64,000 nt of DNA from Terrimicrobiaceae bacterium (lineage in GTDB: Bacteria > Verrucomicrobiota > Verrucomicrobiia > Chthoniobacterales > Terrimicrobiaceae), in the NCBI GenBank assembly GCA_044375335.1, contig JBILMW010000002.1, positions 59 to 64,058 of the forward strand. The letters run 5' to 3'. The stretch's first letter is position 1, and each line of letters starts with the position of its first letter. Shown here piece after piece: positions 1 to 64,000 of the stretch. The notes beneath the pieces are model-generated. The model was not told where the DNA came from. It saw only the letters and a list, made by a program, of their open reading frames with translations, and made no database searches. A program made the position numbers and the translations under genes.

Positions 1-128
1 TTTAATGCGATCAAACGCTGTGATCTTCAAATGCGTCACACCTATTTTCGGTTGCAATTGCTTCATCTTAAATTTTTAATTTAACCCATTTCTTCTCTCA
101 ACCGGACACTAGTGAAAATCCCTACCCG

Positions 129-329
129 ATGCAACTCGAGCCACTCCATCCCATTCAGATTCAGCGATTCCGCGAAATGACTTTTGCTGAGAAATGGGCT
201 GTGGCCCAAGGATTGTGGCTCATGGCCCGTGATGCCCGCCTGGCGGCGAGCCGGCGAGCCAATCCCGATCTCACCGAAGAAGAACACCAAAAATCTGTTG
301 CCCGTGAATTCGCCCGAACCAGAACCTAA
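129..329 (+). CDS. small hypothetical protein (66 aa), possible antitoxin-like partner of the downstream gene
   Basis: ORF-track ORF lying immediately 5' of a nucleotidyltransferase-fold gene. Small and charged/helical-looking. No family recognised; the assignment rests on position only. Confidence 0.3.
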   Translation: MQLEPLHPIQIQRFREMTFAEKWAVAQGLWLMARDARLAASRRANPDLTEEEHQKSVAREFARTRT

Positions 330-882
330 TCTCCTCGCCCTCTTCGTGCGCCCCATCCACGATGCCGGCCTCCGCTACATTATTGCTGGATCGGTCGGTT
401 CCATGCACTATAGCGAACCCCGCCTCACGCTCGATATCGATATCCCTTTGCTTTTCAGTATCAAAGACATTCCCACGCTCTTATCCCTTTTTCAAGAACC
501 CGAGTATTATTGTCCGCCTGCCGATGTGATCGCCTCGGAAATTGCTCGCGACTGCCGCAGCCACTTCAATATCATCCATATCCCGACAGGGCTCAAAGCA
601 GACTTCTACCCCGGCAATCGCGACGCCACCTTCGCATGGGCTTGGCAAAACCGACTCACCCAACAAACACCGCTCGGCCCGATCCATATCGCACCAGCCG
701 AATATGTTATCCTCTGGAAAATGATCTTTTACCGAGAAGGCAAAAGCGAAAAACATATCCGCGACATCCAACGCATCCTAGACATTCAGCCCATTCTTCC
801 ACACCAAGACTTCCTCAACGAAGCCATAAAAACCCACGCCCTCACAGACATCTGGTCCATATTCCAACGCCCACAATTGTAG
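184..882 (+). CDS. nucleotidyltransferase-fold protein (MNT/AbiEii-like), start uncertain
   Basis: The motif IIAGSVGSMHYSEPRLTLDIDI fits the minimal nucleotidyltransferase signature GS...D.D. The first 48 or so codons of the ORF-track frame overlap the upstream ORF in another frame, so the true start is probably internal (ATG 232 or GTG 346). Confidence 0.5.
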   Translation: MLRNGLWPKDCGSWPVMPAWRRAGEPIPISPKKNTKNLLPVNSPEPEPNLLALFVRPIHDAGLRYIIAGSVGSMHYSEPRLTLDIDIPLLFSIKDIPTLLSLFQEPEYYCPPADVIASEIARDCRSHFNIIHIPTGLKADFYPGNRDATFAWAWQNRLTQQTPLGPIHIAPAEYVILWKMIFYREGKSEKHIRDIQRILDIQPILPHQDFLNEAIKTHALTDIWSIFQRPQL

Positions 883-921
883 CGGCGCGTCTATGACCGC
901 CGAAAATCGCCCCCCCGGGCG

Positions 922-1075
922 CTCGACCCTCGACCCTCGACCCTCGACCCTCGACCCTCGACCCTCGACCCTCGACCCTCGACCCTCGACCCTCGACTCT
1001 CGACTCTCGACTCTCGACTCTCGACTCTCGACTCTCGACTCTCGACTCTCGACCCTCAACCCTCAACCCTCAACC
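922..1075. repeat. heptanucleotide tandem repeat, 22 units: (CTCGACC)x10 (CTCGACT)x8 (CTCGACC)x1 (CTCAACC)x3
   Basis: Counted directly from the sequence with perfect unit phasing. Intergenic, ending 82 nt upstream of the first glycan gene (start 1158). Confidence 0.97.
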
Positions 1076-1157
1076 CTCGTAACTTCTCCTGCCCATAGGC
1101 GGACCCGTCACGCCGGAGTCGCGTAGCGCGTAGGCGGATCACTTCCTCCTTCTTCTC

Positions 1158-1916
1158 ATGCCCACCACCCGCCGCGTCCTCTCCACCGACCTCGCCTGCA
1201 CCGATTATGAGGCCCTTGGCGCGCACCTCCTCACCCGCTGCCGTCAACCCGGCCCCTACGCCGTCGATTTTTCAAATACCCACATCGCCACCATGCGGCG
1301 TCACGACCCCGCATTTGCAGCCACCACAGCCTGCATCGACCTCTTCGTCCCCGATGGAATGCCCCTCATCTGGTGCCTGAACCGCCAAGGCGCTACGCTT
1401 CAAGACCGCGTCTACGGCCCCACCTTTCTGCGAAAATTCCTCGCCACCTGCCCCTCCAAATTCTCTCACTACTTCCTCGGCGGCAGTCCAGAATGCGGAA
1501 AGAAACTCCGCGAACGCCTGCTCGAAAAAAATCCGCAACTCAACATTATTGGTTCCTACCACGGAAACTGCACCGCCGAAGGGACACTGGAAGATGATTC
1601 CAAAGTCATCCAAGAACTTCAATCACTGCGCCCCGACTTCCTCTGGATCGGTCTGGGCACACCCAAGCAATACCACCTCCTCCACCGCCTCAAACCCCTC
1701 CTCCCGAGCGGAATCCTCCTTGCCGTTGGCTTCGCCTTCGATGTCAACGCCGGCACCAAACCCGATGCCCCAGCTTGGATGCAACGCACAGGCCTCACAT
1801 GGACCTACCGCCTCGCCAGCGAACCCCGCCGCCTCGCCGCCCGCTATTTCAAGTGGAACACGCTCTTCTTGTATTACCTGTTGAAAACTAAAAACTACAT
1901 CAATGGTAGACCATGA
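1158..1916 (+). CDS. WecG/TagA/CpsF-family (GT26) glycosyltransferase
   Basis: 252 aa. Motifs: VYGPTFL, FFLGG, LWIGLGTPKQ and the C-terminal TWTYRLASEPRRLAARY, typical of GT26 N-acetylmannosaminyl/ManNAcA transferases. Confidence 0.8.
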   Translation: MPTTRRVLSTDLACTDYEALGAHLLTRCRQPGPYAVDFSNTHIATMRRHDPAFAATTACIDLFVPDGMPLIWCLNRQGATLQDRVYGPTFLRKFLATCPSKFSHYFLGGSPECGKKLRERLLEKNPQLNIIGSYHGNCTAEGTLEDDSKVIQELQSLRPDFLWIGLGTPKQYHLLHRLKPLLPSGILLAVGFAFDVNAGTKPDAPAWMQRTGLTWTYRLASEPRRLAARYFKWNTLFLYYLLKTKNYINGRP

Positions 1917-2620
1917 ACGCGCCCGAACTCGCCATCATCATGCCCGTTTACAACGAGCAGGCCTCCGTCCGGAAGGTGGTCACAGAATGGTTTCATGAAA
2001 TTGAAAACTGGACTGAAAGCTTTGTTTTTCTTTGCATTGATGATGGTTCCAGAGACAAAAGCCTTGAGATCTTGCAACGCCTCCAGCAACAACTTGGAAA
2101 TCGCATTCAAATCATTACCAGAGAGAATAAAGGGCACGGCCAAAGCTGCATTGAGGGATACAACTGGGCCTGCAAGCAAGAAATTCCTTGGGTCTTTCAA
2201 ATCGACTCAGATGGCCAATGCGACCCACAGTATTTTTTCCGCTTTTGGCGTCTGCGACAAAACTACGATGTCGTTTATGGCGTCAGAACACGCCGCGATG
2301 ATGGATGGCGGCGCGTTATGGCCAGTTGGGTTTTGAAAGGCGTTTTATTAACCACGCAAAGAGTTTGGTGTCCAGATGCCAATGTTCCCTACCGCTTGAT
2401 TAAACGCGAGATTCTGACAGCAGAAGTTGAAAAAATCCCTCGCACTTTTTTCTTGGCAAATATCGCACTTGCTGTGCTGCTTAAGAAATCCGCCGTCTCT
2501 CATGGGTATGTCCCCATTGGCTTCAGGGAAAGATATGGTGGCGAACCAAGCGTGCGCTTGGGGAAATTTACAGATAAAGCTGTTGAACTGGTCAAACAGC
2601 TTGCAGATCTACCAAAGTGA
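1913..2620 (+). CDS. GT2 glycosyltransferase, polyprenyl-phosphate sugar synthase-like (GtrB/ArnC-like)
   Basis: N-terminal LAIIMPVYNEQ...IDDGSRDKS...DSDGQ (GT-A fold with DxD). The ATG overlaps the upstream stop (ATGA) and the stop overlaps the next start. Confidence 0.8.
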   Translation: MNAPELAIIMPVYNEQASVRKVVTEWFHEIENWTESFVFLCIDDGSRDKSLEILQRLQQQLGNRIQIITRENKGHGQSCIEGYNWACKQEIPWVFQIDSDGQCDPQYFFRFWRLRQNYDVVYGVRTRRDDGWRRVMASWVLKGVLLTTQRVWCPDANVPYRLIKREILTAEVEKIPRTFFLANIALAVLLKKSAVSHGYVPIGFRERYGGEPSVRLGKFTDKAVELVKQLADLPK

Positions 2621-4122
2621 ATACCGCTGAGAAATTCCAGAACTGCAATTTTATACAGGCAGCCGCGCTTGTTTTTGTTGCACTTATCGGAGTGATTGCG
2701 ATATCCAACCAATCCCTCTGGATTGATGAAGGCAATAGCGCCATGAAGGCTATCCAGCCAAATTTTGTGCTTTTCTGGGGAAAAATGAAAGAACTCGGCG
2801 GTTCCGATTTGCAGATGCCGCTTTACATGGGCCTATTGTGGTTATGGGAGAAGATGTTGGGACATAGTGAGTATGCCTTGCGCGCCTTAAACATTCCCTT
2901 TTTCACTTTGAGCGCAGGAATTCTTCTTTATCTGTGGGACGCCGAACGCCGCCTCAAGTTGGCTTTTATTTTCCTGATGTGTTTTTCACCCATGCTTTGG
3001 GTGTATCTCGATGAAGCCAGGCCATATATTTTTCAGTTTTTTGGAGCGACCTCCATTCTCGTAGCACTGTGGAATCAGGCAAAGAAGCCTCATCTTAACA
3101 AAAACTTAGCCGTCTTCTGCATAGGAGCTCTGGCGCTCTGTGGATCCAGCCTTACAGGTGTTATTTTTACTTTTTGGTTCGGGCTGGCTTTTCTTTTCAT
3201 TCTCATTCGCCAACATGCCTGGCGCAGCATTTTTAGCTCGAAGCAGAATCTACTCATTTTGGCACTGACAAGCATTGGCATGTGTGGCTTAGGAATGTAT
3301 TATTTCTGGACTCTCAGCCAAGGTGCCCGCGCGTCGGGAGTTGGCAAAACAGACCTGCTCAGCATAGGATTCTGCCTTTATGAGTTGCTCGGATTCAGTG
3401 GCCTGGGCCCAGATCGTCTGAGCCTCCGCGAGCACGGCATCACTTCACTGAAGCCCTTCTTCTTGCCTCTCACCTCTCTGGTAATAGCCCTCACAGCCTT
3501 TGGGATTTCAAGCGCGCTTTGTATCACGAAAAGCTCTCGAATGCATCGCACAAAATTTTTCATTTTCGCTGCGGTATTTTGTGGAGCCGTGTCCATGGTA
3601 GCCGTTGGCTACATCGCACATTTCCGAGTGCTGGGCCGCCACTTGATGCCAATCCTTCCGTTCGTTCTTTTGCTTGTGAGCTTTGGCTTTCTGCACTTAT
3701 GGCAATCCGACAAAAAACTAAGCCGAGCGGTCGTTTTAACCATCTGCCTGCTGCTCATTCTCTCCAGCCTGTCAACCAGATTCAGCCCACGCTTCGCAAA
3801 AGACGACTACCGCACCGCTGCGCAGATCGCTAAATCCAGCCAAGAAGACGAGAAAACAATCTGGTGGGCTGCAGACACGGCCACGGCTAACTATTATGGG
3901 TTAGAATTCAGTGAAAAAGTGATAAATGTCGTGGGGCTATCAGCAGAGGAACTCCAAAACATTCCAATACCAGATATCGTTCTTGTCTCCAAATCGGACA
4001 TTTACGATTCGAATTGCTTCATCACAGATTTTTTAGTTGATAAAAACTTGGCGTCTGTGCGAAAAATCAAAGCCTTTTCAATTTATCGCTTTGATAGCGT
4101 TAACTTAAGCTGCATGCTATAA
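2617..4122 (+). CDS. GT-C fold membrane glycosyltransferase (ArnT/PMT-like)
   Basis: 501 aa polytopic membrane protein with many hydrophobic segments. SLWIDEGNS acidic motif after the first TM segment, as in GT39/GT83 enzymes. GTG start overlaps the GT2 stop (GTGA). Confidence 0.65.
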   Translation: MNTAEKFQNCNFIQAAALVFVALIGVIAISNQSLWIDEGNSAMKAIQPNFVLFWGKMKELGGSDLQMPLYMGLLWLWEKMLGHSEYALRALNIPFFTLSAGILLYLWDAERRLKLAFIFLMCFSPMLWVYLDEARPYIFQFFGATSILVALWNQAKKPHLNKNLAVFCIGALALCGSSLTGVIFTFWFGLAFLFILIRQHAWRSIFSSKQNLLILALTSIGMCGLGMYYFWTLSQGARASGVGKTDLLSIGFCLYELLGFSGLGPDRLSLREHGITSLKPFFLPLTSLVIALTAFGISSALCITKSSRMHRTKFFIFAAVFCGAVSMVAVGYIAHFRVLGRHLMPILPFVLLLVSFGFLHLWQSDKKLSRAVVLTICLLLILSSLSTRFSPRFAKDDYRTAAQIAKSSQEDEKTIWWAADTATANYYGLEFSEKVINVVGLSAEELQNIPIPDIVLVSKSDIYDSNCFITDFLVDKNLASVRKIKAFSIYRFDSVNLSCML

Positions 4123-4149
4123 TCATTTTGAAAGAGATATTAATAATTT

Positions 4150-5363
4150 ATGTTTGTTATTATTAATTTTAAGAGTTTAGTAAATTCTTTTGCATTTGAA
4201 TTGAGAAGACTAAGAAAGGTTCATTCGATTTTGAGATTTTTAAGAAGGTCTATTTGGCATGGTTTAAAAGAAGGTCTATGGGAGTTTTTAAGAATTATTT
4301 TGAAAGATTGCAAAAAATTGGGCCCCCCTTCCAAAACATTTTCAATTTATAAGGAATTACGTGCTCAAAATCCAGCTTACTCCGGAAAAGTAATAACTGA
4401 AGATCAAGGAACACCATATGTAGAACAAGATTCCGTAGTCATAAAATCAAGATTAAGACAGCATTTGGAACAACCTTGGCCTGTCGTATGGAGCGAGCAC
4501 ACGGATCAAAGACTGATCTCTCATTCACTTGCTTTAGTTAATGAAGATAAGGAGCTATGCATAGAATCAGTTTATGGATATGAAAGATTGCGAGATGACC
4601 CAGCTAGCAAATATCTATTTTGGGAAAAGGAAACTTATCTTTCTGGAAAATGGACAAGTATTGTGTCGAACTGGAATCGATTGGATGGAGTTCCGATTTA
4701 CGGTCATTGGCTTCATGATGCGCTTCCACGACTTACTTATTTGGATGAACTGCCATCAGACACCGGAATTCTTGTTCCTAATGAATTGAAGCCAATACAT
4801 TGGGAGGCTTTAGAATTACTGGGTGTAAAAGATCGCTGCAGGCCTACAAAAGAAACCAATATTATTGTTTAAAAGTATTATTTTTCTTCTCCAACATCAA
4901 TGATTACCTGCTATAACCCATATGGCATTAATTGGATGCGAAAAAAACTTCTTCCTAAAGCCGATAAAGATTTAACGGGCCCAAAAAATTCTTTTTTGCC
5001 CGAAGTGGAAAAAATAGGTCCATCGGTAATATTGCGGAAATCACCAATGAGATTCAAAACATGGGGTGGACTGTAGTTAATGACTTGGATTTCAATTTTT
5101 CACAAACGATCAAGTTGTTTTCCGAGGCAACGAATGTGTGTGGATTTCTTGGGAGTAACATGTCTAATGTCATATTCTGTCAGGAGGGATGTAAAGTAAC
5201 CACTCTTGTTCTTGATTTTTGGCCAGATGGTTTTGTTGATTTGATAGCATGCCATCTAAACCTAAATCACCAATCGTTTACTTTACCTGCAGGTGGACCT
5301 TTTGTGCATACACCTATTGTAAAAGCTGCGAATGTAGTTTCTGCCCTAAAGAAAAGAATTTAA
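4150..5363 (+). pseudogene. decayed GT61/DUF563-family glycosyltransferase (in-frame TAA plus 1-nt frameshift)
   Basis: The N-terminal part (4150..4872) carries YGHWLHDALPRL. The C-terminal part (frame of 5061..5363, readable from about 4968) carries FFFARSGKNRSIGN...LFSEATNVCGFLGSNMSNVIFC. Both are typical of one roughly 400-aa DUF563 protein. It is interrupted by TAA at 4870-4872 and by a frame change near the A6 tract at 4983-4988. Confidence 0.65.
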
Positions 5364-5376
5364 CGCTTTGTAATTT

Positions 5377-6921
5377 ATGTCACGCTCGAAGCATTTTATT
5401 ACGGGATTGCTATCAAGTTATGCGGCAATATGCGTCAACATTCTTTATACGCTGGCATCGGTTCCTTTGGCATTACACTATCTTGACAAAGATGAGTTTG
5501 GGCTTTGGGCCTTGGTGACGCAGCTTTCGGGTTATTTGATGCTTCTCGAATTTGGGATGAATGGCGCTGTCGCTCGCTCCCTTTCCGATCACAAGGACCA
5601 TGTTGAAGATGGTATCTATGGCAGCATCTTGCGCACAGGTTCGCTTGTTTTTGCGATTCAGGGCGGGCTCGTAGCAATTTCAGGAATAGCTCTTGCTTGG
5701 TTTGCCGCTCCTTTTTTTGGACTCCCGCCCTCAATGGAGAGTTCGTTCACGATTCTAATGGCGGCACAAGCCGTGCTGAGTGGAATACGCCTCTCGCTGA
5801 CCACTCTGGGCTCTCCTTTATGGTGTAACCAACGCCTTGATTTGAGCAATCTTGCCACCAGCTTGAGCCTCGTAGTGGCTTTTTTTGTTTTATGGCTTGG
5901 CTTTTACATGGGGTGGCATCTCTACAGTTTGCTGATCTCAGCAGCAATAGGATCCATCGTTACCTTGACGTTCTGTTATTTATCCTGCAAACGACTCGGA
6001 TTGTATCCCTCGCACCAATACAAGGGGCGATTTGATCCTGCGATTTTCCGCAAATTGTTTCATTTTGGAGGCGGTCTTTTTTTAATGAATTTGGGAGCTC
6101 AGTTTGCATCGGCAAGTCAAGTTATTATCATCAGCCGCATTCTCGGCATTGAAGCTGCAGCAACATGGGCGATTTGCACCAAGGTCTTTACTATGGCGCA
6201 ACAATTTGTCTCGCGTATTTTTGATTCCTCTGCCGGCGGCTTGGCGGAAATGGTCGTCCGCGGCGAATTCAGTCGCTTACAAAAACGCTTTCGGGATTTA
6301 GTTGCGATCTCTGCAATCATGGCTAGCGCAGTAGGTGCCGGCATCGCTCTCATGAATGGTTCCTTCGTAGAGCTTTGGACTTCGGGAAAAGTGACATGGT
6401 CTCCTTGGAACAACTACCTTCTGGCTTGCGTGCTGTTTATTACCACTGTTACACGCTGCCATATAGGGCTTAGCGGAATCACAAAACACATTAGTGGCAT
6501 GAAGTATGTTTATCTCATCGAGGGCATTGTGTTTGTCTCTGTTTCAATTCTCGTTGTGCCTAGCATGGGATTTATCGGTCTGCTAACGACCGCTTTACTT
6601 TGTAACCTGGGAATTACTGGAACTTATGGAGTATATCGAACAGGTGCATTTTTTCGAATCCCTCGCCTCGAAGTTGTTGCATGGGTCGCGCGTTCGGGCG
6701 GATTCATCATGCTCATTGCCGGACTTTTTTCCTTGTCATTTATTCCCTCCTTCTCGGCGCTCGACACCAAATTGCAGCTGTGCTTGGAGGGCCTTGCCTT
6801 TGGAATGATAGTGTTTCCTTCAGCTTGGTTTATATCGACGACTAAAGAGCTTCGTATAGAAATCAAATTAACCATCTGTAATATATTTCGAAAAATTTTT
6901 CAAATTCGTAAACCTATTTAA
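5377..6921 (+). CDS. wzx: oligosaccharide flippase (MOP/Wzx family)
   Basis: 514 aa with about 12-14 hydrophobic segments. N-terminus (LLSSYAAICVNILYTLASVPLALHYL..EFGLW) is typical of polysaccharide-biosynthesis flippases. Lies inside a glycosyltransferase cluster. Confidence 0.75.
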   Translation: MSRSKHFITGLLSSYAAICVNILYTLASVPLALHYLDKDEFGLWALVTQLSGYLMLLEFGMNGAVARSLSDHKDHVEDGIYGSILRTGSLVFAIQGGLVAISGIALAWFAAPFFGLPPSMESSFTILMAAQAVLSGIRLSLTTLGSPLWCNQRLDLSNLATSLSLVVAFFVLWLGFYMGWHLYSLLISAAIGSIVTLTFCYLSCKRLGLYPSHQYKGRFDPAIFRKLFHFGGGLFLMNLGAQFASASQVIIISRILGIEAAATWAICTKVFTMAQQFVSRIFDSSAGGLAEMVVRGEFSRLQKRFRDLVAISAIMASAVGAGIALMNGSFVELWTSGKVTWSPWNNYLLACVLFITTVTRCHIGLSGITKHISGMKYVYLIEGIVFVSVSILVVPSMGFIGLLTTALLCNLGITGTYGVYRTGAFFRIPRLEVVAWVARSGGFIMLIAGLFSLSFIPSFSALDTKLQLCLEGLAFGMIVFPSAWFISTTKELRIEIKLTICNIFRKIFQIRKPI

Positions 6922-6927
6922 TTATAA

Positions 6928-7668
6928 ATGAGCTCTAAAATAAATCAACTTATCAGCCGACTTCTGAAAATTGCACTGCGAAATCCCCAAGATCTTAAAC
7001 ATATTCTAGGTGTGACAAATTGGGCAGCTGGAGAAATTCTTGATCCTATGGTTGATATTCGATCGATACCATCAGTCGATCTCTTTGATATATGCCCAGG
7101 AACGCGTTTGACACTACAATCCCTCCCAGGCATTAGATCTTCAATTAGCCCATTAGAGTGCGCCGCACTCGCGGCCCTATCGCACTCTGTAACTGCTAAA
7201 AGAGTTTTTGAATTTGGGACTTACAAAGGTGTTTCCACTACCCAACTCGCTCTAAATATCGCCGCTGATGGCATGGTATTTACCCTTGATCTTCCCGAAG
7301 AGCATCCAGCCTACAGGCTGCCAATTCCAAGACTCGATGAACAGGAGATTACCCTTGAATCCGGTAAAGGCACACTTGTTCCGCATGACTTACTGGACCG
7401 AGTAACTTTCCTGAAATCTGACTCAGCATGCTTCGATGAAAAACCCTACCACGGGATTATGGACCTCGTGTTTGTCGACGGCGCCCATAGTTACGAATAT
7501 GTAAAAAACGATACGGAAAAGGGTTGGCTCATGCTTCGCTCTGGCGGAATACTCGCATGGCACGATTGCGCTCCGCACCATAAAGATGTAGTTAAGTATA
7601 TTAAAGAATGCGGGCTAAATTTAAATCTCGTAAAAGGCACTGCGCTGGCATTTGCAACGAAAAGATAA
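6928..7668 (+). CDS. class I SAM-dependent methyltransferase (Methyltransf_24-like)
   Basis: VFEFGTYKGVST (SAM-binding glycine motif) and DLVFVDGAHSYEYVKND...GGILAWHD. Confidence 0.75.
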   Translation: MSSKINQLISRLLKIALRNPQDLKHILGVTNWAAGEILDPMVDIRSIPSVDLFDICPGTRLTLQSLPGIRSSISPLECAALAALSHSVTAKRVFEFGTYKGVSTTQLALNIAADGMVFTLDLPEEHPAYRLPIPRLDEQEITLESGKGTLVPHDLLDRVTFLKSDSACFDEKPYHGIMDLVFVDGAHSYEYVKNDTEKGWLMLRSGGILAWHDCAPHHKDVVKYIKECGLNLNLVKGTALAFATKR

Positions 7669-7686
7669 ATACGAAAACATTTTTTT

Positions 7687-8535
7687 ATGGGCCTTGATAT
7701 TAAAGCAATCCGATTTCTTCTGGGAGAAAAAGCCCGAGGTATACAATTTGGGAAAACGCTTACACTCGGCCGACAAAGTCTTTATATGAGTCAGCAAGAG
7801 CTTGCTGAACTTTCAAATAAAATAAATATTGAATTATTTAGCTCGAGCTTTGCAGATGATTTTTTGGCATACCTTGCTGGGATTCCCTCGCTGAGCATGG
7901 ATGCGTCAGCTTACGAGGGGGCGCAAATCATTCATGACATGAATTTTCCAGTGGAAGAAAAATACCATGACTCATTTGATACCATTATTGATGGAGGGAC
8001 TCTTGAGCATGTTTTTAACTTCCCAATGGCAATTAAAAATTGCATGGAAATGTTAAAGGTGGGTGGATCCCTAATTTTTATGACTCCATGGCATAATTTT
8101 TCAGGACACGGTTTTTACCAGTTTAGCCCTGAGCTTTTCTATAGCACTCTTTCTGATGCAAACGGATTTCAGCTCGAGCGGATGCTGATTGCAGTAGAAG
8201 GATATTGGTATTCGGTAAAAAATCCTTCCATAGTAAATGAGCGCGTAGAAATTAAAACTGACGAGGAAATTTTACTTTTCGTAACGGCACGAAAAACTTC
8301 GATTTCAAAAATCTTCGAAAACTGGCCACAGCAATCCGATTACTGCGCCGCTTGGAAATTCGAGACACATGATTGTTTAAAGGAAACGCCTATTTCCATT
8401 TATCAAAATTTTTTAAATTATTCTATTTTAAGTAAACTTAGATCTTGGTGGCGGGATTATAAAAAACAGAGAAGTAGGAGGCCAAAGAACAATAAGGCTT
8501 TGAAAATTGTTTGTTCTTATAAGGAAATACCATGA
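7687..8535 (+). CDS. class I SAM-dependent methyltransferase
   Basis: FDTIIDGGTLEHVFNFPMAIKNCMEMLKVGGSLIF is a typical methyltransferase type 11/12 post-I to motif III region. Stop overlaps the next start. Confidence 0.7.
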   Translation: MGLDIKAIRFLLGEKARGIQFGKTLTLGRQSLYMSQQELAELSNKINIELFSSSFADDFLAYLAGIPSLSMDASAYEGAQIIHDMNFPVEEKYHDSFDTIIDGGTLEHVFNFPMAIKNCMEMLKVGGSLIFMTPWHNFSGHGFYQFSPELFYSTLSDANGFQLERMLIAVEGYWYSVKNPSIVNERVEIKTDEEILLFVTARKTSISKIFENWPQQSDYCAAWKFETHDCLKETPISIYQNFLNYSILSKLRSWWRDYKKQRSRRPKNNKALKIVCSYKEIP

Positions 8536-9680
8536 AGAAACCGCGTTTTATCGTTGCGTGTCCACAAAGAACCTCGGCAGACTACCACGCTGCTGTTTTA
8601 GTGAAGCATGGCATGCTTCGCAAATACTTCATTGGCACACGGAGACCTACCGATGGTATACCAGAGGAGTTAACATGTTTTATCAAGGCTTGGGGCGCGG
8701 TTGCTACACTAAGCGCCATGGTTTTACCCTCGTATCAGGGCGAGTGGGTTAGATCTGCCATTCATCCACTGTATGATGCGTGGGTTTTACCTCAAATCCA
8801 ACCTGGAGACAATATCATATCCAGCTACGGCTATGCAAATTACTGCTTCAAAAAGGTTAAAAAATTGGAGGGCAAAACCTTCCTTGATGCAGGAAATTCG
8901 CATCCTGCACATTTTTGGGATGTTATTACAGAGGAACATCATATCTGGGGAGTAAAGCGCCCCCCCTATCCTCCGCATTGGAATCAGCGCGCAAGGCAAA
9001 TGCTGGACTCTACAGATTATATCATTTGTCCCAGTCGCTATGTGGAAAAAACCTATCTGGAACGGGGATTTACCAAAGATCGTTTGCTTTACGCTCCATT
9101 TCCGACAGATTTAAGCCTTTTTAAACCAGATTTGGAAACTATTCCTCCTGCCAATCCCCTCTGGGTTATTTGCACGGGAAGTGTCAGTTTAAGAAAGGGC
9201 TTCCCGTATTTACTCGAGGCGGTTCGCTTGCTGAGAAAAGACCGCGATGTGCGCTTGATGCTGACACACATTATTGAAAGCTCAATGATCACTATTTTAA
9301 AAACATACGATGATATTCCCATTGAGTGGGCTCCAAGCCTTAATCATAGAGATCTCGCAAACCGTCTAAAAAAAGCGCATGTCTTTGCCCTGCTTTCTTT
9401 GGAAGATGGTTTTGCAAGAACTGTATCAGAGGCTCTGGCCTGCGGACTTCCAGCAGTTGTCACTCCTCATACCGGGGCCAGAGATTTCATACTGGAGGGC
9501 AAAAATGGCTATGTTGTGCCGATCCGCGATGCAGCAGCCGCCGCTGATGCTATTCAAAAGGCAGCAGATATTCGACTCAGCGGTTTGCGTAGCGATATAG
9601 AGCTGCCCGATCTATCTTTTCAAGCCTTCGAGGCCCAATTTATAAAGGAATTAGCAAGAATTGGCACGACCGGCTTCTAG
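8532..9680 (+). CDS. GT4 (GT-B fold) glycosyltransferase
   Basis: C-terminal EDGFARTVSEALACGLPAVVTPHTGARDFILEGKNGYVVP, the E-x7-E type GT4 signature. Confidence 0.85.
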   Translation: MKKPRFIVACPQRTSADYHAAVLVKHGMLRKYFIGTRRPTDGIPEELTCFIKAWGAVATLSAMVLPSYQGEWVRSAIHPLYDAWVLPQIQPGDNIISSYGYANYCFKKVKKLEGKTFLDAGNSHPAHFWDVITEEHHIWGVKRPPYPPHWNQRARQMLDSTDYIICPSRYVEKTYLERGFTKDRLLYAPFPTDLSLFKPDLETIPPANPLWVICTGSVSLRKGFPYLLEAVRLLRKDRDVRLMLTHIIESSMITILKTYDDIPIEWAPSLNHRDLANRLKKAHVFALLSLEDGFARTVSEALACGLPAVVTPHTGARDFILEGKNGYVVPIRDAAAAADAIQKAADIRLSGLRSDIELPDLSFQAFEAQFIKELARIGTTGF

Positions 9681-9681
9681 C

Positions 9682-10851
9682 ATGAAATGCCTTGTTCTCA
9701 CAAGTGAATACCCTCCGTCCATAGGCGGAGTGGGCAATGCAGCAGCAGCATTCTCTCGAGAGTTTTCCGCACGCGGGTGGGTCATTGAAATTATCACTGT
9801 AGCCACTCATAGCCAAGCATCGAGAGAGAAGGTCCCAGAGGGAATCATCCACAGATTATCGTTGAGTGGAGATTCCAGTTGCTGGAATCCCCTTTCTGGT
9901 GAAGTCGCGAGAGTTGAAGCCTTGATTGCTGACTTCTCACCAGATGTCGCAGTCATTCATGGTTGGCAGGGGTGGTGCACAAGAACCGTGCCGCGTTTAT
10001 ATTCCGCAAAAATCCCTATCGTATTGCAAAGCCATGGATTTGGAATGCATCGAGTGCCATGGCATTGGAGACCACCTTTTGGCCTTAAGGCTTGGGCAGG
10101 TTATCTGCCGTTTATTCTGCGTTTGCCTTCGTTCATTCGAAAATTATCTGCGCTGTCCGTTTTGAGCAAGGAACCAAGATTACTTAAGGGATTTGACCAC
10201 TGGGTTGGCTCACATTTTGGATGTCAAAATGTTGTAACAATTCCCAATGGCGTCAAAAAAATACAAAGTTCACCGCTGGAATTTTTAGAAACCTGTCCCC
10301 TTGCTCTCAATAAGCATATTGTGCTTTGCGTGGCAAATTATTGCGACCGTAAAAACCAATTCCTAGCTTTGGATGTGGCTCGTCAGACTGGAAAAGAGGA
10401 TCTTTTTTTTGCGTTCATCGGAGGTGACCAGAATGCCTATTACAGAGAGCTTGAAAAACGAACTCAGGCATGGGGTCTTGAAAGACGCGTTGCTCTATTT
10501 CATGGCGTTTCCCGTTCATTCACAGAATCTGCGATCCAAGCCTGCGACATCGCACTTATGACTTCCAAGTGGGAAATGCAACCTCTGTTTCTCCTTGAGG
10601 CTATGTCCGCCGGCAGACCTTGGGTATCCACAAATGTAGGGAGCGTTAGCGAACTTCAAGGAGGTATCATCTCAAAAGTTTCGACTAAAAATCTTACGTC
10701 AAATTTATTGAGACTATTAAACGATAAAAAACTTAGGAAGCAGCTAGGGAAAGAAGGGGCGCGCCAATGGGCTACTGAATTTTCAACAGATATGGTTTAT
10801 GATCGCTGGCAAGATCTCCTTCTATCTGCAGTAGGTAAAACTCATCAGTAG
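9682..10851 (+). CDS. GT4 glycosyltransferase
   Basis: MKCLVLTSEYPPSIGGVGN N-terminus and C-terminal WEMQPLFLLEAMSAGRPWVSTNVGSVSEL. The ATG at 9682 was chosen over the ORF-track start 9661 because it directly follows the upstream stop. Confidence 0.8.
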   Translation: MKCLVLTSEYPPSIGGVGNAAAAFSREFSARGWVIEIITVATHSQASREKVPEGIIHRLSLSGDSSCWNPLSGEVARVEALIADFSPDVAVIHGWQGWCTRTVPRLYSAKIPIVLQSHGFGMHRVPWHWRPPFGLKAWAGYLPFILRLPSFIRKLSALSVLSKEPRLLKGFDHWVGSHFGCQNVVTIPNGVKKIQSSPLEFLETCPLALNKHIVLCVANYCDRKNQFLALDVARQTGKEDLFFAFIGGDQNAYYRELEKRTQAWGLERRVALFHGVSRSFTESAIQACDIALMTSKWEMQPLFLLEAMSAGRPWVSTNVGSVSELQGGIISKVSTKNLTSNLLRLLNDKKLRKQLGKEGARQWATEFSTDMVYDRWQDLLLSAVGKTHQ

Positions 10852-10901
10852 CAAACTACTTTTATGCTTAGCTGAAATTCCTATCGAAAAAAACTTTTGA
10901 A

Positions 10902-12050
10902 ATGATTGATATCGTATATGAGAGGCAATGGTCATCGCTAAGCAATTTAGTGCAGGTCCTGATCAACTTGAATAAAATGGGAACCCTATATGGGGGCTTT
11001 CCAAAATGGCGCTACATAAACGCTGGAATACCAAGGGAAATTTTACAAACAAATCCAACCGCAAGTCTTGCGAATTTTGTAATCTCAAAAATCGGTTTGC
11101 CTGCATCACTTATGTTGGATGAACCGAAGATAATAGGAAACTGGGTGGCAAAATTTAGCGATTTGTCTGAAACTTTAATTGTCAATGGAACGGCGTATCG
11201 TATTTTATTTCCAAAACTTAAGGACTCAGCTCGAAAACTCATTCTGGAAAGAGGTTCAATGCATCCATGTGAGTTTTTTAGATTGAACCAGAAAGCCCGA
11301 AAAGAAGCAGGCTATTCTTATACAGATAAGATACCTGTGCCGATACTGGATGAAATCGAGAAGACTTCGCTAGCTGACTTTATTATTGCGGGCAGTCAAA
11401 TGGTGCGCCAGTCCTATGTAGACCATGGTTATCCAGTGAACCGAATTTTTGACTGCAGCTATGGAATTGATGCAGAAAAATATTCATATATTCAAAGAAA
11501 AATTCCAAAGGCTCGGCCAATAAAAATAGGAATTATGGGCGTTGTGGGATTTAGAAAAGGGCTTCTGCGACTTTTAAAAATAGGCTCTTGGGCTCGCAGA
11601 AAAGGTTACAATGTAGAAATTCATTTTGCCGGTCCGATTAGTGATATTGAAGCGCATGACCTTCTACAAAAGACTGACGCTAAATATTACCTTCACGGAG
11701 TTCTTAAGGGGAGCGCTCAAATTCAATTCCTTGAAAATTGTGATCTCTACGCGATTCCTTCGTATGAGGAAGGATTACCTTTTTCATTGCTTGAGGCAAT
11801 GAGCACAGGTTTATTAGCAATAGTAAGTAATGACACCGGTGCCCGCGAAGTTGTCGAACATAATAGAAGCGGGTTTATCTTGCAATCGTTCTCCGACGAT
11901 GAATTTGACAGTATTTTACAGCCTCTCTTCAGTTCACCTGAAAGAATAATAAATATGGGAAAGTATGCCAGAAAAAGAATTACTAGCGAGTATTCTTATC
12001 AGAATTATTTTTCTCGTATTAACCATGCATTAAATTTTATGAATGTGTAG
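10902..12050 (+). CDS. GT4 glycosyltransferase
   Basis: YEEGLPFSLLEAMSTGLLAIVSNDTGAREVVEHNRSGFIL signature. AT-rich gene. Confidence 0.8.
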   Translation: MIDIVYERQWSSLSNLVQVLINLNKMGTLYGGFPKWRYINAGIPREILQTNPTASLANFVISKIGLPASLMLDEPKIIGNWVAKFSDLSETLIVNGTAYRILFPKLKDSARKLILERGSMHPCEFFRLNQKARKEAGYSYTDKIPVPILDEIEKTSLADFIIAGSQMVRQSYVDHGYPVNRIFDCSYGIDAEKYSYIQRKIPKARPIKIGIMGVVGFRKGLLRLLKIGSWARRKGYNVEIHFAGPISDIEAHDLLQKTDAKYYLHGVLKGSAQIQFLENCDLYAIPSYEEGLPFSLLEAMSTGLLAIVSNDTGAREVVEHNRSGFILQSFSDDEFDSILQPLFSSPERIINMGKYARKRITSEYSYQNYFSRINHALNFMNV

Positions 12051-12065
12051 CAAATCATTGATTTT

Positions 12066-12752
12066 ATGAGATTCTTAAAGATGCTAATAAAAAAATGTAT
12101 TTATCAATACTATGGACTAATGCCAGAAATCAAAATTCCGTATGAAACTGTTAATCCAGGGGAGCAGGCATGGTATTTCAAAAAAGGCTCTTTAACTCAG
12201 AATTCCATCGTATACTCTTTCGGTTTAGCAGATAATATAGTTTTTGACATTAATATAATAAAAAGTTACAATGTAAATGTTTTCGGGTTTGACCCAACCC
12301 CATCATCAATTAAGTTTATTTCCAGTTTGGAAATTCCTAAGCAATTTTATCACTTCCCATTAGCGATTGCAGACTATGATGGCGAGCTAGATTTTATTAT
12401 ACCAAGGGATTCTAATATATCTGGATTTTCGAAAAATCTACACAAAAATAGCCAAGATGAATTTACAGAAATTAAAGTATCGTGCTGTAGTTTATCATCA
12501 ATAATGAACAAGCTCGGGCATGACAAAATAGATCTCCTAAAAATGGATATAGAAGGGATGGAATACAAAGTTATTGATCAATTAGTTTCGGAACATCTTG
12601 ATATTAAACAAATCTTGGTTGAATTTCACCATAGATTTTCAGGAATTGGTTTACGCAACACGCTTTTAGCAGTTCAAAAACTGAGAAATTCAGGGTTCAA
12701 GCTTTTTCATGTTTCACCTTGGTGTGAGGAATATGCATTCATTAAAGAATAA
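12066..12752 (+). CDS. FkbM-family methyltransferase
   Basis: VYSFGLADN..., FGFDP and IDLLKMDIEGMEYKVI motifs are characteristic of FkbM-type methyltransferases. Confidence 0.8.
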   Translation: MRFLKMLIKKCIYQYYGLMPEIKIPYETVNPGEQAWYFKKGSLTQNSIVYSFGLADNIVFDINIIKSYNVNVFGFDPTPSSIKFISSLEIPKQFYHFPLAIADYDGELDFIIPRDSNISGFSKNLHKNSQDEFTEIKVSCCSLSSIMNKLGHDKIDLLKMDIEGMEYKVIDQLVSEHLDIKQILVEFHHRFSGIGLRNTLLAVQKLRNSGFKLFHVSPWCEEYAFIKE

Positions 12753-13920
12753 AATAAAGGTTGTAATGACCGTTGCTTGCGCTAATGACCTCAGTGGCGC
12801 GTCAATGCGAGATTTAACGCGCGCATCTCCCGTAGTGCATCCTGCTATAGATAACTTATTAGAAGGATTATCAGAATGTCCTGAATTGGATATTGAGGTT
12901 GTATTTGGTAAAAAATATATCAACGCAAATGATTGTCGAAAGGAGGGGAATATTTTATATACACCCGTATTTTATACTCCTCTTCCCTTCCCAGGTATGG
13001 GTTGGTCTTACCTTGCAAGGTATCAGGCAATCAAAAAATATTTAAAGTCTGTTAAGCCAGATATAGTCCATGCACAAGGCACTGAGAGAGAGTCTGGTAT
13101 CGTTGCTGCTTTTTCAAAATCTCCATCATTGCTAACCCTTCATGGAAATTTTCGGGAAATTTCTAAAATTCTTCCATCTCCATTAATAAGCTACAACACT
13201 GTTAATGCTTGGCTCGAATCAATTGCAATCAAAAAGTGCACTTCTATCCTTTGTATTTCAAAATATACAGAAGCATCTGTAAAATCTCTCAACAAAAATA
13301 CTCATCTCTTACCAAACGCTGTCTCCAGTGTTTTTTTTAACGTTGTTAAAAAAACAGTTCCCGGCAGAGTCGTTTGTGTAGCGTCTATTTCAAGAAGAAA
13401 AAATCAAATCTCTCTTTTAAAATCTTGCGATCAAATAGCGGCGCTAATACCAAACTTTAATTTGCATTTTTGGGGAGATTGTAACACTTCCGATCCGTAT
13501 GCTGTAGATTTTTTACAGCAAATTAAAAGTCGAAACTGGGCTCAATATTGCGGAATTTCTTCATCAACGCAGATGCAAAATATTCTTGCCGAGGCCGAGT
13601 TGATGGTGCTGCCATCAATCGAAGATAATTGTCCAGTTGCTTTACTTGAGGCGATGGCTGCAAGTCTACCAATCCTGGCCACATCTGTCGGTGGGATTCC
13701 GGATTTAATTAAAGAAGGGGTGAATGGATTTTTAGTAAAGCCCGCAGAAATGGACAAAATGGCTCAGCATTTTTTCAGTCTTTTGAGTTCGGATTCAATA
13801 GCAACCGAAATGGGATTAAGATCTAGAGAAATAGCTAAAAAATGCTATTCCCCAGAATATATTGCGCAAAAACATCTTAAAATTTATTGTGATCTTGCTG
13901 GCAAGTCGTTTTTTAAATAG
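12733..13920 (+). CDS. GT4 glycosyltransferase
   Basis: IEDNCPVALLEAMAASLPILATSVGGIPDLIKEGVNGFLV signature. Start taken at ATG 12733 (MHSLKNKIKVVM). The 3' end overlaps the convergent gene by 37 nt. Confidence 0.8.
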   Translation: MHSLKNKIKVVMTVACANDLSGASMRDLTRASPVVHPAIDNLLEGLSECPELDIEVVFGKKYINANDCRKEGNILYTPVFYTPLPFPGMGWSYLARYQAIKKYLKSVKPDIVHAQGTERESGIVAAFSKSPSLLTLHGNFREISKILPSPLISYNTVNAWLESIAIKKCTSILCISKYTEASVKSLNKNTHLLPNAVSSVFFNVVKKTVPGRVVCVASISRRKNQISLLKSCDQIAALIPNFNLHFWGDCNTSDPYAVDFLQQIKSRNWAQYCGISSSTQMQNILAEAELMVLPSIEDNCPVALLEAMAASLPILATSVGGIPDLIKEGVNGFLVKPAEMDKMAQHFFSLLSSDSIATEMGLRSREIAKKCYSPEYIAQKHLKIYCDLAGKSFFK

Positions 13921-15404
13921 GCAGATAAGGATCTGTTAGCCAAGTTCAGCAGTGCTAAATTTGAGATGGCTTGAACCATATCATCGCCTAAAGATCCATA
14001 GATAAAAATAAAACCTAAAGGGCTGTAGATAACACCTAAGCCTAAAAATAAAGCCAATGTAAAAAATGGGGTTCCTTTAGATTTTAAAATAATTGAATAG
14101 GCATACTTAGCATTTGCAAAAATTAGTGTGACGAATAATATAAGACCCACCACGCCAACAAACCTAATTGCAGAAACAGGACCGCTATGATAGCCTCCAG
14201 TTACCAAGAAGTAATCCTGAAGGCCTTCGCTGGTATCCATTCTTAAAGCATTCATCGCAGCCCATCCGCGCAACTCAGAGGGGTCGAAGCCGAATCCGTC
14301 ACCCAGCACTTTATTCTTGATGTATCGATCCGTCGTAAGCGCCAAGCGCCACATTTCTAATCGCCAGTCGACTGTTCCCTTAGCATCTACAGTGGCTCTA
14401 TGGTCCCACGATATGGGAATAAAAGAAAGCGCCCTCTGCGCGGCGAGCGGAACTTGTAACCCTGCCGTTTGAACGATGACAATCATGACAATACCTGCGA
14501 CAGCCGCAGCGAACAACGGAAACACCTGCCGGATGCCGCCGCGAATAAAACTGGCGAGGGCTATCGCGAAAAGCCAACCAATCAAGTTGCTTCGGAATCC
14601 TGACAATAAAACGGCGACCAGCGAGGCAAAGAAGCATGCGGAAAGGAAGATGTTTTGGAAGAATATGAGCTTGAAAATGTTCGCATAGGATATTGCCGCC
14701 TTACCGACTTCCACCCCGAAGCCTGCGAGATAGGCGTGCCTCTCGACTCGGCCAGTGTCCACGGGCTCCATCGGATTGGCTTCGCCGCCCGGCATGAATC
14801 CCGAATACAGTGTCGCCAATCGGAATCCCAAGCCTGGTGCAAAATAGCCTACGAGTCCACTGAGAGCGTTTACAACCGATCCCAAACACATGAGAGCGGG
14901 CAAGAGCATTGCAACTCTCGGTTTGATTGTGACATGCTGGAGAACCCAAAATCCGCAACAGGCCAACAGAATGGCAAAATAGGGCCGCCCACCGATGAGG
15001 TTGGATCTGATAAAATCCACACCCACAGGATTTCGAGCGAATACTGTCGCAAGATACAGCAAATTGCAAATCAGCAGCTTGTCACACCAGTTCAGTCGAG
15101 GAAATCTTGGAATGACCTTCAAGGCCTTGAACAGCACAAATAGCCCGAAGCAAAAGGCCACAGACATTTCGGCAATCGATGCCGGCAACCTGCCTCCGCC
15201 AATTGTCCCGCCCAATCCTGAGCAGAGGGGAATGAGCAGCCAGGCATTTTGTTTCAGCCCCAATGCCCCGACCGCAAGCACGGCGAAACCCACATACATT
15301 CCCAGACGGCTGTAATTGTTCTCCGCCACATTCCGTCCCACAACAATGGCAAAGAGCAAGGCTGCGGCCATCACGACCCCAAGAAAAATTTTGTTCTTAT
15401 TCAT
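13884..15404 (-). CDS. O-antigen polymerase/ligase-like polytopic membrane protein (Wzy-like)
   Basis: 506 aa with at least 10 hydrophobic segments and one larger loop. It is the only minus-strand gene in the glycan cluster. Assigned from topology and context; no unambiguous motif seen. Confidence 0.55.
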   Translation of the reverse strand: MNKNKIFLGVVMAAALLFAIVVGRNVAENNYSRLGMYVGFAVLAVGALGLKQNAWLLIPLCSGLGGTIGGGRLPASIAEMSVAFCFGLFVLFKALKVIPRFPRLNWCDKLLICNLLYLATVFARNPVGVDFIRSNLIGGRPYFAILLACCGFWVLQHVTIKPRVAMLLPALMCLGSVVNALSGLVGYFAPGLGFRLATLYSGFMPGGEANPMEPVDTGRVERHAYLAGFGVEVGKAAISYANIFKLIFFQNIFLSACFFASLVAVLLSGFRSNLIGWLFAIALASFIRGGIRQVFPLFAAAVAGIVMIVIVQTAGLQVPLAAQRALSFIPISWDHRATVDAKGTVDWRLEMWRLALTTDRYIKNKVLGDGFGFDPSELRGWAAMNALRMDTSEGLQDYFLVTGGYHSGPVSAIRFVGVVGLILFVTLIFANAKYAYSIILKSKGTPFFTLALFLGLGVIYSPLGFIFIYGSLGDDMVQAISNLALLNLANRSLSAYLKNDLPARSQ

Positions 15405-15551
15405 TCAAAGTGGCGTTATATTAGACCTTTGATAACGGAGGGCAAAAAGAATAGTAGAACTCAGACCAACGTTCAAGAAAAAATCGGAAAAATCTTGGCT
15501 CGAAATACTGTAGCGGCTTTCTATGACTGCCGATTATCAGAAAACATTTTG

Positions 15552-15773
15552 ACCACGGATGACTCGGATGGGCACGGATGAAGAGGAGCGTGGATGCAGT
15601 CGCCGGGCGACTGAGGCGACGAAAAAACAAACCTCCTGCAAGCGAGCTTGCACGAGTTTCGATTTTTCTCTGCCAATCCCACTTTGCGGGATCATCCATG
15701 CCATCCAAGTGATCTGTGAGTAGGCGCACCACTCATTCTTCCCATCCGTGTTTATCAGTGCAATCGGTGGTTA
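15552..15773. repeat. MITE-like repeat, copy 1 (about 222 bp, imperfect terminal inverted repeats ACCACGGATG.../...CATCCGTG..CGGTGGTT)
   Basis: Aligns by eye over its whole length with 16814..17027, for example the shared core GGATGCAGTCGCCGGGCGA...CCTGCAAGCGAGCTTGCACGAGTTTCGATTTTTCTC. The ends are inverted relative to each other. Confidence 0.85.
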
Positions 15774-15810
15774 TAAAAAATTCCCAACAATAATTTTGCC
15801 ATAACTCGTC

Positions 15811-16782
15811 TTGAATCCAAATTTTAGCATCGTTACACCTATCTTCTGCCAACTCGATTGGCTCAGGTTGTGTATCGCCAGCGTGCAGGATCAAGTAGTT
15901 GCCACGCCCTCGACTCTCGACTCTCGACCCTCAACCCTCTCCATCGAGCACATCATCCAAGATGCGGGCACGCCAGGCATCGAAGACTTGGCTCGAGAAC
16001 TTGGTGCTGAGTTTTACCGTGATGGTCAGCTTGTATTTAGTGAGCGGAAAGAGACGAGAGACAAGCGCCGAGAGACAAGCCAACAGCACTCAAAACCCAC
16101 CAATGAGGATCAATCGGTCTACTCTCTCAAAATTTTCAGCGAGAAGGACGCTGGAATGTATGATGCCATTAATCGTGGCCTTGCGCGCTCTGCTGGAGGG
16201 ATTTGTGCATGGCTTAACTCTGACGAGCAATATCTGCCCGAGACCCTTTCCAAAGTGGCGCAGATTTTTCAGCAGCAAACAAAGTTGGATGTCTTGCTTG
16301 GCGATGCGATTTTGCTTAATTCCTCCTTGGAGGCCATTTGCTATAGGCGAATTATGCTTCCCAGCCTTTGGCATACGCGCCTGGACCATTTGCACTCACT
16401 GAGTTGTGCCATGTTCTTTAAAAAGTCTGCCCTACCAAATCCCCCTTTGAATCCTCGCTGGAAGGTTGTTAGTGATGCAGTTTTGATGGAGCATTTTCTG
16501 TTTAGCAGGAAAAACATCTACGCCTGCCAGTTGCCTCTGGCAGCTTATGCCTTCACAGGACAAAATCTTAGTGCAGACAAGAATTGTAAAGAACTGGACC
16601 AATGGTGGGCGGAAACGCGCTGGCCTCCGCGAGCACTTAAGCCTCTCGTTGTCATTCATAACCGCTTCCGACGATTGCTGGCTGGCGCCTATCAAAATTT
16701 CCAACTGAATACAAAAATCCATACTTCTTTTGGATATAAATCCCTAAAAGAAAGCGTTTCAGGCCTATGGCCAGCCCATTGA
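15811..16782 (+). CDS. GT2 glycosyltransferase containing an in-frame heptamer-repeat tract
   Basis: FSIVTPIF...IEHIIQDAGTPG...DAGMYDAINRGLARSAGGICAWLNSDEQYLP is a typical GT2 (WcaA-like) pattern. TTG start. An extra segment, VVATPSTLDSRPSTLS, is encoded by the CTCGACY/CTCAACC repeat. Confidence 0.8.
   Translation: MNPNFSIVTPIFCQLDWLRLCIASVQDQVVATPSTLDSRPSTLSIEHIIQDAGTPGIEDLARELGAEFYRDGQLVFSERKETRDKRRETSQQHSKPTNEDQSVYSLKIFSEKDAGMYDAINRGLARSAGGICAWLNSDEQYLPETLSKVAQIFQQQTKLDVLLGDAILLNSSLEAICYRRIMLPSLWHTRLDHLHSLSCAMFFKKSALPNPPLNPRWKVVSDAVLMEHFLFSRKNIYACQLPLAAYAFTGQNLSADKNCKELDQWWAETRWPPRALKPLVVIHNRFRRLLAGAYQNFQLNTKIHTSFGYKSLKESVSGLWPAH
15909..15936. repeat. heptanucleotide repeat tract inside the GT2 CDS: (CTCGACT)x2 (CTCGACC)x1 (CTCAACC)x1
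   Basis: Read directly. Same units and same order as the 3' end of the 922..1075 array. Confidence 0.95.
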
Positions 16783-16813
16783 TCTTGATGATCTGGAAAT
16801 CCTGAAGAACTGG

Positions 16814-17027
16814 AACCACGGATGGGCACGGATAGAAAAGGGCTTGGATGCAGTCGCCGGGCGAATGGGGCGGAGAAACAACAAACTTCCTGCAAGCGAG
16901 CTTGCACGAGTTTCGATTTTTCTCCGCCAACCCCGCTTTCTGGGGATCATCCATGCCACCCGAGCAATCTACGAGTAGTCTCCCCCCATTCTTCCCATCC
17001 GTGTTAATCCGTGTAATCGGTGGTTAA
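16814..17027. repeat. MITE-like repeat, copy 2 (about 214 bp), direct orientation relative to copy 1
   Basis: Same element as 15552..15773. Begins 32 nt after the GT2 stop and ends 20 nt before the next GT4 start. Confidence 0.85.
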
Positions 17028-17046
17028 ATTCTTCCATCTGTGACTT

Positions 17047-18162
17047 ATGGCTAAACAAGTGATCTCCATCATTGCTGTGGCGCAAACGCCGCCGCCGTTT
17101 CATGGGCAGGCCGTGATGAATCAGCATCTCCTCGAGGGGGAATACTCTGAAATCCAATTCCACCATGTGCGCATGGCTTTTTCGGATGATATCCAGGAGG
17201 TGGGAACCTTTAGGTGGAAGAAGATATTTCATTTGGTGGCAGTTTTTTTTGGCATTGTGGCGGCTCGGGTTCGGACCGGCGCGCAGGTTCTTTACTACCC
17301 TCCGGCAAGTCCGAATATGGTGCCCTTTTTGCGTGATTGCGTGCTACTCATTGGCACGCGCTGGCTTTTTAAGAGAATGGTTTTTCACTTTCACGCCAGT
17401 GGCTTGAAAGAATTCTATAAGCGGCTTCCCTGGCCTCTCCAGAAAGCATTTCATTGGGCTTATGGTCGGCCTGACCTTTCCATTTCGATTTCCAGTTTTG
17501 CGAAAGCTGATGCAGAGTTTCTTGATTCTCATGTCATTTTTGTCATACCAAACGGTATTCCCGAGCCTGACATAGTAAAAAAACTTCATCGCTCATTAGC
17601 TCAAAATGCACCGGAAATTCTTTTTTGCGGAATGCTCAGCAAAGAGAAAGGCGTTGGCATCCTCTTGGAAGCTTGCGCCCACTTAAAAACAAAGGGCCTT
17701 CATTTCCGCTGCACGATTGTAGGCCGTGCAGTTTCGGAGGCAGATCAAAAATTCTTTAATGAATTCATACAATCAAATCAAATGGAGGATATTGTTCAAC
17801 TCGCAGGCCCTCTGCATGGAGACGAAAAGTGGAAAGCTTATTCTTGTGCGGATTTATTCTGTTTCCCCACATTTTACTCAGCAGAAACATTCCCACTAGT
17901 GGCGATTGAAGCCATGCTGTTTGGATTGCCAGTCGTCTCCACGGATTGGCGAGGTCTCCCGGATATCGTGGTGCACGGACAAACCGGCTTCCTTGTCCCT
18001 CCAAAGGATGCCAAATCCATCGCTGAATGCTTGGAAAACCTCATTTTAGATCCAGATTTGCGAGCAGCCATGGGTGCTGCCGGCCGGCGACGCTACGAAA
18101 AGAATTTCACGATTGAAAAATTCCGCAATAGTATAGAGTCTGCTCTTGCTTCGATGGGTTAG
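17047..18162 (+). CDS. GT4 glycosyltransferase
   Basis: YSAETFPLVAIEAMLFGLPVVSTDWRGLPDIVVHGQTGFLVP signature. Confidence 0.85.
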   Translation: MAKQVISIIAVAQTPPPFHGQAVMNQHLLEGEYSEIQFHHVRMAFSDDIQEVGTFRWKKIFHLVAVFFGIVAARVRTGAQVLYYPPASPNMVPFLRDCVLLIGTRWLFKRMVFHFHASGLKEFYKRLPWPLQKAFHWAYGRPDLSISISSFAKADAEFLDSHVIFVIPNGIPEPDIVKKLHRSLAQNAPEILFCGMLSKEKGVGILLEACAHLKTKGLHFRCTIVGRAVSEADQKFFNEFIQSNQMEDIVQLAGPLHGDEKWKAYSCADLFCFPTFYSAETFPLVAIEAMLFGLPVVSTDWRGLPDIVVHGQTGFLVPPKDAKSIAECLENLILDPDLRAAMGAAGRRRYEKNFTIEKFRNSIESALASMG

Positions 18163-18277
18163 GCCAAAAAGCAGAAGAATTTAACCACCGACACGGAAAG
18201 CATAGAGAAACAAAAAGCACAGCAGATAGATGAAATAAATATATAAAATTCTTTCATTATTTCTAAATTAAAATTAT

Positions 18278-19033
18278 ATGTTTAAATTCTTTTTAAATAA
18301 AATTGCTGCAAAACTTGGCTATATTGTCCGAAAGCAAAAAGCGGGTATCAAACGCACAGCAAAGGAAGGTCAAGAAAGCGATGTGGACTTCAAGTGGCTT
18401 ATGCAACAAATCCATGGAAAGGATATCTATAAAAACTTTGATGCTTCGAAATACCCAAGCGATCCGTCTGGTTGGGGGAGTGATTCGCCCGCATTTGCCA
18501 AAATTTTTGAGAAATACAATCCACGCTTTGTGATTGAAGTGGGCACTTGGAAGGGTGGTTCAGCACTAACCATGGCGAAACTTCTGCAGGCTCACTCCGG
18601 TGGCACGATTTTGTGCATAGACACTTGGCTGGGAGCGATTGAATTCTGGGAAGATCAAAATGATCCAAGCCGCTTTCAGTCGCTAAACTGCCATCACGGA
18701 TTTCCTCAAGTTTATTACACTTTTCTGGCGAATGTTTGCCACGCGAATGCTCAGGAAATTATTGTCCCTTTTCCTCTTCATTCGTCATCTGCCGCCTTGT
18801 GGCTGATGCGGCGAGGCATCCAAGCTGACGCCATTTACATTGATGCGAGTCACGAGGAGGATGATGTTTATCAGGATCTTTTGGATTACTCGCAGGTTGT
18901 GAAAAAGGGTTCTATCCTTTTTGGAGATGACTGGTCGTGGCTAGGCGTTCAAAATGCAGTGAAGCGATTTGCAAGTGAACACAAACTCACCATTTCACAT
19001 ATTGACGACAAATGGGTTATCCAAATATGTTAG
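18278..19033 (+). CDS. class I SAM-dependent methyltransferase (Methyltransf_24 / cephalosporin-hydroxylase-like fold)
   Basis: VIEVGTWKGGSALTMAKLL and AIYIDASHEEDDVYQDLLDY...GDDW. Confidence 0.7.
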   Translation: MFKFFLNKIAAKLGYIVRKQKAGIKRTAKEGQESDVDFKWLMQQIHGKDIYKNFDASKYPSDPSGWGSDSPAFAKIFEKYNPRFVIEVGTWKGGSALTMAKLLQAHSGGTILCIDTWLGAIEFWEDQNDPSRFQSLNCHHGFPQVYYTFLANVCHANAQEIIVPFPLHSSSAALWLMRRGIQADAIYIDASHEEDDVYQDLLDYSQVVKKGSILFGDDWSWLGVQNAVKRFASEHKLTISHIDDKWVIQIC

Positions 19034-19496
19034 TTGGCTCGCTCGACGCTCATTCATTGATGAACAGCCACTCCAAAGAACTGCAATCTCCGGTATTCAA
19101 GTCTCTGGTTTCAGGATTCCAGTTTCCCTTCCCCCAATTCCGTTAATTTTGTCAATTTTGTCTAAAAAATCCTGTTTCTCCTGCAAATCCTGTCATCCTG
19201 TCTAAAAAATTTTCTCTCCGTCAATACCATCGATACATGTCAAAATTCAGGTGTATCGAAAAAAAAGCATGAAATTTTTCCGATAGACTCTAAAATAATT
19301 ACATGAATCGAGCGATGAGAAGTAATGTGGCGTCGGACCTTGGGAAAAAATTGCAAAATGTTACTTTCCACTTTCAAATCTCTGTTTTTGTTTGTCCTTC
19401 ACTCGGCGGTCGCAGACCGCTGCTACAGATACCAGTTACCCGTCACGCTCTACGGCTTTTCCTCAATTCCGTAAATTTCGTTAATTCTGTCTAAAA

Positions 19497-20711
19497 ATGT
19501 TCGATTTTCTCATTATAGGCGCCGGGTTTTCCGGTTTAACCATGGCCGAGCGGCTCACGACGCAAATGGGCAAGCGTTGTTTGGTGGTGGACAAGCGCAA
19601 CCATATTGGGGGGAATGCTTATGACCATTATGATTCGCATGGCGTGCTCATCCACACCTATGGGCCGCATTATTTCCGGACGAATTCTCCGAGGATTCGC
19701 GAATACCTCTCACAATTTACGGAGTGGCATGCGGTGGACTACAAAATCCTCTCGCACACCGATGGCCGTTATTGGAATTTTCCCATCAATCTCAATACCT
19801 TCGAGCAACTTATCGGCCGTGCGTCGAAGACCGAAGAGATGGAGGCCTGGCTTGCGGAGAAGCGCATTCCGATAGAAAATCCCACGAATTCCGAGGAGGT
19901 CATCATTTCGCAGGTTGGCTGGGAGCTTTATGAGAAGTTTTTCAAAGGCTACACGCTCAAGCAATGGCGGCGGCATCCGAGAGAGCTGGATGCCAGCGTG
20001 TGCGGGCGCATTCCGATTCGCACGAACCGCGATGACCGCTATCTGATCGACGAGTTCCAGGCTCTCCCGAAGCACGGCTATACCAAGCTCTTTCAGAACA
20101 TGATCCATGCCTGCGGCGACAAGCTGGACCTGCGCTTGAACACCTCCTACCGCGATATTCTTCCGCAAGTGAAATTTAACCACCTCGTCTTCACTGGGCC
20201 GATTGATGAATTCTTCGACTTCCAACTCGGCCGCTTGCCCTACCGATCGCTCCGCTTCGAGGCGGAATCCTTCACGCCTGAAGAGCTCGCTACCAAACAT
20301 TTTGCATCCCCCCATTCCGAATTTCGCATTCCTGCTGGCCACTATCAACCGGCGATGCAAGTCAACTACCCTGGAGAGGAACCATTTACCCGCATTGTCG
20401 AAATCAAGCACGCCACAGGTCAGGATTGCCCGAACACCACGATCGTCCGCGAATACCCGGATGACTTTGGTCCCGGCAAGGAGCCCTACTACCCGATTCC
20501 TGCGCCAGACTCTTCAGCCCTCTACAAAAAATACAAAGAACTTGCCGACCAAGCTTCGCTGAAGCCAGACGCCTATTTGCCAAAAGATTGCGGATGCACC
20601 GGCATTTCCTTCATCGGCCGACTGGCGACTTACCGCTATTACAACATGGACCAAGTCGTCGGTATGGCCCTCAAGGAGTTTGAGGATGTGAGGAAAGATT
20701 CTCAGGGCTGA
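19497..20711 (+). CDS. glf: UDP-galactopyranose mutase
   Basis: MFDFLIIGAGFSGLTMAERL..VVDKRNHIGGNAYD...HTYGPHYFRTN...GRLATYRYYNMDQ, a classical UGM pattern. Confidence 0.9.
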   Translation: MFDFLIIGAGFSGLTMAERLTTQMGKRCLVVDKRNHIGGNAYDHYDSHGVLIHTYGPHYFRTNSPRIREYLSQFTEWHAVDYKILSHTDGRYWNFPINLNTFEQLIGRASKTEEMEAWLAEKRIPIENPTNSEEVIISQVGWELYEKFFKGYTLKQWRRHPRELDASVCGRIPIRTNRDDRYLIDEFQALPKHGYTKLFQNMIHACGDKLDLRLNTSYRDILPQVKFNHLVFTGPIDEFFDFQLGRLPYRSLRFEAESFTPEELATKHFASPHSEFRIPAGHYQPAMQVNYPGEEPFTRIVEIKHATGQDCPNTTIVREYPDDFGPGKEPYYPIPAPDSSALYKKYKELADQASLKPDAYLPKDCGCTGISFIGRLATYRYYNMDQVVGMALKEFEDVRKDSQG

Positions 20712-20789
20712 TCGAATTTCAGCCTTCAAGTGTCAGCTTTCCGTTTTTTCCTCAAAAATTCTATTAATTCTGTTCATTCTGTCTAAAAA

Positions 20790-21818
20790 ATGTTGAAACA
20801 ACTCAAACAAGCCCTTCGCGATATCGGCGTTGGATTTTTTCGGCTCATCGGCTCCGAAATTCGCGACTGCCGAACGGGCAAGCCGCTCGGACGGGGTTTG
20901 ATTTTTTATTGGGGCGGGCGAGTGCATTTGTTGGGCTGCGATTGCGCCGTCGTGCCGCTGCCCATAGCTCAGAAGCGTCTGACCTATTGGAAGCAATTGA
21001 TTGGCTTTACAGCTCATCCGGAGGTAGATTTTCCAAAACAGCACGCAGTTTCGGCTGACGAGCCAGACAAAGTCCTTCTCGTGCTCCTCGATCATCGCGA
21101 TCCGGCATCAGTCAAAAAAACCATTTCTCTTTGGAAAAAAGCGGGTTTTGAGAGCGAGAATGTGCTCTTAGCTTATGGTGGAGGGCGGGATTCCTTCGAC
21201 AAAATCACCCACCCCAACAAATTTCTTCTCACCGAGTCAAGGCATAGAACATCGGACCATCAGCGGGAGAGGCAAGGCTATCGTGAGATTTTTTTACGCG
21301 TCAGTGAATGGCTGCCTAGCCGCTCTTTCACGCACATCCTTTTTCAGGAATACGACCACCTCCCGATGATTGCCGATTTACCTGCACGCATGCTGCGCTG
21401 CCTCGCTGCGGAAAACGCGGACATTCTCGCATACCACTTGGGACGGGTGGATGCCTCTACGAACCCGCATTGGCTGTCCACGGTCTCTGAGACCTACGAC
21501 CAACCGGTAGCGCTATCCATGCTTGGAACCGGCCACTTTTGGACACGCCAGGCTTGGGAGGCCGTTTCAGCGGATGGTGTGCTTGCAAGTTGGTATTTGG
21601 AGCTTGACATTCCCACCACGGCGCATCGCTTGAGCTACAGGATCAGAGAAATTCCATCGCAGGGCAGATTCGTCCAAAATCTGGTCTCGAACCGCCCCTC
21701 GCCTTATGATGCACAAAAACATGGAGCTTGGACACTTCACCCTGTAAAAGACCCCACTACCTTCGCAATCGTAGAAAAGCACTTGAACACTCAACCCGTT
21801 AATTCCAATTGTGGATAG
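20790..21818 (+). CDS. hypothetical protein (342 aa)
   Basis: Long ORF preceded by the same leader motif as glf (CTGTCTAAAAAATG). The 3' end overlaps the exosortase start by 8 nt. No family recognised. Confidence 0.55.
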   Translation: MLKQLKQALRDIGVGFFRLIGSEIRDCRTGKPLGRGLIFYWGGRVHLLGCDCAVVPLPIAQKRLTYWKQLIGFTAHPEVDFPKQHAVSADEPDKVLLVLLDHRDPASVKKTISLWKKAGFESENVLLAYGGGRDSFDKITHPNKFLLTESRHRTSDHQRERQGYREIFLRVSEWLPSRSFTHILFQEYDHLPMIADLPARMLRCLAAENADILAYHLGRVDASTNPHWLSTVSETYDQPVALSMLGTGHFWTRQAWEAVSADGVLASWYLELDIPTTAHRLSYRIREIPSQGRFVQNLVSNRPSPYDAQKHGAWTLHPVKDPTTFAIVEKHLNTQPVNSNCG

Positions 21819-22878
21819 TTACATGTCGCAAATGCGATCACATGCCTCAGATCGTCAGCTCATCGCGCTGGCGATAGCTTGGCTTGTGCCTTTTTTACTT
21901 TTTGCCTTCATCCCTTATTCCCAAGGCTATGGAGAAGTTCCCGAGTCGGCGTTCAAGCAATTTTTAAACATCTCCAAAAGCAGCGGAGACTGGGGGCATT
22001 GCTTGTTCGTTTTTCCCGTGGCGGTCCTTATCTTCATCCACACTATCCACCAAAAACCCCTACCGACGCCATCGTCTTCTTGGCTTGGTTTTGTTTCGGT
22101 TATTACAGCGTTTGCCTGCTTTTGGGCGGGGCAGCGTATGGGCACCCACTTCATCGGATTCTTTGCCTTTCAAGGAATGGTGATCGGAACAATTTGGTTT
22201 CTGATGGGTTGGAGAACGGTTTTATTTTTTGGCTTTCCGCTGATCTTCCTTGCTTTTGCCTGGCCGGTGCCGTTTCTGGACAACTACATCGCCTTTCCCC
22301 TCCGCATGCTGATGTCGCATGCGGCGGTTTTTTCGTTGGATTTCATTGGTATCGATGTGGTGAGGAATGGCACGGGTATCCTTTCGGCGCCGGAGCCGTT
22401 GCTGGGGATTCCGGCGGGGAAAAAGTTTGCAGTGGATGTGGCGGATCCGTGTTCTGGCATTAGGTCGCTTTTTTCGCTGATGATGGCGAGTGCGCTTTAC
22501 GGCCATATGGCGATGAAAAATTGGTGGCAGAAATGGATTCTTTTCCTGTGCTCGGCACCGCTAGCCATTGCGGGAAATCTGGCGCGGATTCTCATGCTGA
22601 CGATTGGCACGATTGTGTTCGGGTCGGAGTTTGCCATTGGCAAAAATCCTCTCACCGATCCTTCATGGTTCCATGTTATTGCGGGTTTGCTTGTCTTCGC
22701 CGTGGCCTTGGGCGGGATGGTTGGCATTTCCAAAATCCTGCTGAACGCCTCATACATTCGGGAATTCCTGACGCAAGGCATGAGATCGCTCTTTCGGCAA
22801 CGGACTCCCGCTACCGCGCTACGGCCCCCTCCACCGCCTTCGAGATCCATGCAAAAAAAGACCGAGGACGACTACTGA
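21811..22878 (+). CDS. exosortase (EpsH/Xrt family)
   Basis: Polytopic membrane protein with the hallmark DPCSGIRSL (catalytic Cys) and AGNLARI (Asn/Arg) motifs of exosortases/archaeosortases. Start is GTG 21811 or ATG 21823. Confidence 0.8.
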   Translation: MDSYMSQMRSHASDRQLIALAIAWLVPFLLFAFIPYSQGYGEVPESAFKQFLNISKSSGDWGHCLFVFPVAVLIFIHTIHQKPLPTPSSSWLGFVSVITAFACFWAGQRMGTHFIGFFAFQGMVIGTIWFLMGWRTVLFFGFPLIFLAFAWPVPFLDNYIAFPLRMLMSHAAVFSLDFIGIDVVRNGTGILSAPEPLLGIPAGKKFAVDVADPCSGIRSLFSLMMASALYGHMAMKNWWQKWILFLCSAPLAIAGNLARILMLTIGTIVFGSEFAIGKNPLTDPSWFHVIAGLLVFAVALGGMVGISKILLNASYIREFLTQGMRSLFRQRTPATALRPPPPPSRSMQKKTEDDY

Positions 22879-22905
22879 CGCGCCCTGCACGCATTCTCCC
22901 CCCAA

Positions 22906-22941
22906 CAAAAAAAAGACCACCTGACACGGTGGTCTTTTTTA
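22906..22941. terminator. rho-independent, potentially bidirectional terminator
   Basis: A-tract, then stem AGACCACC (22914-22921), loop TGACAC, stem GGTGGTCT (22928-22935), then a T-tract. Lies directly after the exosortase stop. Confidence 0.8.
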
Positions 22942-23040
22942 CTATTCAGGACTGCGTCTCGACCCCGCTCTGCAAGCGGGCACCTGCAACGATCTCAATT
23001 TCCTTCTCTGAGCAGGAGCGCCTGCATAGGATGTCCTGCT

Positions 23041-23721
23041 GTGGCCCATACGCCTGATACCATCATTCGCAATTACGAGCCCCGCGACCGTGCAGCGGTG
23101 CGGCGGCTTTGTTGCGAAACGGGTTTTCTCGGCAAGCCGATCGATCCGGTTTTCGAGGACCGCGAGCTCTTCGCCGACTACCTCACCGCCTACTACACCG
23201 ATGTGGAGCCTGAGGCGGCGTTTGTGCTTGAGCAGGACGGCGTGGTCAAAGGCTACCTCCTTGGCTCCCGGCGTCCGCTGCGCCACCAGTGGTATGGATT
23301 TTTCCAAAACCTCCGCCTCTTCGGCATCGGAATGCTCCGCTACAGGGGCTACAATGAGGCCACGCGCGGCTTCATCCGTTGGATTCTCAAAAATTCCTGG
23401 CGCGAAGTTCCTGCCGCACCCCGCCGCACGGCGCACTTTCATTTCAATGTCCTCCCCGAGGCGCAAAAACTCGCCACGACGCAGGCCATGACGAACAAGT
23501 ATTTCGACTTCCTCCGCGCGCATGGCGAGAAGGAGGTCTTCGGCCAAGTCGTCACCTTCGAGTCCCGGCGCGGCGCGAAGCTTTTCGAGCGATTCGGATT
23601 CCGCGTCGTCGAGAAGCGCGAGATCACCAAATACAGGGACAAACACCCCGAGCCGGTCTATCTCATGACCGTCATCAAAAACCTCGCCCTGCCCGATTCC
23701 CGCACGGTCGCGGGTCGTTAG
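23041..23721 (+). CDS. GNAT-family N-acetyltransferase
   Basis: IIRNYEPRDRAAVRRLCCETGFLG..., HFHFNVLPEAQ and a C-terminal RFGFRVV motif. GTG start. The longer antisense ORF 22942..23646 is rejected. Confidence 0.7.
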   Translation: MAHTPDTIIRNYEPRDRAAVRRLCCETGFLGKPIDPVFEDRELFADYLTAYYTDVEPEAAFVLEQDGVVKGYLLGSRRPLRHQWYGFFQNLRLFGIGMLRYRGYNEATRGFIRWILKNSWREVPAAPRRTAHFHFNVLPEAQKLATTQAMTNKYFDFLRAHGEKEVFGQVVTFESRRGAKLFERFGFRVVEKREITKYRDKHPEPVYLMTVIKNLALPDSRTVAGR

Positions 23722-23767
23722 AATCCGTCAAAAAACAATACAGGCTGCGCAGGATTTTTCGCGCAAA

Positions 23768-23803
23768 GACCAAATTTTTGGACGATCGTCCAAAAATTTT
23801 GTC
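23768..23803. repeat. 36-bp near-perfect palindrome GACCAAATTTTTGGACGA|TCGTCCAAAAATTTTGTC
   Basis: Read directly; one mismatch between the arms. Core is TTGGACGATCGTCCAA. Confidence 0.9.
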
Positions 23804-23940
23804 AAACGCTCACCGCCTGCGTTCTTGGCCTGGATTCCAAATTCAACCTCCTGCTTTTGCAAGAAAGACACCCCTTCAAAAAAAGTGCTTTCTTCAGACA
23901 TCCTGCACTTCTTTTTCCAGGAGTAACTTATAAACTGCCG

Positions 23941-23978
23941 CGACCAAAAATTTGGACGATCGTCCAAATTTTTGGTCG
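23941..23978. repeat. 38-bp perfect palindrome CGACCAAAAATTTGGACGA|TCGTCCAAATTTTTGGTCG
   Basis: Read directly. Same TTGGACGATCGTCCAA core, 174 bp centre-to-centre from the first copy and 177 nt upstream of the fabG ATG. Confidence 0.9.
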
Positions 23979-24154
23979 TTACGGACATGGATATTCCTGG
24001 TCATTGCGAGTTTGGGCGGCGAGGGGATTCGAAGGTTGAGATCGTTGGCGAAGCGGAGATGCGGCGCCTGAGCGCCGAGCGATGCGTTAGAAAAAATCGG
24101 ATGGAAATTTTTGTTTCCAATCCGCTTCGGCGGTGGTCTTCTGTGCCCTCCAGC

Positions 24155-24907
24155 ATGAGCACAAAACGATTTGAAAATCAGGTCGCCGTCGTCACCGGAG
24201 CAGGTCGCGGCATCGGCGAAGCCATCGCAAAACGCCTCGCCGCCGAAGGCGCGAAAGTCGCCGTCGTCAGCCGCACGGAATCCAACTCCGCACGCACGGC
24301 CGATGCCATCAACGCCGTCACGCCAGGTGCAGCCAAGCCCTACGCGGTGGATGTCGCCGACTTCGATGCCGTGCAGAAGACGGGAGATCAAATCCTCGCC
24401 GACTTCGGCCGTTGCGACATTCTGGTGAACAATGCCGGCATCACCCGCGACACACTCGCCATGCGCATGTCGAGCGACGATTGGGATGTCGTGCTCCAGA
24501 CCAATCTCAAAGGCGCCTTCAACTTCACCCGCGCCATCCTCCGCGCCATGGTCAAGCAACGCTCCGGCCGCATCATCAATATCAGCTCCGTGAGCGGACT
24601 CATGGGACTCGCCGGCCAGGCAAACTACGCCGCCAGCAAAGCCGGCCTCATCGGCATGACGAAGAGCATCGCCCGCGAAATCGCCAGCCGTGGCATCACT
24701 GTCAATGTCGTCGCCCCGGGTTTCATCGAGACCGACATGACCTCCGTGCTCAACGAAGAAGTCCGCAAAGGCGCTCTCTCGCAGATTCCAGTCGCTCGAT
24801 TTGGTGCGACGGATGACATCGCCGCCGCCGTGAGCTTCCTCGCCAGTGCCGAAGCCTCCTACATCAGCGGCCAAGTGCTCGCGGTGGATGGCGGCATGAG
24901 CATGTAA
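24155..24907 (+). CDS. fabG: 3-oxoacyl-[acyl-carrier-protein] reductase
   Basis: VAVVTGAGRGIGEAIA, NNAGITRD, YAASKAG and ITVNVVAPGFIETDMT. Start is ATG 24155 (MSTKRF), inside the longer ORF-track ORF. Confidence 0.85.
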   Translation: MSTKRFENQVAVVTGAGRGIGEAIAKRLAAEGAKVAVVSRTESNSARTADAINAVTPGAAKPYAVDVADFDAVQKTGDQILADFGRCDILVNNAGITRDTLAMRMSSDDWDVVLQTNLKGAFNFTRAILRAMVKQRSGRIINISSVSGLMGLAGQANYAASKAGLIGMTKSIAREIASRGITVNVVAPGFIETDMTSVLNEEVRKGALSQIPVARFGATDDIAAAVSFLASAEASYISGQVLAVDGGMSM

Positions 24908-24923
24908 AAAGCAGCCTCCCTCC

Positions 24924-25391
24924 ATGACCATCTACTTCCTGCGCCACGCTGAAGCCGAGGATCTGGCCGAGTCGGACTTCGACCGCAAACTCACGCCCAA
25001 AGGGCTGCAGCAGGCGGCGAAGGTTGGAAAATTCTGCGCCAATCATGGGCTCAATCCAGCTGTTATTTTGAGCAGTCCCGTGACCCGCGCCAGGCAAACA
25101 GCGGAGATCGTCGCTGAAACGCTCGGGCGCGAAGTCGCCATTGAAAGCTGGCTCGCCTGCGGGATGGAAACTTCCACCCTGCTTGCACGCCTCGCGCCCC
25201 ACGCTGCCAGCGACTCTGTCTTGCTCGTCGGTCACGAACCCGATTTCAGCACAACCATCGGCGAGCTTCTGGGAACTCCCGAACCAGCCGCCGTGCTGGT
25301 CAAAAAAGCCTCCCTCATCGCCATCGACGCCCCGTGGCTTGAGCCCGGCGCCGGCCAACTCCAGTTCTCCATTCCCTGCCGCCTGATGTGA
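24924..25391 (+). CDS. sixA: phosphohistidine phosphatase SixA-like (histidine phosphatase superfamily)
   Basis: 155 aa, with MTIYFLRHAEAE (RHG-type motif) and LLVGHEPD. Confidence 0.7.
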   Translation: MTIYFLRHAEAEDLAESDFDRKLTPKGLQQAAKVGKFCANHGLNPAVILSSPVTRARQTAEIVAETLGREVAIESWLACGMETSTLLARLAPHAASDSVLLVGHEPDFSTTIGELLGTPEPAAVLVKKASLIAIDAPWLEPGAGQLQFSIPCRLM

Positions 25392-25405
25392 ATCAATCCA
25401 GTCCC

Positions 25406-26611
25406 ATGAAAGCTCTGTTCCTCACCAACGAATATCCACCCCACATCTACGGCGGCGCCGGAGTTCATGTCGAATACCTCAGCCGCGAACTCGCCAAGCT
25501 CATGCCTGTCGATGTCCGCTGCTTCGGCGACCAAAACACCTCCTTAGGGCAACTCTCCGCCCAAGGCTTCGGCCTCGACGCAGCCGGGTGGACATCTCCG
25601 AAACAGCTTCAATCCGTCTTCGGTGCTCTCCAGCGCTGCCTCAATTTCAACACTGCCAACATCGACGCCGGCGTCGTGCACTGCCACACTTGGTATGCCC
25701 ACTTCGGCGGCATCCTCGCCAAGCTGAACTACGGCATTCCCCTCGTCATCACCGTCCACTCGCTCGAGCCGCTCCGGCCCTGGAAACGCGAGCAACTCGG
25801 CGGCGGCTATGATTTCACCTGCTGGCTTGAGCGCACAGCCCTCGAAATGGCCGACGCCGTCATCGCCGTCTCCGAAGGCACCCGCCGCGATGTGGAAAAA
25901 CTTTTCCAGATCGACCCCTCCCGCCTGCACATCATCTACAACGGCATCGACCCCGCCGAATACCAAGCCGTCGCAACACACAGCGTGCTGGACCGCTTCG
26001 GTATCGACCCTGCCAAACCTTACGCCCTCTTCCTCGGCCGCATCACCCGCCAGAAAGGCATCATACACCTCGTCAACGCCATCAAGCACCTCGACCCCGG
26101 CTTCCAAATCGTCCTCTGCGCCGGAGCGCCCGACACACCCGAGATCGCCGCTGAAATGAAAGCCGCCGTAGCCCAAGCCCAAAGCCAACGCGACGGCATC
26201 ATCTGGATCGACCAGATGCTCGACAACAAATCCAAGATCGAACTCTACAGCCACGCCGGCGTTTTCGTGTGCCCCTCGATCTACGAGCCCTTCGGCATCA
26301 TCAACCTCGAAGCCATGGCCTGCGGACGCGCCGTCGTGGCCAGCGCCGTCGGCGGCATCCCCGAAGTTGTCGTCCATGGTGAAACCGGCTACCTCGTCCC
26401 CGTCGAGCAAATGACCGAGAGCCCGTTCGAACCGGTCAACCCCGAAAAATTCTCCCGCGACCTCGCCACGCGCATCAACGAAATCATGGCCGACCCCGCG
26501 AAACAAAAAGCCTTCGGCAACGCCGGGCGCCAGCGCGCCATCGACACCTTCTCCTGGGCCTCCATCGCCAAACAAACCAAAGCCCTCTACGAAACCCTCG
26601 CAGCATCGTAA
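25406..26611 (+). CDS. GT4 glycosyltransferase, actinobacterial-type glycogen synthase-like
   Basis: MKALFLTNEYPPHIYGGAGVHVEYLSREL, LFLGRITRQKG and YEPFGIINLEAMACGRAVVASAVGGIPEVVVHGETGYLV. Confidence 0.75.
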   Translation: MKALFLTNEYPPHIYGGAGVHVEYLSRELAKLMPVDVRCFGDQNTSLGQLSAQGFGLDAAGWTSPKQLQSVFGALQRCLNFNTANIDAGVVHCHTWYAHFGGILAKLNYGIPLVITVHSLEPLRPWKREQLGGGYDFTCWLERTALEMADAVIAVSEGTRRDVEKLFQIDPSRLHIIYNGIDPAEYQAVATHSVLDRFGIDPAKPYALFLGRITRQKGIIHLVNAIKHLDPGFQIVLCAGAPDTPEIAAEMKAAVAQAQSQRDGIIWIDQMLDNKSKIELYSHAGVFVCPSIYEPFGIINLEAMACGRAVVASAVGGIPEVVVHGETGYLVPVEQMTESPFEPVNPEKFSRDLATRINEIMADPAKQKAFGNAGRQRAIDTFSWASIAKQTKALYETLAAS

Positions 26612-26614
26612 TTT

Positions 26615-26750
26615 TGGGAGGGGCATCGTCTCGCATGTCCCAAGTTTCAGCCGCGAAGCGGCGTTCGGCGTAATGGGAACGGGACGGCGTGGTAGTAGAG
26701 CGGTTCAGTCTTGGGTCAAGCCGGCGGTTGACCCTCCAAAAGTCGGCGCG
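26615..26750. repeat. roughly 135-bp structured intergenic repeat, copy A
   Basis: Aligns with 30398..30550. Shared blocks: TGGGAGGG, CATCGTC..TCGCATG, TTTCAGCCGC.AAGCGGCG, GGCGTAATGGGAACG.GACGG and AGCGGTTCAGTCTTGGGTCAAGCCGG.GGTTGACCCTCCAA. Contains the hairpin GGGTCAA/TTGACCC. Confidence 0.85.
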
Positions 26751-26754
26751 CTTC

Positions 26755-28179
26755 TTATTGGTCTTCGTAGAAACCGAAGTAGCGACGGGCGTTGTGGTAG
26801 CTGATGTCCTCCACCATTTTTCCGACGAGTGAAAAATCGTTGGGCAGGCGTCCGCGCTCGATGTCGTCGCCGAGGATGTTGCAGAGCAACCGGCGGAAGT
26901 ATTCGTGGCGCGTGTAAGAGAGGAAGGAGCGGCTGTCGGTGAGCATCCCGACGAATTGGCTGAGGAGACCGAGTTGGGAGAGGCTTTCGATCTGGCGCGT
27001 CATGCCGTCGAGTTGATCGAGGAACCACCATCCGCTGCCGAACTGGATTTTGCCTGCTGTGATGCCATCCTGGAAGTTCCCGAGCATCGTGGCGACGAGT
27101 TCGTTGTCGCGGGGGTTGAGGTTGTAGATGATCGTCTTGGGCAGGCTGCCCGCGAGGTCAAGTCGGTCGAGGTGTTTGGCCAAAGCAGCGGCCACGGGCA
27201 GATCGCCGATGGAATCGAATCCACAATCCGCGCCGAGCATTTTTTTCATGCGCGTGTTGTTATTTCGAATGGCTCCGTAGTGGATCTGCATCGTCCATCC
27301 TTTTGCCGCATCCATCACGGCGAGTTCGTGGAGAAGGTAGGATTTGTAACGCAGCGCCTCATCCGGCGTCACGGCGCCGCCTGCCCGCGCCTTGGCGAAG
27401 ATCGAGGCTGCTTCGCTCTCTGTGCAATCCTCGGCCCAGACAGTGTCGACGCCACGGTCGGAAAGACGGCATCCACGGGAGGCGAAGAAATCATGCCGGT
27501 TTTGCAGGGCCTTCATGAGATCGGATAGCGTGCTGATGTTCATTCCCGACGCTTTTTCCAGCGCTTCAAGCCAAGTGGTGAAGGCGGCGGGTTGATCAAT
27601 AATGAGCGCTTTGTCGGGACGCCAGGTCGGGCGCACTTGGATATCAAACGACGCATCGGCGGCGATGGCGGCATGGTGTTCGAGCGAATCCACCGGATCA
27701 TCGGTCGTGCAGACGACCTCGACCTTGGATTTTTTCATCAGGCCCCGGCAGGAGAAATCCGACTGCGCGAGAAGCGAGTTACAGTGGTCGTAGATGTCGC
27801 GTGCGGTTTCGGGATTGAGCAGGCGGTCACTGACTCCAAAGTAGCGCGCGAGTTCGATATGCGACCAATGGTAGAGCGGATTGCGCAGCAATTTCGGCAT
27901 GGTGGCGGCGTATTGCTCGAACTTTTCCCAAGGCGTCGCATCACCAGTGCAGAAGCGCTCGTTGACTCCCGCCGTGCGCATCGCCCGCCATTTGTAGTGG
28001 TCGCCGCCAAGCCAGAGCGTGGCCATGTTGTCCCAGCGAATATCGTCCGCAATCTCCTTGGGCGGAAGATGGCAATGATAGTCGATAATCGGCAGATCGG
28101 CCGCGTGGCGGTGGTAAAGCTCTCGCGCGGCTGGTGAGTCGAGAAGGAAGTCTTCGTGGATGAACGGGCGTGATTTCAT
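26755..28179 (-). CDS. uxaC: glucuronate isomerase
   Basis: MKSRPFIHEDFLLDSPAARELYHRHAADLPIIDYHCHLPPKEI and overall length (474 aa) are classic for UxaC. Confidence 0.9.
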   Translation of the reverse strand: MKSRPFIHEDFLLDSPAARELYHRHAADLPIIDYHCHLPPKEIADDIRWDNMATLWLGGDHYKWRAMRTAGVNERFCTGDATPWEKFEQYAATMPKLLRNPLYHWSHIELARYFGVSDRLLNPETARDIYDHCNSLLAQSDFSCRGLMKKSKVEVVCTTDDPVDSLEHHAAIAADASFDIQVRPTWRPDKALIIDQPAAFTTWLEALEKASGMNISTLSDLMKALQNRHDFFASRGCRLSDRGVDTVWAEDCTESEAASIFAKARAGGAVTPDEALRYKSYLLHELAVMDAAKGWTMQIHYGAIRNNNTRMKKMLGADCGFDSIGDLPVAAALAKHLDRLDLAGSLPKTIIYNLNPRDNELVATMLGNFQDGITAGKIQFGSGWWFLDQLDGMTRQIESLSQLGLLSQFVGMLTDSRSFLSYTRHEYFRRLLCNILGDDIERGRLPNDFSLVGKMVEDISYHNARRYFGFYEDQ

Positions 28180-28185
28180 AACAGA

Positions 28186-29433
28186 TCAGCAAAACAGCGG
28201 CTCGATGTGCTTCTTGAGCAGGTTGTCGCGAACCCTGCGTCCGACGATACCGCGGTTGGTCTTCAAGGCATCGGTGTAGCGCGCACCCATGCCGGCGGCA
28301 ACTTTGAACGCGACATGGATGAACTGCCGGAACTGAAGATTGTATTTCGGGCAAGCGGCATCGTGGTTGAGCGCTTCGACAAAGTCCTGTGAAGTCCAAC
28401 TGCGGACCGTTTCGATCGATGGCAGCTTCGGAATTTCAATGTCCACAACAGGCGCATATGGCTTGATGAGTTCTTCGGCCTGCGGAAGTGCGGCGGCGTA
28501 GATGTCCTTCGCGATTTCCAATCCCTCGCCTCCGGATTCCGCCAAACCTGCCACCTCTTCAAGCCAGGTCGTGCCGGCGGTTTTCAGATGAAGCCCCGCG
28601 TTGTGACGCGCAACCAGACGGCGAATGATCGGGTAGAGCGAGAATTTGTCGCTACCGGAGTGGACGCTGATTTTGAGCGTGTCGGGCAAACCGAATTCAC
28701 GCACCGCATAGGCCAGCACGGCCAGATCGGCATCGAACTCGCGCTCGAAGGCCGCGATGTCGCCGACATAGTCCACACCCTTGTTGAAGCGTCCGGTGAA
28801 CTTCGGCGCGATGGTTTGAGCGGGAATTCCTTCGTCGGCGATCATGGCCAGAATGATCAACAACTCTGCGGGAGTCTGCGGCGTGTCGGTTTCATCCACA
28901 GAGACCTCCACGGCAAAAGAGTCCGCCGGTTTCGCAGCGGCGATATGACGGTAGATGCGGCCTGCCTCCTGCATGGCCCAGAGGAATTTTCCCGCCGTGC
29001 GCTCTAGATCGGCGCGGGTGATTTCCAGTGGCGCATCAAGCAAGGGGAGACGATGCGAGCCAACCAAACCGGCGCGCTTTTCGAGAAACGCCGCCAGGCT
29101 CTCAAGGCTTGCGGGTTTGCCGGAATAATCCGCCACATCGAGGGTGAAAAAATCACTCGCCGCGAGGAATCCATCCACCGTGTGCAGGTTGATGTGATCG
29201 GCATCCACAAAGTAAGGCGCGGTCCAATTCAATGCCTTCACGGCGGCATCCGCTTCGGCGCGGAGACCCTCGGGTTTTGTGCCAATGAGGGTGTGCTCAC
29301 GATTCGACTTGTTCCAAACTGGGTGCAGCGGCACGCCGCGTTCTGCAGCGGATTGGACGGCGGAAAGCTGGGCCTCGCCTTGATGGGCAAAACGGTCACC
29401 CATGCCGATGGTGAATCTCGGGAGTTTTTTCAT
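28186..29433 (-). CDS. uxaE: tagaturonate/fructuronate epimerase
   Basis: Blocks GMGDRF, FVDADH, EVSVDETDTPQTP, KGVDYVGDIAAFEREF, SVHSGSDKFSLYP and LHLKTAGTTWLE match my recollection of Thermotoga UxaE (TM0440 family). Start taken at MKKLPRF (29433). Confidence 0.8.
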   Translation of the reverse strand: MKKLPRFTIGMGDRFAHQGEAQLSAVQSAAERGVPLHPVWNKSNREHTLIGTKPEGLRAEADAAVKALNWTAPYFVDADHINLHTVDGFLAASDFFTLDVADYSGKPASLESLAAFLEKRAGLVGSHRLPLLDAPLEITRADLERTAGKFLWAMQEAGRIYRHIAAAKPADSFAVEVSVDETDTPQTPAELLIILAMIADEGIPAQTIAPKFTGRFNKGVDYVGDIAAFEREFDADLAVLAYAVREFGLPDTLKISVHSGSDKFSLYPIIRRLVARHNAGLHLKTAGTTWLEEVAGLAESGGEGLEIAKDIYAAALPQAEELIKPYAPVVDIEIPKLPSIETVRSWTSQDFVEALNHDAACPKYNLQFRQFIHVAFKVAAGMGARYTDALKTNRGIVGRRVRDNLLKKHIEPLFC

Positions 29434-29560
29434 AGTGGAGTTTTGAGAGTTGGGGACTTCGATAGGAATTGCAGAGAGCTTTATAATTCTCATTGCTTCA
29501 GCCCATCATAGAAACACAAAAGCGATAGCCATTCTCCTACGAGTGACATAAACTGCTACT

Positions 29561-30367
29561 GTGCCGAACCCCGTTTCCAAAGTGACCGTCCATCCCCCGC
29601 CTGGCCGTCCGAGTTGGGGCGGGCAAGGGAATCTCCCGCTCATCTACCTTGGCTGGGGGCGCCGGGATTTTGCGAAAAATCCCCTCCCCGTCCACTATGA
29701 CCGTGGCACAAACTACTTCATCCTCGTCAGCGGCGAGATTGTGCTATCCGTCGGCAACGAGCAAAAAGTCGTTCAGGGACCAAGCGCCATCCTGATCGAC
29801 TCCGACTGCCGCTTTGGCATCACGCAAAAACGGCGCGAGACGGTTAACATCCTCGTTTGGGTATGGAAGGATCGTCCCCAGCTCCCTGAACTCGAAATTA
29901 CCGAGGGCGCATCGCGCACACTCGACTTGCGCGACTCCTCACTCGATGCGCTCAAGGAACTGCACTCCCGCTGCCGCAAGGAGATTGCCGTCTCGGACAG
30001 CGCCCTGCCATTTACCCTCAACGCGCTGCGCCAACTCGTAGAAGTCGAAATCCTGCGAGCCACGCGCACGGCAGCCGCCACCGGCGACTTGCGGTGGGAG
30101 TTGGCCCACTCCTGGATGATGAACAACCTCTCCATCCACACGCCCGTGCCCGCCCTCTGCGACTACTTGGGAATGTCCCCCAGCGCCTTGCACCGCTTCT
30201 TCCGAAATAAGGCAGAACTCTCCCCCGGCGCCTATTTTAGAAAGCTCAAATGGCAAGAAGCCCGTCGACTCGTCCAAAAAGAAGGCTGGCAAGTCAAAGC
30301 CGCCGCCTACCACCTCGGATATCGGCATCCCAACGACCTCAGCAGAGCGTTGTTGGCGCATCGATGA
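29561..30367 (+). CDS. AraC-family transcriptional regulator
   Basis: C-terminal double HTH: LCDYLGMSPSALHRFFRNKAELSPGAYFRKLKWQEARRLV...AAAYHLGYRHPNDLSRAL. Divergent from uxaE-uxaC. GTG start. Confidence 0.8.
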   Translation: MPNPVSKVTVHPPPGRPSWGGQGNLPLIYLGWGRRDFAKNPLPVHYDRGTNYFILVSGEIVLSVGNEQKVVQGPSAILIDSDCRFGITQKRRETVNILVWVWKDRPQLPELEITEGASRTLDLRDSSLDALKELHSRCRKEIAVSDSALPFTLNALRQLVEVEILRATRTAAATGDLRWELAHSWMMNNLSIHTPVPALCDYLGMSPSALHRFFRNKAELSPGAYFRKLKWQEARRLVQKEGWQVKAAAYHLGYRHPNDLSRALLAHR

Positions 30368-30397
30368 GATTTCCGCGCGGTAGCGCGATTCGATAAC

Positions 30398-30550
30398 TGG
30401 GAGGGTTCATCGTCCTCGCATGACCCAAATTTCAGCCGCAAAGCGGCGTTTTTGTTTGCACGGCGTAATGGGAACGAGACGGTGCGATAACGAAGCGGTT
30501 CAGTCTTGGGTCAAGCCGGAGGTTGACCCTCCAAGGGGTTGCGCGAAGCG
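30398..30550. repeat. roughly 135-150-bp structured intergenic repeat, copy B
   Basis: Same element and same orientation as 26615..26750, with small indels. Confidence 0.85.
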
Positions 30551-30592
30551 GCGTCTTTAATTGTCGGGCGAGGTGTGATTGATTGTCAGGCG

Positions 30593-31282
30593 ATGAATTT
30601 ACCTTCTTCGCTGCGTTCTCCGATGGCTGCTTATGTGATGCCGTTTTTCGTTTTCATGGGTGGGTTGATGTTGGTGTCCCTCGTCAAAAATCCCGCTGCG
30701 GATTCGCTCTGGTTCCGGAGTCCGGAGTATTGGATTTATCCGCTCCAAACAGCCTTGTGCGCAGCGGCTCTCGTTTTTTATTGGCGGCAATATGACTTTG
30801 GAAAACGAGGCGGAACCTCGCTGGCTCTGGCTGCCGGCGTGGTGGTGCTCGGCCTCTGGATCGCTCCGCAAGCGTTTCTGGGAGCGGGGGCGCGAGTGGA
30901 TGGATTCGATCCCACCGTGTTCGGCGAGGGTTCGGCGCTTTACTGGATGACTGTCGCGGCACGCTTTGCACGATTGGTTGTTGTTGTTCCTTTGGTGGAG
31001 GAAATTTTCTGGCGCGGGTTTTTGATGCGTTACTTGATTCGGGAGGATTTCACCTCTCTGCCGATGGGAGCTTTTCAATGGAAATCCTTCGCTGCGGTGG
31101 CGGTGTGTTTCATGCTGGTGCACGGCATGGCGGATTGGCTTGCGGCGCTGCTTTGCGGGGTGATCTACAATTTCGTGGCGGTGCGGACGGGCAGTCTCGC
31201 GGCCTGCGTGCTCGCGCACGGGGTGACAAACCTCGGGCTGGGCGTTTACATTATGGCGACGCGGCAGTGGGGATTTTGGTAA
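30593..31282 (+). CDS. CPBP-family intramembrane glutamic protease (CAAX protease-like)
   Basis: Polytopic, with VEEIFWRGFLMRY (EExxxR) and a later LVHGMAD/LAHGVTN histidine motif. Start is ATG 30593. Confidence 0.75.
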   Translation: MNLPSSLRSPMAAYVMPFFVFMGGLMLVSLVKNPAADSLWFRSPEYWIYPLQTALCAAALVFYWRQYDFGKRGGTSLALAAGVVVLGLWIAPQAFLGAGARVDGFDPTVFGEGSALYWMTVAARFARLVVVVPLVEEIFWRGFLMRYLIREDFTSLPMGAFQWKSFAAVAVCFMLVHGMADWLAALLCGVIYNFVAVRTGSLAACVLAHGVTNLGLGVYIMATRQWGFW

Positions 31283-31286
31283 TTTT

Positions 31287-32909
31287 ATGAATATCGGACT
31301 GGCTCAGATTAATTCGACGGTGGGGGACTTGGCGGAAAATGCGCGCCGCATTGTGGAGGCTTGCCGCTCGCTGGAAGCGCGGGGAGCGGATGTCATTCTC
31401 ACGCCGGAATTGGTTCTCACAGGCTACCCGCCGCAGGATTTACTCTTCCAATCAAACTTTGTGCCGATGAGCCTACAGGCGCTCGATGAGATTCACCGCG
31501 AGGTCGGCTCGGCGGCATGGATCATCGGTTGCGTGCAAAAAAATCCCACGACCTCGGGACGACCTTTTTATAATGCGGCTGCGATTCTGGAGCGGGGCCG
31601 CGCCATTCGCTGGGTTTATAAGACACTTCTGCCGACCTACGATGTCTTCAACGAGAGCCGGTATTTCGAGCCTTGTGAAAATCCAACGCCTGTTGAAATC
31701 CATGGCCAACTTTTCGGCCTCACGATCTGCGAAGACATTTGGACACCGGACTTCCTACACCGCTCGTTGTATTCGAGTGATCCCGTAGGAACGCTTGTCG
31801 CCGCCGGAGCCAAGGCGATTTTGAATTTAAGCGCCTCGCCATTCCAACTCGGCAAGCCCTCGCAACGCGAAACCATGATCAAAAATCAGGCGCGTCGTCA
31901 TGGGGTTCCCTTTTACTACTGCAATGCTGTCGGAGGAAACGACGAACTGGTCTTTGACGGCCACTCGCTGGCCATCAGCGCGGAGGGAGAAGTCGAAACG
32001 CGGCTGCCAGGTTTCGAGGAAAGCGCGCGTCTTGTTTCGGAAGGCTATATTATTCCTCATTCGAATCGCCTTGAGGACTTGCGTCGCGCGTTGGTGTTGG
32101 GTGTGCGCGACTATGCCAGAAAGTGTGGTTTTCGCTCGGCGGTGTTGGGCTTGAGTGGCGGCATCGACAGCGCTGTTGTCGCCTGCCTCGCCGTCGAAGC
32201 GCTTGGTGCAGACAAAGTGACAGGTGTCGCGATGCCCTCCCCTTTTTCCTCATCGCATAGTGTGGAGGACGCTCTCTCTCTGGCCAAAAACCTCGACATC
32301 AAATGTCTCACGATACCCATTGGCGAAAGTTTCGAGGTTTTTAAAAAACAAATGCGTCCAGTCTTTGATTATCTGCCAGAGGATGCCACGGAAGAAAACA
32401 TGCAAGCGCGCTTGCGTGGTCTCATGCTCATGTCGCTTTCGAATAAATTCGGCCACCTCCTGCTCACGACCGGCAACAAAAGTGAACTCGCTGTAGGATA
32501 TTGCACGCTCTACGGCGATATGGCCGGTGGACTTGCAGCGATCTCGGATGTGCCAAAAACCCTCGTTTACGAGCTGGCGGAACATTTGAACCGCGACCGG
32601 GAAATCATCCCCCGCCGCACTATCGATAAACCACCCAGCGCGGAGCTCCGCCCTGATCAAACAGATCAAGACACCCTCCCGCCTTACGATGTCCTCGATG
32701 GCATTCTCAAATTATATGTGGAGGAAAACTTGGGCGCTGATGAGATTGTGTCAGCAGGTTTCGATGCCGAAACCGTCCGCTGGGTGACTCGCAAGGTGGA
32801 TTTTAACGAATACAAACGCGAACAAGCCGCTCCGGGACTCAAGATGACGAGTCGTGCTTTTGGCATGGGACGACGCATGCCAATCGCGCAGAAATTTTTG
32901 ACCAAATGA
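31287..32909 (+). CDS. nadE: glutamine-dependent NAD+ synthetase
   Basis: 540 aa. N-terminal nitrilase-like domain (LTICEDIW) plus C-terminal NAD synthetase domain (GLSGGIDSAV and TTGNKSELAVGYCTLYGDM). Confidence 0.9.
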   Translation: MNIGLAQINSTVGDLAENARRIVEACRSLEARGADVILTPELVLTGYPPQDLLFQSNFVPMSLQALDEIHREVGSAAWIIGCVQKNPTTSGRPFYNAAAILERGRAIRWVYKTLLPTYDVFNESRYFEPCENPTPVEIHGQLFGLTICEDIWTPDFLHRSLYSSDPVGTLVAAGAKAILNLSASPFQLGKPSQRETMIKNQARRHGVPFYYCNAVGGNDELVFDGHSLAISAEGEVETRLPGFEESARLVSEGYIIPHSNRLEDLRRALVLGVRDYARKCGFRSAVLGLSGGIDSAVVACLAVEALGADKVTGVAMPSPFSSSHSVEDALSLAKNLDIKCLTIPIGESFEVFKKQMRPVFDYLPEDATEENMQARLRGLMLMSLSNKFGHLLLTTGNKSELAVGYCTLYGDMAGGLAAISDVPKTLVYELAEHLNRDREIIPRRTIDKPPSAELRPDQTDQDTLPPYDVLDGILKLYVEENLGADEIVSAGFDAETVRWVTRKVDFNEYKREQAAPGLKMTSRAFGMGRRMPIAQKFLTK

Positions 32910-33259
32910 GCGGCTCCAAGGCTTTGTTAAAGATGTCAACAGCCTGTGAACAACTTATGAATCCCTGCCAGCAAGATCGAACAACTGACGGAAAAAACCG
33001 AGTTTTTCAGAGTCGCTCTTTTTCATTCACAGGTTTTACACAGGCTCAAAAATGCGTGGAACGCGCACTGGGAGCGTGAAGAACAAACTTCTCCCCGCTT
33101 GTTCACACCAATAAGAAGAAGAGTATTTCTAAAAAATCATTTCTTCTTTATTAGAAGATGTGAACAACCTCCCATTTTCGCGAGGCTTCTGGACAGGCGA
33201 TCTCGCTTTGCAGGGAATATTCGACCTGTTAGAAACACGACTCGTTTATCATAACCACC

Positions 33260-34237
33260 ATGTCTCAAGGTCCTGTTTCGCAATTCATCGATCTCCACTA
33301 TCGCCATTTCAACGCCGCCGCACTCAAGGATGCTGCTGAAGCCTACACCCGTCACTTGGACCAGGGCGGAATCATGCTCATGACGCTTGCCGGTGCCATG
33401 AGCACGGCCGAGTTGGGAATTTCCCTTGCGGAGATGATTCGTCAGGGAAAAGTTCATGGCATCGTTTGCACGGGAGCGAACCTGGAGGAGGACATCTTCA
33501 ATCTGGTGGCGCATGATTTTTACGAGCGCATTCCGAACTATCGCGATTTAACTCCAGCTGATGAACAGGCGCTGCTCGCCCGCCACATGAATCGCGTCAC
33601 GGATACCTGCATTCCTGAAATGGAAGCCATGCGCCGTATTGAGGATGTGATTCTCAAGGAGTGGATGGCCGCCGATGCCAAAGGAGAGCGTCTTTTCCCG
33701 CATGAGTTCTTCTGGCGGATTCTTGATTCGCCCGATCTTCAAAAGAGCTTTCAGATCGATCCCAAGAACAGCTGGATGATCGCAGCCAAGGAGAAAAACC
33801 TCCCCATGTTCGTTCCTGGTTGGGAGGATTCAACGCTCGGCAACATGTATGCCGGCCATTGCATCGAAGGGGATGTGAAAAATGTTCACACGGTCCGCTC
33901 TGGCATCGAATACATGATGTCGCTGGCTGAATGGTATGCGCCGACGAGCCACAAAACGCCCATCGGCTTCTTCCAAATCGGCGGCGGCATCGCAGGCGAT
34001 TTCCCGATTTGTGTGGTGCCGATGCTTCACCAGGACCTCCGCCGCACGGATGTGCCGCTCTGGGGTTATTTCTGCCAGATCAGCGATTCCACAACGAGTT
34101 ACGGAAGCTATTCTGGCGCTGTTCCCAACGAGAAAATCACATGGGGCAAACTCGGCGAAAAAACCCCGAAATTTATCATCGAATCAGATGCAACAATTGT
34201 TGCTCCACTAATTTTCGCTAAAATTCTTGGGTGGTAG
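33260..34237 (+). CDS. deoxyhypusine synthase-family protein (homospermidine synthase-like)
   Basis: 325 aa. LTLAGAMSTAELG, IVCTGANLEEDIF and FQIGGGIAGDFPI are typical of bacterial deoxyhypusine synthase homologues. Confidence 0.75.
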   Translation: MSQGPVSQFIDLHYRHFNAAALKDAAEAYTRHLDQGGIMLMTLAGAMSTAELGISLAEMIRQGKVHGIVCTGANLEEDIFNLVAHDFYERIPNYRDLTPADEQALLARHMNRVTDTCIPEMEAMRRIEDVILKEWMAADAKGERLFPHEFFWRILDSPDLQKSFQIDPKNSWMIAAKEKNLPMFVPGWEDSTLGNMYAGHCIEGDVKNVHTVRSGIEYMMSLAEWYAPTSHKTPIGFFQIGGGIAGDFPICVVPMLHQDLRRTDVPLWGYFCQISDSTTSYGSYSGAVPNEKITWGKLGEKTPKFIIESDATIVAPLIFAKILGW

Positions 34238-34478
34238 CGCAGAGGGAGATTAACCACAACCGAGCACCGTGGCAGACGGGAGGTAGAGCAAATGAAGGGT
34301 GGCCCCCAAGGGGCGAGACGAGCGGGAGCGAGCGAGTCAAAGAACACAGAGAAAAACCTAGGGTCGGCTTGCCGCGCTTTGCGGGCAGGAGTCACGCTAC
34401 AAGCAAGCAGGGATAGGTCACTAGGGAATTTAGGAATACTGTCTTGTCTCTCCACGATGTTCGTGCTATTCTCACAAC

Positions 34479-34703
34479 ATGACACTCACGGAACTTCCTC
34501 AGGTTCAAGCGCTGTCGGCGCGCGCGAAGTTGGAATTGGTTGACGAGATATGGAGAAGCCTATCTATCAGTCCAGATTATTTGGAAGTAACTCAAGAAGA
34601 AAAAGATATATTGGATAGTCGCTGGGAGGAGTTTCTTAGTAACCCTACCTCTGCACTCTCAATTGATGTATTCAAAAGCAAAATCCATGCGATTCGCGCA
34701 TGA
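34479..34703 (+). CDS. addiction-module antitoxin component
   Basis: 74 aa. LSARAKLELVDEIWRSL...LDSRWEEF is typical of the short antitoxin family paired with ParE/RelE toxins. Its stop overlaps the toxin start (ATGA). Confidence 0.7.
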   Translation: MTLTELPQVQALSARAKLELVDEIWRSLSISPDYLEVTQEEKDILDSRWEEFLSNPTSALSIDVFKSKIHAIRA

Positions 34704-35008
34704 GGGAGATTCGGATTCTTCCTGCGGTATTGCAGGATGTTGCGGAGGCTGCAGCATGGTATGACGAGCAGAAGTATCCGGGTCTCGGGGATCGTTTTCT
34801 CGATACCTTTTATGCGTCGCTTTCGCACATTCAGCAAGACGGAGAGATTTACTGTGCCGCCTATCAAGACTTCCGCAAGATACTGATCCGTCCTTTTCCA
34901 TACTCAGTTTACTATCGCCTTCACTCCAACATATGGATTGTTACCCTTGTTATGCATGCTGCGAGAAAACCTTCTACGGCACGGGCGCTTTTACGGGGCA
35001 GAAAATAG
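34700..35008 (+). CDS. type II toxin-antitoxin system RelE/ParE-family toxin
   Basis: 102 aa. ILPAVLQDVAEAAAWYDEQ..GLGDRFL and FPYSVYYRL...IWIVTLVMHAARKP. Confidence 0.75.
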   Translation: MREIRILPAVLQDVAEAAAWYDEQKYPGLGDRFLDTFYASLSHIQQDGEIYCAAYQDFRKILIRPFPYSVYYRLHSNIWIVTLVMHAARKPSTARALLRGRK

Positions 35009-35194
35009 CCAGAACAGGCCGGTTGACTTGATCTATTCGTGCAGTATTGGCTCGCGTCATGCCTCCAGCATGCGCTTCGCGAAAGTGTTAAGCGACACCA
35101 ACGAGGCTCAGCGCATAAACAACGGTGTCTGCAAAAAAGAATTCCAGACCGAAAAAACTTCAAACTTAACACCTAAAACTTAAAACTCCTCTCC

Positions 35195-36082
35195 ATGCAC
35201 ATCCTCGACATTCTCAAGCCCGGAAAACCAACCGTATCGTTCGAGTTTTTCCCACCGAAGACCGCCGAGGCTCAGCAAGCTCTATACGACACAATTCGTG
35301 AGCTGGAAAAAATCCACCCGAACTTCGTCAGCGTTACCTATGGAGCGGGCGGTTCGACCCGTGAACTCACGCACGATCTGGTTTTGCGTTTGAAGACCAC
35401 GACCGCGTTGGATCCTGTGCCACACTTGACTTGCGTGGGTCATACGCGCGAGGAGATCACTGCCATTCTCGAGCGCTATGCAGCCGCCGGCGTGAGCAAT
35501 ATCCTTGCTCTCCGAGGCGATCCACCGCGTGACAAGCCGGATTACAACCATTCGCAGGACACATTTCCGCAAGCAGTGGATCTGGTGCGTTTCGTCAAAA
35601 GTTTCAGCGGCCATCCCGATTCACGCGGTTTCGGCATCGGTGTGGCTGGTTTTCCAGAAGGCCACCCTGCCACGCCAAATCGCCTGTTGGAAATGGACTA
35701 CCTCAAGGCGAAGGTGGACGCCGGAGCGGATTACATCTGCACCCAACTTTTCTTCGATAACCACGACTTCTACGACTTTCGTGAGCGGTGCGCGCTGGCA
35801 GGCATTCATGTGCCGATCATTGCTGGCATCATGCCCGTGACCAGCCAGTCCTCGATGCGCCGAATGGCCGAACTCGCAGGCGGCGCCCGTTTTCCTGGGC
35901 GTCTTCTCAAGGCCTTGCAACGCGCTGGCGACTCAAGTGAGGCATTCCGCCAAATCGGCCTGCACTATGCCACCGAGCAATGCGCCGACCTTCTCGATCA
36001 AGGCGTTGCCGGCATCCATCTCTACACGCTCAACCAATCCACCGCCACGCGCGAAATCTGCCAGCGGCTTGGAATTCTTTAA
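35195..36082 (+). CDS. metF: 5,10-methylenetetrahydrofolate reductase
   Basis: SFEFFPPKT, VSVTYGAGGSTRE, HLTCVG, NILALRGDPP and TQLFFDN. Confidence 0.9.
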   Translation: MHILDILKPGKPTVSFEFFPPKTAEAQQALYDTIRELEKIHPNFVSVTYGAGGSTRELTHDLVLRLKTTTALDPVPHLTCVGHTREEITAILERYAAAGVSNILALRGDPPRDKPDYNHSQDTFPQAVDLVRFVKSFSGHPDSRGFGIGVAGFPEGHPATPNRLLEMDYLKAKVDAGADYICTQLFFDNHDFYDFRERCALAGIHVPIIAGIMPVTSQSSMRRMAELAGGARFPGRLLKALQRAGDSSEAFRQIGLHYATEQCADLLDQGVAGIHLYTLNQSTATREICQRLGIL

Positions 36083-36093
36083 TCCCTCCGCCA

Positions 36094-36348
36094 ATGGCTG
36101 AAACTCCGGACGCCATCGCAAAAAAAGAGGCCAAGCTCTTTGAAATTCTCTCTTCCGAAATTCTGGAGATTCCCCCGGAATTCCAGATCACAGACGACCT
36201 CTTCGATGCCGGGCTCGATTCGATGTCGATCATGCGACTCCTCATTCATATTGAAGGAGCTTTCGGATGCCGGATTCCGGTGAACCAGGTGAGCCGCGAG
36301 AATTTTTCCACAGTGGCCAAAATTGCCTCGCTCATTCCCGTTGAGTAA
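36094..36348 (+). CDS. acyl/aryl carrier protein (stand-alone, DltC/ACP-like)
   Basis: 84 aa with the phosphopantetheine attachment motif DAGLDSMSIMRL. Start is ATG 36094, 12 nt after the metF stop. Confidence 0.7.
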   Translation: MAETPDAIAKKEAKLFEILSSEILEIPPEFQITDDLFDAGLDSMSIMRLLIHIEGAFGCRIPVNQVSRENFSTVAKIASLIPVE

Positions 36349-36352
36349 TTCC

Positions 36353-37564
36353 GTGAGTTCCCCGGAAAAATTCGACATTCTCATCGTGGGTGGTGGCACT
36401 GCAGGAATAGCCGCCGCCGTGTTAGCCGCGCGGACTGGCGCGAAGACCCTCCTTGTCGAGCGACGCAGCGCGCTCGGTGGCATGGCTTCGAATGCCCTCG
36501 TGCACACGCTCTGTGGTCTTTACCTGCTGCGAGACGACGAAACCCAGCCGCTGGCCTACGCCAACGAGGGCTTTCCACGCGAGTTTGCCGAGAGTCTCAT
36601 CGCTGCAGGCGGAGCGTCCGCTCCTGTGCGAATGGGAAAACTCGATGTCCTGCCGCACCGTCCAGCTGCCCTCGCCGCTGTGGCGGATGACATCACCCGC
36701 CGAACCCCCAATCTGACCGTTCTTCTCCACACCGACCTCACAGGTATCGAATCAGCCTCTGGTCAAATCCAAGCCGCGCGCTTCCATTCGCGGGGGCGTG
36801 TCTTTGAGGTCGAAGTGAAATCCCTCATCGATGCCTCGGGTGATGCCGAAGCGGCCGCACTCGCGGGTGCCGAGTTTGAATGCGCACCGCCGGATCGCCT
36901 TCAGCGGCCGGCCTGCATTTTTGGAATTGGCGGGGCTGATGAAAGCGCTTTGGAAGGCGATGCGAGACTCAAGCTGGCCCACCTTCTGAGTGGCGCTGTG
37001 ACATCCGGGCATCTTCCCTCCGAAGCCCTGGGCGTTGCCTTTCGTTATGGCATGAGCCGAAGCGAACTTTGGGCCACACTCGATTTGCAGGCTGATCCCT
37101 ACGACCCCTGCTCGCTGGAATGTCTGACTCGCGTGGAGGCTTGCGGACGCCGAGTGGCATTTGAAATCATCCGCTTTCTGCGAAGTCATGCGGCAGGTTT
37201 TGAAAATTCACGCATCACCTGCACTCCCGCACAGGTAGGCGTTCGCGAGAGCCGTCAGGTTCTTGGAGTAGGCTGTTTGACGGAGGAGGACATCCTTCAA
37301 GGCCGCACTGGGAAAGAACCGGTCGCTTTTGCATGCTGGCCTCTGGAATTGCGAGAGAACGCCAAGGGCCCGCGCTTCAGGTTTCCTGTTGAGAACCGTC
37401 CTACCGGTATTTCGTTGGATTGTCTCCGCTCGCGGACTTTCGAGAATCTGTTCGTCGCTGGCCGTTGCATTTCCTGCACGCACGAGGCACAGGCGTCGAT
37501 TCGCGTCACCGGCACATGTTTGGCTACAGGTGAAGCAACGGGCAAAGCCGCCGCTGCATTTTGA
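36353..37564 (+). CDS. FAD-dependent oxidoreductase
   Basis: FDILIVGGGTAGIAAAVLAARTGAKTLLVERRSALGG (GxGxxG dinucleotide fold). Start is GTG 36353, just after the carrier-protein stop (the ORF-track TTG at 36323 is an alternative). Confidence 0.65.
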   Translation: MSSPEKFDILIVGGGTAGIAAAVLAARTGAKTLLVERRSALGGMASNALVHTLCGLYLLRDDETQPLAYANEGFPREFAESLIAAGGASAPVRMGKLDVLPHRPAALAAVADDITRRTPNLTVLLHTDLTGIESASGQIQAARFHSRGRVFEVEVKSLIDASGDAEAAALAGAEFECAPPDRLQRPACIFGIGGADESALEGDARLKLAHLLSGAVTSGHLPSEALGVAFRYGMSRSELWATLDLQADPYDPCSLECLTRVEACGRRVAFEIIRFLRSHAAGFENSRITCTPAQVGVRESRQVLGVGCLTEEDILQGRTGKEPVAFACWPLELRENAKGPRFRFPVENRPTGISLDCLRSRTFENLFVAGRCISCTHEAQASIRVTGTCLATGEATGKAAAAF

Positions 37565-37565
37565 G

Positions 37566-38930
37566 ATGAACATCGCCGAGGAAATTTTCAAAAAAGCGAA
37601 TCCCGCTGCGGTTGCCATTTTCCACGCTGAGCAGGAAACAACCTATGCGGAGCTTGATAAAAAAAGCGCCTCGATTGCGGGTCATCTTCGCCCGCTGTTC
37701 GAGTCCCTGCCTTGCCCGCGTGTTGGCCTTCAATGTCCCGACGGGGCAGATTACATCGCTCACGCGCTTGGCATCCTGCGGGCTGGCGGGTGTTTCGTTC
37801 CAATTGCTCCGGAGCTTTCCGCCCCCGAGCGAGAGCGCCTCATCGAGGAAGTCCACCTCGATGTCATCGTCAAGCAAACCCAAGCCGGCGCAGTGCTTCT
37901 TGAATCCCCAGACCACGCGTCACCTCCTCCCGATTGGATCAAGCCTCTCACTGAAATCCGCCCCGCATTTATCCGATTCACCTCTGGCACCACTGGCTCC
38001 GCGAAGGGCATCACGCTCTCCCACAAAACCCTGCTGGACCGCATCACGGCTGCAAACGACGGTCTCGGCATCACGCCTGCGGATCGCATCCTCTGGGTGC
38101 TGCCGATGTCGCACCATTTCGCCGTTTCGATCATGCTCTACCTCTGGCATGGCGCAGGCATTGTGCTTCCCCACTCGAATCTCCCGGGAGACCTCCTCGA
38201 GGCTTCCAAACGCTGCGGTGCGACGGTTCTTTATGCCGCACCTTTTCACTATGAAATGCTTTGCGGCGCGGCCTCCGGAGAGGGAATTCACTGGCGTTTG
38301 GCCGTTTCCACAACGGCTCCGCTGTCGACATCCACCGCACAGGCTTTTCACAAAAAGTTCGGCCTCTGCCCGGCCCAGGCGCTTGGCATTATCGAAGTCG
38401 GCCTGCCTTGCCTAAACTCGCCCGCACCCGAATTTCGACCGGCCTCGATAGGGCGTCCACAACCCTCCTTCCAAGCCAAGCTGAAGGATTCCCAACTTCT
38501 GCTGCGCGGGCCGGGCTGCTTGGATGCCTATCTGTCTCCCTGGAAGCCCCGCGCTGACATTTTGGATGGGGATGGATGGTTTGCGACGGGCGACATCGCC
38601 GAGATCGATGAGCAGGGATTTATTACCCTCCTCGGGCGCACCAGCACGGCCATTTCGATCGGTGGAATGAAGTTTTTTCCCGATGAGGTCGAATTTGTTT
38701 TGAATGCACATCCCGCTGTGGAATGCAGCCGCGTTATCGCCCGCAAACACCCCGACTTCGGCATGGTTCCTATTGCCGAGGTTGTTGCTGCTGCCGGCGT
38801 CGAACCTCCGACCCGTTTTGATCTGCTCAAGCTCTGCCGCCGCGAATTGTCTGCACACAAAGTTCCTGTCGAAATCCATTTCGTGGAAAAAATCCCGCTC
38901 ACACCAAGCGGCAAAATCAAACGCCAATGA
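37566..38930 (+). CDS. AMP-dependent synthetase/ligase (adenylate-forming enzyme)
   Basis: TYAELDKKS, IRFTSGTTGSAKGITLSH (A3 core), GWFATGDIAE (A8-like) and the C-terminal PLTPSGKIKR (A10). Start is ATG 37566, 2 nt after the upstream stop. Confidence 0.8.
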   Translation: MNIAEEIFKKANPAAVAIFHAEQETTYAELDKKSASIAGHLRPLFESLPCPRVGLQCPDGADYIAHALGILRAGGCFVPIAPELSAPERERLIEEVHLDVIVKQTQAGAVLLESPDHASPPPDWIKPLTEIRPAFIRFTSGTTGSAKGITLSHKTLLDRITAANDGLGITPADRILWVLPMSHHFAVSIMLYLWHGAGIVLPHSNLPGDLLEASKRCGATVLYAAPFHYEMLCGAASGEGIHWRLAVSTTAPLSTSTAQAFHKKFGLCPAQALGIIEVGLPCLNSPAPEFRPASIGRPQPSFQAKLKDSQLLLRGPGCLDAYLSPWKPRADILDGDGWFATGDIAEIDEQGFITLLGRTSTAISIGGMKFFPDEVEFVLNAHPAVECSRVIARKHPDFGMVPIAEVVAAAGVEPPTRFDLLKLCRRELSAHKVPVEIHFVEKIPLTPSGKIKRQ

Positions 38931-39571
38931 CCCGCTGCATTCTCTTTTTCATAGCGCTGCTCACTCTCCCCGTTCACGCGGACGACACCGAAGCCATCCT
39001 GCGCGACTGGATTTCCAAGCAGGCCACCATCCGCTCGCTCCGTGCGGATTTTACTCAAGCCCGCCGACTGCCCGCGTTACGGATTCCGCTCAAAAAGTCC
39101 GGCACGGTCTGGTTTGGCGCGGACGGACGCTTTCGCTGGCAAGTCGGCGATCCTGTGGAGTTGCTCGTGGTGAAATCCCCTAACGACTTCCTCGTCATCG
39201 AACCCAAAAAATCCCTCGCCCGCAGGCTGTCGGCCTCTTCCGCTGCGAGCCGCGTGTTTCAGGAATTGCCGGTGCCATTCGCCGTCTCGCTCGATGAGTT
39301 TCAGTGCCGATTTGAAGTCCTTTCCTTGGAGAATGCTGCCGGACAGGTGGACCTCGTTCTCCGTCCCAAGGATCCTCGCCTCGCCGAAGGCATGAAATCC
39401 CTGCGCATCCGCTTTGATGCTGCAACCGGTGCCGTTTCCCTCTTTGAAATGGTATTTCGCGACGGCAGCGAAGTCTCCACGGAATTTACCCTCATCGAGC
39501 GAAATCCCAAGCTCGCGCCCGACCTCTTCCTGCCTGATCTGTCCGGCCTTAAAATCGAAGACCCTTCTTGA
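38927..39571 (+). CDS. LolA-like outer-membrane lipoprotein carrier family protein
   Basis: Signal peptide MTRCILFFIALLTLPVHA, then ...IRSLRADFTQAR...KSGTVWF...RFRWQV, typical of the LolA fold. ATGA overlap with the ligase. Confidence 0.6.
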   Translation: MTRCILFFIALLTLPVHADDTEAILRDWISKQATIRSLRADFTQARRLPALRIPLKKSGTVWFGADGRFRWQVGDPVELLVVKSPNDFLVIEPKKSLARRLSASSAASRVFQELPVPFAVSLDEFQCRFEVLSLENAAGQVDLVLRPKDPRLAEGMKSLRIRFDAATGAVSLFEMVFRDGSEVSTEFTLIERNPKLAPDLFLPDLSGLKIEDPS

Positions 39572-39658
39572 GGCGCGTCGAAAATTTCATTCGCATGCAA
39601 GGAAGTCCTGTGCTGACATCGTGATCCACAGATCAAAAATGAACATTTTTTACTCACG

Positions 39659-41407
39659 ATGAGTGATCGTTCGAAGCCTGTGGCCGCCCGGTTTTGGGGC
39701 TATGTCCGCCGCTACAAGGGCCTGCTTGGCGTCTCCGCTGTTGGAAACCTGATTACGGTATCGATTGCAACAATGGCGCCGCTTTTCATGAAGCTCGTCA
39801 TTGATGAGGCGATTCCCGGCCGCAATGTGCCGTTCCTCGCTGGCATTGTGGTCGCCTTTCTCATCCTCGAAGGCGTTCGCTATCTCGTGGGCTACGGTCA
39901 CAACTACTTGCTCTATTATACCGGCCAGCGGGTGGTCTTCGACATCCGCCGAGCCTTGTTCCACCACCTTCAGATGCTGCATCTCTCGTTTTACGAAACC
40001 CAGCGCACGGCGAGTCTCGTGAACCGCGTTGTCCATGATGCCACCGCAGTGCAGCAGTTTATCAATACGGCGCTCACGACTATTTCAAACAGCTTGGTAT
40101 CCCTCGCCCTGGCGATGACGATCATGTTTTTCCTGAATTGGAAAATGGCCCTCTTCTGCACGGCGAGCCTGCCTGTTTATTTTGCCGTGATCCACCTGTA
40201 TCGCCGCGGGCTCCACACGCGCTCCCACGATGTGCAGGAGCGCCAGTCCGCTTTGGCAGGCACGCTGGGAGAGACATTCACTGGCATCAAGGTTGTGAAA
40301 TGTTTTGCGCAGGAGGATCATGAACGCCGGCGTTTCATCCAGCGCATTCGCGAAAATTTCCCCCACGAGCTGGAGTTGTCCCTCATGGGCACCCGCATGT
40401 GGCTCTTCTTGGCTGGAATCTTTGCCGTTGTCTATGGATCCGTGCTCCTCTGGGGCGGAAGCAATGTGATGTATGGCGCCATGTCGCTCGGCTCATTCGT
40501 GGCTTTTACCAGCTACCTCATGATGCTCTTCGGCCCGTTGCAAAATCTCTCCAGCCTTATTCAAATCAGCACCAGCGCTCGCACCGGCTTCGAGCGCATT
40601 CTCAGCCTTCACGACATACGGCCGAATATCACGGAAATCCCGAATCCCATTGAACTGCCCGCTCTTCGCGGAGCGGTGGATTTCGACCATGTGAGTTTTT
40701 CCTACGACCGCGGTGTTGCCGTGAACGACTTCACCCTGAGTGTTCCTGCGGGCGAGATCATCGCCCTCGTTGGCCCGAGCGGCAGCGGCAAGTCCACACT
40801 CATCAGCCTACTCACCCGGTTCTACGATCCCTCCTCGGGAACGATCCGCATCGACGGCCATGATTTGCGCACGCTGGACTACGACATCTATCGCCAGCAA
40901 ATCGGCATCGTCCTCCAGGACAACTTTCTCTTTTCGGGCTCGATGGATGAAAACATCCGCTACGGGCGGCCCGATGCGACCGAGGACGAGGTGCGCCGCG
41001 CCGCCGAATTGGCGAATGCGTGGGAATTCATCGCCAAGATGGATGGCGGGCTCAAAGCGCAGGTGGGTCAAGGCGGTGCAACGCTTTCCGGCGGACAGCG
41101 CCAACGGATCGCTATCGCCCGTTGTTTATTGAAAGACCCCCGGATTTTGATTTTCGACGAGGCCACCAGCGCGCTCGACAACGAAAGCGAGGCGCTTGTG
41201 CAGCAGTCCCTCGATACGCTCATGGAAGGCCGCACGGTGTTCATCGTTGCCCACCGCCTCAGCACGATCCGCCGCGCCAACCGCATCGCCGTGATGGAGT
41301 CCGGCCGCCTCGCGCAGTTGGGAACACATCAGGAACTTATCGCGGTAGAGGGTCCTTATCGCAATCTTCAGAAACTCTCTGTCGTTGCTGCACAAGCAGC
41401 GGCTTGA
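39659..41407 (+). CDS. ABC transporter, fused permease/ATPase (MsbA/ABCB-type exporter)
   Basis: Six N-terminal TM segments, Walker A GPSGSGKST, signature LSGGQRQRIAIAR and Walker B ILIFDEATSALD. Confidence 0.9.
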   Translation: MSDRSKPVAARFWGYVRRYKGLLGVSAVGNLITVSIATMAPLFMKLVIDEAIPGRNVPFLAGIVVAFLILEGVRYLVGYGHNYLLYYTGQRVVFDIRRALFHHLQMLHLSFYETQRTASLVNRVVHDATAVQQFINTALTTISNSLVSLALAMTIMFFLNWKMALFCTASLPVYFAVIHLYRRGLHTRSHDVQERQSALAGTLGETFTGIKVVKCFAQEDHERRRFIQRIRENFPHELELSLMGTRMWLFLAGIFAVVYGSVLLWGGSNVMYGAMSLGSFVAFTSYLMMLFGPLQNLSSLIQISTSARTGFERILSLHDIRPNITEIPNPIELPALRGAVDFDHVSFSYDRGVAVNDFTLSVPAGEIIALVGPSGSGKSTLISLLTRFYDPSSGTIRIDGHDLRTLDYDIYRQQIGIVLQDNFLFSGSMDENIRYGRPDATEDEVRRAAELANAWEFIAKMDGGLKAQVGQGGATLSGGQRQRIAIARCLLKDPRILIFDEATSALDNESEALVQQSLDTLMEGRTVFIVAHRLSTIRRANRIAVMESGRLAQLGTHQELIAVEGPYRNLQKLSVVAAQAAA

Positions 41408-41418
41408 AGGTTTTTCCT

Positions 41419-42522
41419 ATGTCCGCCTTTTCCTCATCGATCCAAGTGCGCCTTCGCCGCATGCGGATGCTCATTTTTGCAGCCGCGTTTTTGATTGTTC
41501 CTCTGATTGCCGCGATTGTGTTGTTGCTGCCGGTGGATGAAAAAGTCCCCGCCACGGGTGTGGTCAGAGCGCAGGACGATGTTCATGTTTTTTCCCCGCA
41601 AGACGGACTCCTCGCCGCGATTCGTTGTCCGGAGGGCACGGCCGTCAAAAAGGGGGATATTCTGTTCGAATTGGACTCGATTCTTTACACGCAGCGCTCG
41701 GCTTCTGCCGCAGCCTCGCTGGCGGAGGCGGAAGCCACGCTTCGCTTGAAAGAGGCCCAGCTCCAAAAGACGAGCGGCCTGCCGTTGCCAAAGGAATTCT
41801 GGCATGTGCCCGAGGAACTCAAGCAGGCGAACGAGCGCCTCGCCCTCGCGGAGCGGGAATGCGATCGCTACGAAACGCTCTCTAAAACCGGTGGCGCGAG
41901 CCGGCAGGACTACGACCGCTCGCTCGCCCAGCGCGAAGTATCACGGGGTGAAGTGGAGAAAATTCAGGAAAAGCTCGATGTCCTCAGCCGTGGCTACCGC
42001 GAACAAGTCATCGCCGAAGCCGAAGCAGAGACCGCCGCTGCCAAAGCCGTCGTGGGCCGCTGGAAAGTCGAGAGGGACAACGCCGCCGCCATGGTCGAGC
42101 GCTGCCTCATTCGCGCGCCGGAGGATGGAATTATCACTCTTGTCGAGAAAAGCCGCCCGGGGATGTCCGTGGACGCCGGTGAAAAACTCGCCCACATCTC
42201 GCGCGGGCCGGCGAACCGCGTCAAAATCTTCCTCGCCGAGGAAAAGATCATCCGGGTTGCCGCTGGTCAGGAGGTCATTCTGCGCCCTCTCTCGATTCCT
42301 TGGTTCAAATACGGTCACGCCCATGGAATCCTGCGCAATGTTTCCACCGAGCCTTCGTTTCCTGAAAGTGTTCCCGGCGGCGTGCGGCGTTACGAAGCCA
42401 CGGTGGATGTCACAGAATCCCCTGTTGCCTTGGCGATCGGTTCAACGGTGGATGCCGATGTGATCCTGCGCCGCAGGCCCATGTGGCAACTGCTACTTCC
42501 TGCTGTGTTCGACCGGGAATAG
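41419..42522 (+). CDS. HlyD-family membrane fusion / secretion protein
   Basis: N-terminal TM anchor, lipoyl-like motif (GTAVKKGDILFELD), long coiled-coil stretch and C-terminal beta-barrel-like part. Start is ATG 41419; the ORF-track 5' extension overlaps the ABC gene. Confidence 0.7.
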   Translation: MSAFSSSIQVRLRRMRMLIFAAAFLIVPLIAAIVLLLPVDEKVPATGVVRAQDDVHVFSPQDGLLAAIRCPEGTAVKKGDILFELDSILYTQRSASAAASLAEAEATLRLKEAQLQKTSGLPLPKEFWHVPEELKQANERLALAERECDRYETLSKTGGASRQDYDRSLAQREVSRGEVEKIQEKLDVLSRGYREQVIAEAEAETAAAKAVVGRWKVERDNAAAMVERCLIRAPEDGIITLVEKSRPGMSVDAGEKLAHISRGPANRVKIFLAEEKIIRVAAGQEVILRPLSIPWFKYGHAHGILRNVSTEPSFPESVPGGVRRYEATVDVTESPVALAIGSTVDADVILRRRPMWQLLLPAVFDRE

Positions 42523-42532
42523 GGAATGCGGC

Positions 42533-43252
42533 CTATGAATGGAGGGATTCCCCAAGGTAGGCCGAACGAACGGCGGGGTTTGAGCGCAAGTTTTCTGCGG
42601 TGTCCTGAAGGATGACGCGGCCCGTTTCCAGAACATAGCCGTGGCTGGCGATGCGCAGGGCGAGGTTGGCGTTTTGTTCCACTAGGAGGATGGTCAGGCC
42701 CAGCTCGCGGTTGATTTCCACAATGCGTGAAAAAATGGTTTGGACGAGGAGCGGGGCGATGCCAAGCGAGGGCTCGTCGAGGAGGAGGCATTTCGGCTTC
42801 GACATCAAGGCGCGCGCAATGGCGAGCATCTGCTGTTCACCGCCGCTGAGTGTTCCAGCGGCTTGCTGGAGGCGTTCCTTTAACCTCGGGAAGAGAGTAA
42901 ATATGCGTTCGAGATCGGAGGCGATGGCGTTCCGGTCGCGCCGCAGGTGAGCCCCCATGTGCAAATTCTCAAGCACGGTGAGATTCGAAAAAACCATGCG
43001 TCCCTCGGGTGAGTGCGCGATGCCGAGGGCCACAATCTCGTGGGCGGGTTTGTTCGTGATATCGCGTCCCTCGAAGAAAACCGAGCCCCCTGTGACCTTG
43101 GCTATGCCGGAAATCGCGCGAAGGGTGCTGGATTTTCCAGCTCCGTTGCCGCCGATGAGCGTGACGATGCTCCCGGCTGGGACTTGGAGAGCAATGCCGT
43201 GCAGTGCGGCGATGCCGCCGTAGCTGACTTGGAGGTCCCGAATCTCAAGCAT
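42533..43252 (-). CDS. livF: branched-chain amino acid ABC transporter ATP-binding protein
   Basis: MLEIRDLQVSYGG, GGNGAGKSS, LSGGEQQMLAIARAL and LLLDEPSLGIAP. Start at 43252. Confidence 0.85.
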   Translation of the reverse strand: MLEIRDLQVSYGGIAALHGIALQVPAGSIVTLIGGNGAGKSSTLRAISGIAKVTGGSVFFEGRDITNKPAHEIVALGIAHSPEGRMVFSNLTVLENLHMGAHLRRDRNAIASDLERIFTLFPRLKERLQQAAGTLSGGEQQMLAIARALMSKPKCLLLDEPSLGIAPLLVQTIFSRIVEINRELGLTILLVEQNANLALRIASHGYVLETGRVILQDTAENLRSNPAVRSAYLGESLHS

Positions 43253-44021
43253 GGTGTGTCTCCTCTCCGAGATAGGCTTCGATGACCTTGGAATCGCGCT
43301 GAATCGCTTCCGGCGTGCCCTCGGCGATTTTCTGGCCATGGTCGAGGACAACGATGCGCTGGCAAACACCCATCACGACGCGCATGTCGTGTTCCACCAA
43401 AAGCACGGCGATGCGGAATTTTTCCTGAACAAAGCGGATAAGCTCCATGAGGCGCACCTTTTCGGTGGGATTCATGCCTGCGGCCGGTTCGTCGAGCAGG
43501 AGCAATCGCGGTCCAGTGGCGAGGGCGCGCACGATTTCCAACCGCCGCCGGTCGCCGTAGGGGAGGTCGTTTGCCTGGCGTGCGGCGTCTTCTTTGAGGC
43601 TAAAAATATCCAGAAGGTCGAGAACCTCTCCGCGAATGCGGTCCTCTTCAGCGCGAAACGCAGGGCCTCGTGTGAGCGAGTGGATGATGCCATGGCGGAG
43701 GCGGCCATTCATGGCTGTGCGGACATTGTCGAAAACGGTCAGCGAACTGAAGAGGCGGATGTTTTGGAAAGTGCGGGCGATACCAAGCGCCGTGATGCGG
43801 TGGGCTTTCTTATCGTGGAGCGAAACCCCGTCGAAGCGCACCTCGCCGCTCGTGGGCTTGTAAACGCCAGTGATGATATTGAAAACCGTTGTCTTCCCAG
43901 CGCCATTCGGTCCGATCAGGCCGACCATTTCTTTCGGCGCGATGTGAAAATCCAGATCCCCGACCGCCCGAAGTCCGCCGAATTGCATGGTCACACGCTC
44001 GAGTTTCAACAACTCACTCAT
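43245..44021 (-). CDS. livG: branched-chain amino acid ABC transporter ATP-binding protein
   Basis: LKLERVTMQFGGLRAV, GPNGAGKTT, LPYGDRRRLEIVRAL and LLLDEPAAGMNP. Confidence 0.85.
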   Translation of the reverse strand: MSELLKLERVTMQFGGLRAVGDLDFHIAPKEMVGLIGPNGAGKTTVFNIITGVYKPTSGEVRFDGVSLHDKKAHRITALGIARTFQNIRLFSSLTVFDNVRTAMNGRLRHGIIHSLTRGPAFRAEEDRIRGEVLDLLDIFSLKEDAARQANDLPYGDRRRLEIVRALATGPRLLLLDEPAAGMNPTEKVRLMELIRFVQEKFRIAVLLVEHDMRVVMGVCQRIVVLDHGQKIAEGTPEAIQRDSKVIEAYLGEETHHA

Positions 44022-45001
44022 CCTTGCGGGGCCTTTCTTTTTTTACGCTGAAAGTTCCCCAGCAGACCCTGCGGACGCACGATCATTAAAACAATGAGCA
44101 GGAGTGCAAAAACGATCATCCGGTATTGTTCGAAATCGCGCAGGAGCTCGTTGAGTAAAGTCAGCAAAACTGCTGCAGCAGCAACGCCCGGCGTGCTACC
44201 CATTCCACCAAGGATAACCATCACCACGACATCCACCGATTTCAGGAAATTGAACCCCTCCGGCGCAATGTAGCTGATGAAGTGGGCATAGAGTCCGCCT
44301 GCGAGCCCGGCGAAGAATGCGCCGACGACGAATGCGGCGACCTTGTATTTCGTGGTGTTGATCCCCATGGCCTCGGCGGCGATCTCGTCATCCCGCACGG
44401 CGATGAAGCCCCGTCCGTAGGTTGAATTCACAAGGCTCGCCACCACATAGATGCAGATGGTCGCGATGCCAAATGTCCAAAGCAGATTTGTGTAAGGCGG
44501 GATTCCTTCGAGTCCACGGGCACCTCCAAGCGCATCGGTGTTTTGAATGACGACGCGGATGATTTCTCCGAAGCCGAGTGTGACGATGGCGAGGTAGTCG
44601 CCGCGCAGTCGCAGCGATGGCACCCCGACTAGAAAGCCGCAAAAGGCTGCAAAGACGCCGCCCGCAAGCAGGGCGCCCAGAAAAGCCGCCTGGGATTGCC
44701 ATTCCGGCGCCTTCGCGAGAATTGGGGCGAGGGAAAGCGTGATGATGCTCGATGTGTAGGCTCCGGCAGCCATGAAGCCTGCGTGGCCCAGCGAGAACTG
44801 GCCGGTGTGGCCATTCACCAGATTCAGACTTACTGCCAGGATGATGTTGATTCCGGCCAGAACGAGAATGTTCACGGCGTAATCATCGAGCTGCGGAGCC
44901 ATGGCATAGAGGGCGGCACTGGCGATCAAACCGGCGGCGAGAGCAATATGGGCGGCGTGCTTTTTCACGGCATCAGACCTTCTCGCGCTCGGATTTTCCA
45001 A
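44018..45001 (-). CDS. livM: branched-chain amino acid ABC transporter permease
   Basis: Polytopic with GQFSLGHAGFMAAGAY, typical of LivM. The start may instead be GTG at 44968, 5 nt after the livH stop. Confidence 0.8.
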   Translation of the reverse strand: MENPSARRSDAVKKHAAHIALAAGLIASAALYAMAPQLDDYAVNILVLAGINIILAVSLNLVNGHTGQFSLGHAGFMAAGAYTSSIITLSLAPILAKAPEWQSQAAFLGALLAGGVFAAFCGFLVGVPSLRLRGDYLAIVTLGFGEIIRVVIQNTDALGGARGLEGIPPYTNLLWTFGIATICIYVVASLVNSTYGRGFIAVRDDEIAAEAMGINTTKYKVAAFVVGAFFAGLAGGLYAHFISYIAPEGFNFLKSVDVVVMVILGGMGSTPGVAAAAVLLTLLNELLRDFEQYRMIVFALLLIVLMIVRPQGLLGNFQRKKRKAPQG

Positions 45002-45902
45002 GGAGTCCGGCTGGTTTGAACATGAGAATCAAAATTAAAATAACAAATGCAACGGCATCGCGGAATCCGGGCGGGATGCCGATGTTTTTGCTGTATCCGA
45101 CGACGAGGGTTTCCACGAGGCCGATGATTACGCCACCCAGCGCGGCGCCAGAGATGTTTCCTATTCCGCCAAGCACGGCTGCCACGAAGGCTTTGATGCC
45201 GGGCAGTATGCCCATGAAGGGATCGATGGCCTGGTAAAGCATTGCAAAGAAAATGCCGGCGGCTGCCGCCAGAGCGGATCCCAGGCCGAAGGTGAAGGAA
45301 ATGACGGCGTTGGTGTTCACGCCCATGAGCGATGCGGCAGTTGGGTTGTTCGAAAGCGCGCGCATCGCCAGACCCATGCGCGTTTTTTGAACAATGAAAC
45401 GCAGCGAAACCAGAAGTAAAATCGTCACCGCAAGCACAACGATCTGCTCGGTCGTGATGGAAACTGTTCCTGCCAGGTTGTGGGTTTCGTTTTTGATCAG
45501 TTGAGGGAAACCCTTCGGGGCCGCTCCAAAGAGGAGTTGCGCGCCGTAGGAAAGAAGCAGCGAGACGCCGATGGCTGTTATGAGCACTGTAAGTCGCGAG
45601 CGTTGCCGGAGGGGCTTGTAGGCGAGTTTTTCAATCACGACGCCAAGAGCTGCGCAAATCGCCATGGAAAGCAGGAGCACGACCAGAGCGGACAGGAACT
45701 CCGGCATCCACTGGAAAAAAGGCTTCAGCCACCGGTGCACATACAACCCCGCGAAGGCGCCGATCATGAACACATCGCCATGCGCGAAGTTGATAAACCG
45801 CAATACGCCGTAAACCATCGTGTATCCGAGCGCGATGAGGGCGTAGATCGCGCCCAGCGAGAGGCCGTTGATGAGTTGCTGTGTGAGGTTGGCCCAGTCC
45901 AC
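44973..45902 (-). CDS. livH: branched-chain amino acid ABC transporter permease
   Basis: LINGLSLGAIYALIALGYTMVYGVLRFINFAHGD is a classical LivH N-terminus. Confidence 0.85.
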   Translation of the reverse strand: MDWANLTQQLINGLSLGAIYALIALGYTMVYGVLRFINFAHGDVFMIGAFAGLYVHRWLKPFFQWMPEFLSALVVLLLSMAICAALGVVIEKLAYKPLRQRSRLTVLITAIGVSLLLSYGAQLLFGAAPKGFPQLIKNETHNLAGTVSITTEQIVVLAVTILLLVSLRFIVQKTRMGLAMRALSNNPTAASLMGVNTNAVISFTFGLGSALAAAAGIFFAMLYQAIDPFMGILPGIKAFVAAVLGGIGNISGAALGGVIIGLVETLVVGYSKNIGIPPGFRDAVAFVILILILMFKPAGLLGKSEREKV

Positions 45903-45914
45903 GGGGAGTCGGGA

Positions 45915-47090
45915 TCAGGGAGCCACGGTTTCCACAAAGCGGAATTTGCCGTCTTGGATTTGGAGGATCACAGCGGACTTGCTCGCATTCCGGCTGGCGT
46001 CGAGCGTGATGTTGCCCGTGACCGCCGGGAATCCGCTTGTGGAGGCGATGGCGTCGCGAAGGGCGGCTGACTCCGTCGTTCCAGCGCGTTTCATGGCGTC
46101 GAAGAGGAGCATGGTGGCATCATAGGCCAGCGCCGACATGGCATCGGGGCTCTCAATGTATTTGGCTTTGTATTTTGCAAGGAAGTTCTGCACGGCGGGC
46201 GACTTGTCCTCGGCAGAAAAATGGTTGGAGAAAAAGTTCCCCTCCATCGAATCCCCTGCCACTTCGACGAGGGATGGCGAGTCCCACCCGTCGCCGCCGA
46301 GCAGGGGGACTTTGATGTCCAACTCGCGGGCCTGGCTGGCGATGAGGCCGGCCTCGTTGTAATAGCCTGCTACGAGGATGGCCTCGGGATCGGCGCTGCG
46401 GATCGAAGTGAGCTGGGCTTTGAAATCCTTGTCACCCGAGCTGTAGCTCTGCTCGCTCACAATGGTGCCGCCATTTTTTGTGAAGTAGTCTTTGAAGAAA
46501 TCCGTGAGTCCCACGGCGTAGTCCTGTTTCACATCGGTGAGGATGGCCGCCTTTTTCCAGCCGCGCTGGAGCATGAACTTCGCGAGGACGGAGCCTTGGA
46601 ACGGATCGATGAAGCAAACGCGGAAGATGTAGTCTCCGGTCTCCGTGACTTTTGGATTCGTCGAGGCAGGCGAGATCATGGGAATTTTGTTTTGCTGGCA
46701 GATCGGTGCGGCTTCCAGCGAGCGGGAGGAAGCGACCTCGCCGATAATGGCGACCGGTTTTTCGCGTGAGATCATCCGCCGCACGACCGTCGCCGCCTCG
46801 CCGGCTTTGGATTGGTCGTCTTCCGTCACGAGACGCACTTTTTTGCCCAGCACGCCGCCGTTGGCATTCATCTCGTCCACCGCCATGCGAACGCCTTTGT
46901 GCGCGGACTGGCCGAAGCTCGCGGTCGCTCCCGTGAGCGAGGCGAACTCGCCGATCACGATTTCGTTGGGATTTCCCTCTGCATCTTTCTTTTTACAGCC
47001 TGCAAAAAACAAACCGCAAAGCAGGGTTGCCACAAGGGCGGTCGAATGAAGGGGGCGTAAAGCTACGAGCGAAAAAAAGTTCCGAGTCAT
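45915..47090 (-). CDS. ABC transporter substrate-binding lipoprotein (LivJ/LivK-like, type I periplasmic binding fold)
   Basis: Lipobox LFFAGC, then IVIGEFASLTGATASFG...NANGGVLGKKV. Start is ATG 47090. Confidence 0.8.
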   Translation of the reverse strand: MTRNFFSLVALRPLHSTALVATLLCGLFFAGCKKKDAEGNPNEIVIGEFASLTGATASFGQSAHKGVRMAVDEMNANGGVLGKKVRLVTEDDQSKAGEAATVVRRMISREKPVAIIGEVASSRSLEAAPICQQNKIPMISPASTNPKVTETGDYIFRVCFIDPFQGSVLAKFMLQRGWKKAAILTDVKQDYAVGLTDFFKDYFTKNGGTIVSEQSYSSGDKDFKAQLTSIRSADPEAILVAGYYNEAGLIASQARELDIKVPLLGGDGWDSPSLVEVAGDSMEGNFFSNHFSAEDKSPAVQNFLAKYKAKYIESPDAMSALAYDATMLLFDAMKRAGTTESAALRDAIASTSGFPAVTGNITLDASRNASKSAVILQIQDGKFRFVETVAP

Positions 47091-47212
47091 CGGGTTCACA
47101 AACTGGAAAATGCGCCCCAAAGAATCAAGTTCCATATCAGGTGGAATCCTGAAATGTGCGTTCCCCCTCGACGCAGGACGCGCTGCGGTTGATAAAAAGG
47201 CCTCCTTTCTCC

Positions 47213-49594
47213 ATGGCTGCCGACCTGCCTTCCATCTTCATGAAACAAATGTTCCGCTGGCGCGTCGTTTTGATCGCTGTTATTCTCGTGGCGACTGTTG
47301 CCGGGCTGGCCCGCATCCGGGTGGATGCCAATGTTCTTGATCTCTTGCCGCAGGATCTTGTCCCGGTGAAGGGGCTCAAGGTTTTTCTGGGTCATTTCGG
47401 ACAGCCGCGTGAGTTGATCGTCGTGGTCGAGGGCAAGAATGCCGCCTCGGCAGGCGATCTGGCTAATTCCTTGGCTGGAGAACTTCGGTCCTCGCCTGAT
47501 CTCATAGTCCACAGCGCGCCTCCTTGGGCTTCGGACCCTCGCGAGCTTGTTCCTCTCGCCGCTTATGCGCTGCTCAATCAGGCTCCGGATAAATTTCAGG
47601 CGACACTGGAAAACTTATCGCCTGCGAGTGCGGGCGAGCGCGCTGCGGCCGCAGTCGAACGCCTTTCTACCACCATGGCTCCGGAGGAAATCGCCCGCAT
47701 TGCCTATGATCCGCTGAATTTGCTTTCGGCGCTCGCATCCTCCGCCTCGCCGGATATGGCAAACCGCGAGTTTTCCTCGGAGGATGGCAGAACCCGCCTT
47801 CTTTATGTGAACCCCGTCTCGCCGGACCCGCCAAGGGACTGGGTGCTTCAAGCGACTGATCGGATTCGCGAGTGGCAATCAGCCTCGCCTGAGCACATGG
47901 ACGCCCAGGTGGGATGGACAGGCGAGCCGGCATTTGTGCATGAAATATCAAGCGCCATGGAGAGCGACATGCGCGGATCGTCCATTTCTTCGCTCGCATT
48001 CGCTGCGCTCATCTTCTTTCTCGCCTATCGGCGCCTGCGGCCGCTTTGGGGATTGCTTTTTTATGTCTGCTGCAGCTTTGCGATCGCGCTTGGCCTCACG
48101 GCGCTGATCTTTCCAGGGCTTTCAATTATCAGTGTCGGCTTCGCCGCCATCCTTGCTGGGCTGACCGTGGATTACGGCTTCATTTTCTATCAACGGCGCA
48201 TCGAGCATGGAGGCACTCTTCAGGAACTCCGCGCGGCGACAACCCCCGGTATCCTTGCTGGAGCGTCAACCACAGCGGCGGCCTTTTTCAGCCTGAATCT
48301 TTCAGGCCTGCCGGGCATTGCCCAGCTCGGCACCACCGTTGCAATCGGGGTGATGGCTGGCGCTTTGCTCATGATTTTTTTCTATGCGAGCGATCTTCAA
48401 AAAATGCCGCTTCCCGCGCCGCGCCACTCACGCCCTGTCAATCCGCGCCTGCTCGGTTTGGGGAAGACCTTTTCCTTCGCAATCCTTGTGATCTCCGTGG
48501 GCGCCTTGGCGCTGCTCGGTTTTCCCCGCTGGACGACTGACACAAATTCCATGCGACCTCGCGCGAGTGTTGCCTACCCGACACTGGATCGTCTCAGCCT
48601 CGCGCTGGGCAATAATCACGATGTCCTCAACATCATCGCAGCAGGGGAATCCGAATCGATCGTTTCCGAAAAACTCGCCCATGCCCGCGCAGCCCTTGAG
48701 CAGGCGCGGAAAGACGGCCTTATTTCCAGCTTCGACCTTCCCGATGCCCTGTGGCCACATGCGGAGTTTTTAAAAACGAACCTTTCTTCGGCCTCTGTGC
48801 CTATTGCTGATAGTAAGGCCCTCTGCTCGTTGCTGAGCGACGCCGGCTTTTCCGAATCGGGCACTTTTCTTACCAAAGGCATCCTTGATCAATGGCAGGG
48901 CTGGCAGTCATCGGCCTCTCCCTCCTTGCGCGGAAATGCATCTTTTGACTGGATCGCCAGACGCACCATGAGCCTCCTCGGCCCCGACTTTGCAGCGTGC
49001 GGTGTCGCCGTCGAATCTGACCAAAACCCCTCCGCTGTCTCTGAACTCATCGACACGCTGGCCGCACAGGATATCTACATGACTGGATGGCACAAACTCG
49101 GCGACGCCCTCGCGAAGCATGCCCTCGGACACGGCTTATTGGCTGGCGCGGCATTTCTCGCCGTGCTTGGCGCAGCCTTGTTTCTCTCGCTGCGTAGTTT
49201 TCGGGATACGCTGCTCGTATTGGGCATCACAAGCCTTAGCCTTCTGGCAATGACGGGCCTGATGCGGCTCTTTTCGCTGGAGTGGAATTTTCTGAACCTC
49301 TGCTCGGTCACCCTCACCATCGGCGCCGGGGTGGATTACAGCATTCATATGATTTTCGCCCTGCGGCAAAACAATGGCAATGCAACCGCCGCATTCGCGG
49401 ATATCGGAAAAGCTCTCGGGCTCTGCGCGGCCACCACCGTCGCGGGCTTTGGCTCTTTGGCCGCCGCGCAGACCACTGGCTTGGCATCTCTCGGTATCAA
49501 CTGTGCTCTTGGCGTGGCATTGAATGCCCTCTTCGCCCTGTTCCTGCTGCCTGTGCTCTGGCGTTTTTTGATGCGCCGCCCTGCCCGGGAGTGA
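47213..49594 (+). CDS. MMPL/RND-superfamily membrane exporter
   Basis: About 790 aa with two blocks of 5-6 TM segments, each preceded by a large soluble loop. GLTVDYGFIF and GAGVDYSIHM are MMPL-type motifs. Start is ATG 47213 or the ORF-track GTG 47156. Confidence 0.75.
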   Translation: MAADLPSIFMKQMFRWRVVLIAVILVATVAGLARIRVDANVLDLLPQDLVPVKGLKVFLGHFGQPRELIVVVEGKNAASAGDLANSLAGELRSSPDLIVHSAPPWASDPRELVPLAAYALLNQAPDKFQATLENLSPASAGERAAAAVERLSTTMAPEEIARIAYDPLNLLSALASSASPDMANREFSSEDGRTRLLYVNPVSPDPPRDWVLQATDRIREWQSASPEHMDAQVGWTGEPAFVHEISSAMESDMRGSSISSLAFAALIFFLAYRRLRPLWGLLFYVCCSFAIALGLTALIFPGLSIISVGFAAILAGLTVDYGFIFYQRRIEHGGTLQELRAATTPGILAGASTTAAAFFSLNLSGLPGIAQLGTTVAIGVMAGALLMIFFYASDLQKMPLPAPRHSRPVNPRLLGLGKTFSFAILVISVGALALLGFPRWTTDTNSMRPRASVAYPTLDRLSLALGNNHDVLNIIAAGESESIVSEKLAHARAALEQARKDGLISSFDLPDALWPHAEFLKTNLSSASVPIADSKALCSLLSDAGFSESGTFLTKGILDQWQGWQSSASPSLRGNASFDWIARRTMSLLGPDFAACGVAVESDQNPSAVSELIDTLAAQDIYMTGWHKLGDALAKHALGHGLLAGAAFLAVLGAALFLSLRSFRDTLLVLGITSLSLLAMTGLMRLFSLEWNFLNLCSVTLTIGAGVDYSIHMIFALRQNNGNATAAFADIGKALGLCAATTVAGFGSLAAAQTTGLASLGINCALGVALNALFALFLLPVLWRFLMRRPARE

Positions 49595-49676
49595 ATGTAA
49601 ATCTTGAGATCCGTAAGCGCAGAGACAGGCTGGGCTTTACAACCCTTCCCATGCTGTTAGATTGTCCTCTCGATTG

Positions 49677-49750
<74 letters not shown>

Positions 49751-49761
49751 TTTCTTCCCGC

Positions 49762-50832
49762 TTATTCGAGCGTGTCGTCCAATGCGGCGAGCAGAGTTGC
49801 GATCGATTCGCGTGTTTCGTCGCCCATGTTCGAGATGCGGAAGGTTTTTCCTTTGAGTTTGCCGTAGCCGCCATCGATGACGAAGCGGTGTTTCTCACGG
49901 AGGCGTTTGATCCAGGCCGCGACATCGATCTCGCGGTTGTTTTTTACGCAGGTCAGGGAGAGCGAGCGGCGGCCTTCGGGTGCGAAGAACTCGAATCCAC
50001 GGGCGGAGAGCCACTCGTGCACCTGTGTGTTCAGCGCGGCGTGGCGTGCGTGGCGTGCGTCGACGCCCTCGCTAAAAATGTCATCCAGCTTGGATTCGAG
50101 CGCATAGATCAACGAAATAGCCGGTGTGCTGGGCGTCATGTCCTGTTCTTGGTTTTTGGCGAATTCCACAAAGTCGAAATAGTATCCGCGGTCCTTGATC
50201 GACTCGGCGCGTTTCATCGCGCGCTCGGAGACGGCGAAGAGCGCCAGGCCGGGAGGCATGGCCAGCGCTTTCTGGCTGCCTGTGAGCAACACATCGATGC
50301 CGAGATCATCCATAGGAATCGGCTGGGTGGAAAAAGAGGACACGCTGTCCACGATGAACATCACCTCGGGGAATTCACGCAGGACAGCTGCGATCTCGGG
50401 AAGCGGATTGCGCACGCCGCAGGAGGTTTCGTTGTGGATGAGGGTGAAAGTATCGAATCCACCCTCGGAGAGTTTGGCGCGGATCATGTCCGGCTCGATG
50501 GACTGCCCCCACTCGACTTGCAGCGCCGCAGCCTCTTTGCCACAGCGCTTGCTGACATCAAACCACTTGTCCGAAAACGCGCCGCACATGCCGTTGAGGA
50601 CTTTTTTTGTCGTGAGATTCCGGATCGCGCCTTCCATGACTCCCCAAGCCGACGAGGTGGAGAGAAAGACTGGGCGCTGGGTGCCAAAGAGGGTTTGCAG
50701 GCGTGGCTGGATGCCGCCGTAGAGTTTTTTGAACTCCGATCCGCGGTGGCCGATCATCGGCGTGCACATGGCGCGGAAGGTTTTTTCGGAGACTTCGATC
50801 GGACCCGGAATGAAGAGCTTGATGTGTGACAT
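49762..50832 (-). CDS. class V pyridoxal-phosphate aminotransferase (serine/alanine-glyoxylate or phosphoserine aminotransferase-like)
   Basis: MSHIKLFIPGPIEVSEKTFRAM, FTLIHNETSCGV and LLTGSQKALAMPPGLA (PLP lysine). Start at 50832. The antisense ORF 49693..50829 is rejected. Confidence 0.8.
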   Translation of the reverse strand: MSHIKLFIPGPIEVSEKTFRAMCTPMIGHRGSEFKKLYGGIQPRLQTLFGTQRPVFLSTSSAWGVMEGAIRNLTTKKVLNGMCGAFSDKWFDVSKRCGKEAAALQVEWGQSIEPDMIRAKLSEGGFDTFTLIHNETSCGVRNPLPEIAAVLREFPEVMFIVDSVSSFSTQPIPMDDLGIDVLLTGSQKALAMPPGLALFAVSERAMKRAESIKDRGYYFDFVEFAKNQEQDMTPSTPAISLIYALESKLDDIFSEGVDARHARHAALNTQVHEWLSARGFEFFAPEGRRSLSLTCVKNNREIDVAAWIKRLREKHRFVIDGGYGKLKGKTFRISNMGDETRESIATLLAALDDTLE

Positions 50833-50931
50833 GGCAAAAAAGTGAAGCCGCCATGTTACGGCCGATACGAGGCCGATGACGAAGAAATTTTGCAATCCTG
50901 CGAGCCTGCCGCCAAGATTCCCGCATTCCCA

Positions 50932-52047
50932 ATGGCCGCAAAAAAATCTTCATCAGCGATTCACTTCATCAGCGGCTCGGATGACGCCGCCGTCAAGCGC
51001 GCCGCCTCTGAACTCGCCGCCACGCTGGCTCCAGGCGCAGATGCGTTTGGTTTGGAAATTATCGATGGGGCAGTGGAAACAGTTGATGCCTCCATCGCCC
51101 GCACCCGGGAGACGATGCAATCCCTCGCCACCATGCCGTTTTTGGGCGGCACGAAACTGGTCTGGTTGAAGAGCGCGACCTTTCTTGCCGATAGCGTCGC
51201 CGGCCGTTCGGACAATGTCATCACGGTCGTCGAGCAGCTTTGCGACCTGCTCGATGAAGGTTTGCCGGATGGCGTCACTTTTCTTCTCAGCGCGCCGGGT
51301 GCGGACAAGCGCCGCTCTGCCTATAAGCGCTTCTCGAAAGCCGGGAGCACTACTCTGCACGACAAGCCAACGCTGGGCTTCGGCGCGGGCGAGGAGGAGA
51401 TCATCACCTGGACCATGCAGCAGGTGCGTGCCCGAGGGTTGAAAATCTCGGCGGATGCCGTCGAAGTGCTCGCCGCCCGCGTCGGCCTTGATTCCGCACA
51501 ACTCCACAGCGAACTCGATAAAATCGAAACTGCCTTCGGTCCCGGCCACCCCGTTGGCGAGCGCGATGTGCGCGACCTCGTCCCGGCGACACGCGAGAGC
51601 GGCGTCTTTGATATCGGCAACGCCATCTCCGCCCGAAACCTCCCGCTGGCTCTTGAAACGCTCGAGCAACTTTTTTACCAAGGCGAAAAAGGTGTCGGCA
51701 TCCTGCTGGCATCGATCGTTCCGACGGTTCGAAACCTACTGCTCGCGAAAAGCCTCCTCATCCGCCACAAGCTCCGCCCCCCCGCCGAGGCCCAGTATTT
51801 CTCAGGGACACTTGCAAAACTCCCAGCCGAAGAAACAGATTTTCTGCCCCGCAAAAAGGACGGCACCCTCAACGCCTACGGCCTCGGCATCGCCGCCAAA
51901 AGTTCCGTTCACTATGAGCTCGAAGAACTCCAGCGCGCCTTCCACGCCTGCGCCGACGCCAATCTCCAACTCATCACCAGCCAAGGCGCGGAGGATGTCG
52001 TCCTGACACGACTCCTCATCGGCTTCATGGGCAGGCCAGCAGTGTGA
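50932..52047 (+). CDS. holA: DNA polymerase III subunit delta
   Basis: About 371 aa. IHFISGSDDAAVKRAASEL, FLGGTKLVWLKSA and a later helical domain. Start is ATG 50932. Confidence 0.6.
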   Translation: MAAKKSSSAIHFISGSDDAAVKRAASELAATLAPGADAFGLEIIDGAVETVDASIARTRETMQSLATMPFLGGTKLVWLKSATFLADSVAGRSDNVITVVEQLCDLLDEGLPDGVTFLLSAPGADKRRSAYKRFSKAGSTTLHDKPTLGFGAGEEEIITWTMQQVRARGLKISADAVEVLAARVGLDSAQLHSELDKIETAFGPGHPVGERDVRDLVPATRESGVFDIGNAISARNLPLALETLEQLFYQGEKGVGILLASIVPTVRNLLLAKSLLIRHKLRPPAEAQYFSGTLAKLPAEETDFLPRKKDGTLNAYGLGIAAKSSVHYELEELQRAFHACADANLQLITSQGAEDVVLTRLLIGFMGRPAV

Positions 52048-52109
52048 GAAAAGCGGGCGCGGTTTGGGTTGGTTAAAACTGGCAGGCTATACTCTATCCG
52101 GCTCGAGTT

Positions 52110-53885
52110 TTATCGCTTTCCTTTGGACTTACCGGTCAGCAAGGCGGCGGCTTTGGAATTCTTGGAAATGAATTTACTGAACTTGGACAGATTGATTTTT
52201 CCACTAGGCGATTTCACTCCAGCCGGAGCCAACTTGACGGCTTTGGCCAAGTTGGATTTTGACACACCCAAGATTGTTGCGACATCGCTTGCGCTTCTTG
52301 AAGCTGGAGAGCCTTGAGCCAACGCAGCTTGGATTTTCATGTTGAGTAGGCTTCTGACTGCGCCTGCTGTTGAGGCATCGGAGAGTGATGTGTTTGTCGA
52401 CGAAATCGGTTTTTGAGAACTCACCGTGAGGGGCTTCAGGGCGCTACCAAATTTTTCTGGATTATCCTTGGGATTAAAACCGGCGATTTTCGCATCCGAG
52501 GTCGCAACATAGACGAAATTCTTGTAGCCAGTGACAAAACCCCCGTTCGGTGCGCTGGTCGAGGGATTAGTATTGTTCCATGTTCCAATATACGGAACAA
52601 ATGGTCCTTCTTGCTGATACGCAGTATTGGTCTTGGCGATGGGGCCAATACTATACCACTGGTCTCCGTTCGGTTTGTTGGCGTAAAACCAGATTTGATC
52701 ATCCTTAATTAAAACACCAAAAGTCACAAAGTCCGAAGTAGGCGCCCCGCCAACCACTGACCAGTCCGCAGCTTTCTGGTTTACCCCATCCTGCCCATTT
52801 ACTGGACTCTGCAACCAGCCCGTTGCGTTTCCATTTGGAAGATTTACTTGGGGTCCGGGAGGAGTGCTCGTTGTTGCGCCATAGCCGTTCCAGCTTGTTT
52901 CCATAATATCAATCTCTCTGCCGTATCCCCCTGCCCCCCCTGCAGCACTGCCATCCAAATAACCACTCACTCCGGGATACAAGTCTTTTCGCTCAGCGAG
53001 ATAGAATGTTTCACAAAATGTCTGCGCTCCGCCAACCAATGTGTTGAGGGTGCCGTTAGACCCGATTTTGATATCGATTTGCCAGCAGCCATCATAAGCC
53101 ACGCCGGTTCCATCGGTGGCGCTCCATTCGCCTGTTGTTGAATTTTGCGTTAATTGGACTGCATAAGCCCTGCTTCCGGAACCATATCCTTTAATATTTT
53201 TCGTGGATTGCCAGATGGCACCATCCTCTGCATACCACCGATAATCATCAGGTTCTGAGGTGTTTGGTGTAAAATCCATACCATAATCGATCCCCCAGAA
53301 ATTCAACCCGGAGACCCCGATCGCTTCGGAGTTGCCCAGTCCATTCGACCACCCGGCGTTCGAAATCACTGCTGGCCCCAGATTAAAGCTGGCAGGATAG
53401 ATACTTAAATCATACCACCAACGCTCATCCCATGCACTACTACCAGACGTGCTTTTGGATGCATTGTAAGTAAATTGAAGAGTTGCTCCCTGGAGATAAG
53501 TGGAATTTCCACTAAAATTTCCAGAAGAATACGGATAATTCTGCCCAGATGCAATCCCTGGAGGGGGCACATCGCCAGAGGTTACATACTTTGTTTTTGC
53601 GGTAATGCTTCCCAATGGAGTCCCGTTCGCAGCCCAAATATTCATGTTTAATGAATTGAATATAACATAACCCCAACTAGCACCTGAACTCGGAACGAGT
53701 ATTGTCCCGACGGGGGGATTTAACGCCTGACTAGAACCAGAGTTAGAATAAGGAACCCCGCCGGTCACCTCCAAGGCAAAGCCATAGTCCTCCGCAATAC
53801 CCCATTGCATAATGCAAGGGTTGTCATCTGCTCGAACAATGGAGGAAAGGATCAGCGTAGTTAATAAGGTGCTTAAGAATTTCAT
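52110..53885 (-). CDS. secreted protein with possible GH16/ConA-like glucanase core and shared C-terminal basic HTH-like module
   Basis: Signal peptide MKFLSTLLTTLILSSIVRA. GREIDIMETSW contains the ExDxxE core of GH16-type catalytic motifs (only a partial match to the full signature). The last 76 aa are homologous to the tails of 53927..55078 and 55959..57419. Confidence 0.6.
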   Translation of the reverse strand: MKFLSTLLTTLILSSIVRADDNPCIMQWGIAEDYGFALEVTGGVPYSNSGSSQALNPPVGTILVPSSGASWGYVIFNSLNMNIWAANGTPLGSITAKTKYVTSGDVPPPGIASGQNYPYSSGNFSGNSTYLQGATLQFTYNASKSTSGSSAWDERWWYDLSIYPASFNLGPAVISNAGWSNGLGNSEAIGVSGLNFWGIDYGMDFTPNTSEPDDYRWYAEDGAIWQSTKNIKGYGSGSRAYAVQLTQNSTTGEWSATDGTGVAYDGCWQIDIKIGSNGTLNTLVGGAQTFCETFYLAERKDLYPGVSGYLDGSAAGGAGGYGREIDIMETSWNGYGATTSTPPGPQVNLPNGNATGWLQSPVNGQDGVNQKAADWSVVGGAPTSDFVTFGVLIKDDQIWFYANKPNGDQWYSIGPIAKTNTAYQQEGPFVPYIGTWNNTNPSTSAPNGGFVTGYKNFVYVATSDAKIAGFNPKDNPEKFGSALKPLTVSSQKPISSTNTSLSDASTAGAVRSLLNMKIQAALAQGSPASRSASDVATILGVSKSNLAKAVKLAPAGVKSPSGKINLSKFSKFISKNSKAAALLTGKSKGKR

Positions 53886-53926
53886 ATTTATAATTTAAAT
53901 GTTTTGAAATGAGTTTTAACTTGAAT

Positions 53927-55078
53927 TTACTGCTTTTTATTTCGTTTTTTTGAGGTTTTACCTTCTAACAGGGCGGTATTTTTTGAGTTTTTCAAAAAGA
54001 ATTTATTGAGTTTGGAGAGACTAATTTTTCCGTTGGATGATTTGACTCCGGCTGGCGCTAATTTTAGGGCCTTGGACAAGTAGGATTTTGACACGCCCAA
54101 AATGGACGCTATGTCGCCCGCGCTCCGTGTATTTGCAGAACCTTGCGCCAGCGCGTTTTGGATTTTGCTACTATAGTCCGAACCCACCATAGGCCTTACC
54201 GGCAACACGGATGGGGTGGAGCTTTCTTCATCCAACATGCTTTGCGTTGGGAAATACTGCTGGTAGTAACTGTAGTTAACCTGTCCTTCGGAACTATTAC
54301 TGATGTCTGTTGCAACCTGCTGTGGGATGGCAGTCCAGTAGGCAGGCATAAGTGCCGCCAATTCCGGATTGAGCGTGTAAATCAAACAAAAGTTGACGAT
54401 CCAGAGCGGAGGGATCATCGACATTCCGACTTTCACGGAAGAGCTATCGGTCAGGTTGTAAGATACCAACTGCGCTTTGCCTGAACTATTTTGTGATAGG
54501 ACACTGTAAACAGCTTCCGTTGTGTAGGCTAAACTGTAGAGATTTTCAAGCGATTTTGTGGCACCATTTGCCTTGCACCAAGTCTCCATCCAGCCTCCTG
54601 GAGCAAGAATTTCGTTGACAGTCCGGCAAGGAGAAGTCTCCTGTGCACAGCTTTCCAACAATCCATCCTCATTGACGGTTAATCCATAGCTTCCGAGGAC
54701 AATGGTGGTTGCATTGCCGTTTATGTTGCGAACGATAGGATTTTGTTTTGTGTTTGTCAGGATGAGGGTTGCATCTGCGATCATCAATGCATTAGTCAAA
54801 TTACCTCCGTAACCACCGCCGGTAATGAAGGTAAAAAACTGTATTGGTGTGAAACATTTGTCTTTCTGCAGTCCAAACGCTTGAGCCAGTTCGTCAGCCT
54901 TAGTTTGGCCGATTGGCTGATTGATCTTTCGAGTGTCTGTCGACTCAACCCGAGTCGGAGCATAGCGCTCGTATATTTTTGATCCACAATACGGTTCAGC
55001 AAAATATCCTTGTCCAAACAAGGCTGTGTTCCCCGCGAATGCCAACGCTAAGGAAAGTGTAAAAGTGATTTTATTCAT
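53927..55078 (-). CDS. secreted protein of unknown family with shared C-terminal basic HTH-like module
   Basis: Signal peptide MNKITFTLSLALAFAGNTALFG. The N-terminal roughly 270 aa are paralogous to 55126..55962. The last 80 aa carry the shared module. Confidence 0.7.
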   Translation of the reverse strand: MNKITFTLSLALAFAGNTALFGQGYFAEPYCGSKIYERYAPTRVESTDTRKINQPIGQTKADELAQAFGLQKDKCFTPIQFFTFITGGGYGGNLTNALMIADATLILTNTKQNPIVRNINGNATTIVLGSYGLTVNEDGLLESCAQETSPCRTVNEILAPGGWMETWCKANGATKSLENLYSLAYTTEAVYSVLSQNSSGKAQLVSYNLTDSSSVKVGMSMIPPLWIVNFCLIYTLNPELAALMPAYWTAIPQQVATDISNSSEGQVNYSYYQQYFPTQSMLDEESSTPSVLPVRPMVGSDYSSKIQNALAQGSANTRSAGDIASILGVSKSYLSKALKLAPAGVKSSNGKISLSKLNKFFLKNSKNTALLEGKTSKKRNKKQ

Positions 55079-55125
55079 GATCCGGGACTTTGATTGGTTA
55101 TTCGGAAATCTTCTTCTGATCGATT

Positions 55126-55962
55126 TTACTGCTCAAGATATTGTTTAAAATCACTGTAGTTTAACTGTCCCGTGGGACTTGCCATGAGAGCTTCTTTAAC
55201 TGGTGTCGGTATGGGCGTCCAATAAGCGGGCATGAGTGCTGCTAAATCGGGATCCAACACATAGACCGCAATAAAATTAACGATCCAAATCGGAGGAATC
55301 ATCGACATTCCCACATAAGCAGACGCGGCACCCGACTTGTATTCAACCAACTCAGCATTTTTCTCGGCGATGATTTGGGATATGCTTCCATAAATAACCC
55401 CGTCTCTCAGAGCCTTGGATGCCCAGAACATGATCATGGAATCTTCAGCACCATTTGCCTTAAACCAAGTTGGTAAATAGCCGCCAGGTGCCAGAAGTTC
55501 ATTGGCTTTTCTGCATGGTGAAGAGTCTTGTGCGAGGCTTTGAAGTTTTCCATCCTCATTCACCATAAGACCATAACTACCCAGCACAATTGGCGTTGGA
55601 ACGCCGTTGATATTGCAAATGATGGGATTATCCTTCGAGTTGATAAACCAATTCGTTGCTTGGTTCAAAATGAGAGTCTCTGTCATATTGCCTCCGACTC
55701 CGCTCCCTGAGATTAATTGAAGAAACTTCATCGAGCTGAGGCATTTTCTTTTTTCAATTCCGAAGATTTTAGCGAGTTCATCAGCTCTTTCCCTTCCGAT
55801 ACCTTCGTGGAGCTTTGGGCTCGATGCATCGATGGGGGTTGGCGTGTATTTCTCCCATTCCTTTTCTCCGCAATAAGGCTCTGAAAAACCTTGGCTATAT
55901 GATGTGGCGCTGAGCGCCAAGAGGACAGCTAAAAAAGCCCGTGAATGCTGCGTTTTTTTCAT
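55126..55962 (-). CDS. secreted protein of unknown family (paralogue of 53927..55078 lacking the C-terminal module)
   Basis: Signal peptide. Conserved blocks EPYCG.K..E.Y.PT, IVLGSYGL.VNEDG, VGMSMIPP.WIVNF and LAALMPAYWT.IP are shared with the downstream paralogue. The ATG overlaps the upstream stop (ATGA). Confidence 0.7.
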   Translation of the reverse strand: MKKTQHSRAFLAVLLALSATSYSQGFSEPYCGEKEWEKYTPTPIDASSPKLHEGIGRERADELAKIFGIEKRKCLSSMKFLQLISGSGVGGNMTETLILNQATNWFINSKDNPIICNINGVPTPIVLGSYGLMVNEDGKLQSLAQDSSPCRKANELLAPGGYLPTWFKANGAEDSMIMFWASKALRDGVIYGSISQIIAEKNAELVEYKSGAASAYVGMSMIPPIWIVNFIAVYVLDPDLAALMPAYWTPIPTPVKEALMASPTGQLNYSDFKQYLEQ

Positions 55963-57419
55963 TGTTTTGATTTTTTCTTATTCTTTTCTCCAGAAGATTT
56001 GTTCCCGCTTCCGCTGAGCTTCGACTTTCCCGACAGGATGCCGGCGGCCTTCGAGTTTTTGGAAAGGAATTGACTGAGCTTGGAGATGTTAATTTTTCCT
56101 TTGGATGATTTGATTCCTGCCGGGGCCAATTTCAGGGCTTTGGACAAGTTGGATTTGGATACACCCAAGATGGCTGCGACATCACCCGTGCTTCGTGATG
56201 TGGCGGAGCCTTGTGCCAAAGCGGTCTGGATTTTGCTTTTGACGAGGTATTTCACCTCCTCGACGGACTGAGCTGCCAAGATCGAATCGGATGTCTTCGA
56301 ATGAGAGGGCGTTCCATCGGAGGAATTTGAGTTTGTTCCACTTTCGGCGCTGACATTGTTTACGTTCAATAACTGCTTGTTGCCATTCGGATTGCTAGCT
56401 TTTTTGACAGCGTAGGCCGTGCCGCTAGCTAAGATCGGGTTAACGGGTGTGGCAGACCCAACAGAATACCAGTTCGCGCCGGATTTATAGTATGTGCCTG
56501 ACGCTCTGATATCTGAATCACCCACGAACAGTAAATCTCTCAACGATCCAGAAGTGGAAGGGGCGAAATTTTCATCATTAAGTCCAATATCTGAAATGAG
56601 ATACGAAGAAGCTCGCGGCAGCACAAAGAGCGTTTTCAAATCCTCGGTAGGGGAGGAATAAAGCGTAATGCGAAATGGGGTTTTTAGGACAGTGCCGGCG
56701 AAATAGGCATCGATGGAGAAACTCCCGATACCTGTGTTTTGCATGTAGAGGTAGCGGCCCGGTGGCACTGGCACTCCACCAGCAGATACAGTCGGCTCGG
56801 ACTCACTGGCCCAGTTCTTCAAGGAGTGGCTGAAGTAAAACTTTTGCCCTTGGTTCTGTGGTATTTGGGCACCTGATACTGTGACTGGGCTGAGAATCAG
56901 CTTGGTCATGATGTTTTCCGTATTCCTGGTTGGAATGAACGCCGCACCGGCTCCGCTGGCTGGGAAAAGGGTCTCGAGCGTCCAATACGGCCGAACATCG
57001 ATGGATGTAATATTTACGGAGGACAGGGTTTCGCCTTGGGTATCAATGACGATTTGGGAGGCCGTGTTTGAGATCACGCTGTAAAAAGCCCCCGTCGACG
57101 AACCAGCTGTTACTAGAGCGTAATAAACTGGATAAACCTTCTTGTTGTATGCATCTGCCAAGACCGGTGCGTTGTATGCATCGAGCGGCGGGTTGCCGGC
57201 TAATAGGAGCGTTGTTGAATTTCCAGATGTCGAGACACTTGAGATGGAGAGCAGCGCAACCGACGGTTGCTGAAACTCTGGTGCGATGACGGCCGTCTCT
57301 TGTGCAGCTACGGCGATATACTGTTGACCGCCAGTCACCCCAGAAATCCCCGACTCTTGATCAAAGGCTATGGCAACCAGTTGAAAGCCTGCGAGGAGGG
57401 CGAAAAAAGATTTCTTCAT
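55959..57419 (-). CDS. secreted protein of unknown family with shared C-terminal basic HTH-like module
   Basis: Signal peptide MKKSFFALLAGFQLVAIA. The motif VRPYWTLETLFP recalls a secreted PVC-group protein family (from memory, unverified). The last 92 aa carry the shared module plus a long Lys/Ser tail. Confidence 0.7.
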   Translation of the reverse strand: MKKSFFALLAGFQLVAIAFDQESGISGVTGGQQYIAVAAQETAVIAPEFQQPSVALLSISSVSTSGNSTTLLLAGNPPLDAYNAPVLADAYNKKVYPVYYALVTAGSSTGAFYSVISNTASQIVIDTQGETLSSVNITSIDVRPYWTLETLFPASGAGAAFIPTRNTENIMTKLILSPVTVSGAQIPQNQGQKFYFSHSLKNWASESEPTVSAGGVPVPPGRYLYMQNTGIGSFSIDAYFAGTVLKTPFRITLYSSPTEDLKTLFVLPRASSYLISDIGLNDENFAPSTSGSLRDLLFVGDSDIRASGTYYKSGANWYSVGSATPVNPILASGTAYAVKKASNPNGNKQLLNVNNVSAESGTNSNSSDGTPSHSKTSDSILAAQSVEEVKYLVKSKIQTALAQGSATSRSTGDVAAILGVSKSNLSKALKLAPAGIKSSKGKINISKLSQFLSKNSKAAGILSGKSKLSGSGNKSSGEKNKKKSKQ

Positions 57420-57434
57420 AAGTTGTGGTTTCTT

Positions 57435-59696
57435 TTAGGCCCTAACCGAAGTGGGTTCTGATGCGTTTTCATCTGCCTTGGGGAACCAAGCCAATCGATA
57501 GAAGGCTTTATGGTCAGTGACAGCAGAAGTTACCCATACAGGGCCATTGTTGCCAATAATTGGAGACATAACCGTGCCGTCTGAATTCTTCGCAGGTCTC
57601 CAAGTCTTTTGGTCCGTTGAAGTTTGCAACTGGTATTGGGTGTTTGAACGGGAGAGCCAAGTGATCTGCAGTTCGTTTTTGATCAACCCAGAATCCCTAT
57701 ACTCGAAATGCTGCACTTGGAAATCCTCCGGCGGCACGGCTGGACGCTGATTCAGAGGCGTGAGTTTCGTATCAATCGCCGCTTTCAATTTCGCCTCCAT
57801 TTCAGTGCGTTTGGCCACGAGTTCAGGCGTGGCTTTTTTATCGCCACTCTTGTTCTCTGCCCACTCCGAGTAGTTCGTGTATTCCGCGGCCTTCCCGGTT
57901 GTGCCGGTCAAGCCATTATCCTGATCCGTATCAGTGCCGCCATTTGCTTTGCTGCGAAGATCATAGAACTCGCTTTGTGGAGCCTGAACGCCATTTCCGT
58001 CGAAGTAATAAGCGTATTTGTAATCCTTCTCGATCAAAGTGCGGAGGCGATTAGGCGGGTTGACGAGTCCGTTGGGATTGCTCGATTCTTCCTGTCCGCA
58101 GTAGATATCATCGAATGTGAAAAGAATGGAATCCTGAACGGCCGGACCGGCGGGATTGCTCATCAACCGACTATAATCCACGCCTCTTAAATCATAACCG
58201 GCGGTATTAATTCCAACCAGCGAACAGAGTGTTGGAAGAAAATCCACATGCGAAACGAGTTGATCGCAGACTTGGCCGGTTGGAAAGTCGACGGGGTTCG
58301 ACCAAACCAAAGGAATATTCAGCACTTCCTCATAGCACATGAAGGATTTCTGACGCAGTCCACCATGTGTCATGGCGCCATCGCCGTGATCGGAGGAGAA
58401 AATGGTCCACGAATTATCCCTAAGATTTCTGGCCTTGTCAGGATCGACGCCGTCAGCTTCACCGTCCAACAAATCCAAAAGCTTAGACAGTTTGCGGTCG
58501 TTCATCTTCATCAAATTCCCGTAGAAATTCAGGTATTTCAGCTTTTTTGTATCATCATTTACCAAGCCAAGGCCGAGGCTTTTCACCTTAAATTCCTCTT
58601 GGCAGGTGGGCTTCAAGTTTACAAGCAACTTTTCATCTGCTGTTGGTGGAACTTTGATCCTCAAATCCTTGCCATCTGCTTCAATGGGTCCCGTATGTTC
58701 TGACCATGGAGATTCTGAGTAAGGGTGAACGCCAGAGCCTATGTTGCCTGTGTAATAACCATCATAACTCCAATAACCGCCTTCGATATAAGTTCCATTT
58801 CCACCATCTGCCACGGAAATGCCAGGGCATCCCAGAACATCGTGGGGATTGATCAAGCAGATCATGAGGCAAAAGGGATTTCCACCCGGATTGGCAATTT
58901 TTTCTTTGAGGAAAGCATAGGCGCTTTCAAGTTCCGCTTCCGGATTTGGAGTGCCTTCCGCTTGAGTAAAAATTAATTCGGGATTAGCTAAAAACTGCTC
59001 CTTGGAGGGACCAGTCTCCTTGACCCAAGTAGATCCATCAAAATATCTTCCATCATTATCCGGATTGCCGCCGCCGTAATTGGGCATTTTGGCATCGCCA
59101 CCCGCATCGGGGGAGTTCCATTTATTCATTCCGTAGCGTGCGATGTCATCCGAGGTGGAAGAGTCATCGGGGTTATCGACGCCCTTGCTCATATGCCACT
59201 TGCCTTTCCAGACGACATCGTATCCCGCCGCCTTGAAAATGGTGCCTATGTTTGGAAGGGTCGGGTCGAGCTGGTGCTCTTGCATGGACTGGCTCATCCC
59301 CTCAGAGAGCGTATCGAAATTCCTGTGCTGTGCCGGGTAGAGACCGGTGAAGAGAGTCGTGCGGGCGGGGGTGCACATGGCTGTGTTTGTGTAAGCGCGG
59401 GTGAAAGACACGCCCTTGTTTCTGAGGCGGGTCAGACCGGGCAGGTTGGCCGCCTCCCATCCTTCTGGAAACCAGCGGAGATTCTGTTGCTGGTCTGTGG
59501 TGAAGAAAATAATATTGCGGCGTTGGCCGATGGCTTCAGCGGCTTCCGCTGCGGATGGCCAGAGATTGACAGCGCCTTGAACCGCCATGAGCGCACCGGC
59601 ACCGCCGACCATTCTTAAAAAGTCGCGGCGCTTGACTTGATCAAAGAGCGGCTTGGTTTTTTCGGTCTCGATGCTGGGTGGCTGGTCGTTGATCAT
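57435..59696 (-). CDS. Tat-signal formylglycine-dependent sulfatase with C-terminal extension
   Basis: Twin-arginine signal KRRDFLRMVGGAGALMAV. Sulfatase N-terminus IIFFTTDQQ. Formylglycine motif CTPARTTLFTG (CxPxR) and SDHGD. 753 aa, so about 200 extra C-terminal residues. Confidence 0.85.
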   Translation of the reverse strand: MINDQPPSIETEKTKPLFDQVKRRDFLRMVGGAGALMAVQGAVNLWPSAAEAAEAIGQRRNIIFFTTDQQQNLRWFPEGWEAANLPGLTRLRNKGVSFTRAYTNTAMCTPARTTLFTGLYPAQHRNFDTLSEGMSQSMQEHQLDPTLPNIGTIFKAAGYDVVWKGKWHMSKGVDNPDDSSTSDDIARYGMNKWNSPDAGGDAKMPNYGGGNPDNDGRYFDGSTWVKETGPSKEQFLANPELIFTQAEGTPNPEAELESAYAFLKEKIANPGGNPFCLMICLINPHDVLGCPGISVADGGNGTYIEGGYWSYDGYYTGNIGSGVHPYSESPWSEHTGPIEADGKDLRIKVPPTADEKLLVNLKPTCQEEFKVKSLGLGLVNDDTKKLKYLNFYGNLMKMNDRKLSKLLDLLDGEADGVDPDKARNLRDNSWTIFSSDHGDGAMTHGGLRQKSFMCYEEVLNIPLVWSNPVDFPTGQVCDQLVSHVDFLPTLCSLVGINTAGYDLRGVDYSRLMSNPAGPAVQDSILFTFDDIYCGQEESSNPNGLVNPPNRLRTLIEKDYKYAYYFDGNGVQAPQSEFYDLRSKANGGTDTDQDNGLTGTTGKAAEYTNYSEWAENKSGDKKATPELVAKRTEMEAKLKAAIDTKLTPLNQRPAVPPEDFQVQHFEYRDSGLIKNELQITWLSRSNTQYQLQTSTDQKTWRPAKNSDGTVMSPIIGNNGPVWVTSAVTDHKAFYRLAWFPKADENASEPTSVRA

Positions 59697-59896
59697 AGTC
59701 GCTTGATTTTCTATTCGTGTAATCTGGAAAAAACTTCGGAAGGTAGATCTCTGTGCTGGAAGAACATTGTTCCTACGGTCTTTTCCCCATGGAGCATAGG
59801 TAAACTCTATGAAAGCGGCCGAAAAGTCGGTGAATCAGGCAATCGCAAAAAACCTTTTTGCGATAACCTGATGCACTTGTAGAATCTGGTCTCGCT

Positions 59897-61141
59897 TTGA
59901 ATACGCAATCGCCCATTTCCAAGAACTTCCATGTGATGGCCAAGCCCATTGGCCCGATCTGCAATCTCGATTGCACTTACTGCTATTACCTTGAAAAGGA
60001 ATCCCTTTATCCCAAGGGTGAGGATTTTCGCATGAAACCCGATGTGCTGGAGGCATATATCCAGCAATACATCGAATCCCAAAATACCTTTGAGGTGACC
60101 TTTGCCTGGCAAGGCGGCGAGCCCACATTGCTGGGGTTGGACTACTTCCGCAAAATCGTGGAGTTGCAAAAAAAATACGCCCATGGTCGTGCCATCAATA
60201 ACACGCTTCAGACGAATGGAACCCTGCTCAACGACGCATGGTGCCAATTTTTTGCCGAGAATAAATTTCTGATTGGGCTCAGCATCGATGGTCCTCGTCG
60301 CCTCCACGACACATATCGTGTGGACAAGGGCCAGAAGCCAACCTTCGACCGTGTCATGCAGGGATTGGAACTGCTTAAAAAACATCGCGTCGAATTCAAC
60401 ACGCTCACCGTCGTGAGTGCCACCAATGCGAAACATGCCATCGATGTCTATGACTTCCTGCGCGAGGTGGGATCCGGCTATATCCAATTCATTCCGCTTG
60501 TGGAGCGGCTGCCAGCGCCTGGCGAGAAATCCACGGGCCTCGATTACGCCGAGCCACCGGAGCCGGGCCAGGCGGAATCTCCCGTCACGCGCTGGAGTGT
60601 CCCCAGCGAGATGTATGGCGAGTTTCTGATTTCCATCTTTGATGCCTGGGTGCGGCGGGATGTGGGCAAGGTTTTCGTGCAAATGTTCGATGTCTCCCTC
60701 GGCATCTGGTCCGGCCATGGCCCGGGTCTCTGCTTGTTTCTCCAAGATTGTGGAGAAGGCCTCGCGCTCGAACACAATGGAGATTTGTTCTCCTGCGACC
60801 ACTTTGTTTATCCCAAATTCCAATTGGGAAATATCATGAACAAGTCGATCGCCAGCATGGTGAATTCGGCCAAACAAAAACAATTCGGCGAGGCCAAATC
60901 CTCGACGCTGCCGAAATTTTGCCGCGAGTGCGATGTGCGATTCGCCTGCCATGGCGAGTGCCCGAAACACCGCTTCACAAAGACTCCAGACGGGGAAGAT
61001 GGTTTAAATTACCTCTGCTCTTCTTACAAAAAATTCTTCCATCATGTGGACCCCTACATGAAGCAGATGACCGCATTCATGCGGGCCCGGCAGGCTCCGG
61101 CGAACATCATGAATATGGATTTTGATGCTTTGAAAAAGTAG
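59897..61141 (+). CDS. anaerobic sulfatase-maturating enzyme (radical SAM/SPASM)
   Basis: HVMAKPIGPICNLDCTYCYY (CxxxCxxC) and C-terminal Cys clusters CRECDVRFACHGECPKHR (SPASM). Divergent from the sulfatase operon. TTG start 59897 (alternative ATG 59936). Confidence 0.85.
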   Translation: MNTQSPISKNFHVMAKPIGPICNLDCTYCYYLEKESLYPKGEDFRMKPDVLEAYIQQYIESQNTFEVTFAWQGGEPTLLGLDYFRKIVELQKKYAHGRAINNTLQTNGTLLNDAWCQFFAENKFLIGLSIDGPRRLHDTYRVDKGQKPTFDRVMQGLELLKKHRVEFNTLTVVSATNAKHAIDVYDFLREVGSGYIQFIPLVERLPAPGEKSTGLDYAEPPEPGQAESPVTRWSVPSEMYGEFLISIFDAWVRRDVGKVFVQMFDVSLGIWSGHGPGLCLFLQDCGEGLALEHNGDLFSCDHFVYPKFQLGNIMNKSIASMVNSAKQKQFGEAKSSTLPKFCRECDVRFACHGECPKHRFTKTPDGEDGLNYLCSSYKKFFHHVDPYMKQMTAFMRARQAPANIMNMDFDALKK

Positions 61142-61193
61142 GACGCCACCTGCTTGGAGCAGCTCCTTTTGTAATCCGGAGAATGCATTCCGC

Positions 61194-61904
61194 CTACCGG
61201 TCGTGGACGATCTCGTCGATGTCTTTTTGAATATCGGCCTGAAGTCGATTTGACTGTAGCTTGGCGCGCAATCCCTCACGAATTCTTTGCTGAGCAGCGG
61301 GATCTTGTCTCACCAGAATCAAGTAATCTTCCAAGGTGGATAGGGCACTGAAGCGCACATCCTCGGAGGAATCCTCCAAAGCGCCCAGAAGGGTATCGAT
61401 GGTCGATACCGAGGGCTTGCCCAATGTGGAGAGGCCGAGCGCGGCGGCGCCTCTGATTTTCGGGTTTTCTTGGCTCTTGAGATATCCCACCAGGATGAGC
61501 TCATTCACCGGGCTTGGGTAGGCCCCTAAAAGTTTCAGACCCTCGATGCGTTGATGTTCATTGGTAGAGGCGAGGAGTTGCTGAGCGCGCGCGAGTTCGC
61601 TTTTCTCTGGCGCATCCTCGACTACAGGGCTTGGCTTTCGAGGGGCGGATAACATCTCCGGTGCAGGTGGCCGGTGGTTTTCGATGGGCGGGTGCCCTGT
61701 CGAGCTGCGTGCGTGTTCTTTTTTTTGCGGTGCCTCTTGACTCGGAGGGTGAAGTGCCAAGCGAAGGATACCCCCCAGAAGCAAGACGACAATAACTCCC
61801 AGGCCTAAAATGGGCTTGGATACACTACTCACAGGATTTTTGATAGGGGCCTGAGGCATTCCAAAGCAAGTTCGGATTAGGTCTTCCTCAAATTTTGCCT
61901 CCAA
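61194..61904 (-). CDS. membrane-anchored HEAT-repeat protein
   Basis: One TM segment (ILGLGVIVVLLLGGILRL), a Pro-rich linker, then HEAT-like repeats (NPKIRGAAALGLSTLG; SEDVRFSALSTL). Start uncertain (61904 TTG or 61859 ATG). Confidence 0.55.
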   Translation of the reverse strand: MEAKFEEDLIRTCFGMPQAPIKNPVSSVSKPILGLGVIVVLLLGGILRLALHPPSQEAPQKKEHARSSTGHPPIENHRPPAPEMLSAPRKPSPVVEDAPEKSELARAQQLLASTNEHQRIEGLKLLGAYPSPVNELILVGYLKSQENPKIRGAAALGLSTLGKPSVSTIDTLLGALEDSSEDVRFSALSTLEDYLILVRQDPAAQQRIREGLRAKLQSNRLQADIQKDIDEIVHDR

Positions 61905-61953
61905 CCCTTATGATCAAAAGTCGTGAAAGGTGACGCTTTCTTTCGAAGCGTAA

Positions 61954-63609
61954 TCAGATTTTCTTGGCGTTGTATTTTTTAACCCAGTTCTTGGATTTTT
62001 TGGAAACCGTTTGCTTTGATCCCCCGTTGGCTTTCTTGTTGGAGGCGAGCTTGTTTTTTACTGTGCCCTTCTTCGGTTTTTGGACTTGAGACACATCAGA
62101 ACTTGTTGCGCCGCTGTTTGCTGTCGTTGCAGGCGCAGTGGCTATCAGTCCGCCCCACCAATCACTCGCATTTTCCTCAGATGCTATCGGAATGGAGGGA
62201 TTTACTATTGGACCATGCTGGCCTACCACAGCAGGCGGGACATATGTGCCATTCAGAGAGGATCCCAGCGGTCCATAAACACGCAACATCACGGAGAAGC
62301 GACCGGCAGGAATCGGCAGGACATTCGGCCCCACACTTGTTTCTGCATCGCCAATGGTTTTTAAAGTGATTGTTATGGACCCGTTGCCATTTTTTACAAG
62401 GCCGGGCGTGTAAGAAGCTACAGCATATTTGTTAGCGGCATTTGGAACGAGTTCAATCGCATCACTCGTATACGCGGTGATTGACCAGAATCTCTTGTAT
62501 TGAGGCAATTGATCCGCTTCGAAAGTAATGGTATAAGTCTTGTTTCCCGCACCTGTGAGCATGTCACTATGGTTGTCCAAGAAAGCTTGTGCGTAGTAAG
62601 CGGCCTTTTTGGTGTTGCCGTATTGGATAAATAAATTGCCGGACGAGCGATCGGTATAGTCCTCGCCCCAATTTCCCATGTTATTAAAGTGGACCCAGTT
62701 GTTGCCAATTGTATGGAAGTGCCAATTCGCAAGAATTTCATCATGGGCCGCTCTTACTCCAGCGCAGAAATCCGAAAGACTTGAGATAGAGCCTCCAAGC
62801 GCCTCCGCCTTGGCCGCAAAAAATTTCTCTTTAAAGATGTTTATCAGGGTCTTATCGCTATCGGAAAGTGGAGTCGTCGATGAGTTCTCCATAGCCGCTT
62901 GTAGAAGATCGAGAAACGCCTTGGGTTCGGTCTGGGCGAGCAAATCCACGGCTGTTTTCATTGGGGTATCGAAATGGTCTTCGATGGGAAGTATTTGGGT
63001 TTCTCCACCTGATATCGGATTGGAAAGCCAAGCGCTGAGCGATTGCAGTCTTGTAGCTCTCCTGAAGGTTTCCGCTGCGGTTTGAGTGTCAATGTATGTG
63101 GTTCCATTGAGGGTATATCTGTCAGTGCGAATCGCTAATTGCGTCCAATTTTGAGGAACTTGAATCTTTATAACGCCCGAAGGAAGTTCACCCGAATAGT
63201 TAGGTCCAACCAGCGCATAGGTTCCCCCAGCAATCGTCGGCTCAAGTTCAGTCGATAGAATCGTCCCGAAAACATCCACTTGAACAATCGAATAAGAATA
63301 TTGGTAAGCTGGAATGGTCAGAATCTGTGGCTCGTCCGTAAGATTCAGTGTTGCCGATGTGTAGAGCGTATCGACATTGATCGCAACGACAGCCTTGTAA
63401 GACGGACTCATCGGATTTTCTGGTCCTATGAGGGTATTCTTGAGCCCATTGGGCGCAATCTGGCTGGCATAAGTCTGGAATCTCGGGAGGTAACGAATGG
63501 TATAGTTGTAGGCTGTAACGAAATCCGCTCTGCTGGCGAGGGCTAATTCTGGCGTTGCCAATGCGCAGATGGTCAACGCAAGAAGGCTGAGGGTTTTTTG
63601 CAGTTTCAT
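61954..63609 (-). CDS. secreted DUF1254/DUF1214-like protein with Lys-rich C-terminal tail
   Basis: Signal peptide MKLQKTLSLLALTICALATPELALA. ..AYNYTIRYLPRFQTY.. and ..YKRFWSITAYTSD.. resemble DUF1254 and DUF1214 blocks. Tail is KPKKGTVKNKLASNKKANGGSKQTVSKKSKNWVKKYNAKKI. Confidence 0.6.
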   Translation of the reverse strand: MKLQKTLSLLALTICALATPELALASRADFVTAYNYTIRYLPRFQTYASQIAPNGLKNTLIGPENPMSPSYKAVVAINVDTLYTSATLNLTDEPQILTIPAYQYSYSIVQVDVFGTILSTELEPTIAGGTYALVGPNYSGELPSGVIKIQVPQNWTQLAIRTDRYTLNGTTYIDTQTAAETFRRATRLQSLSAWLSNPISGGETQILPIEDHFDTPMKTAVDLLAQTEPKAFLDLLQAAMENSSTTPLSDSDKTLINIFKEKFFAAKAEALGGSISSLSDFCAGVRAAHDEILANWHFHTIGNNWVHFNNMGNWGEDYTDRSSGNLFIQYGNTKKAAYYAQAFLDNHSDMLTGAGNKTYTITFEADQLPQYKRFWSITAYTSDAIELVPNAANKYAVASYTPGLVKNGNGSITITLKTIGDAETSVGPNVLPIPAGRFSVMLRVYGPLGSSLNGTYVPPAVVGQHGPIVNPSIPIASEENASDWWGGLIATAPATTANSGATSSDVSQVQKPKKGTVKNKLASNKKANGGSKQTVSKKSKNWVKKYNAKKI

Positions 63610-63792
63610 GGTTTTGAGATAGGTGTGGTGGACGGTGATTTGGAATTGCCAGAGGCTGGCATCTGATCACTGAAATTAAACCAGCTCACGATGGGTTGAT
63701 CTCCACTCAAGTCGAGCGCGACTCGGCGAATCCGGCAAAAAACTCGTTGAATAGGGCATTTCAAAACCCTATGTCGCGTTGACCTGCAAAGC

Positions 63793-64000
63793 ATGAGGCA
63801 TCAGCATGGCTGTGTGTTCGACGCTTTCCGCAAGAGATATTTCTATCAGCCCACATTCCTGCAGCTCAATTTTTTGGCATGGTGTGGCATTGCGGTCATT
63901 TTGTTTTGGGTCCGGTGGGTCATTTATAAAGATCTGACGCGAGCGCTCGTGATAACGCTTGGTGCGGATACGCTGGGTTTCTTACTCACCTGCGCTTTGC
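63793..64000 (+). CDS. 5' end of a membrane protein gene (truncated by the window edge)
   Basis: ATG at 63793, with the frame open to the window end (69 codons). Translation MRHQHGCVFDAFRKRYFYQPTFLQLNFLAWCGIAVILFWVRWVIY...LGFLLTCAL shows two hydrophobic segments. Not in the ORF track because it has no stop. Confidence 0.3.
   Translation, partial: MRHQHGCVFDAFRKRYFYQPTFLQLNFLAWCGIAVILFWVRWVIYKDLTRALVITLGADTLGFLLTCAL

Follow-up and report, generated by a model that had tools for sequence, protein, structure and literature searches.

Three neighbouring genes of a freshwater Terrimicrobiaceae bacterium encode exported proteins that end in the same strongly cationic module of ~75 residues, here called the tail. 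It is conserved, strictly C-terminal, modular and narrowly distributed, it carries a helix-turn-helix-like (HTH-like) motif and no membrane anchor, and it has been exchanged among the genes that bear it. None of the curated family libraries scanned matches it significantly, and it appears to be a previously uncurated domain. Our preferred explanation, which we hold tentatively, is that this clade-restricted, winged-HTH-like domain would act as a non-covalent electrostatic tether keeping its cargo on an extracytoplasmic anionic polymer.

Tail-bearing genes and their surroundings

The window, i.e. the whole 64,000-nucleotide stretch of DNA that was analysed (GCA_044375335.1 JBILMW010000002.1:59-64058), harbors the following features.

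50842..52047, plus strand: holA-like gene (DNA polymerase III delta; PF06144, PF21694; synteny with the genome L005)
52110..53885, minus strand: P1, signal peptide, GH16-like domain, S/T-rich linker and cationic tail (591 aa ORF)
52110..52340, minus strand: P1 tail module (75 aa and stop, net charge +14)
52341..52448, minus strand: P1 S/T-rich linker, approximate recombination junction (linker sequence, sliding-window identity, blastn edges)
52280..63711, no strand: variable cassette of ~11.4 kb, the sulfatase island (blastn against L005)
53927..55078, minus strand: P2, signal peptide, unknown Cys-containing domain, linker and cationic tail (383 aa ORF)
53927..54169, minus strand: P2 tail module (79 aa and stop, net charge +15)
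55126..55962, minus strand: P2b, tail-less P2 paralog with signal peptide (278 aa)
55959..57419, minus strand: P3, signal peptide, TIGR02597, S/T/N-rich linker and cationic tail (486 aa ORF)
55959..56237, minus strand: P3 tail module with a longer disordered Lys/Ser extension (91 aa and stop, net charge +17)
57435..59696, minus strand: sulfatase with TAT-type signal (PF00884, E 8e-32; TIGR01409, 19.8 bits vs cutoff 16.7)
59897..61141, plus strand: radical-SAM/SPASM enzyme (PF04055, PF13186)
61194..63609, minus strand: HEAT-repeat protein (61194-61904) and DUF1254/DUF1214 protein (61954-63609), the far end of the island

The three open reading frames of the carriers and the C-terminal sequences quoted for them in the first-pass annotation agree exactly with the DNA, and all three lie on the minus strand. 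Its account of the proteins holds as well. The N-termini of P1, P2 and P3 each have the basic n-region, hydrophobic core (Kyte-Doolittle 10-residue mean above 2.0) and small-residue c-region of a genuine-looking Sec-type signal peptide, and the N-terminal parts are indeed without mutual similarity (BLASTP, all E > 0.6). P1 had been read as a ConA/GH16-like protein with the motif EIDIME; it finds no match among Pfam or PDB sequences, and the AF2 model of its N-domain (pLDDT 87) matches GH16 structures in Foldseek at E 1e-6 to 1e-4, with the E-I-D-x-x-E motif (E304-I-D306-x-x-E309) invariant in 51 homologs. The N-terminal part of P2, assigned to an unknown family, has no family match in Pfam or NCBIfam, and that of P3 is TIGR02597 (E 4.6e-24, 85 bits vs a cutoff of 50).

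A fourth ORF among the carriers, P2b, had been overlooked. Its product is 50% identical to the N-terminal part of P2 (BLASTP, E 1.6e-91) and has no family match in Pfam or NCBIfam and no PDB sequence match; the P2b start and the P3 stop share 4 nt.

The sulfatase gene precedes P3 on the same strand at a distance of 15 nt. Judging from its domains and the adjacent sulfatase, the radical-SAM/SPASM gene most likely encodes an anaerobic sulfatase-maturating enzyme. The holA-like gene is a conserved flank and is convergent with the P1 tail.

Conservation and charge of the tail

The gap-free alignment claimed for the tails extends over 70 positions, from 'KIQ' to 'GK', at 71-74% amino-acid identity, and the similarity claimed for their coding DNA amounts to 71-77% identity. 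When the tail profile was run against the six-frame translation of the window, exactly three copies were found (E 1e-45 to 1e-49) and nothing further below E = 0.4. The tail is under strong purifying selection, which acts at the protein level: dN/dS between the three copies is 0.09-0.16 and dS is 0.9-2.0. Each tail has 15-19 K+R against 1-2 D+E, so that the net charge is +14 to +17, and the N-terminal parts of the same proteins carry -4 to -14. A hydrophobic helix is absent from the tails, as had been noted: the 19-residue hydropathy maximum is 0.97 or less. The most conserved residues (LGVSKSxLSK, GKI, K59 and K69) map onto the HTH and the wing, the face with which winged-HTH domains classically bind their ligand.

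Predicted fold and helix-turn-helix resemblance

AF2 models the tail as alpha-beta-alpha-alpha-beta-alpha-alpha; the core reaches a pLDDT of 86-89, the basic end is disordered, and the helices predicted at 23-30 and 34-43 would form the helix-turn-helix. The first-pass annotation had compared the tail with excisionase/MerR-type HTH domains, a group (HTH_17, PF12728) that includes Xis, PrtN and the RacA N-domain, and at the level of the motif this resemblance is real. Searched library-wide, the tail profile matches P0036, a multi-HTH protein, with E 6.4e-4; over the 28 columns that cover the helix-turn-helix, hhalign assigns this match a probability of 73%. The repeats of P0036 are bona fide Pfam HTHs, HTH_17 among them, so that the tail is linked to HTH_17 transitively. 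In the tail the 'A.ILGVSKS.LSK' segment leads through a loop to a short beta 'wing' (GKI) and on into the C-terminal helix, a predicted beta-alpha-alpha-beta-alpha order that would be shared with these domains.

Membership in the HTH_17/excisionase family itself is not established. The Pfam scan gave no HTH_17 match at E <= 1, the other Pfam matches (HTH_10, MarR_2, HTH_5, KorB, HTH_AraC and others; E 0.015-0.2) fall below their cut-offs, and the excisionase families of PHROGs are sub-threshold too (E 0.013-0.05); no match in Pfam, NCBIfam, PHROGs or PDB is significant. Foldseek behaves alike: the predicted topology is compatible with a winged HTH, yet the best match, a phage HTH protein, has E 0.23 and TMt 0.64, and RacA and Rex (rmsd 2.1 A over 58 aa) follow at E 1.0-1.8, none of them significant. 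The weak, sub-threshold fold matches also include PrtN, MerR-like proteins and an excisionase. For no HTH family is there a significant match by profile or fold, and unlike HTH_17 the tail has an extra N-terminal helix as well as a C-terminal helix followed by the charged, disordered Lys/Ser segment, and it forms the C-terminal end of Sec-exported proteins instead of operating in the cytoplasm. Several signals below threshold converge on a winged-HTH-like core with a disordered Lys/Ser tail.

The tail was not recognized as any described anchoring or sorting domain by significant Pfam or NCBIfam matches, in agreement with the earlier statement that it is not of the PEP-CTERM, LPXTG, T9SS CTD or GlyGly-CTERM type. 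PEP-CTERM, LPXTG and GlyGly-CTERM were rejected on the lack of matches together with the low hydropathy, and no PEP-CTERM-like ORF exists anywhere in the window; the T9SS C-terminal domain, a beta-sandwich of ~80 aa, was rejected since the tail is predicted to be mainly helical. Searches of Pfam and NCBIfam for SLH, LysM, PG_binding, SPOR, SH3b/GW and CBMs gave nothing at E <= 1.

Distribution and exchange of the tail

Scanning 1.84 billion representative proteins exhaustively gave no more than 23 matches. Every named genome with the tail is a Verrucomicrobiota MAG (Terrimicrobiaceae and Chthoniobacter-like), and the tail is confined to one small clade, but not to the three neighbours. The proposal of a new modular C-terminal domain is borne out by its presence on at least six unrelated exported architectures in several species. 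Outside the window it occurs on GH8 enzymes (PF01270, E 8.8e-10), on choice-of-anchor-I proteins (He_PIG and choice-of-anchor I, NF038117, 352 bits vs a cutoff of 300) and on proteins that combine choice-of-anchor I with PATR autotransporter-passenger repeats, one of them more than 1,270 aa long; these, like the GH16-like P1, are kinds of proteins which usually bear anchors or binding modules. In sea urchins, i.e. metazoans, choice-of-anchor-I proteins are GPI-anchored (PMC11878542).

In 26 of 26 recovered carriers the module ends 0-8 residues before the C-terminus, and it is preceded by S/T/P-rich or PT-repeat linkers. Such linkers are typical of extracytoplasmic multidomain proteins. All complete carriers bear signal peptides, and apart from these they have no 19-residue hydrophobic window and no transmembrane segment; therefore the tail is on the exported side. 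One to three carriers are present per recovered locus, and no conserved partner gene was found beside them in 19 loci.

The same N-terminal domain comes both with and without the tail. Within the window P2 is tailed and its paralog P2b is tail-less. Relatives of P3 at >= 67% identity are 465-486 aa long, with the tail present in the three that were read; those at 43-65% identity have 350-362 aa and are tail-less, and the five that were read stop at the domain boundary, where the P3 linker begins, and have no other anchor. The P1 family shows a similar split in length, and in both families the close relatives are tailed and the distant ones stop just ahead of the tail position.

The tail has also been swapped among carrier genes. 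The P1 tail is nearer to the tail of a GH8 carrier in the locus L007 (dS 0.32) than to that of the P1 ortholog in L003 (dS 1.12), and the identity of P1 changes from L003-like to L007-like at about 52,340-52,430 in sliding windows, a position with which the blastn block edges concur. The near-conspecific genome L005 is 95.9% identical to the window at 42381-52084 and 91% at 63711-64000 (blastn); between these flanks it matches the window in the tail-coding stretch only, and in place of the 11.4-kb sulfatase island it contains a GH8-tail gene, of which just the GH8 N-domain falls within the cassette interval. The tail-coding DNA marks one edge of a replaceable cassette.

Discussion

The tail follows the pattern of an anchor-class domain: it stands at the C-terminus, after a linker, on unrelated signal-peptide proteins that include families anchored otherwise elsewhere. 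Its charge, position, linker and types of carriers suggest that it may bind a polyanion, and the carriers may come to rest in the periplasm, on the outer surface or in the medium. Two known systems are instructive. Lipoteichoic acid and heparin are the ligands of the GW modules in Listeria InlB, and the tail may be analogous to these modules as a basic C-terminal module that retains an exported protein non-covalently on an anionic envelope polymer; however, the GW fold is SH3-like and unrelated, the present host is diderm and binding by the tail is a prediction made here. Linker histones H1/H5 join a winged-helix globular domain to a Lys-rich tail and bind polyanions with little sequence specificity. 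Our module likewise has a small winged-helix-like fold and a disordered Lys/Ser/Ala-rich C-terminal extension, but it is bacterial and extracytoplasmic, no homology was detected and H1/H5 are absent from its top fold matches.

One could argue that the tail instead works in the manner of a CBM and binds an anionic polysaccharide (a sulfated or acidic glycan) or environmental DNA, so that enzymes are concentrated on their substrate and not on the cell. Most carriers are indeed glycoside-hydrolase-like, a linker with a small domain is the layout of CBM proteins, the tail has the appropriate charge, the operon in the window begins with a sulfatase beside a sulfatase-maturase-like gene, and a sulfotransferase adjoins one carrier elsewhere. 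However, for the TIGR02597 proteins and the giant choice-of-anchor-I/PATR adhesin-like carriers a polysaccharide substrate is not obvious, a neighbouring cellulase in L007 relies on ordinary CBM2 modules rather than on the tail, and neutral glucans are the typical substrates of GH8 and GH16-like enzymes. We regard substrate targeting as unlikely, while noting that the sulfatase and sulfotransferase beside some carriers fit the binding of a sulfated substrate as well as binding to the own envelope.

Rather less probable is a folded sorting or secretion signal comparable to the T9SS CTD, recognized by a dedicated machinery that would place the cargo on the outer membrane or take it through, perhaps with removal of the tail by cleavage. 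Like PEP-CTERM/exosortase, LPXTG/sortase, GlyGly-CTERM/rhombosortase and T9SS CTD signals, the tail is a strictly C-terminal addition to unrelated Sec-exported cargo, its carriers include choice-of-anchor-I and PATR proteins, which bear sorting signals elsewhere, and like many sorting systems it is limited to a single clade. It differs from them in having no signature motif, TM helix or beta-sandwich, and a cognate processing enzyme was not found in the carrier loci: no sortase-, protease- or secretin-like neighbour recurs among the 19. No conserved cleavage-type motif precedes the tail, there are few carriers per locus, and the extreme positive charge with a disordered basic end suits binding better than recognition.

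A dockerin-like role, in which the tail plugs enzymes onto a common cell-surface scaffold protein, seems very improbable. Cellulosomal enzymes are classically marked by a ~70-aa C-terminal module that different glycoside hydrolases have in common behind a linker, and EF-hand pairs are among the weak fold matches. But there is no Dockerin_1 match, the two halves of the tail are unrelated (hhalign probability 0.5%), which speaks against the duplicated Ca-binding loop-helix of dockerins, Ca-binding loops are impossible because of only 1-2 acidic residues, and no repeat-bearing scaffold gene, i.e. no visible scaffoldin, was seen in the carrier loci. Dockerin type I identity was rejected on these grounds.

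It is barely credible that the tail lacks a function of its own and is a duplication remnant or shared DNA promoting recombination: the three copies do form direct repeats of ~230 nt within 5 kb and the cassette junction falls inside tail-coding DNA, but the selection analysis already contradicts this reading, synonymous sites being near saturation, the frame is kept in every independent assembly and the folded core is predicted with confidence. Least credible of all is a genuine cytoplasmic DNA-binding HTH on membrane-bound or cytoplasmic regulators, as the similar motif and the JGI label 'XRE-type DNA-binding protein' on some fragments might suggest, since topology contradicts it (no complete carrier has a TM segment that would leave the tail in the cytoplasm) and the annotated 'regulators' are contig-end or scaffold-gap pieces of large exported proteins.

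Returning to the electrostatic tether, the tail would have two parts: a folded core of ~60 residues, whose topology resembles a winged helix-turn-helix and whose probable origin is a cytoplasmic excisionase/MerR-like HTH, and behind it the disordered Lys/Ser-rich extension. It would be exported along with the attached enzyme or adhesin domain and would then, most likely, hold this cargo by charge and without a covalent bond on a negatively charged polymer beyond the cytoplasmic membrane. The most plausible candidate for the ligand would be the cell's own envelope, through its LPS or through a surface glycan that is acidic or sulfated.

The tail-bearing genes and their neighbourhood

The first-pass annotation had described three consecutive ORFs with related C-termini, and all three are present, on the minus strand, with the coordinates listed here. 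Each ends in a shared cationic module of about 75 residues, hereafter the tail; proteins that end in it are referred to as carriers.

52110-53885, minus strand: P1, GH16-like carrier, ORF of 591 aa
53927-55078, minus strand: P2, carrier of unknown family, ORF of 383 aa
55126-55962, minus strand: P2b, a 50%-identical P2 paralog that stops where the linker of P2 starts
55959-57419, minus strand: P3, TIGR02597 carrier, ORF of 486 aa
57435-59696, minus strand, as P3: sulfatase with a TAT signal (PF00884, E 8e-32)
59897-61141, divergent: radical-SAM/SPASM gene, probably an anaerobic sulfatase maturase
Further upstream than the radical-SAM/SPASM gene: a HEAT-repeat protein and a DUF1254/DUF1214 protein
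Downstream of P1 and convergent with it: a holA-like gene

The gene block behind the sulfatase is tightly packed on one strand, with gaps of 15, -4, 47 and 41 nt, and the 4-nt overlap (ATGA) between the P3 stop and the P2b start suggests translational coupling. At 46-51% GC the block lies below the flank towards holA, which has 58-60%. Scans for promoters and terminators gave counts close to the shuffle expectation and were uninformative. The N-termini of P1, P2, P2b and P3 all show a basic n-region followed by a hydrophobic core and a small-residue c-region.

The N-terminal parts of the three carriers are mutually unrelated (BLASTP E > 0.6), as had been proposed. P3 is a TIGR02597 protein (E 4.6e-24). 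P2 and P2b, of which only the former bears the tail, are tandem paralogs of an exported family with conserved Cys residues and have no match in Pfam, NCBIfam or PDB sequences. The P1 N-domain likewise has no sequence match in Pfam, NCBIfam or PDB; its earlier assignment as GH16/ConA-like with an EIDIME motif is upheld at the level of fold and motif. The model built from a 51-sequence alignment (pLDDT 87, pTM 0.85) matches GH16 structures in Foldseek at E 1e-6 to 1e-4, and the E-I-D-x-x-E motif, which appears as 'GREIDIMET', is invariant throughout the family. The family of this N-domain (window 52350-53825) is GH16-like and widespread; its members, of about 400-440 aa, share a conserved C-terminal 'NPKDNPEAFG', have no Pfam model and also occur in Cysteiniphilum, Neisseriaceae and many metagenomes. 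A few members of the family are fused to unrelated modules (tectonin-like PF19193, DUF4214 or repeated 'LEIGPRSF' units).

A second low-GC block (window 2600-18200, 36-49% GC) is an ordinary Wzx/Wzy-type surface-polysaccharide biosynthesis cluster, which contains a Polysacc_synt flippase, five GT4 glycosyltransferases, one GT2 and a weak Wzy_C-like membrane protein.

The tail as a selected protein domain

From 'KIQ' to 'GK' the tails of P1, P2 and P3 align without gaps over 70 residues with 71-74% amino acid identity and 71-77% DNA identity, in agreement with the first-pass alignment, and a tail-profile search of the six-frame translation of the window returned exactly these three copies (E 1e-45 to 1e-49). 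Pairwise comparison of the three copies gave dS values of 0.9-2.0 and dN/dS of 0.09-0.16, which rules out a DNA-level repeat or recent gene conversion among them; the tail is a selected protein domain rather than a DNA repeat. It is strongly basic, with 15-19 Lys and Arg residues against 1-2 Asp and Glu residues per tail, and its net charge of +14 to +17 stands against -4 to -14 in the N-terminal parts of the same proteins.

The AlphaFold2 model (19-sequence alignment, core pLDDT 86-89) has helices at residues 2-14, 23-30, 34-43, 57-66 and 68-74 and strands at 20-22 and 54-56, while the Lys/Ser-rich end is disordered. The most conserved residues (LGVSKSxLSK, GKI, K59 and K69) are located on the helix-turn-helix (HTH) and the wing. 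Winged-HTH domains classically bind their ligand by the HTH/wing face. A strong amphipathic membrane-binding helix is not compelling, since a single 11-residue window reaches muH 0.57.

Relation to known domains

No known domain matches the tail significantly in the curated libraries that we scanned. Pfam and NCBIfam gave sub-threshold matches only (E 0.015-0.2), each of which falls within the 'DVA.ILGVSKS.LSKALK' stretch and points to an HTH family (HTH_10, MarR_2, HTH_5, KorB, HTH_AraC, sigma-factor region 4); the excisionase, regulator and small-terminase matches in PHROGs were sub-threshold as well, and the tail profile found only CadC/ArsR among PDB sequences (E 0.24). Foldseek with the tail model returned no match at E < 0.2. 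The best superpositions, which are not significant, are mostly with HTH proteins: Rex (rmsd 2.1 A over 58 residues), RacA, ArsR and MarR in PDB, and a phage HTH protein (probability 0.93, TMt 0.64), PrtN, MerR-like HTHs and an excisionase in BFVD. The sole statistically meaningful link is P0036, a database protein of repeated units in which Pfam calls HTH_50, HTH_23, LacI, HTH_17 and others. The tail profile matches it at a library-wide E of 6.4e-4 in the exhaustive profile search, and hhalign aligns tail residues 16-43 with one of its units at 73% probability. From these comparisons and the model we conclude that the HTH motif in the core of the tail is genuine and that the topology around it is probably winged-HTH-like, of the excisionase/MerR kind. 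The excisionase/MerR-type HTH of the first-pass annotation stands as to motif, with a compatible predicted topology, and membership of that family, where every match was sub-threshold, is unproven.

The tail had also been said not to be a PEP-CTERM, LPXTG, T9SS CTD or GlyGly-CTERM signal, and this is borne out. Pfam and NCBIfam gave no match to these families or to dockerin, SLH, LysM, PG-binding or CBM families; together with the lack of hydrophobic segments, the helical prediction and the lack of an internal repeat, this excludes them. We found no earlier description of the tail in the literature.

Modularity and distribution

The tail is a real module that occurs in at least six architectures, always C-terminal: in 26 of 26 recovered carriers, 0-8 residues separate the module end from the C-terminus. 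The linker ahead of it is rich in S, T, N and P, with a PT repeat in one locus (L006).

Architectures of the carriers
GH16-like (P1 family)
P2 family
TIGR02597 (P3 family)
GH8 (PF01270, E 8.8e-10)
He_PIG and choice-of-anchor I (NF038117, 352 bits, cutoff 300)
He_PIG, choice-of-anchor I and PATR repeats (protein > 1,270 aa)

The choice-of-anchor families are named in NCBIfam for C-terminal anchors that differ between lineages. PATR repeats are normally found in autotransporter passengers, according to their Pfam description. The MSP130 proteins, which are metazoan choice-of-anchor-I homologs, are GPI-anchored (PMC11878542).

Identical N-domain types are found with and without the tail, in the window as P2 and P2b. 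P3 relatives of at least 67% identity are 465-486 aa long and the three that were read (P0022, P0037 and the deletion variant P0061) bear the tail, whereas those of 43-65% identity have 350-362 aa and the five that were read stop at the TIGR02597 boundary with no other anchor. Similarly, P1 relatives of at least 69% identity have 575-637 aa, while most of the remoter ones have 404-445 aa and end in '...NPKDNPEAFGxAL'. This split in length indicates that tail and linker are a clade-specific accretion. An anchor swap, with PEP-CTERM or another signal in place of the tail, is rejected: the tail-less TIGR02597 relatives that were read, like most P1-family relatives without a tail, do not continue past the domain boundary, so the tail has been added rather than substituted for another anchor. 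Two P3-family variants, P0061 (378 aa) and P0030 (256 aa), have an internal deletion that joins the middle of TIGR02597 straight to linker and tail; P0030, whose N-terminus is unrelated and whose tail is broken, probably arose as a chimera during assembly.

Database scans found the tail well beyond the three neighbours, and this removes the objection, raised in the first-pass annotation, that the module might be a remnant of local duplication. A scan of 185,579 species-representative genomes, made with the single peptide pattern LGVSKSxLSK, gave four loci, all in Verrucomicrobiota MAGs (two are Lake Mendota Terrimicrobiaceae, one is labelled Chthoniobacter flavus and one bears the name 'Verrucomicrobia bacterium'), and a metagenome scan added 13 further loci. 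Even so, the range is very narrow: across 1.84 billion 50%-identity representatives, exhaustive HMMER searching yielded only 23 proteins at E <= 1e-3. Word-indexed searching of 5.8 billion proteins gave 21 matches, all short (48-169 aa). Their contigs show that these are not stand-alone small HTH proteins but pieces of larger ones, truncated at a contig end or at a 100-N scaffold gap. Among the C-terminal fragments, P0016, P0017, P0019 and P0095 (JGI metagenome) are labelled 'predicted XRE-type DNA-binding protein' or 'transcriptional regulator', a misannotation that arises from the HTH-like motif combined with contig truncation.

Exchange of tails and cassette polymorphism

In a tree of 47 tails the choice-of-anchor-I carriers hold a distinct subtype and the other tails do not group by carrier. 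The P2 and P3 tails are concordant with their own N-domains. Between P1 of the window and its counterpart in the related locus L003, the N-domain has a dS of 0.34 (90% amino acid identity) and the tail a dS of 1.12 (77%); the closest relative of the window P1 tail is that of a GH8 carrier in locus L007 (dS 0.32, 86%).

The comparison with L005, a 267-kb Terrimicrobiaceae contig, reveals a presence/absence polymorphism between near-conspecific genomes. L005 and the window are 95.9% identical in blastn at window 42381-52084 and 91% at 63711-64000. In L005 (8453-10082) a single GH8-tail gene fills the space between these flanks, with a promoter region, the GH8 N-domain and a tail; the window (52280-63711) has an 11.4-kb island of DUF1254/1214, HEAT, maturase, sulfatase, P3, P2b, P2 and the P1 N-domain. 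The edges of the variable segment are the tail-coding DNA and a 290-nt upstream block, which adjoins a LytS/LytTR two-component system and is found ahead of six GH8 carriers. Towards holA, the window and L007 are homologous from inside the linker/tail-coding DNA (~52,340-52,430) across the stop codon and into holA, at up to 98% identity. In L002 and L003, remoter island-bearing relatives, homology with the window stops exactly at the P1 stop. These comparisons indicate that tails pass from gene to gene and that the tail-coding DNA forms one edge of the cassette, and the simplest reading would be homologous cassette replacement with crossovers in the upstream block and in the tail-coding DNA.

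The sole RNA gene detected within the window, a tRNA-Pro (TGG) at 49677-49750, is located 2.4 kb from the island edge inside the L005-syntenic block, with an aminotransferase-like ORF and holA between.

Proposed function

The analyses show an exported, strictly C-terminal, conserved and polycationic HTH-like domain that is carried by unrelated cargo and has no membrane anchor. We tentatively favour, at slightly less than an even chance, a tail that acts as an electrostatic, non-covalent tether and holds its cargo on an anionic polymer outside the cytoplasmic membrane. The most plausible ligand would be the cell's own envelope, because no polysaccharide substrate is obvious for the TIGR02597 proteins and the adhesin-like choice-of-anchor-I/PATR proteins. 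The same proteins speak against a CBM-like module that directs the carriers to a substrate, either sulfated or acidic glycans or eDNA, and this explanation, which the GH8 and GH16-like carriers would suit, seems unlikely to us. Adjoining the GH8-tail carrier of L007 is a multidomain LPMO10-CBM2-CBM49-GH9 gene (2821-4647, truncated by the contig end), so the same organisms also put conventional CBMs on secreted cellulolytic enzymes.

Less probable still is a folded sorting signal for a putative machinery. The strictly terminal position would fit it, and no conserved partner or processing gene was found beside the carriers in the carrier loci; what adjoins them there is a LytS/LytTR two-component system, a sulfatase accompanied by an anSME-like gene, a sulfotransferase or an LPMO10-CBM2-GH9 enzyme. 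Downstream of the GH8-tail carrier of locus L001 (801-1625 and 9068-10529) there are a sulfotransferase, several methyltransferases and a C39-peptidase ABC exporter with a membrane-fusion-like partner. A dockerin-like docking module is improbable: the two halves of the tail are unrelated, which rejects an internal duplication, and Dockerin_1 does not match. A functionless remnant, given the selection on the sequence, deserves very little credence. Least credible is a cytoplasmic regulator; the HTH-like motif would suit one, and in no carrier is there a TM-like or hydrophobic segment besides the signal peptide, which means that the tail is exported together with its cargo and cannot stay in the cytoplasm behind a hidden TM segment.

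A more far-reaching scenario, which we regard as doubtful, is that an ancestral cytoplasmic excisionase-like HTH was exapted as an extracellular polyanion-binding tether and that its coding DNA serves as a homology arm for cassette swaps. The exaptation would be confined to one freshwater verrucomicrobial clade and would have produced a polycationic 'plug-and-play' tether for envelope glycan, LPS or eDNA, and the conserved tail-coding sequence might allow whole enzyme cassettes to be swapped ahead of a resident tail. If true, this would mean a new fold class for surface display with built-in shuffling of secreted enzymes.

Our verdict is that the first-pass observation is confirmed and its interpretation partly supported: the tail is a real, new modular domain, HTH-like and C-terminal on exported proteins, and a putative tether on an unusual fold. 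Its very narrow range (23 clusters in 1.84 billion representatives) limits its general importance; the exchange of cassettes and the presence of an HTH-like fold outside the cytoplasm are noteworthy. To our knowledge there are few cases of HTH folds working outside the cell, and the tail would join them if binding is confirmed. As a compact cationic tag it could also be of use in surface display or immobilisation. The prediction of cell-surface proteomes from sequence depends on modular C-terminal anchors and sorting tags, and the 'XRE-type DNA-binding protein' label that pipelines put on tail fragments is misleading. Finally, the cassette polymorphism illustrates that a shared module can drive rapid swapping of secreted glycan-degrading enzymes among closely related lake bacteria.

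Follow-up and report, generated by a model that had tools for sequence, protein, structure and literature searches.

The locus lies in the window, by which we mean the whole 64,000-nucleotide stretch that was analyzed, and belongs to an uncultured, Chthoniobacter-like lake Verrucomicrobium. Five genes, a sulfatase (A) followed by B, C, D and E, are arranged on one strand with successive spacings of 15 nt, a 4-nt overlap, 47 nt and 41 nt as calculated from the ORF coordinates, and a gap of 200 nt separates sulfatase A from the divergent gene for an anaerobic sulfatase-maturating enzyme (anSME) (Table 1). The ORF positions and gaps in the original prediction, which had been made from the sequence alone, were reproduced exactly on recomputation. 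The exported proteins are encoded, as it described, in a tight string on one strand, and Sec-type signal peptides were read at the start of B, C, D and E alike. The string may be co-transcribed. A consensus scan found promoter-like and terminator-like sites not to be in excess, and the short gaps contained none. Alignment of the divergent intergenic region, which contains an inverted repeat, CGCAAAAAGGTTTTTTGCG, showed that the repeat is retained in the related loci L001 and L014 and has decayed in L010. Next to the locus there is no gene for a transporter, a SusCD-like protein or a TonB-dependent receptor.

Table 1. Features of the locus (positions in the window)
Feature	Position	Strand	Length	Remark
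E	52110-53885	-	591 aa	ORF
Cationic module of E	52113-52337	-		
GH16-like core of E (predicted)	52476-53318	-		beta-jelly-roll, ~residues 190-470
EIDIME of E	52899-52916	-		residues 324-329
D	53927-55078	-	383 aa	ORF
Cationic module of D	53930-54166	-		
C	55126-55962	-	278 aa	ORF
B	55959-57419	-	486 aa	ORF
Cationic module of B	55962-56234	-		residues 396-486
Sulfatase A	57435-59696	-	753 aa	ORF
Intergenic region, sulfatase A/anSME	59697-59896	.	200 bp	divergent
Inverted repeat CGCAAAAAGGTTTTTTGCG	59844-59862			inside the intergenic region
anSME	59897-61141	+	414 aa	ORF, divergent from sulfatase A
G, HEAT-repeat protein	61194-61904	-	236 aa	convergent with anSME
H, exported DUF1254/DUF1214 protein	61954-63609	-	551 aa	Pfam matches

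Sulfatase A matches PF00884 (8e-32) and has a Tat signal (TIGR01409, 19.8 bits against a cut-off of 16.7), with RRDF starting at residue 23 and CTPAR at residue 108. It is a distinct long form of the Cys-type S1 sulfatases; a long insert of its own interrupts the chain, and the conserved beta domain at the C-terminus (~90 aa) ends in FYRLAW. The nearest solved relatives match it at an E-value of only ~1e-16, and the match is split over two stretches. The RRDF motif, C108-T-P-x-R, D68/Q69, K166/H168, D436/H437 and K450 are invariant in 8 sulfatase orthologues and paralogues. With 520 bits for NF010308 (cut-off 484) and 519 bits for TIGR03942 (cut-off 349), the anSME exceeded the thresholds of both equivalog models; it contains Radical_SAM and SPASM domains. 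The Tat-exported formylglycine sulfatase with CTPAR and the divergent radical SAM/SPASM anSME of the original prediction are both present.

B scored 85 bits against TIGR02597 (cut-off 50), and its orthologues also scored above the cut-off; the earlier view that all four partners of the sulfatase belong to unrecognized families was thus incorrect for B. Gene order was compared between the window and L001, L005, L010, L012, L014 to L021, L041 and L042, which range from Chthoniobacter-like lake MAGs to Prosthecobacter and Brevifollis. B was directly downstream of the sulfatase in 14 of the 14 distinct related loci, at a spacing of 15-34 nt in loci with called genes. Each related locus has one or two sulfatases ahead of B, all Tat-exported Cys-type S1 enzymes of 680-753 aa, and the C-terminal beta domain is specific to this family. 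The anSME gene adjoins the sulfatase/B pair in every related locus where the contig flank suffices, and the same core gene content occurs in divergent, co-directional and convergent arrangements. The anSME, the sulfatase and B are thus the conserved core, and C, D and E are a variable layer: as for the four partners once proposed as a set, B is syntenic with the sulfatase across relatives, whereas C, D and E are so in near relatives only. Lack of synteny between the partners and sulfatases in related genomes had been named in the original prediction as one refuting observation; in the comparison carried out here, B was the only syntenic partner.

C, D and E are limited to relatives in which the sulfatase is at least ~89% identical. 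Instead of these genes, the slot after B holds a GH8-like enzyme and a sulfotransferase in L010 and a GH8-like gene alone in L041, and it is empty in L042/L043. In both L010 and L011, a cytoplasmic-type sulfotransferase gene directly follows a GH8-like gene that carries the cationic module described below, and a 60-aa remnant of an E-like gene upstream of such a GH8-module gene in L026 indicates turnover in the slot. The G+C content of C, D and E (0.41-0.47) is below that of the core (~0.50-0.53) and the flanking genome (~0.58), so the three genes may be recent arrivals that share only their location. In D, a Ser/Thr/Pro-rich linker joins an N-terminal domain to the cationic C-terminal module, and C is an untagged paralogue of that N-terminal domain (~50% identity). 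For the C/D family, which no Pfam or NCBIfam model matched, at least 184 relatives were found in Verrucomicrobia, Planctomycetes and Actinobacteria. Outside the locus, neither the C/D nor the E family was associated with sulfatases. The predicted model of D (pLDDT 85) gave no PDB fold match for the N-terminal domain (best E 0.45).

The predicted model of E (pLDDT 85) contains a GH16-like beta-jelly-roll core, followed by a Ser/Thr-rich linker and the cationic module. Its top Foldseek matches in the PDB were GH16 laminarinases, EG16 and O-glycanases (E 1.6e-6 to 1e-4), and its sequence matched neither PF00722 nor any solved GH16 enzyme. Across 42 homologues, E324, D326 and E329 are invariant and EIDIME is constant. 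Because of the GH16-like predicted fold and the invariant EIDIME, E is a probable glycoside hydrolase; the model suggests that it represents a new family of GH16-like fold and probably acts as a retaining glycanase with an ExDxxE catalytic strand. The GH16-like hint first read from EIDIME is thereby strengthened. The description of the locus as lacking classical GH and SusCD genes, on the other hand, holds for SusCD but probably not for the glycoside hydrolase.

B, D and E share a C-terminal module of 75-91 aa with a net charge of +14 to +17, a tie between the three proteins that was previously missed. In contrast to the module, its cargos are acidic (pI 4.4-5.3). Only ~18 true representatives were found among 1.84 billion proteins, restricted to lake Verrucomicrobia; its further cargos, GH8-like and choice-of-anchor-I proteins, come without exception from metagenomes of lakes or fresh water. 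Several GH8-module genes had no sulfatase or B on their short contigs (flanks of 1-3 kb each side). The module copies are 0.78-0.87 identical at codon positions 1 and 2 and 0.50-0.56 at position 3, which points to selection at the protein level rather than recent copying. The module is absent from B orthologues beyond the closest sub-lineage. Its predicted fold is helical and winged-helix-like, and the module of D matched the winged helices of Rex, IclR and BusR with probabilities of 0.6-0.84 at non-significant E-values. Many helix-turn-helix (HTH) families gave consistent sub-threshold matches on the stretch ILGVSKSxLSK, and a tandem-HTH protein came up at E 1e-4 in an unbiased search; no HTH model reached its cut-off on the copies in the window. 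The module contains no PEP motif or transmembrane helix, and no conserved processing or transport gene accompanies it in the loci seen.

Beyond the anSME, G (HEAT_2, 2.2e-15) has orthologues in the same position in L010, L014, L041 and L042 and is kept beside the core in the Chthoniobacter-like clade. H ends in a Ser/Thr linker of ~90 aa and a Lys-rich tail without the folded core of the module. This tail is present in the window and L014, and the orthologues in L041 and L042 (451-463 aa) stop before it; the cationic ends of B and H arose in the same sub-lineage. A large EPS/O-antigen cluster with an exosortase lies in the window 30 kb from the locus, and the 64 kb encode no sulfotransferase.

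Known anSME/sulfatase pairs include Klebsiella AtsB/AtsA, the anSME and sulfatases of Bacteroides thetaiotaomicron, and Clostridium perfringens anSMEcpe. As in those pairs, a radical SAM/SPASM maturase stands beside a C/S-x-P-x-R sulfatase with all catalytic residues kept; unlike them, the sulfatase is 680-753 aa long, carries a large insert as well as a C-terminal beta domain specific to its family, is remote from all solved sulfatases (best E ~1e-16), and is always accompanied by a TIGR02597-family gene. We found no such pairing in the literature. B resembles the TIGR02597 family (the NCBIfam "paralog" model) in that it and its orthologues exceed the cut-off, but its subfamily is fixed downstream of a sulfatase and is module-extended in one sub-lineage. 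E shares with GH16 enzymes (laminarinases, EG16 and GH16_3 O-glycanases) the predicted jelly-roll with E-x-D-x-x-E on a beta strand, yet it departs from them in a further beta domain at the N-terminus, in large insertions and in TM-scores of only 0.4-0.6 relative to the targets. The GW modules of Listeria InlB are non-covalent cationic surface anchors with lipoteichoic acid and heparan sulfate as ligands. By functional analogy only, the basic C-terminal module could likewise hold a secreted protein on an anionic polymer, although it is predicted to be helical and winged-helix-like rather than SH3-like, and the host is diderm. Freshwater Verrucomicrobia have been described as polysaccharide degraders rich in sulfatases and GHs (PMC5615132). 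The locus resembles their gene neighborhoods and the sulfated-glycan loci of Bacteroidota and PVC bacteria in placing an exported sulfatase beside exported glycanase-type genes. It differs from such loci in having no SusCD, TonB-dependent receptor or regulator genes and in its changeable glycanase slot, which holds a new GH16-like family or GH8-like enzymes with the unusual cationic module.

Taken together, the results suggest, with a probability of about 0.5, that the stretch is a two-layer kit for desulfation and depolymerization of an anionic glycan, with a polyanion-tethering tail. The target polymer would be negatively charged and is probably sulfated. The cytoplasmic anSME would convert Cys108 of sulfatase A into formylglycine, and the folded, matured enzyme would exit via Tat. 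Sec-exported B may be an accessory subunit of the sulfatase for substrate binding or positioning, and the slot after B would form the variable layer: C, D and E here, a GH8-like enzyme or nothing in sister genomes. The cationic ends of B, D, E and H could tether these otherwise acidic proteins to a polyanion, which might be the substrate (sulfated or acidic) or an anionic layer on the cell surface; sulfate removal and chain cleavage would then take place together. As recurrent glycanase-type neighbors, GH16-like E here and the GH8-like genes in L010 and L041 make it plausible that the locus is linked to an anionic or sulfated glycan; L010 also has a sulfotransferase beside the module. Of the extracellular machinery for a sulfated polymer envisaged in the original prediction, this glycan link is plausible, and the four partners do not form one conserved set.

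It is also conceivable, though somewhat unlikely, that only the anSME, the sulfatase and B form a functional unit, and that C, D and E, as accessory genes without relation to the sulfatase, have nothing in common with it but their position, in a recombination-prone slot downstream of B. Their restriction to the closest relatives, with GH8-like genes in L010 and L041 and nothing in L042/L043, the existence of their families elsewhere without sulfatases, their low G+C and the E-like remnant in L026 are consistent with such a slot. However, B, which belongs to the core, bears the module of D and E precisely in the lineage where D and E occur, a link between core and slot. The repeated occupation of the slot by glycanase-type genes, GH16-like or GH8-like, and the tight spacing on a single strand also argue against unrelated genes. 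Alternatively, the locus may remodel an exopolymer, sulfated or acidic, that the cell itself produces, and trim, turn over or release it instead of foraging on foreign glycans, with the cationic ends as anchors to that capsule. The sulfotransferase genes in L010 and L011, the EPS cluster with its exosortase, and the lack of uptake genes beside the locus fit this, but the window has no sulfotransferase, the EPS cluster is not adjacent, and sulfatase-rich freshwater Verrucomicrobia are usually taken as degraders (PMC5615132); we consider such self-remodeling improbable.

Two other explanations concern the module itself. It could be an export or sorting signal for a dedicated machinery, like T9SS C-terminal domains or PEP-CTERM, rather than a binding domain. 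We give this little credence: while the module is strictly C-terminal, follows a flexible linker, occurs on unrelated Sec-exported cargos in one clade, and shares the window with an exosortase, it has neither a PEP motif nor a transmembrane helix, its predicted fold is helical rather than a beta sandwich, and no processing or transport gene is conserved with it. The Lys-rich tail of H, which lacks the folded core, points to charge as the selected property. Since the module resembles a DNA-binding fold in the predicted models, its ligand could instead be DNA, and a true winged helix might fasten the exoenzymes to extracellular DNA, in aggregates or in the matrix of a biofilm, with no need for a sulfated glycan. 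The sub-threshold HTH matches, the tandem-HTH protein and the Rex, IclR and BusR fold matches are in line with this idea, but the copies in the window score below every HTH cut-off, the fold matches are non-significant, and the module is carried not by nucleases but by glycan-active enzymes and a partner of the sulfatase, so that DNA tethering seems quite unlikely. On the reading we prefer, the desulfation and depolymerization kit, the core trio and its swappable tagged enzymes look like an unstudied kit against an anionic sugar polymer.

The six open reading frames of the original prediction were found at their predicted positions, and the gaps between the minus-strand genes that follow the sulfatase gene A (15 nt, a 4-nt overlap, 47 nt and 41 nt) were exact. 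Gene A and the divergent radical SAM gene are separated by a spacer of 200 nt. The four downstream products, B, C, D and E, had been proposed to be secreted, and a Sec-type signal peptide was indeed read at the N-terminus of each. The spacer contains an inverted repeat, CGCAAAAAGGTTTTTTGCG, which is kept in the related loci L001 and L014 and degraded in L010. Since conservation of the repeat is limited to close relatives, we rejected it as evidence of an operator.

Features of the window and of related contigs
Feature	Contig	Position	Strand	Description
EPS/O-antigen-type cluster	window	1158-22878		WecG, GT2, several GT4 transferases, Wzx-like flippase, Wzy-like polymerase, methyltransferases, UDP-galactopyranose mutase
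Exosortase EpsH	window	21811-22878		within EPS/O-antigen-type cluster
tRNA-Pro(TGG)	window	49677-49750		
E	window	52110-53885	-	GH16-like protein with module
D	window	53927-55078	-	paralogue of C, with module
C	window	55126-55962	-	paralogue of D
B	window	55959-57419	-	TIGR02597 protein with module
A	window	57435-59696	-	Tat sulfatase
Inverted repeat	window	59844-59862		in A/anSME spacer
anSME	window	59897-61141	+	radical SAM/SPASM protein
G	window	61194-61904	-	HEAT-repeat protein
H	window	61954-63609	-	DUF1254/DUF1214 exported protein
E-like gene remnant	L026	2909-3091		60 aa
RiPP cluster	L010	9396-13008		proteusin type
E homologue	L040	8001-9689		562 aa

The divergent gene had been taken to encode an anaerobic sulfatase-maturating enzyme (anSME). 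Its product passed both equivalog models (NF010308, 520 bits against a cut-off of 484; TIGR03942, 519 bits against 349) and contained PF04055 and the SPASM domain PF13186, with the radical SAM CxxxCxxC motif reading CNLDCTYC. The assignment of A as a Tat-exported formylglycine sulfatase also held: PF00884 was matched at 8e-32, CTPAR is at residue 108, and the Tat model TIGR01409 scored 19.8 bits (cut-off, 16.7). The Tat motif, C-T-P-x-R, and the metal and catalytic residues are all invariant in the aligned sulfatases; in alignment A6, RRDF was present in 8 of 8 sequences, and C108-T-P-A-R, D68/Q69, K166/H168, D436/H437 and K450 were invariant. A C-terminal domain of ~90 aa with the end FYRL.W was kept throughout the aligned sulfatases. 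Solved sulfatases are far from A, matching at E values of 1e-16 to 1e-12 over split stretches (the best, about 1e-16, in two stretches), and the nearest include an unclassified arylsulfatase, S1_30A and a GAG 2-O-sulfatase.

B matched TIGR02597 at 85 bits (cut-off, 50), and its Prosthecobacter orthologue did so at 91.5 bits. We compared loci carrying B-family genes at decreasing similarity and read the gene pattern wherever there was enough flanking sequence. The original prediction asked whether the neighbourhood is conserved. One part of it is: in every adequately flanked locus, B follows either a single long sulfatase or a pair of them (680-753 aa) and anSME adjoins; where genes were called, 15-34 nt separate the sulfatase from B. 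The other part is not, as C, D and E are replaced or absent in sister loci. In the Verrucomicrobiaceae, Brevifollis and Prosthecobacter MAG loci, anSME is co-directional or convergent; the Brevifollis locus L016 has a single sulfatase, unlike the usual two tandem paralogues. Because the gene content is identical in three arrangements across two orders, there is strong evidence that anSME, the sulfatase and B work together.

Gene order in loci carrying B-family genes
Loci	Sulfatase identity	Gene order
Window, L001, L014, L005	89-100% to A	A-B(module)-C-D(module)-E(module)
L010	86% to A	A-B(module)-GH8-like(module)-sulfotransferase
L041	81% to A	A-B(no module)-GH8-like
L042, L043	75% to A	A-B(no module)-about 1 kb geneless
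Verrucomicrobiaceae, Brevifollis, Prosthecobacter MAGs	62% and 47% (two paralogues)	anSME, usually two tandem sulfatases, B(no module)

Within the Chthoniobacter-like clade, G and H are also kept beside anSME. For the B family, a profile search of PDB sequences gave nothing useful, and a Pfam scan of all members of the B alignment at E<=5 gave noise only. A proteusin-type RiPP cluster adjoins the sister locus L010; it encodes two PoyD-like radical SAM epimerases plus an NHLP-leader precursor, and methyltransferases follow farther out.

The DNA runs that contain the stretch are lake and freshwater metagenomes, and the closest named record, a lake MAG that bears the label Chthoniobacter flavus, is about 84% identical in nucleotide sequence across the entire locus. 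In 1-kb windows, the G+C content drops at position 52000, from about 0.58-0.61 to values of 0.44-0.54 that persist to the window end, and the variable genes have the lowest values of the locus (0.41-0.47). The tRNA-Pro(TGG) gene is 2.3 kb ahead of this drop. The large exopolysaccharide/O-antigen-type cluster elsewhere in the window has a G+C content of 0.36-0.49 over most of its length. In L005, an IS-like fragment and another neighbourhood, with a nadE-like NAD synthase gene close by, adjoin the end of the gene string; close relatives thus carry the locus at different positions.

The positions behind B form a variable slot. C and D are paralogues, about 50% identical. Their family counts at least 184 relatives, most of them 280-300 aa long, from Verrucomicrobia, Planctomycetes and Actinobacteria, and members elsewhere have no sulfatase neighbours. 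The model of D had pLDDT above 90 over most of its N-domain; Foldseek found no fold match for it in the PDB (best E, 0.45), and a profile search of the family against PDB sequences gave nothing useful. On contig L026, an E-like gene remnant consisting of the signal peptide and first strands sits between a GH18-like 690-aa gene and a GH8-like module-bearing gene. This remnant shows directly that genes have been replaced in these loci.

For E, a GH16-like fold had been hinted at by the motif EIDIME, and the predicted structure bore the hint out. In Foldseek, the E model (pLDDT 85) matched GH16 structures of the PDB best: laminarinases, EG16 and GH16_3 O-glycanases had E values of 1.6e-6 to 1e-4. 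Legume lectins and PL7 alginate lyases, which share the jelly-roll class, came next. EIDIME is on a predicted beta strand (324-329), and E324, I325, D326 and E329 were invariant in an alignment of 42 family members, as were a number of aromatic and acidic residues. None of these 42 sequences had a Pfam match at E<=5, PF00722 included, and a PDB sequence search with the family profile or an E fragment gave no match and no solved GH16. Since fold and motif agree but a GH16 sequence match is absent, E is GH16-like by predicted fold and motif, not a GH16 member by sequence. Relatives in the family number more than 100, most of them 410-445 aa long and without the module. In Cysteiniphilum (L039), a family gene stands alone among housekeeping genes with no sulfatase nearby. 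On the 211-kb metagenome contig L040, which is giant-virus-like, an E homologue, also with no sulfatase nearby, has as neighbours PIF1 helicase, DUF285, MutS, NFACT, zf-MYND and RNA_pol_N, a gene set characteristic of giant viruses or eukaryote-like contigs; the GH16-like family therefore extends beyond bacteria.

One feature was absent from the original prediction: B, D and E end in one module of 75-91 residues, present in these three copies and nowhere else in the window. Its consensus is KIQxALAQGS..RS..D.A.ILGVSKSNLSKALKLAPAGVKS..GKINLSK..KF.SKNSKAA.LL.GKSK, then a Lys-rich tail. The module has a net charge of +14 to +17 and a pI of about 11, and the preceding parts of the proteins have pI values of 4.4-5.3. 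Between copies, identity was 0.78-0.87 at codon positions 1 and 2 and only 0.50-0.56 at position 3. Because third-position identity is this low and first- and second-position identity high, the similarity is maintained by selection on the protein, and recent gene conversion or copying was rejected.

A module profile searched against 1.84 billion representative proteins gave 21 matches only, of which about 18 are real; one, the 5333-aa acidic repeat protein P0137, is a spurious compositional artefact, and another is a tandem-HTH protein (E, 1e-4). Besides B-, D- and E-type proteins, the cargos are GH8-like enzymes (PF01270) and a choice-of-anchor-I/He_PIG protein, all from lake or freshwater metagenomes except for one contig labelled marine. 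The module copies in the window had only sub-threshold matches, to many HTH families and all over the ILGVSKSxLSK stretch, and passed no HTH family model (best, 15.8 bits against a cut-off of 27); the C-terminal domain of a distant relative, metagenome protein P0131, barely passed HTH_5 (22.3 bits against 22). The AlphaFold models of E and D gave the module the same fold of a helix, a helix-turn-helix, a hairpin and two helices (pLDDT 83-93), which Foldseek paired with the winged helices of Rex, IclR and BusR (probability 0.6-0.84, rmsd 2-3 Å, ~60 columns, E >1). A literature search for lysine-rich C-terminal anchors found nothing relevant.

A second basic end was found in H. Its orthologues in L041 and L042 end at ..PPVVT (451-463 aa) without a tail, and in the window and L014 a Ser/Thr linker of ~90 aa and a Lys-rich tail (together residues about 460-551) are added, the last 50 residues having 15 Lys/Arg and 1 Asp/Glu. 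Tailed H and module-bearing B occur in the same genomes. That two unrelated proteins of the locus gained polycationic ends together argues that charge is the selected property.

The enzyme identities, the export signals and the conserved trio are established, and so are the GH16-like fold predicted for E, its motif, the charge of the module and its restriction to one clade. In the mechanism we propose, anSME would make formylglycine on Cys108 of A in the cytoplasm, and the folded sulfatase would then exit via Tat. B may be an accessory subunit of the sulfatase, and the slot behind B may provide a depolymerase fitted to the local substrate. The role of the cationic module and tails would be to hold the acidic enzymes on a polyanion, which may be the substrate or a layer at the cell surface. 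Jointly, and with a probability of about 0.3, the long Tat sulfatase and the TIGR02597 protein would be the two obligate components of a sulfatase system restricted to Verrucomicrobiota, the partner recognizing the substrate, and the module would be a new extracellular polyanion-binding domain, derived from a DNA-binding winged helix, that a clade of lake Verrucomicrobia uses to pin exoenzymes on sulfated or acidic polymers or on their own surface. The sulfatase partner, the GH16-like enzyme, GH8-like enzymes and choice-of-anchor-I proteins would make up the set so pinned.

Counted against such glycan processing, no sulfotransferase was found in the window, and SusC/SusD-like or TonB-dependent uptake genes were found neither among the genes flanking the locus nor in related loci, which led us to reject a SusCD-type polysaccharide utilization locus. 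The slot genes could also be mere neighbours of the sulfatase, functionally unrelated to it; the C/D and E families occur elsewhere apart from sulfatases, and in the window they follow the conserved sulfatase and B. Alternatively, the locus may remodel the exopolysaccharide of the cell itself; two observations favour this, the sulfotransferase that adjoins a module gene in L010 and the EPS cluster of the window. The module, on the other hand, may be a sorting signal or may bind extracellular DNA. PEP-CTERM and T9SS-type signals were rejected, as the motifs are missing and the predicted fold is wrong; neither a PEP motif nor a hydrophobic helix was found in the module sequences, though the window has an exosortase gene. 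Binding to DNA would be consistent with the winged-helix pairings.

The anSME/sulfatase pair and the sulfatase-glycanase neighbourhood at this locus are of known kinds, and sulfatase-plus-glycanase neighbourhoods have already been described for freshwater Verrucomicrobia (PMC5615132). That a long Tat sulfatase is invariably paired with a TIGR02597 protein is new; the pairing is in no paper found by our literature search, which returned none mentioning TIGR02597. Also new are the predicted GH16-like family outside GH16 to which E belongs, the C/D family, confidently modelled and lacking a solved-structure match, and the putative winged-helix-like cationic module.

Among the degraders of algal and cyanobacterial polymers, freshwater Verrucomicrobia are abundant, and a substrate or partner is known for almost none of their sulfatases. 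The locus offers a small conserved unit of three genes, encoding a maturase, a long sulfatase and a TIGR02597 protein, and in E a candidate new GH16-like enzyme family with a clear catalytic motif. If tethering is true, the module would be usable as a tag that immobilizes enzymes on anionic matrices, and this compact cationic domain may explain how the enzymes secreted by these free-living cells stay on their target and are not lost into the water.
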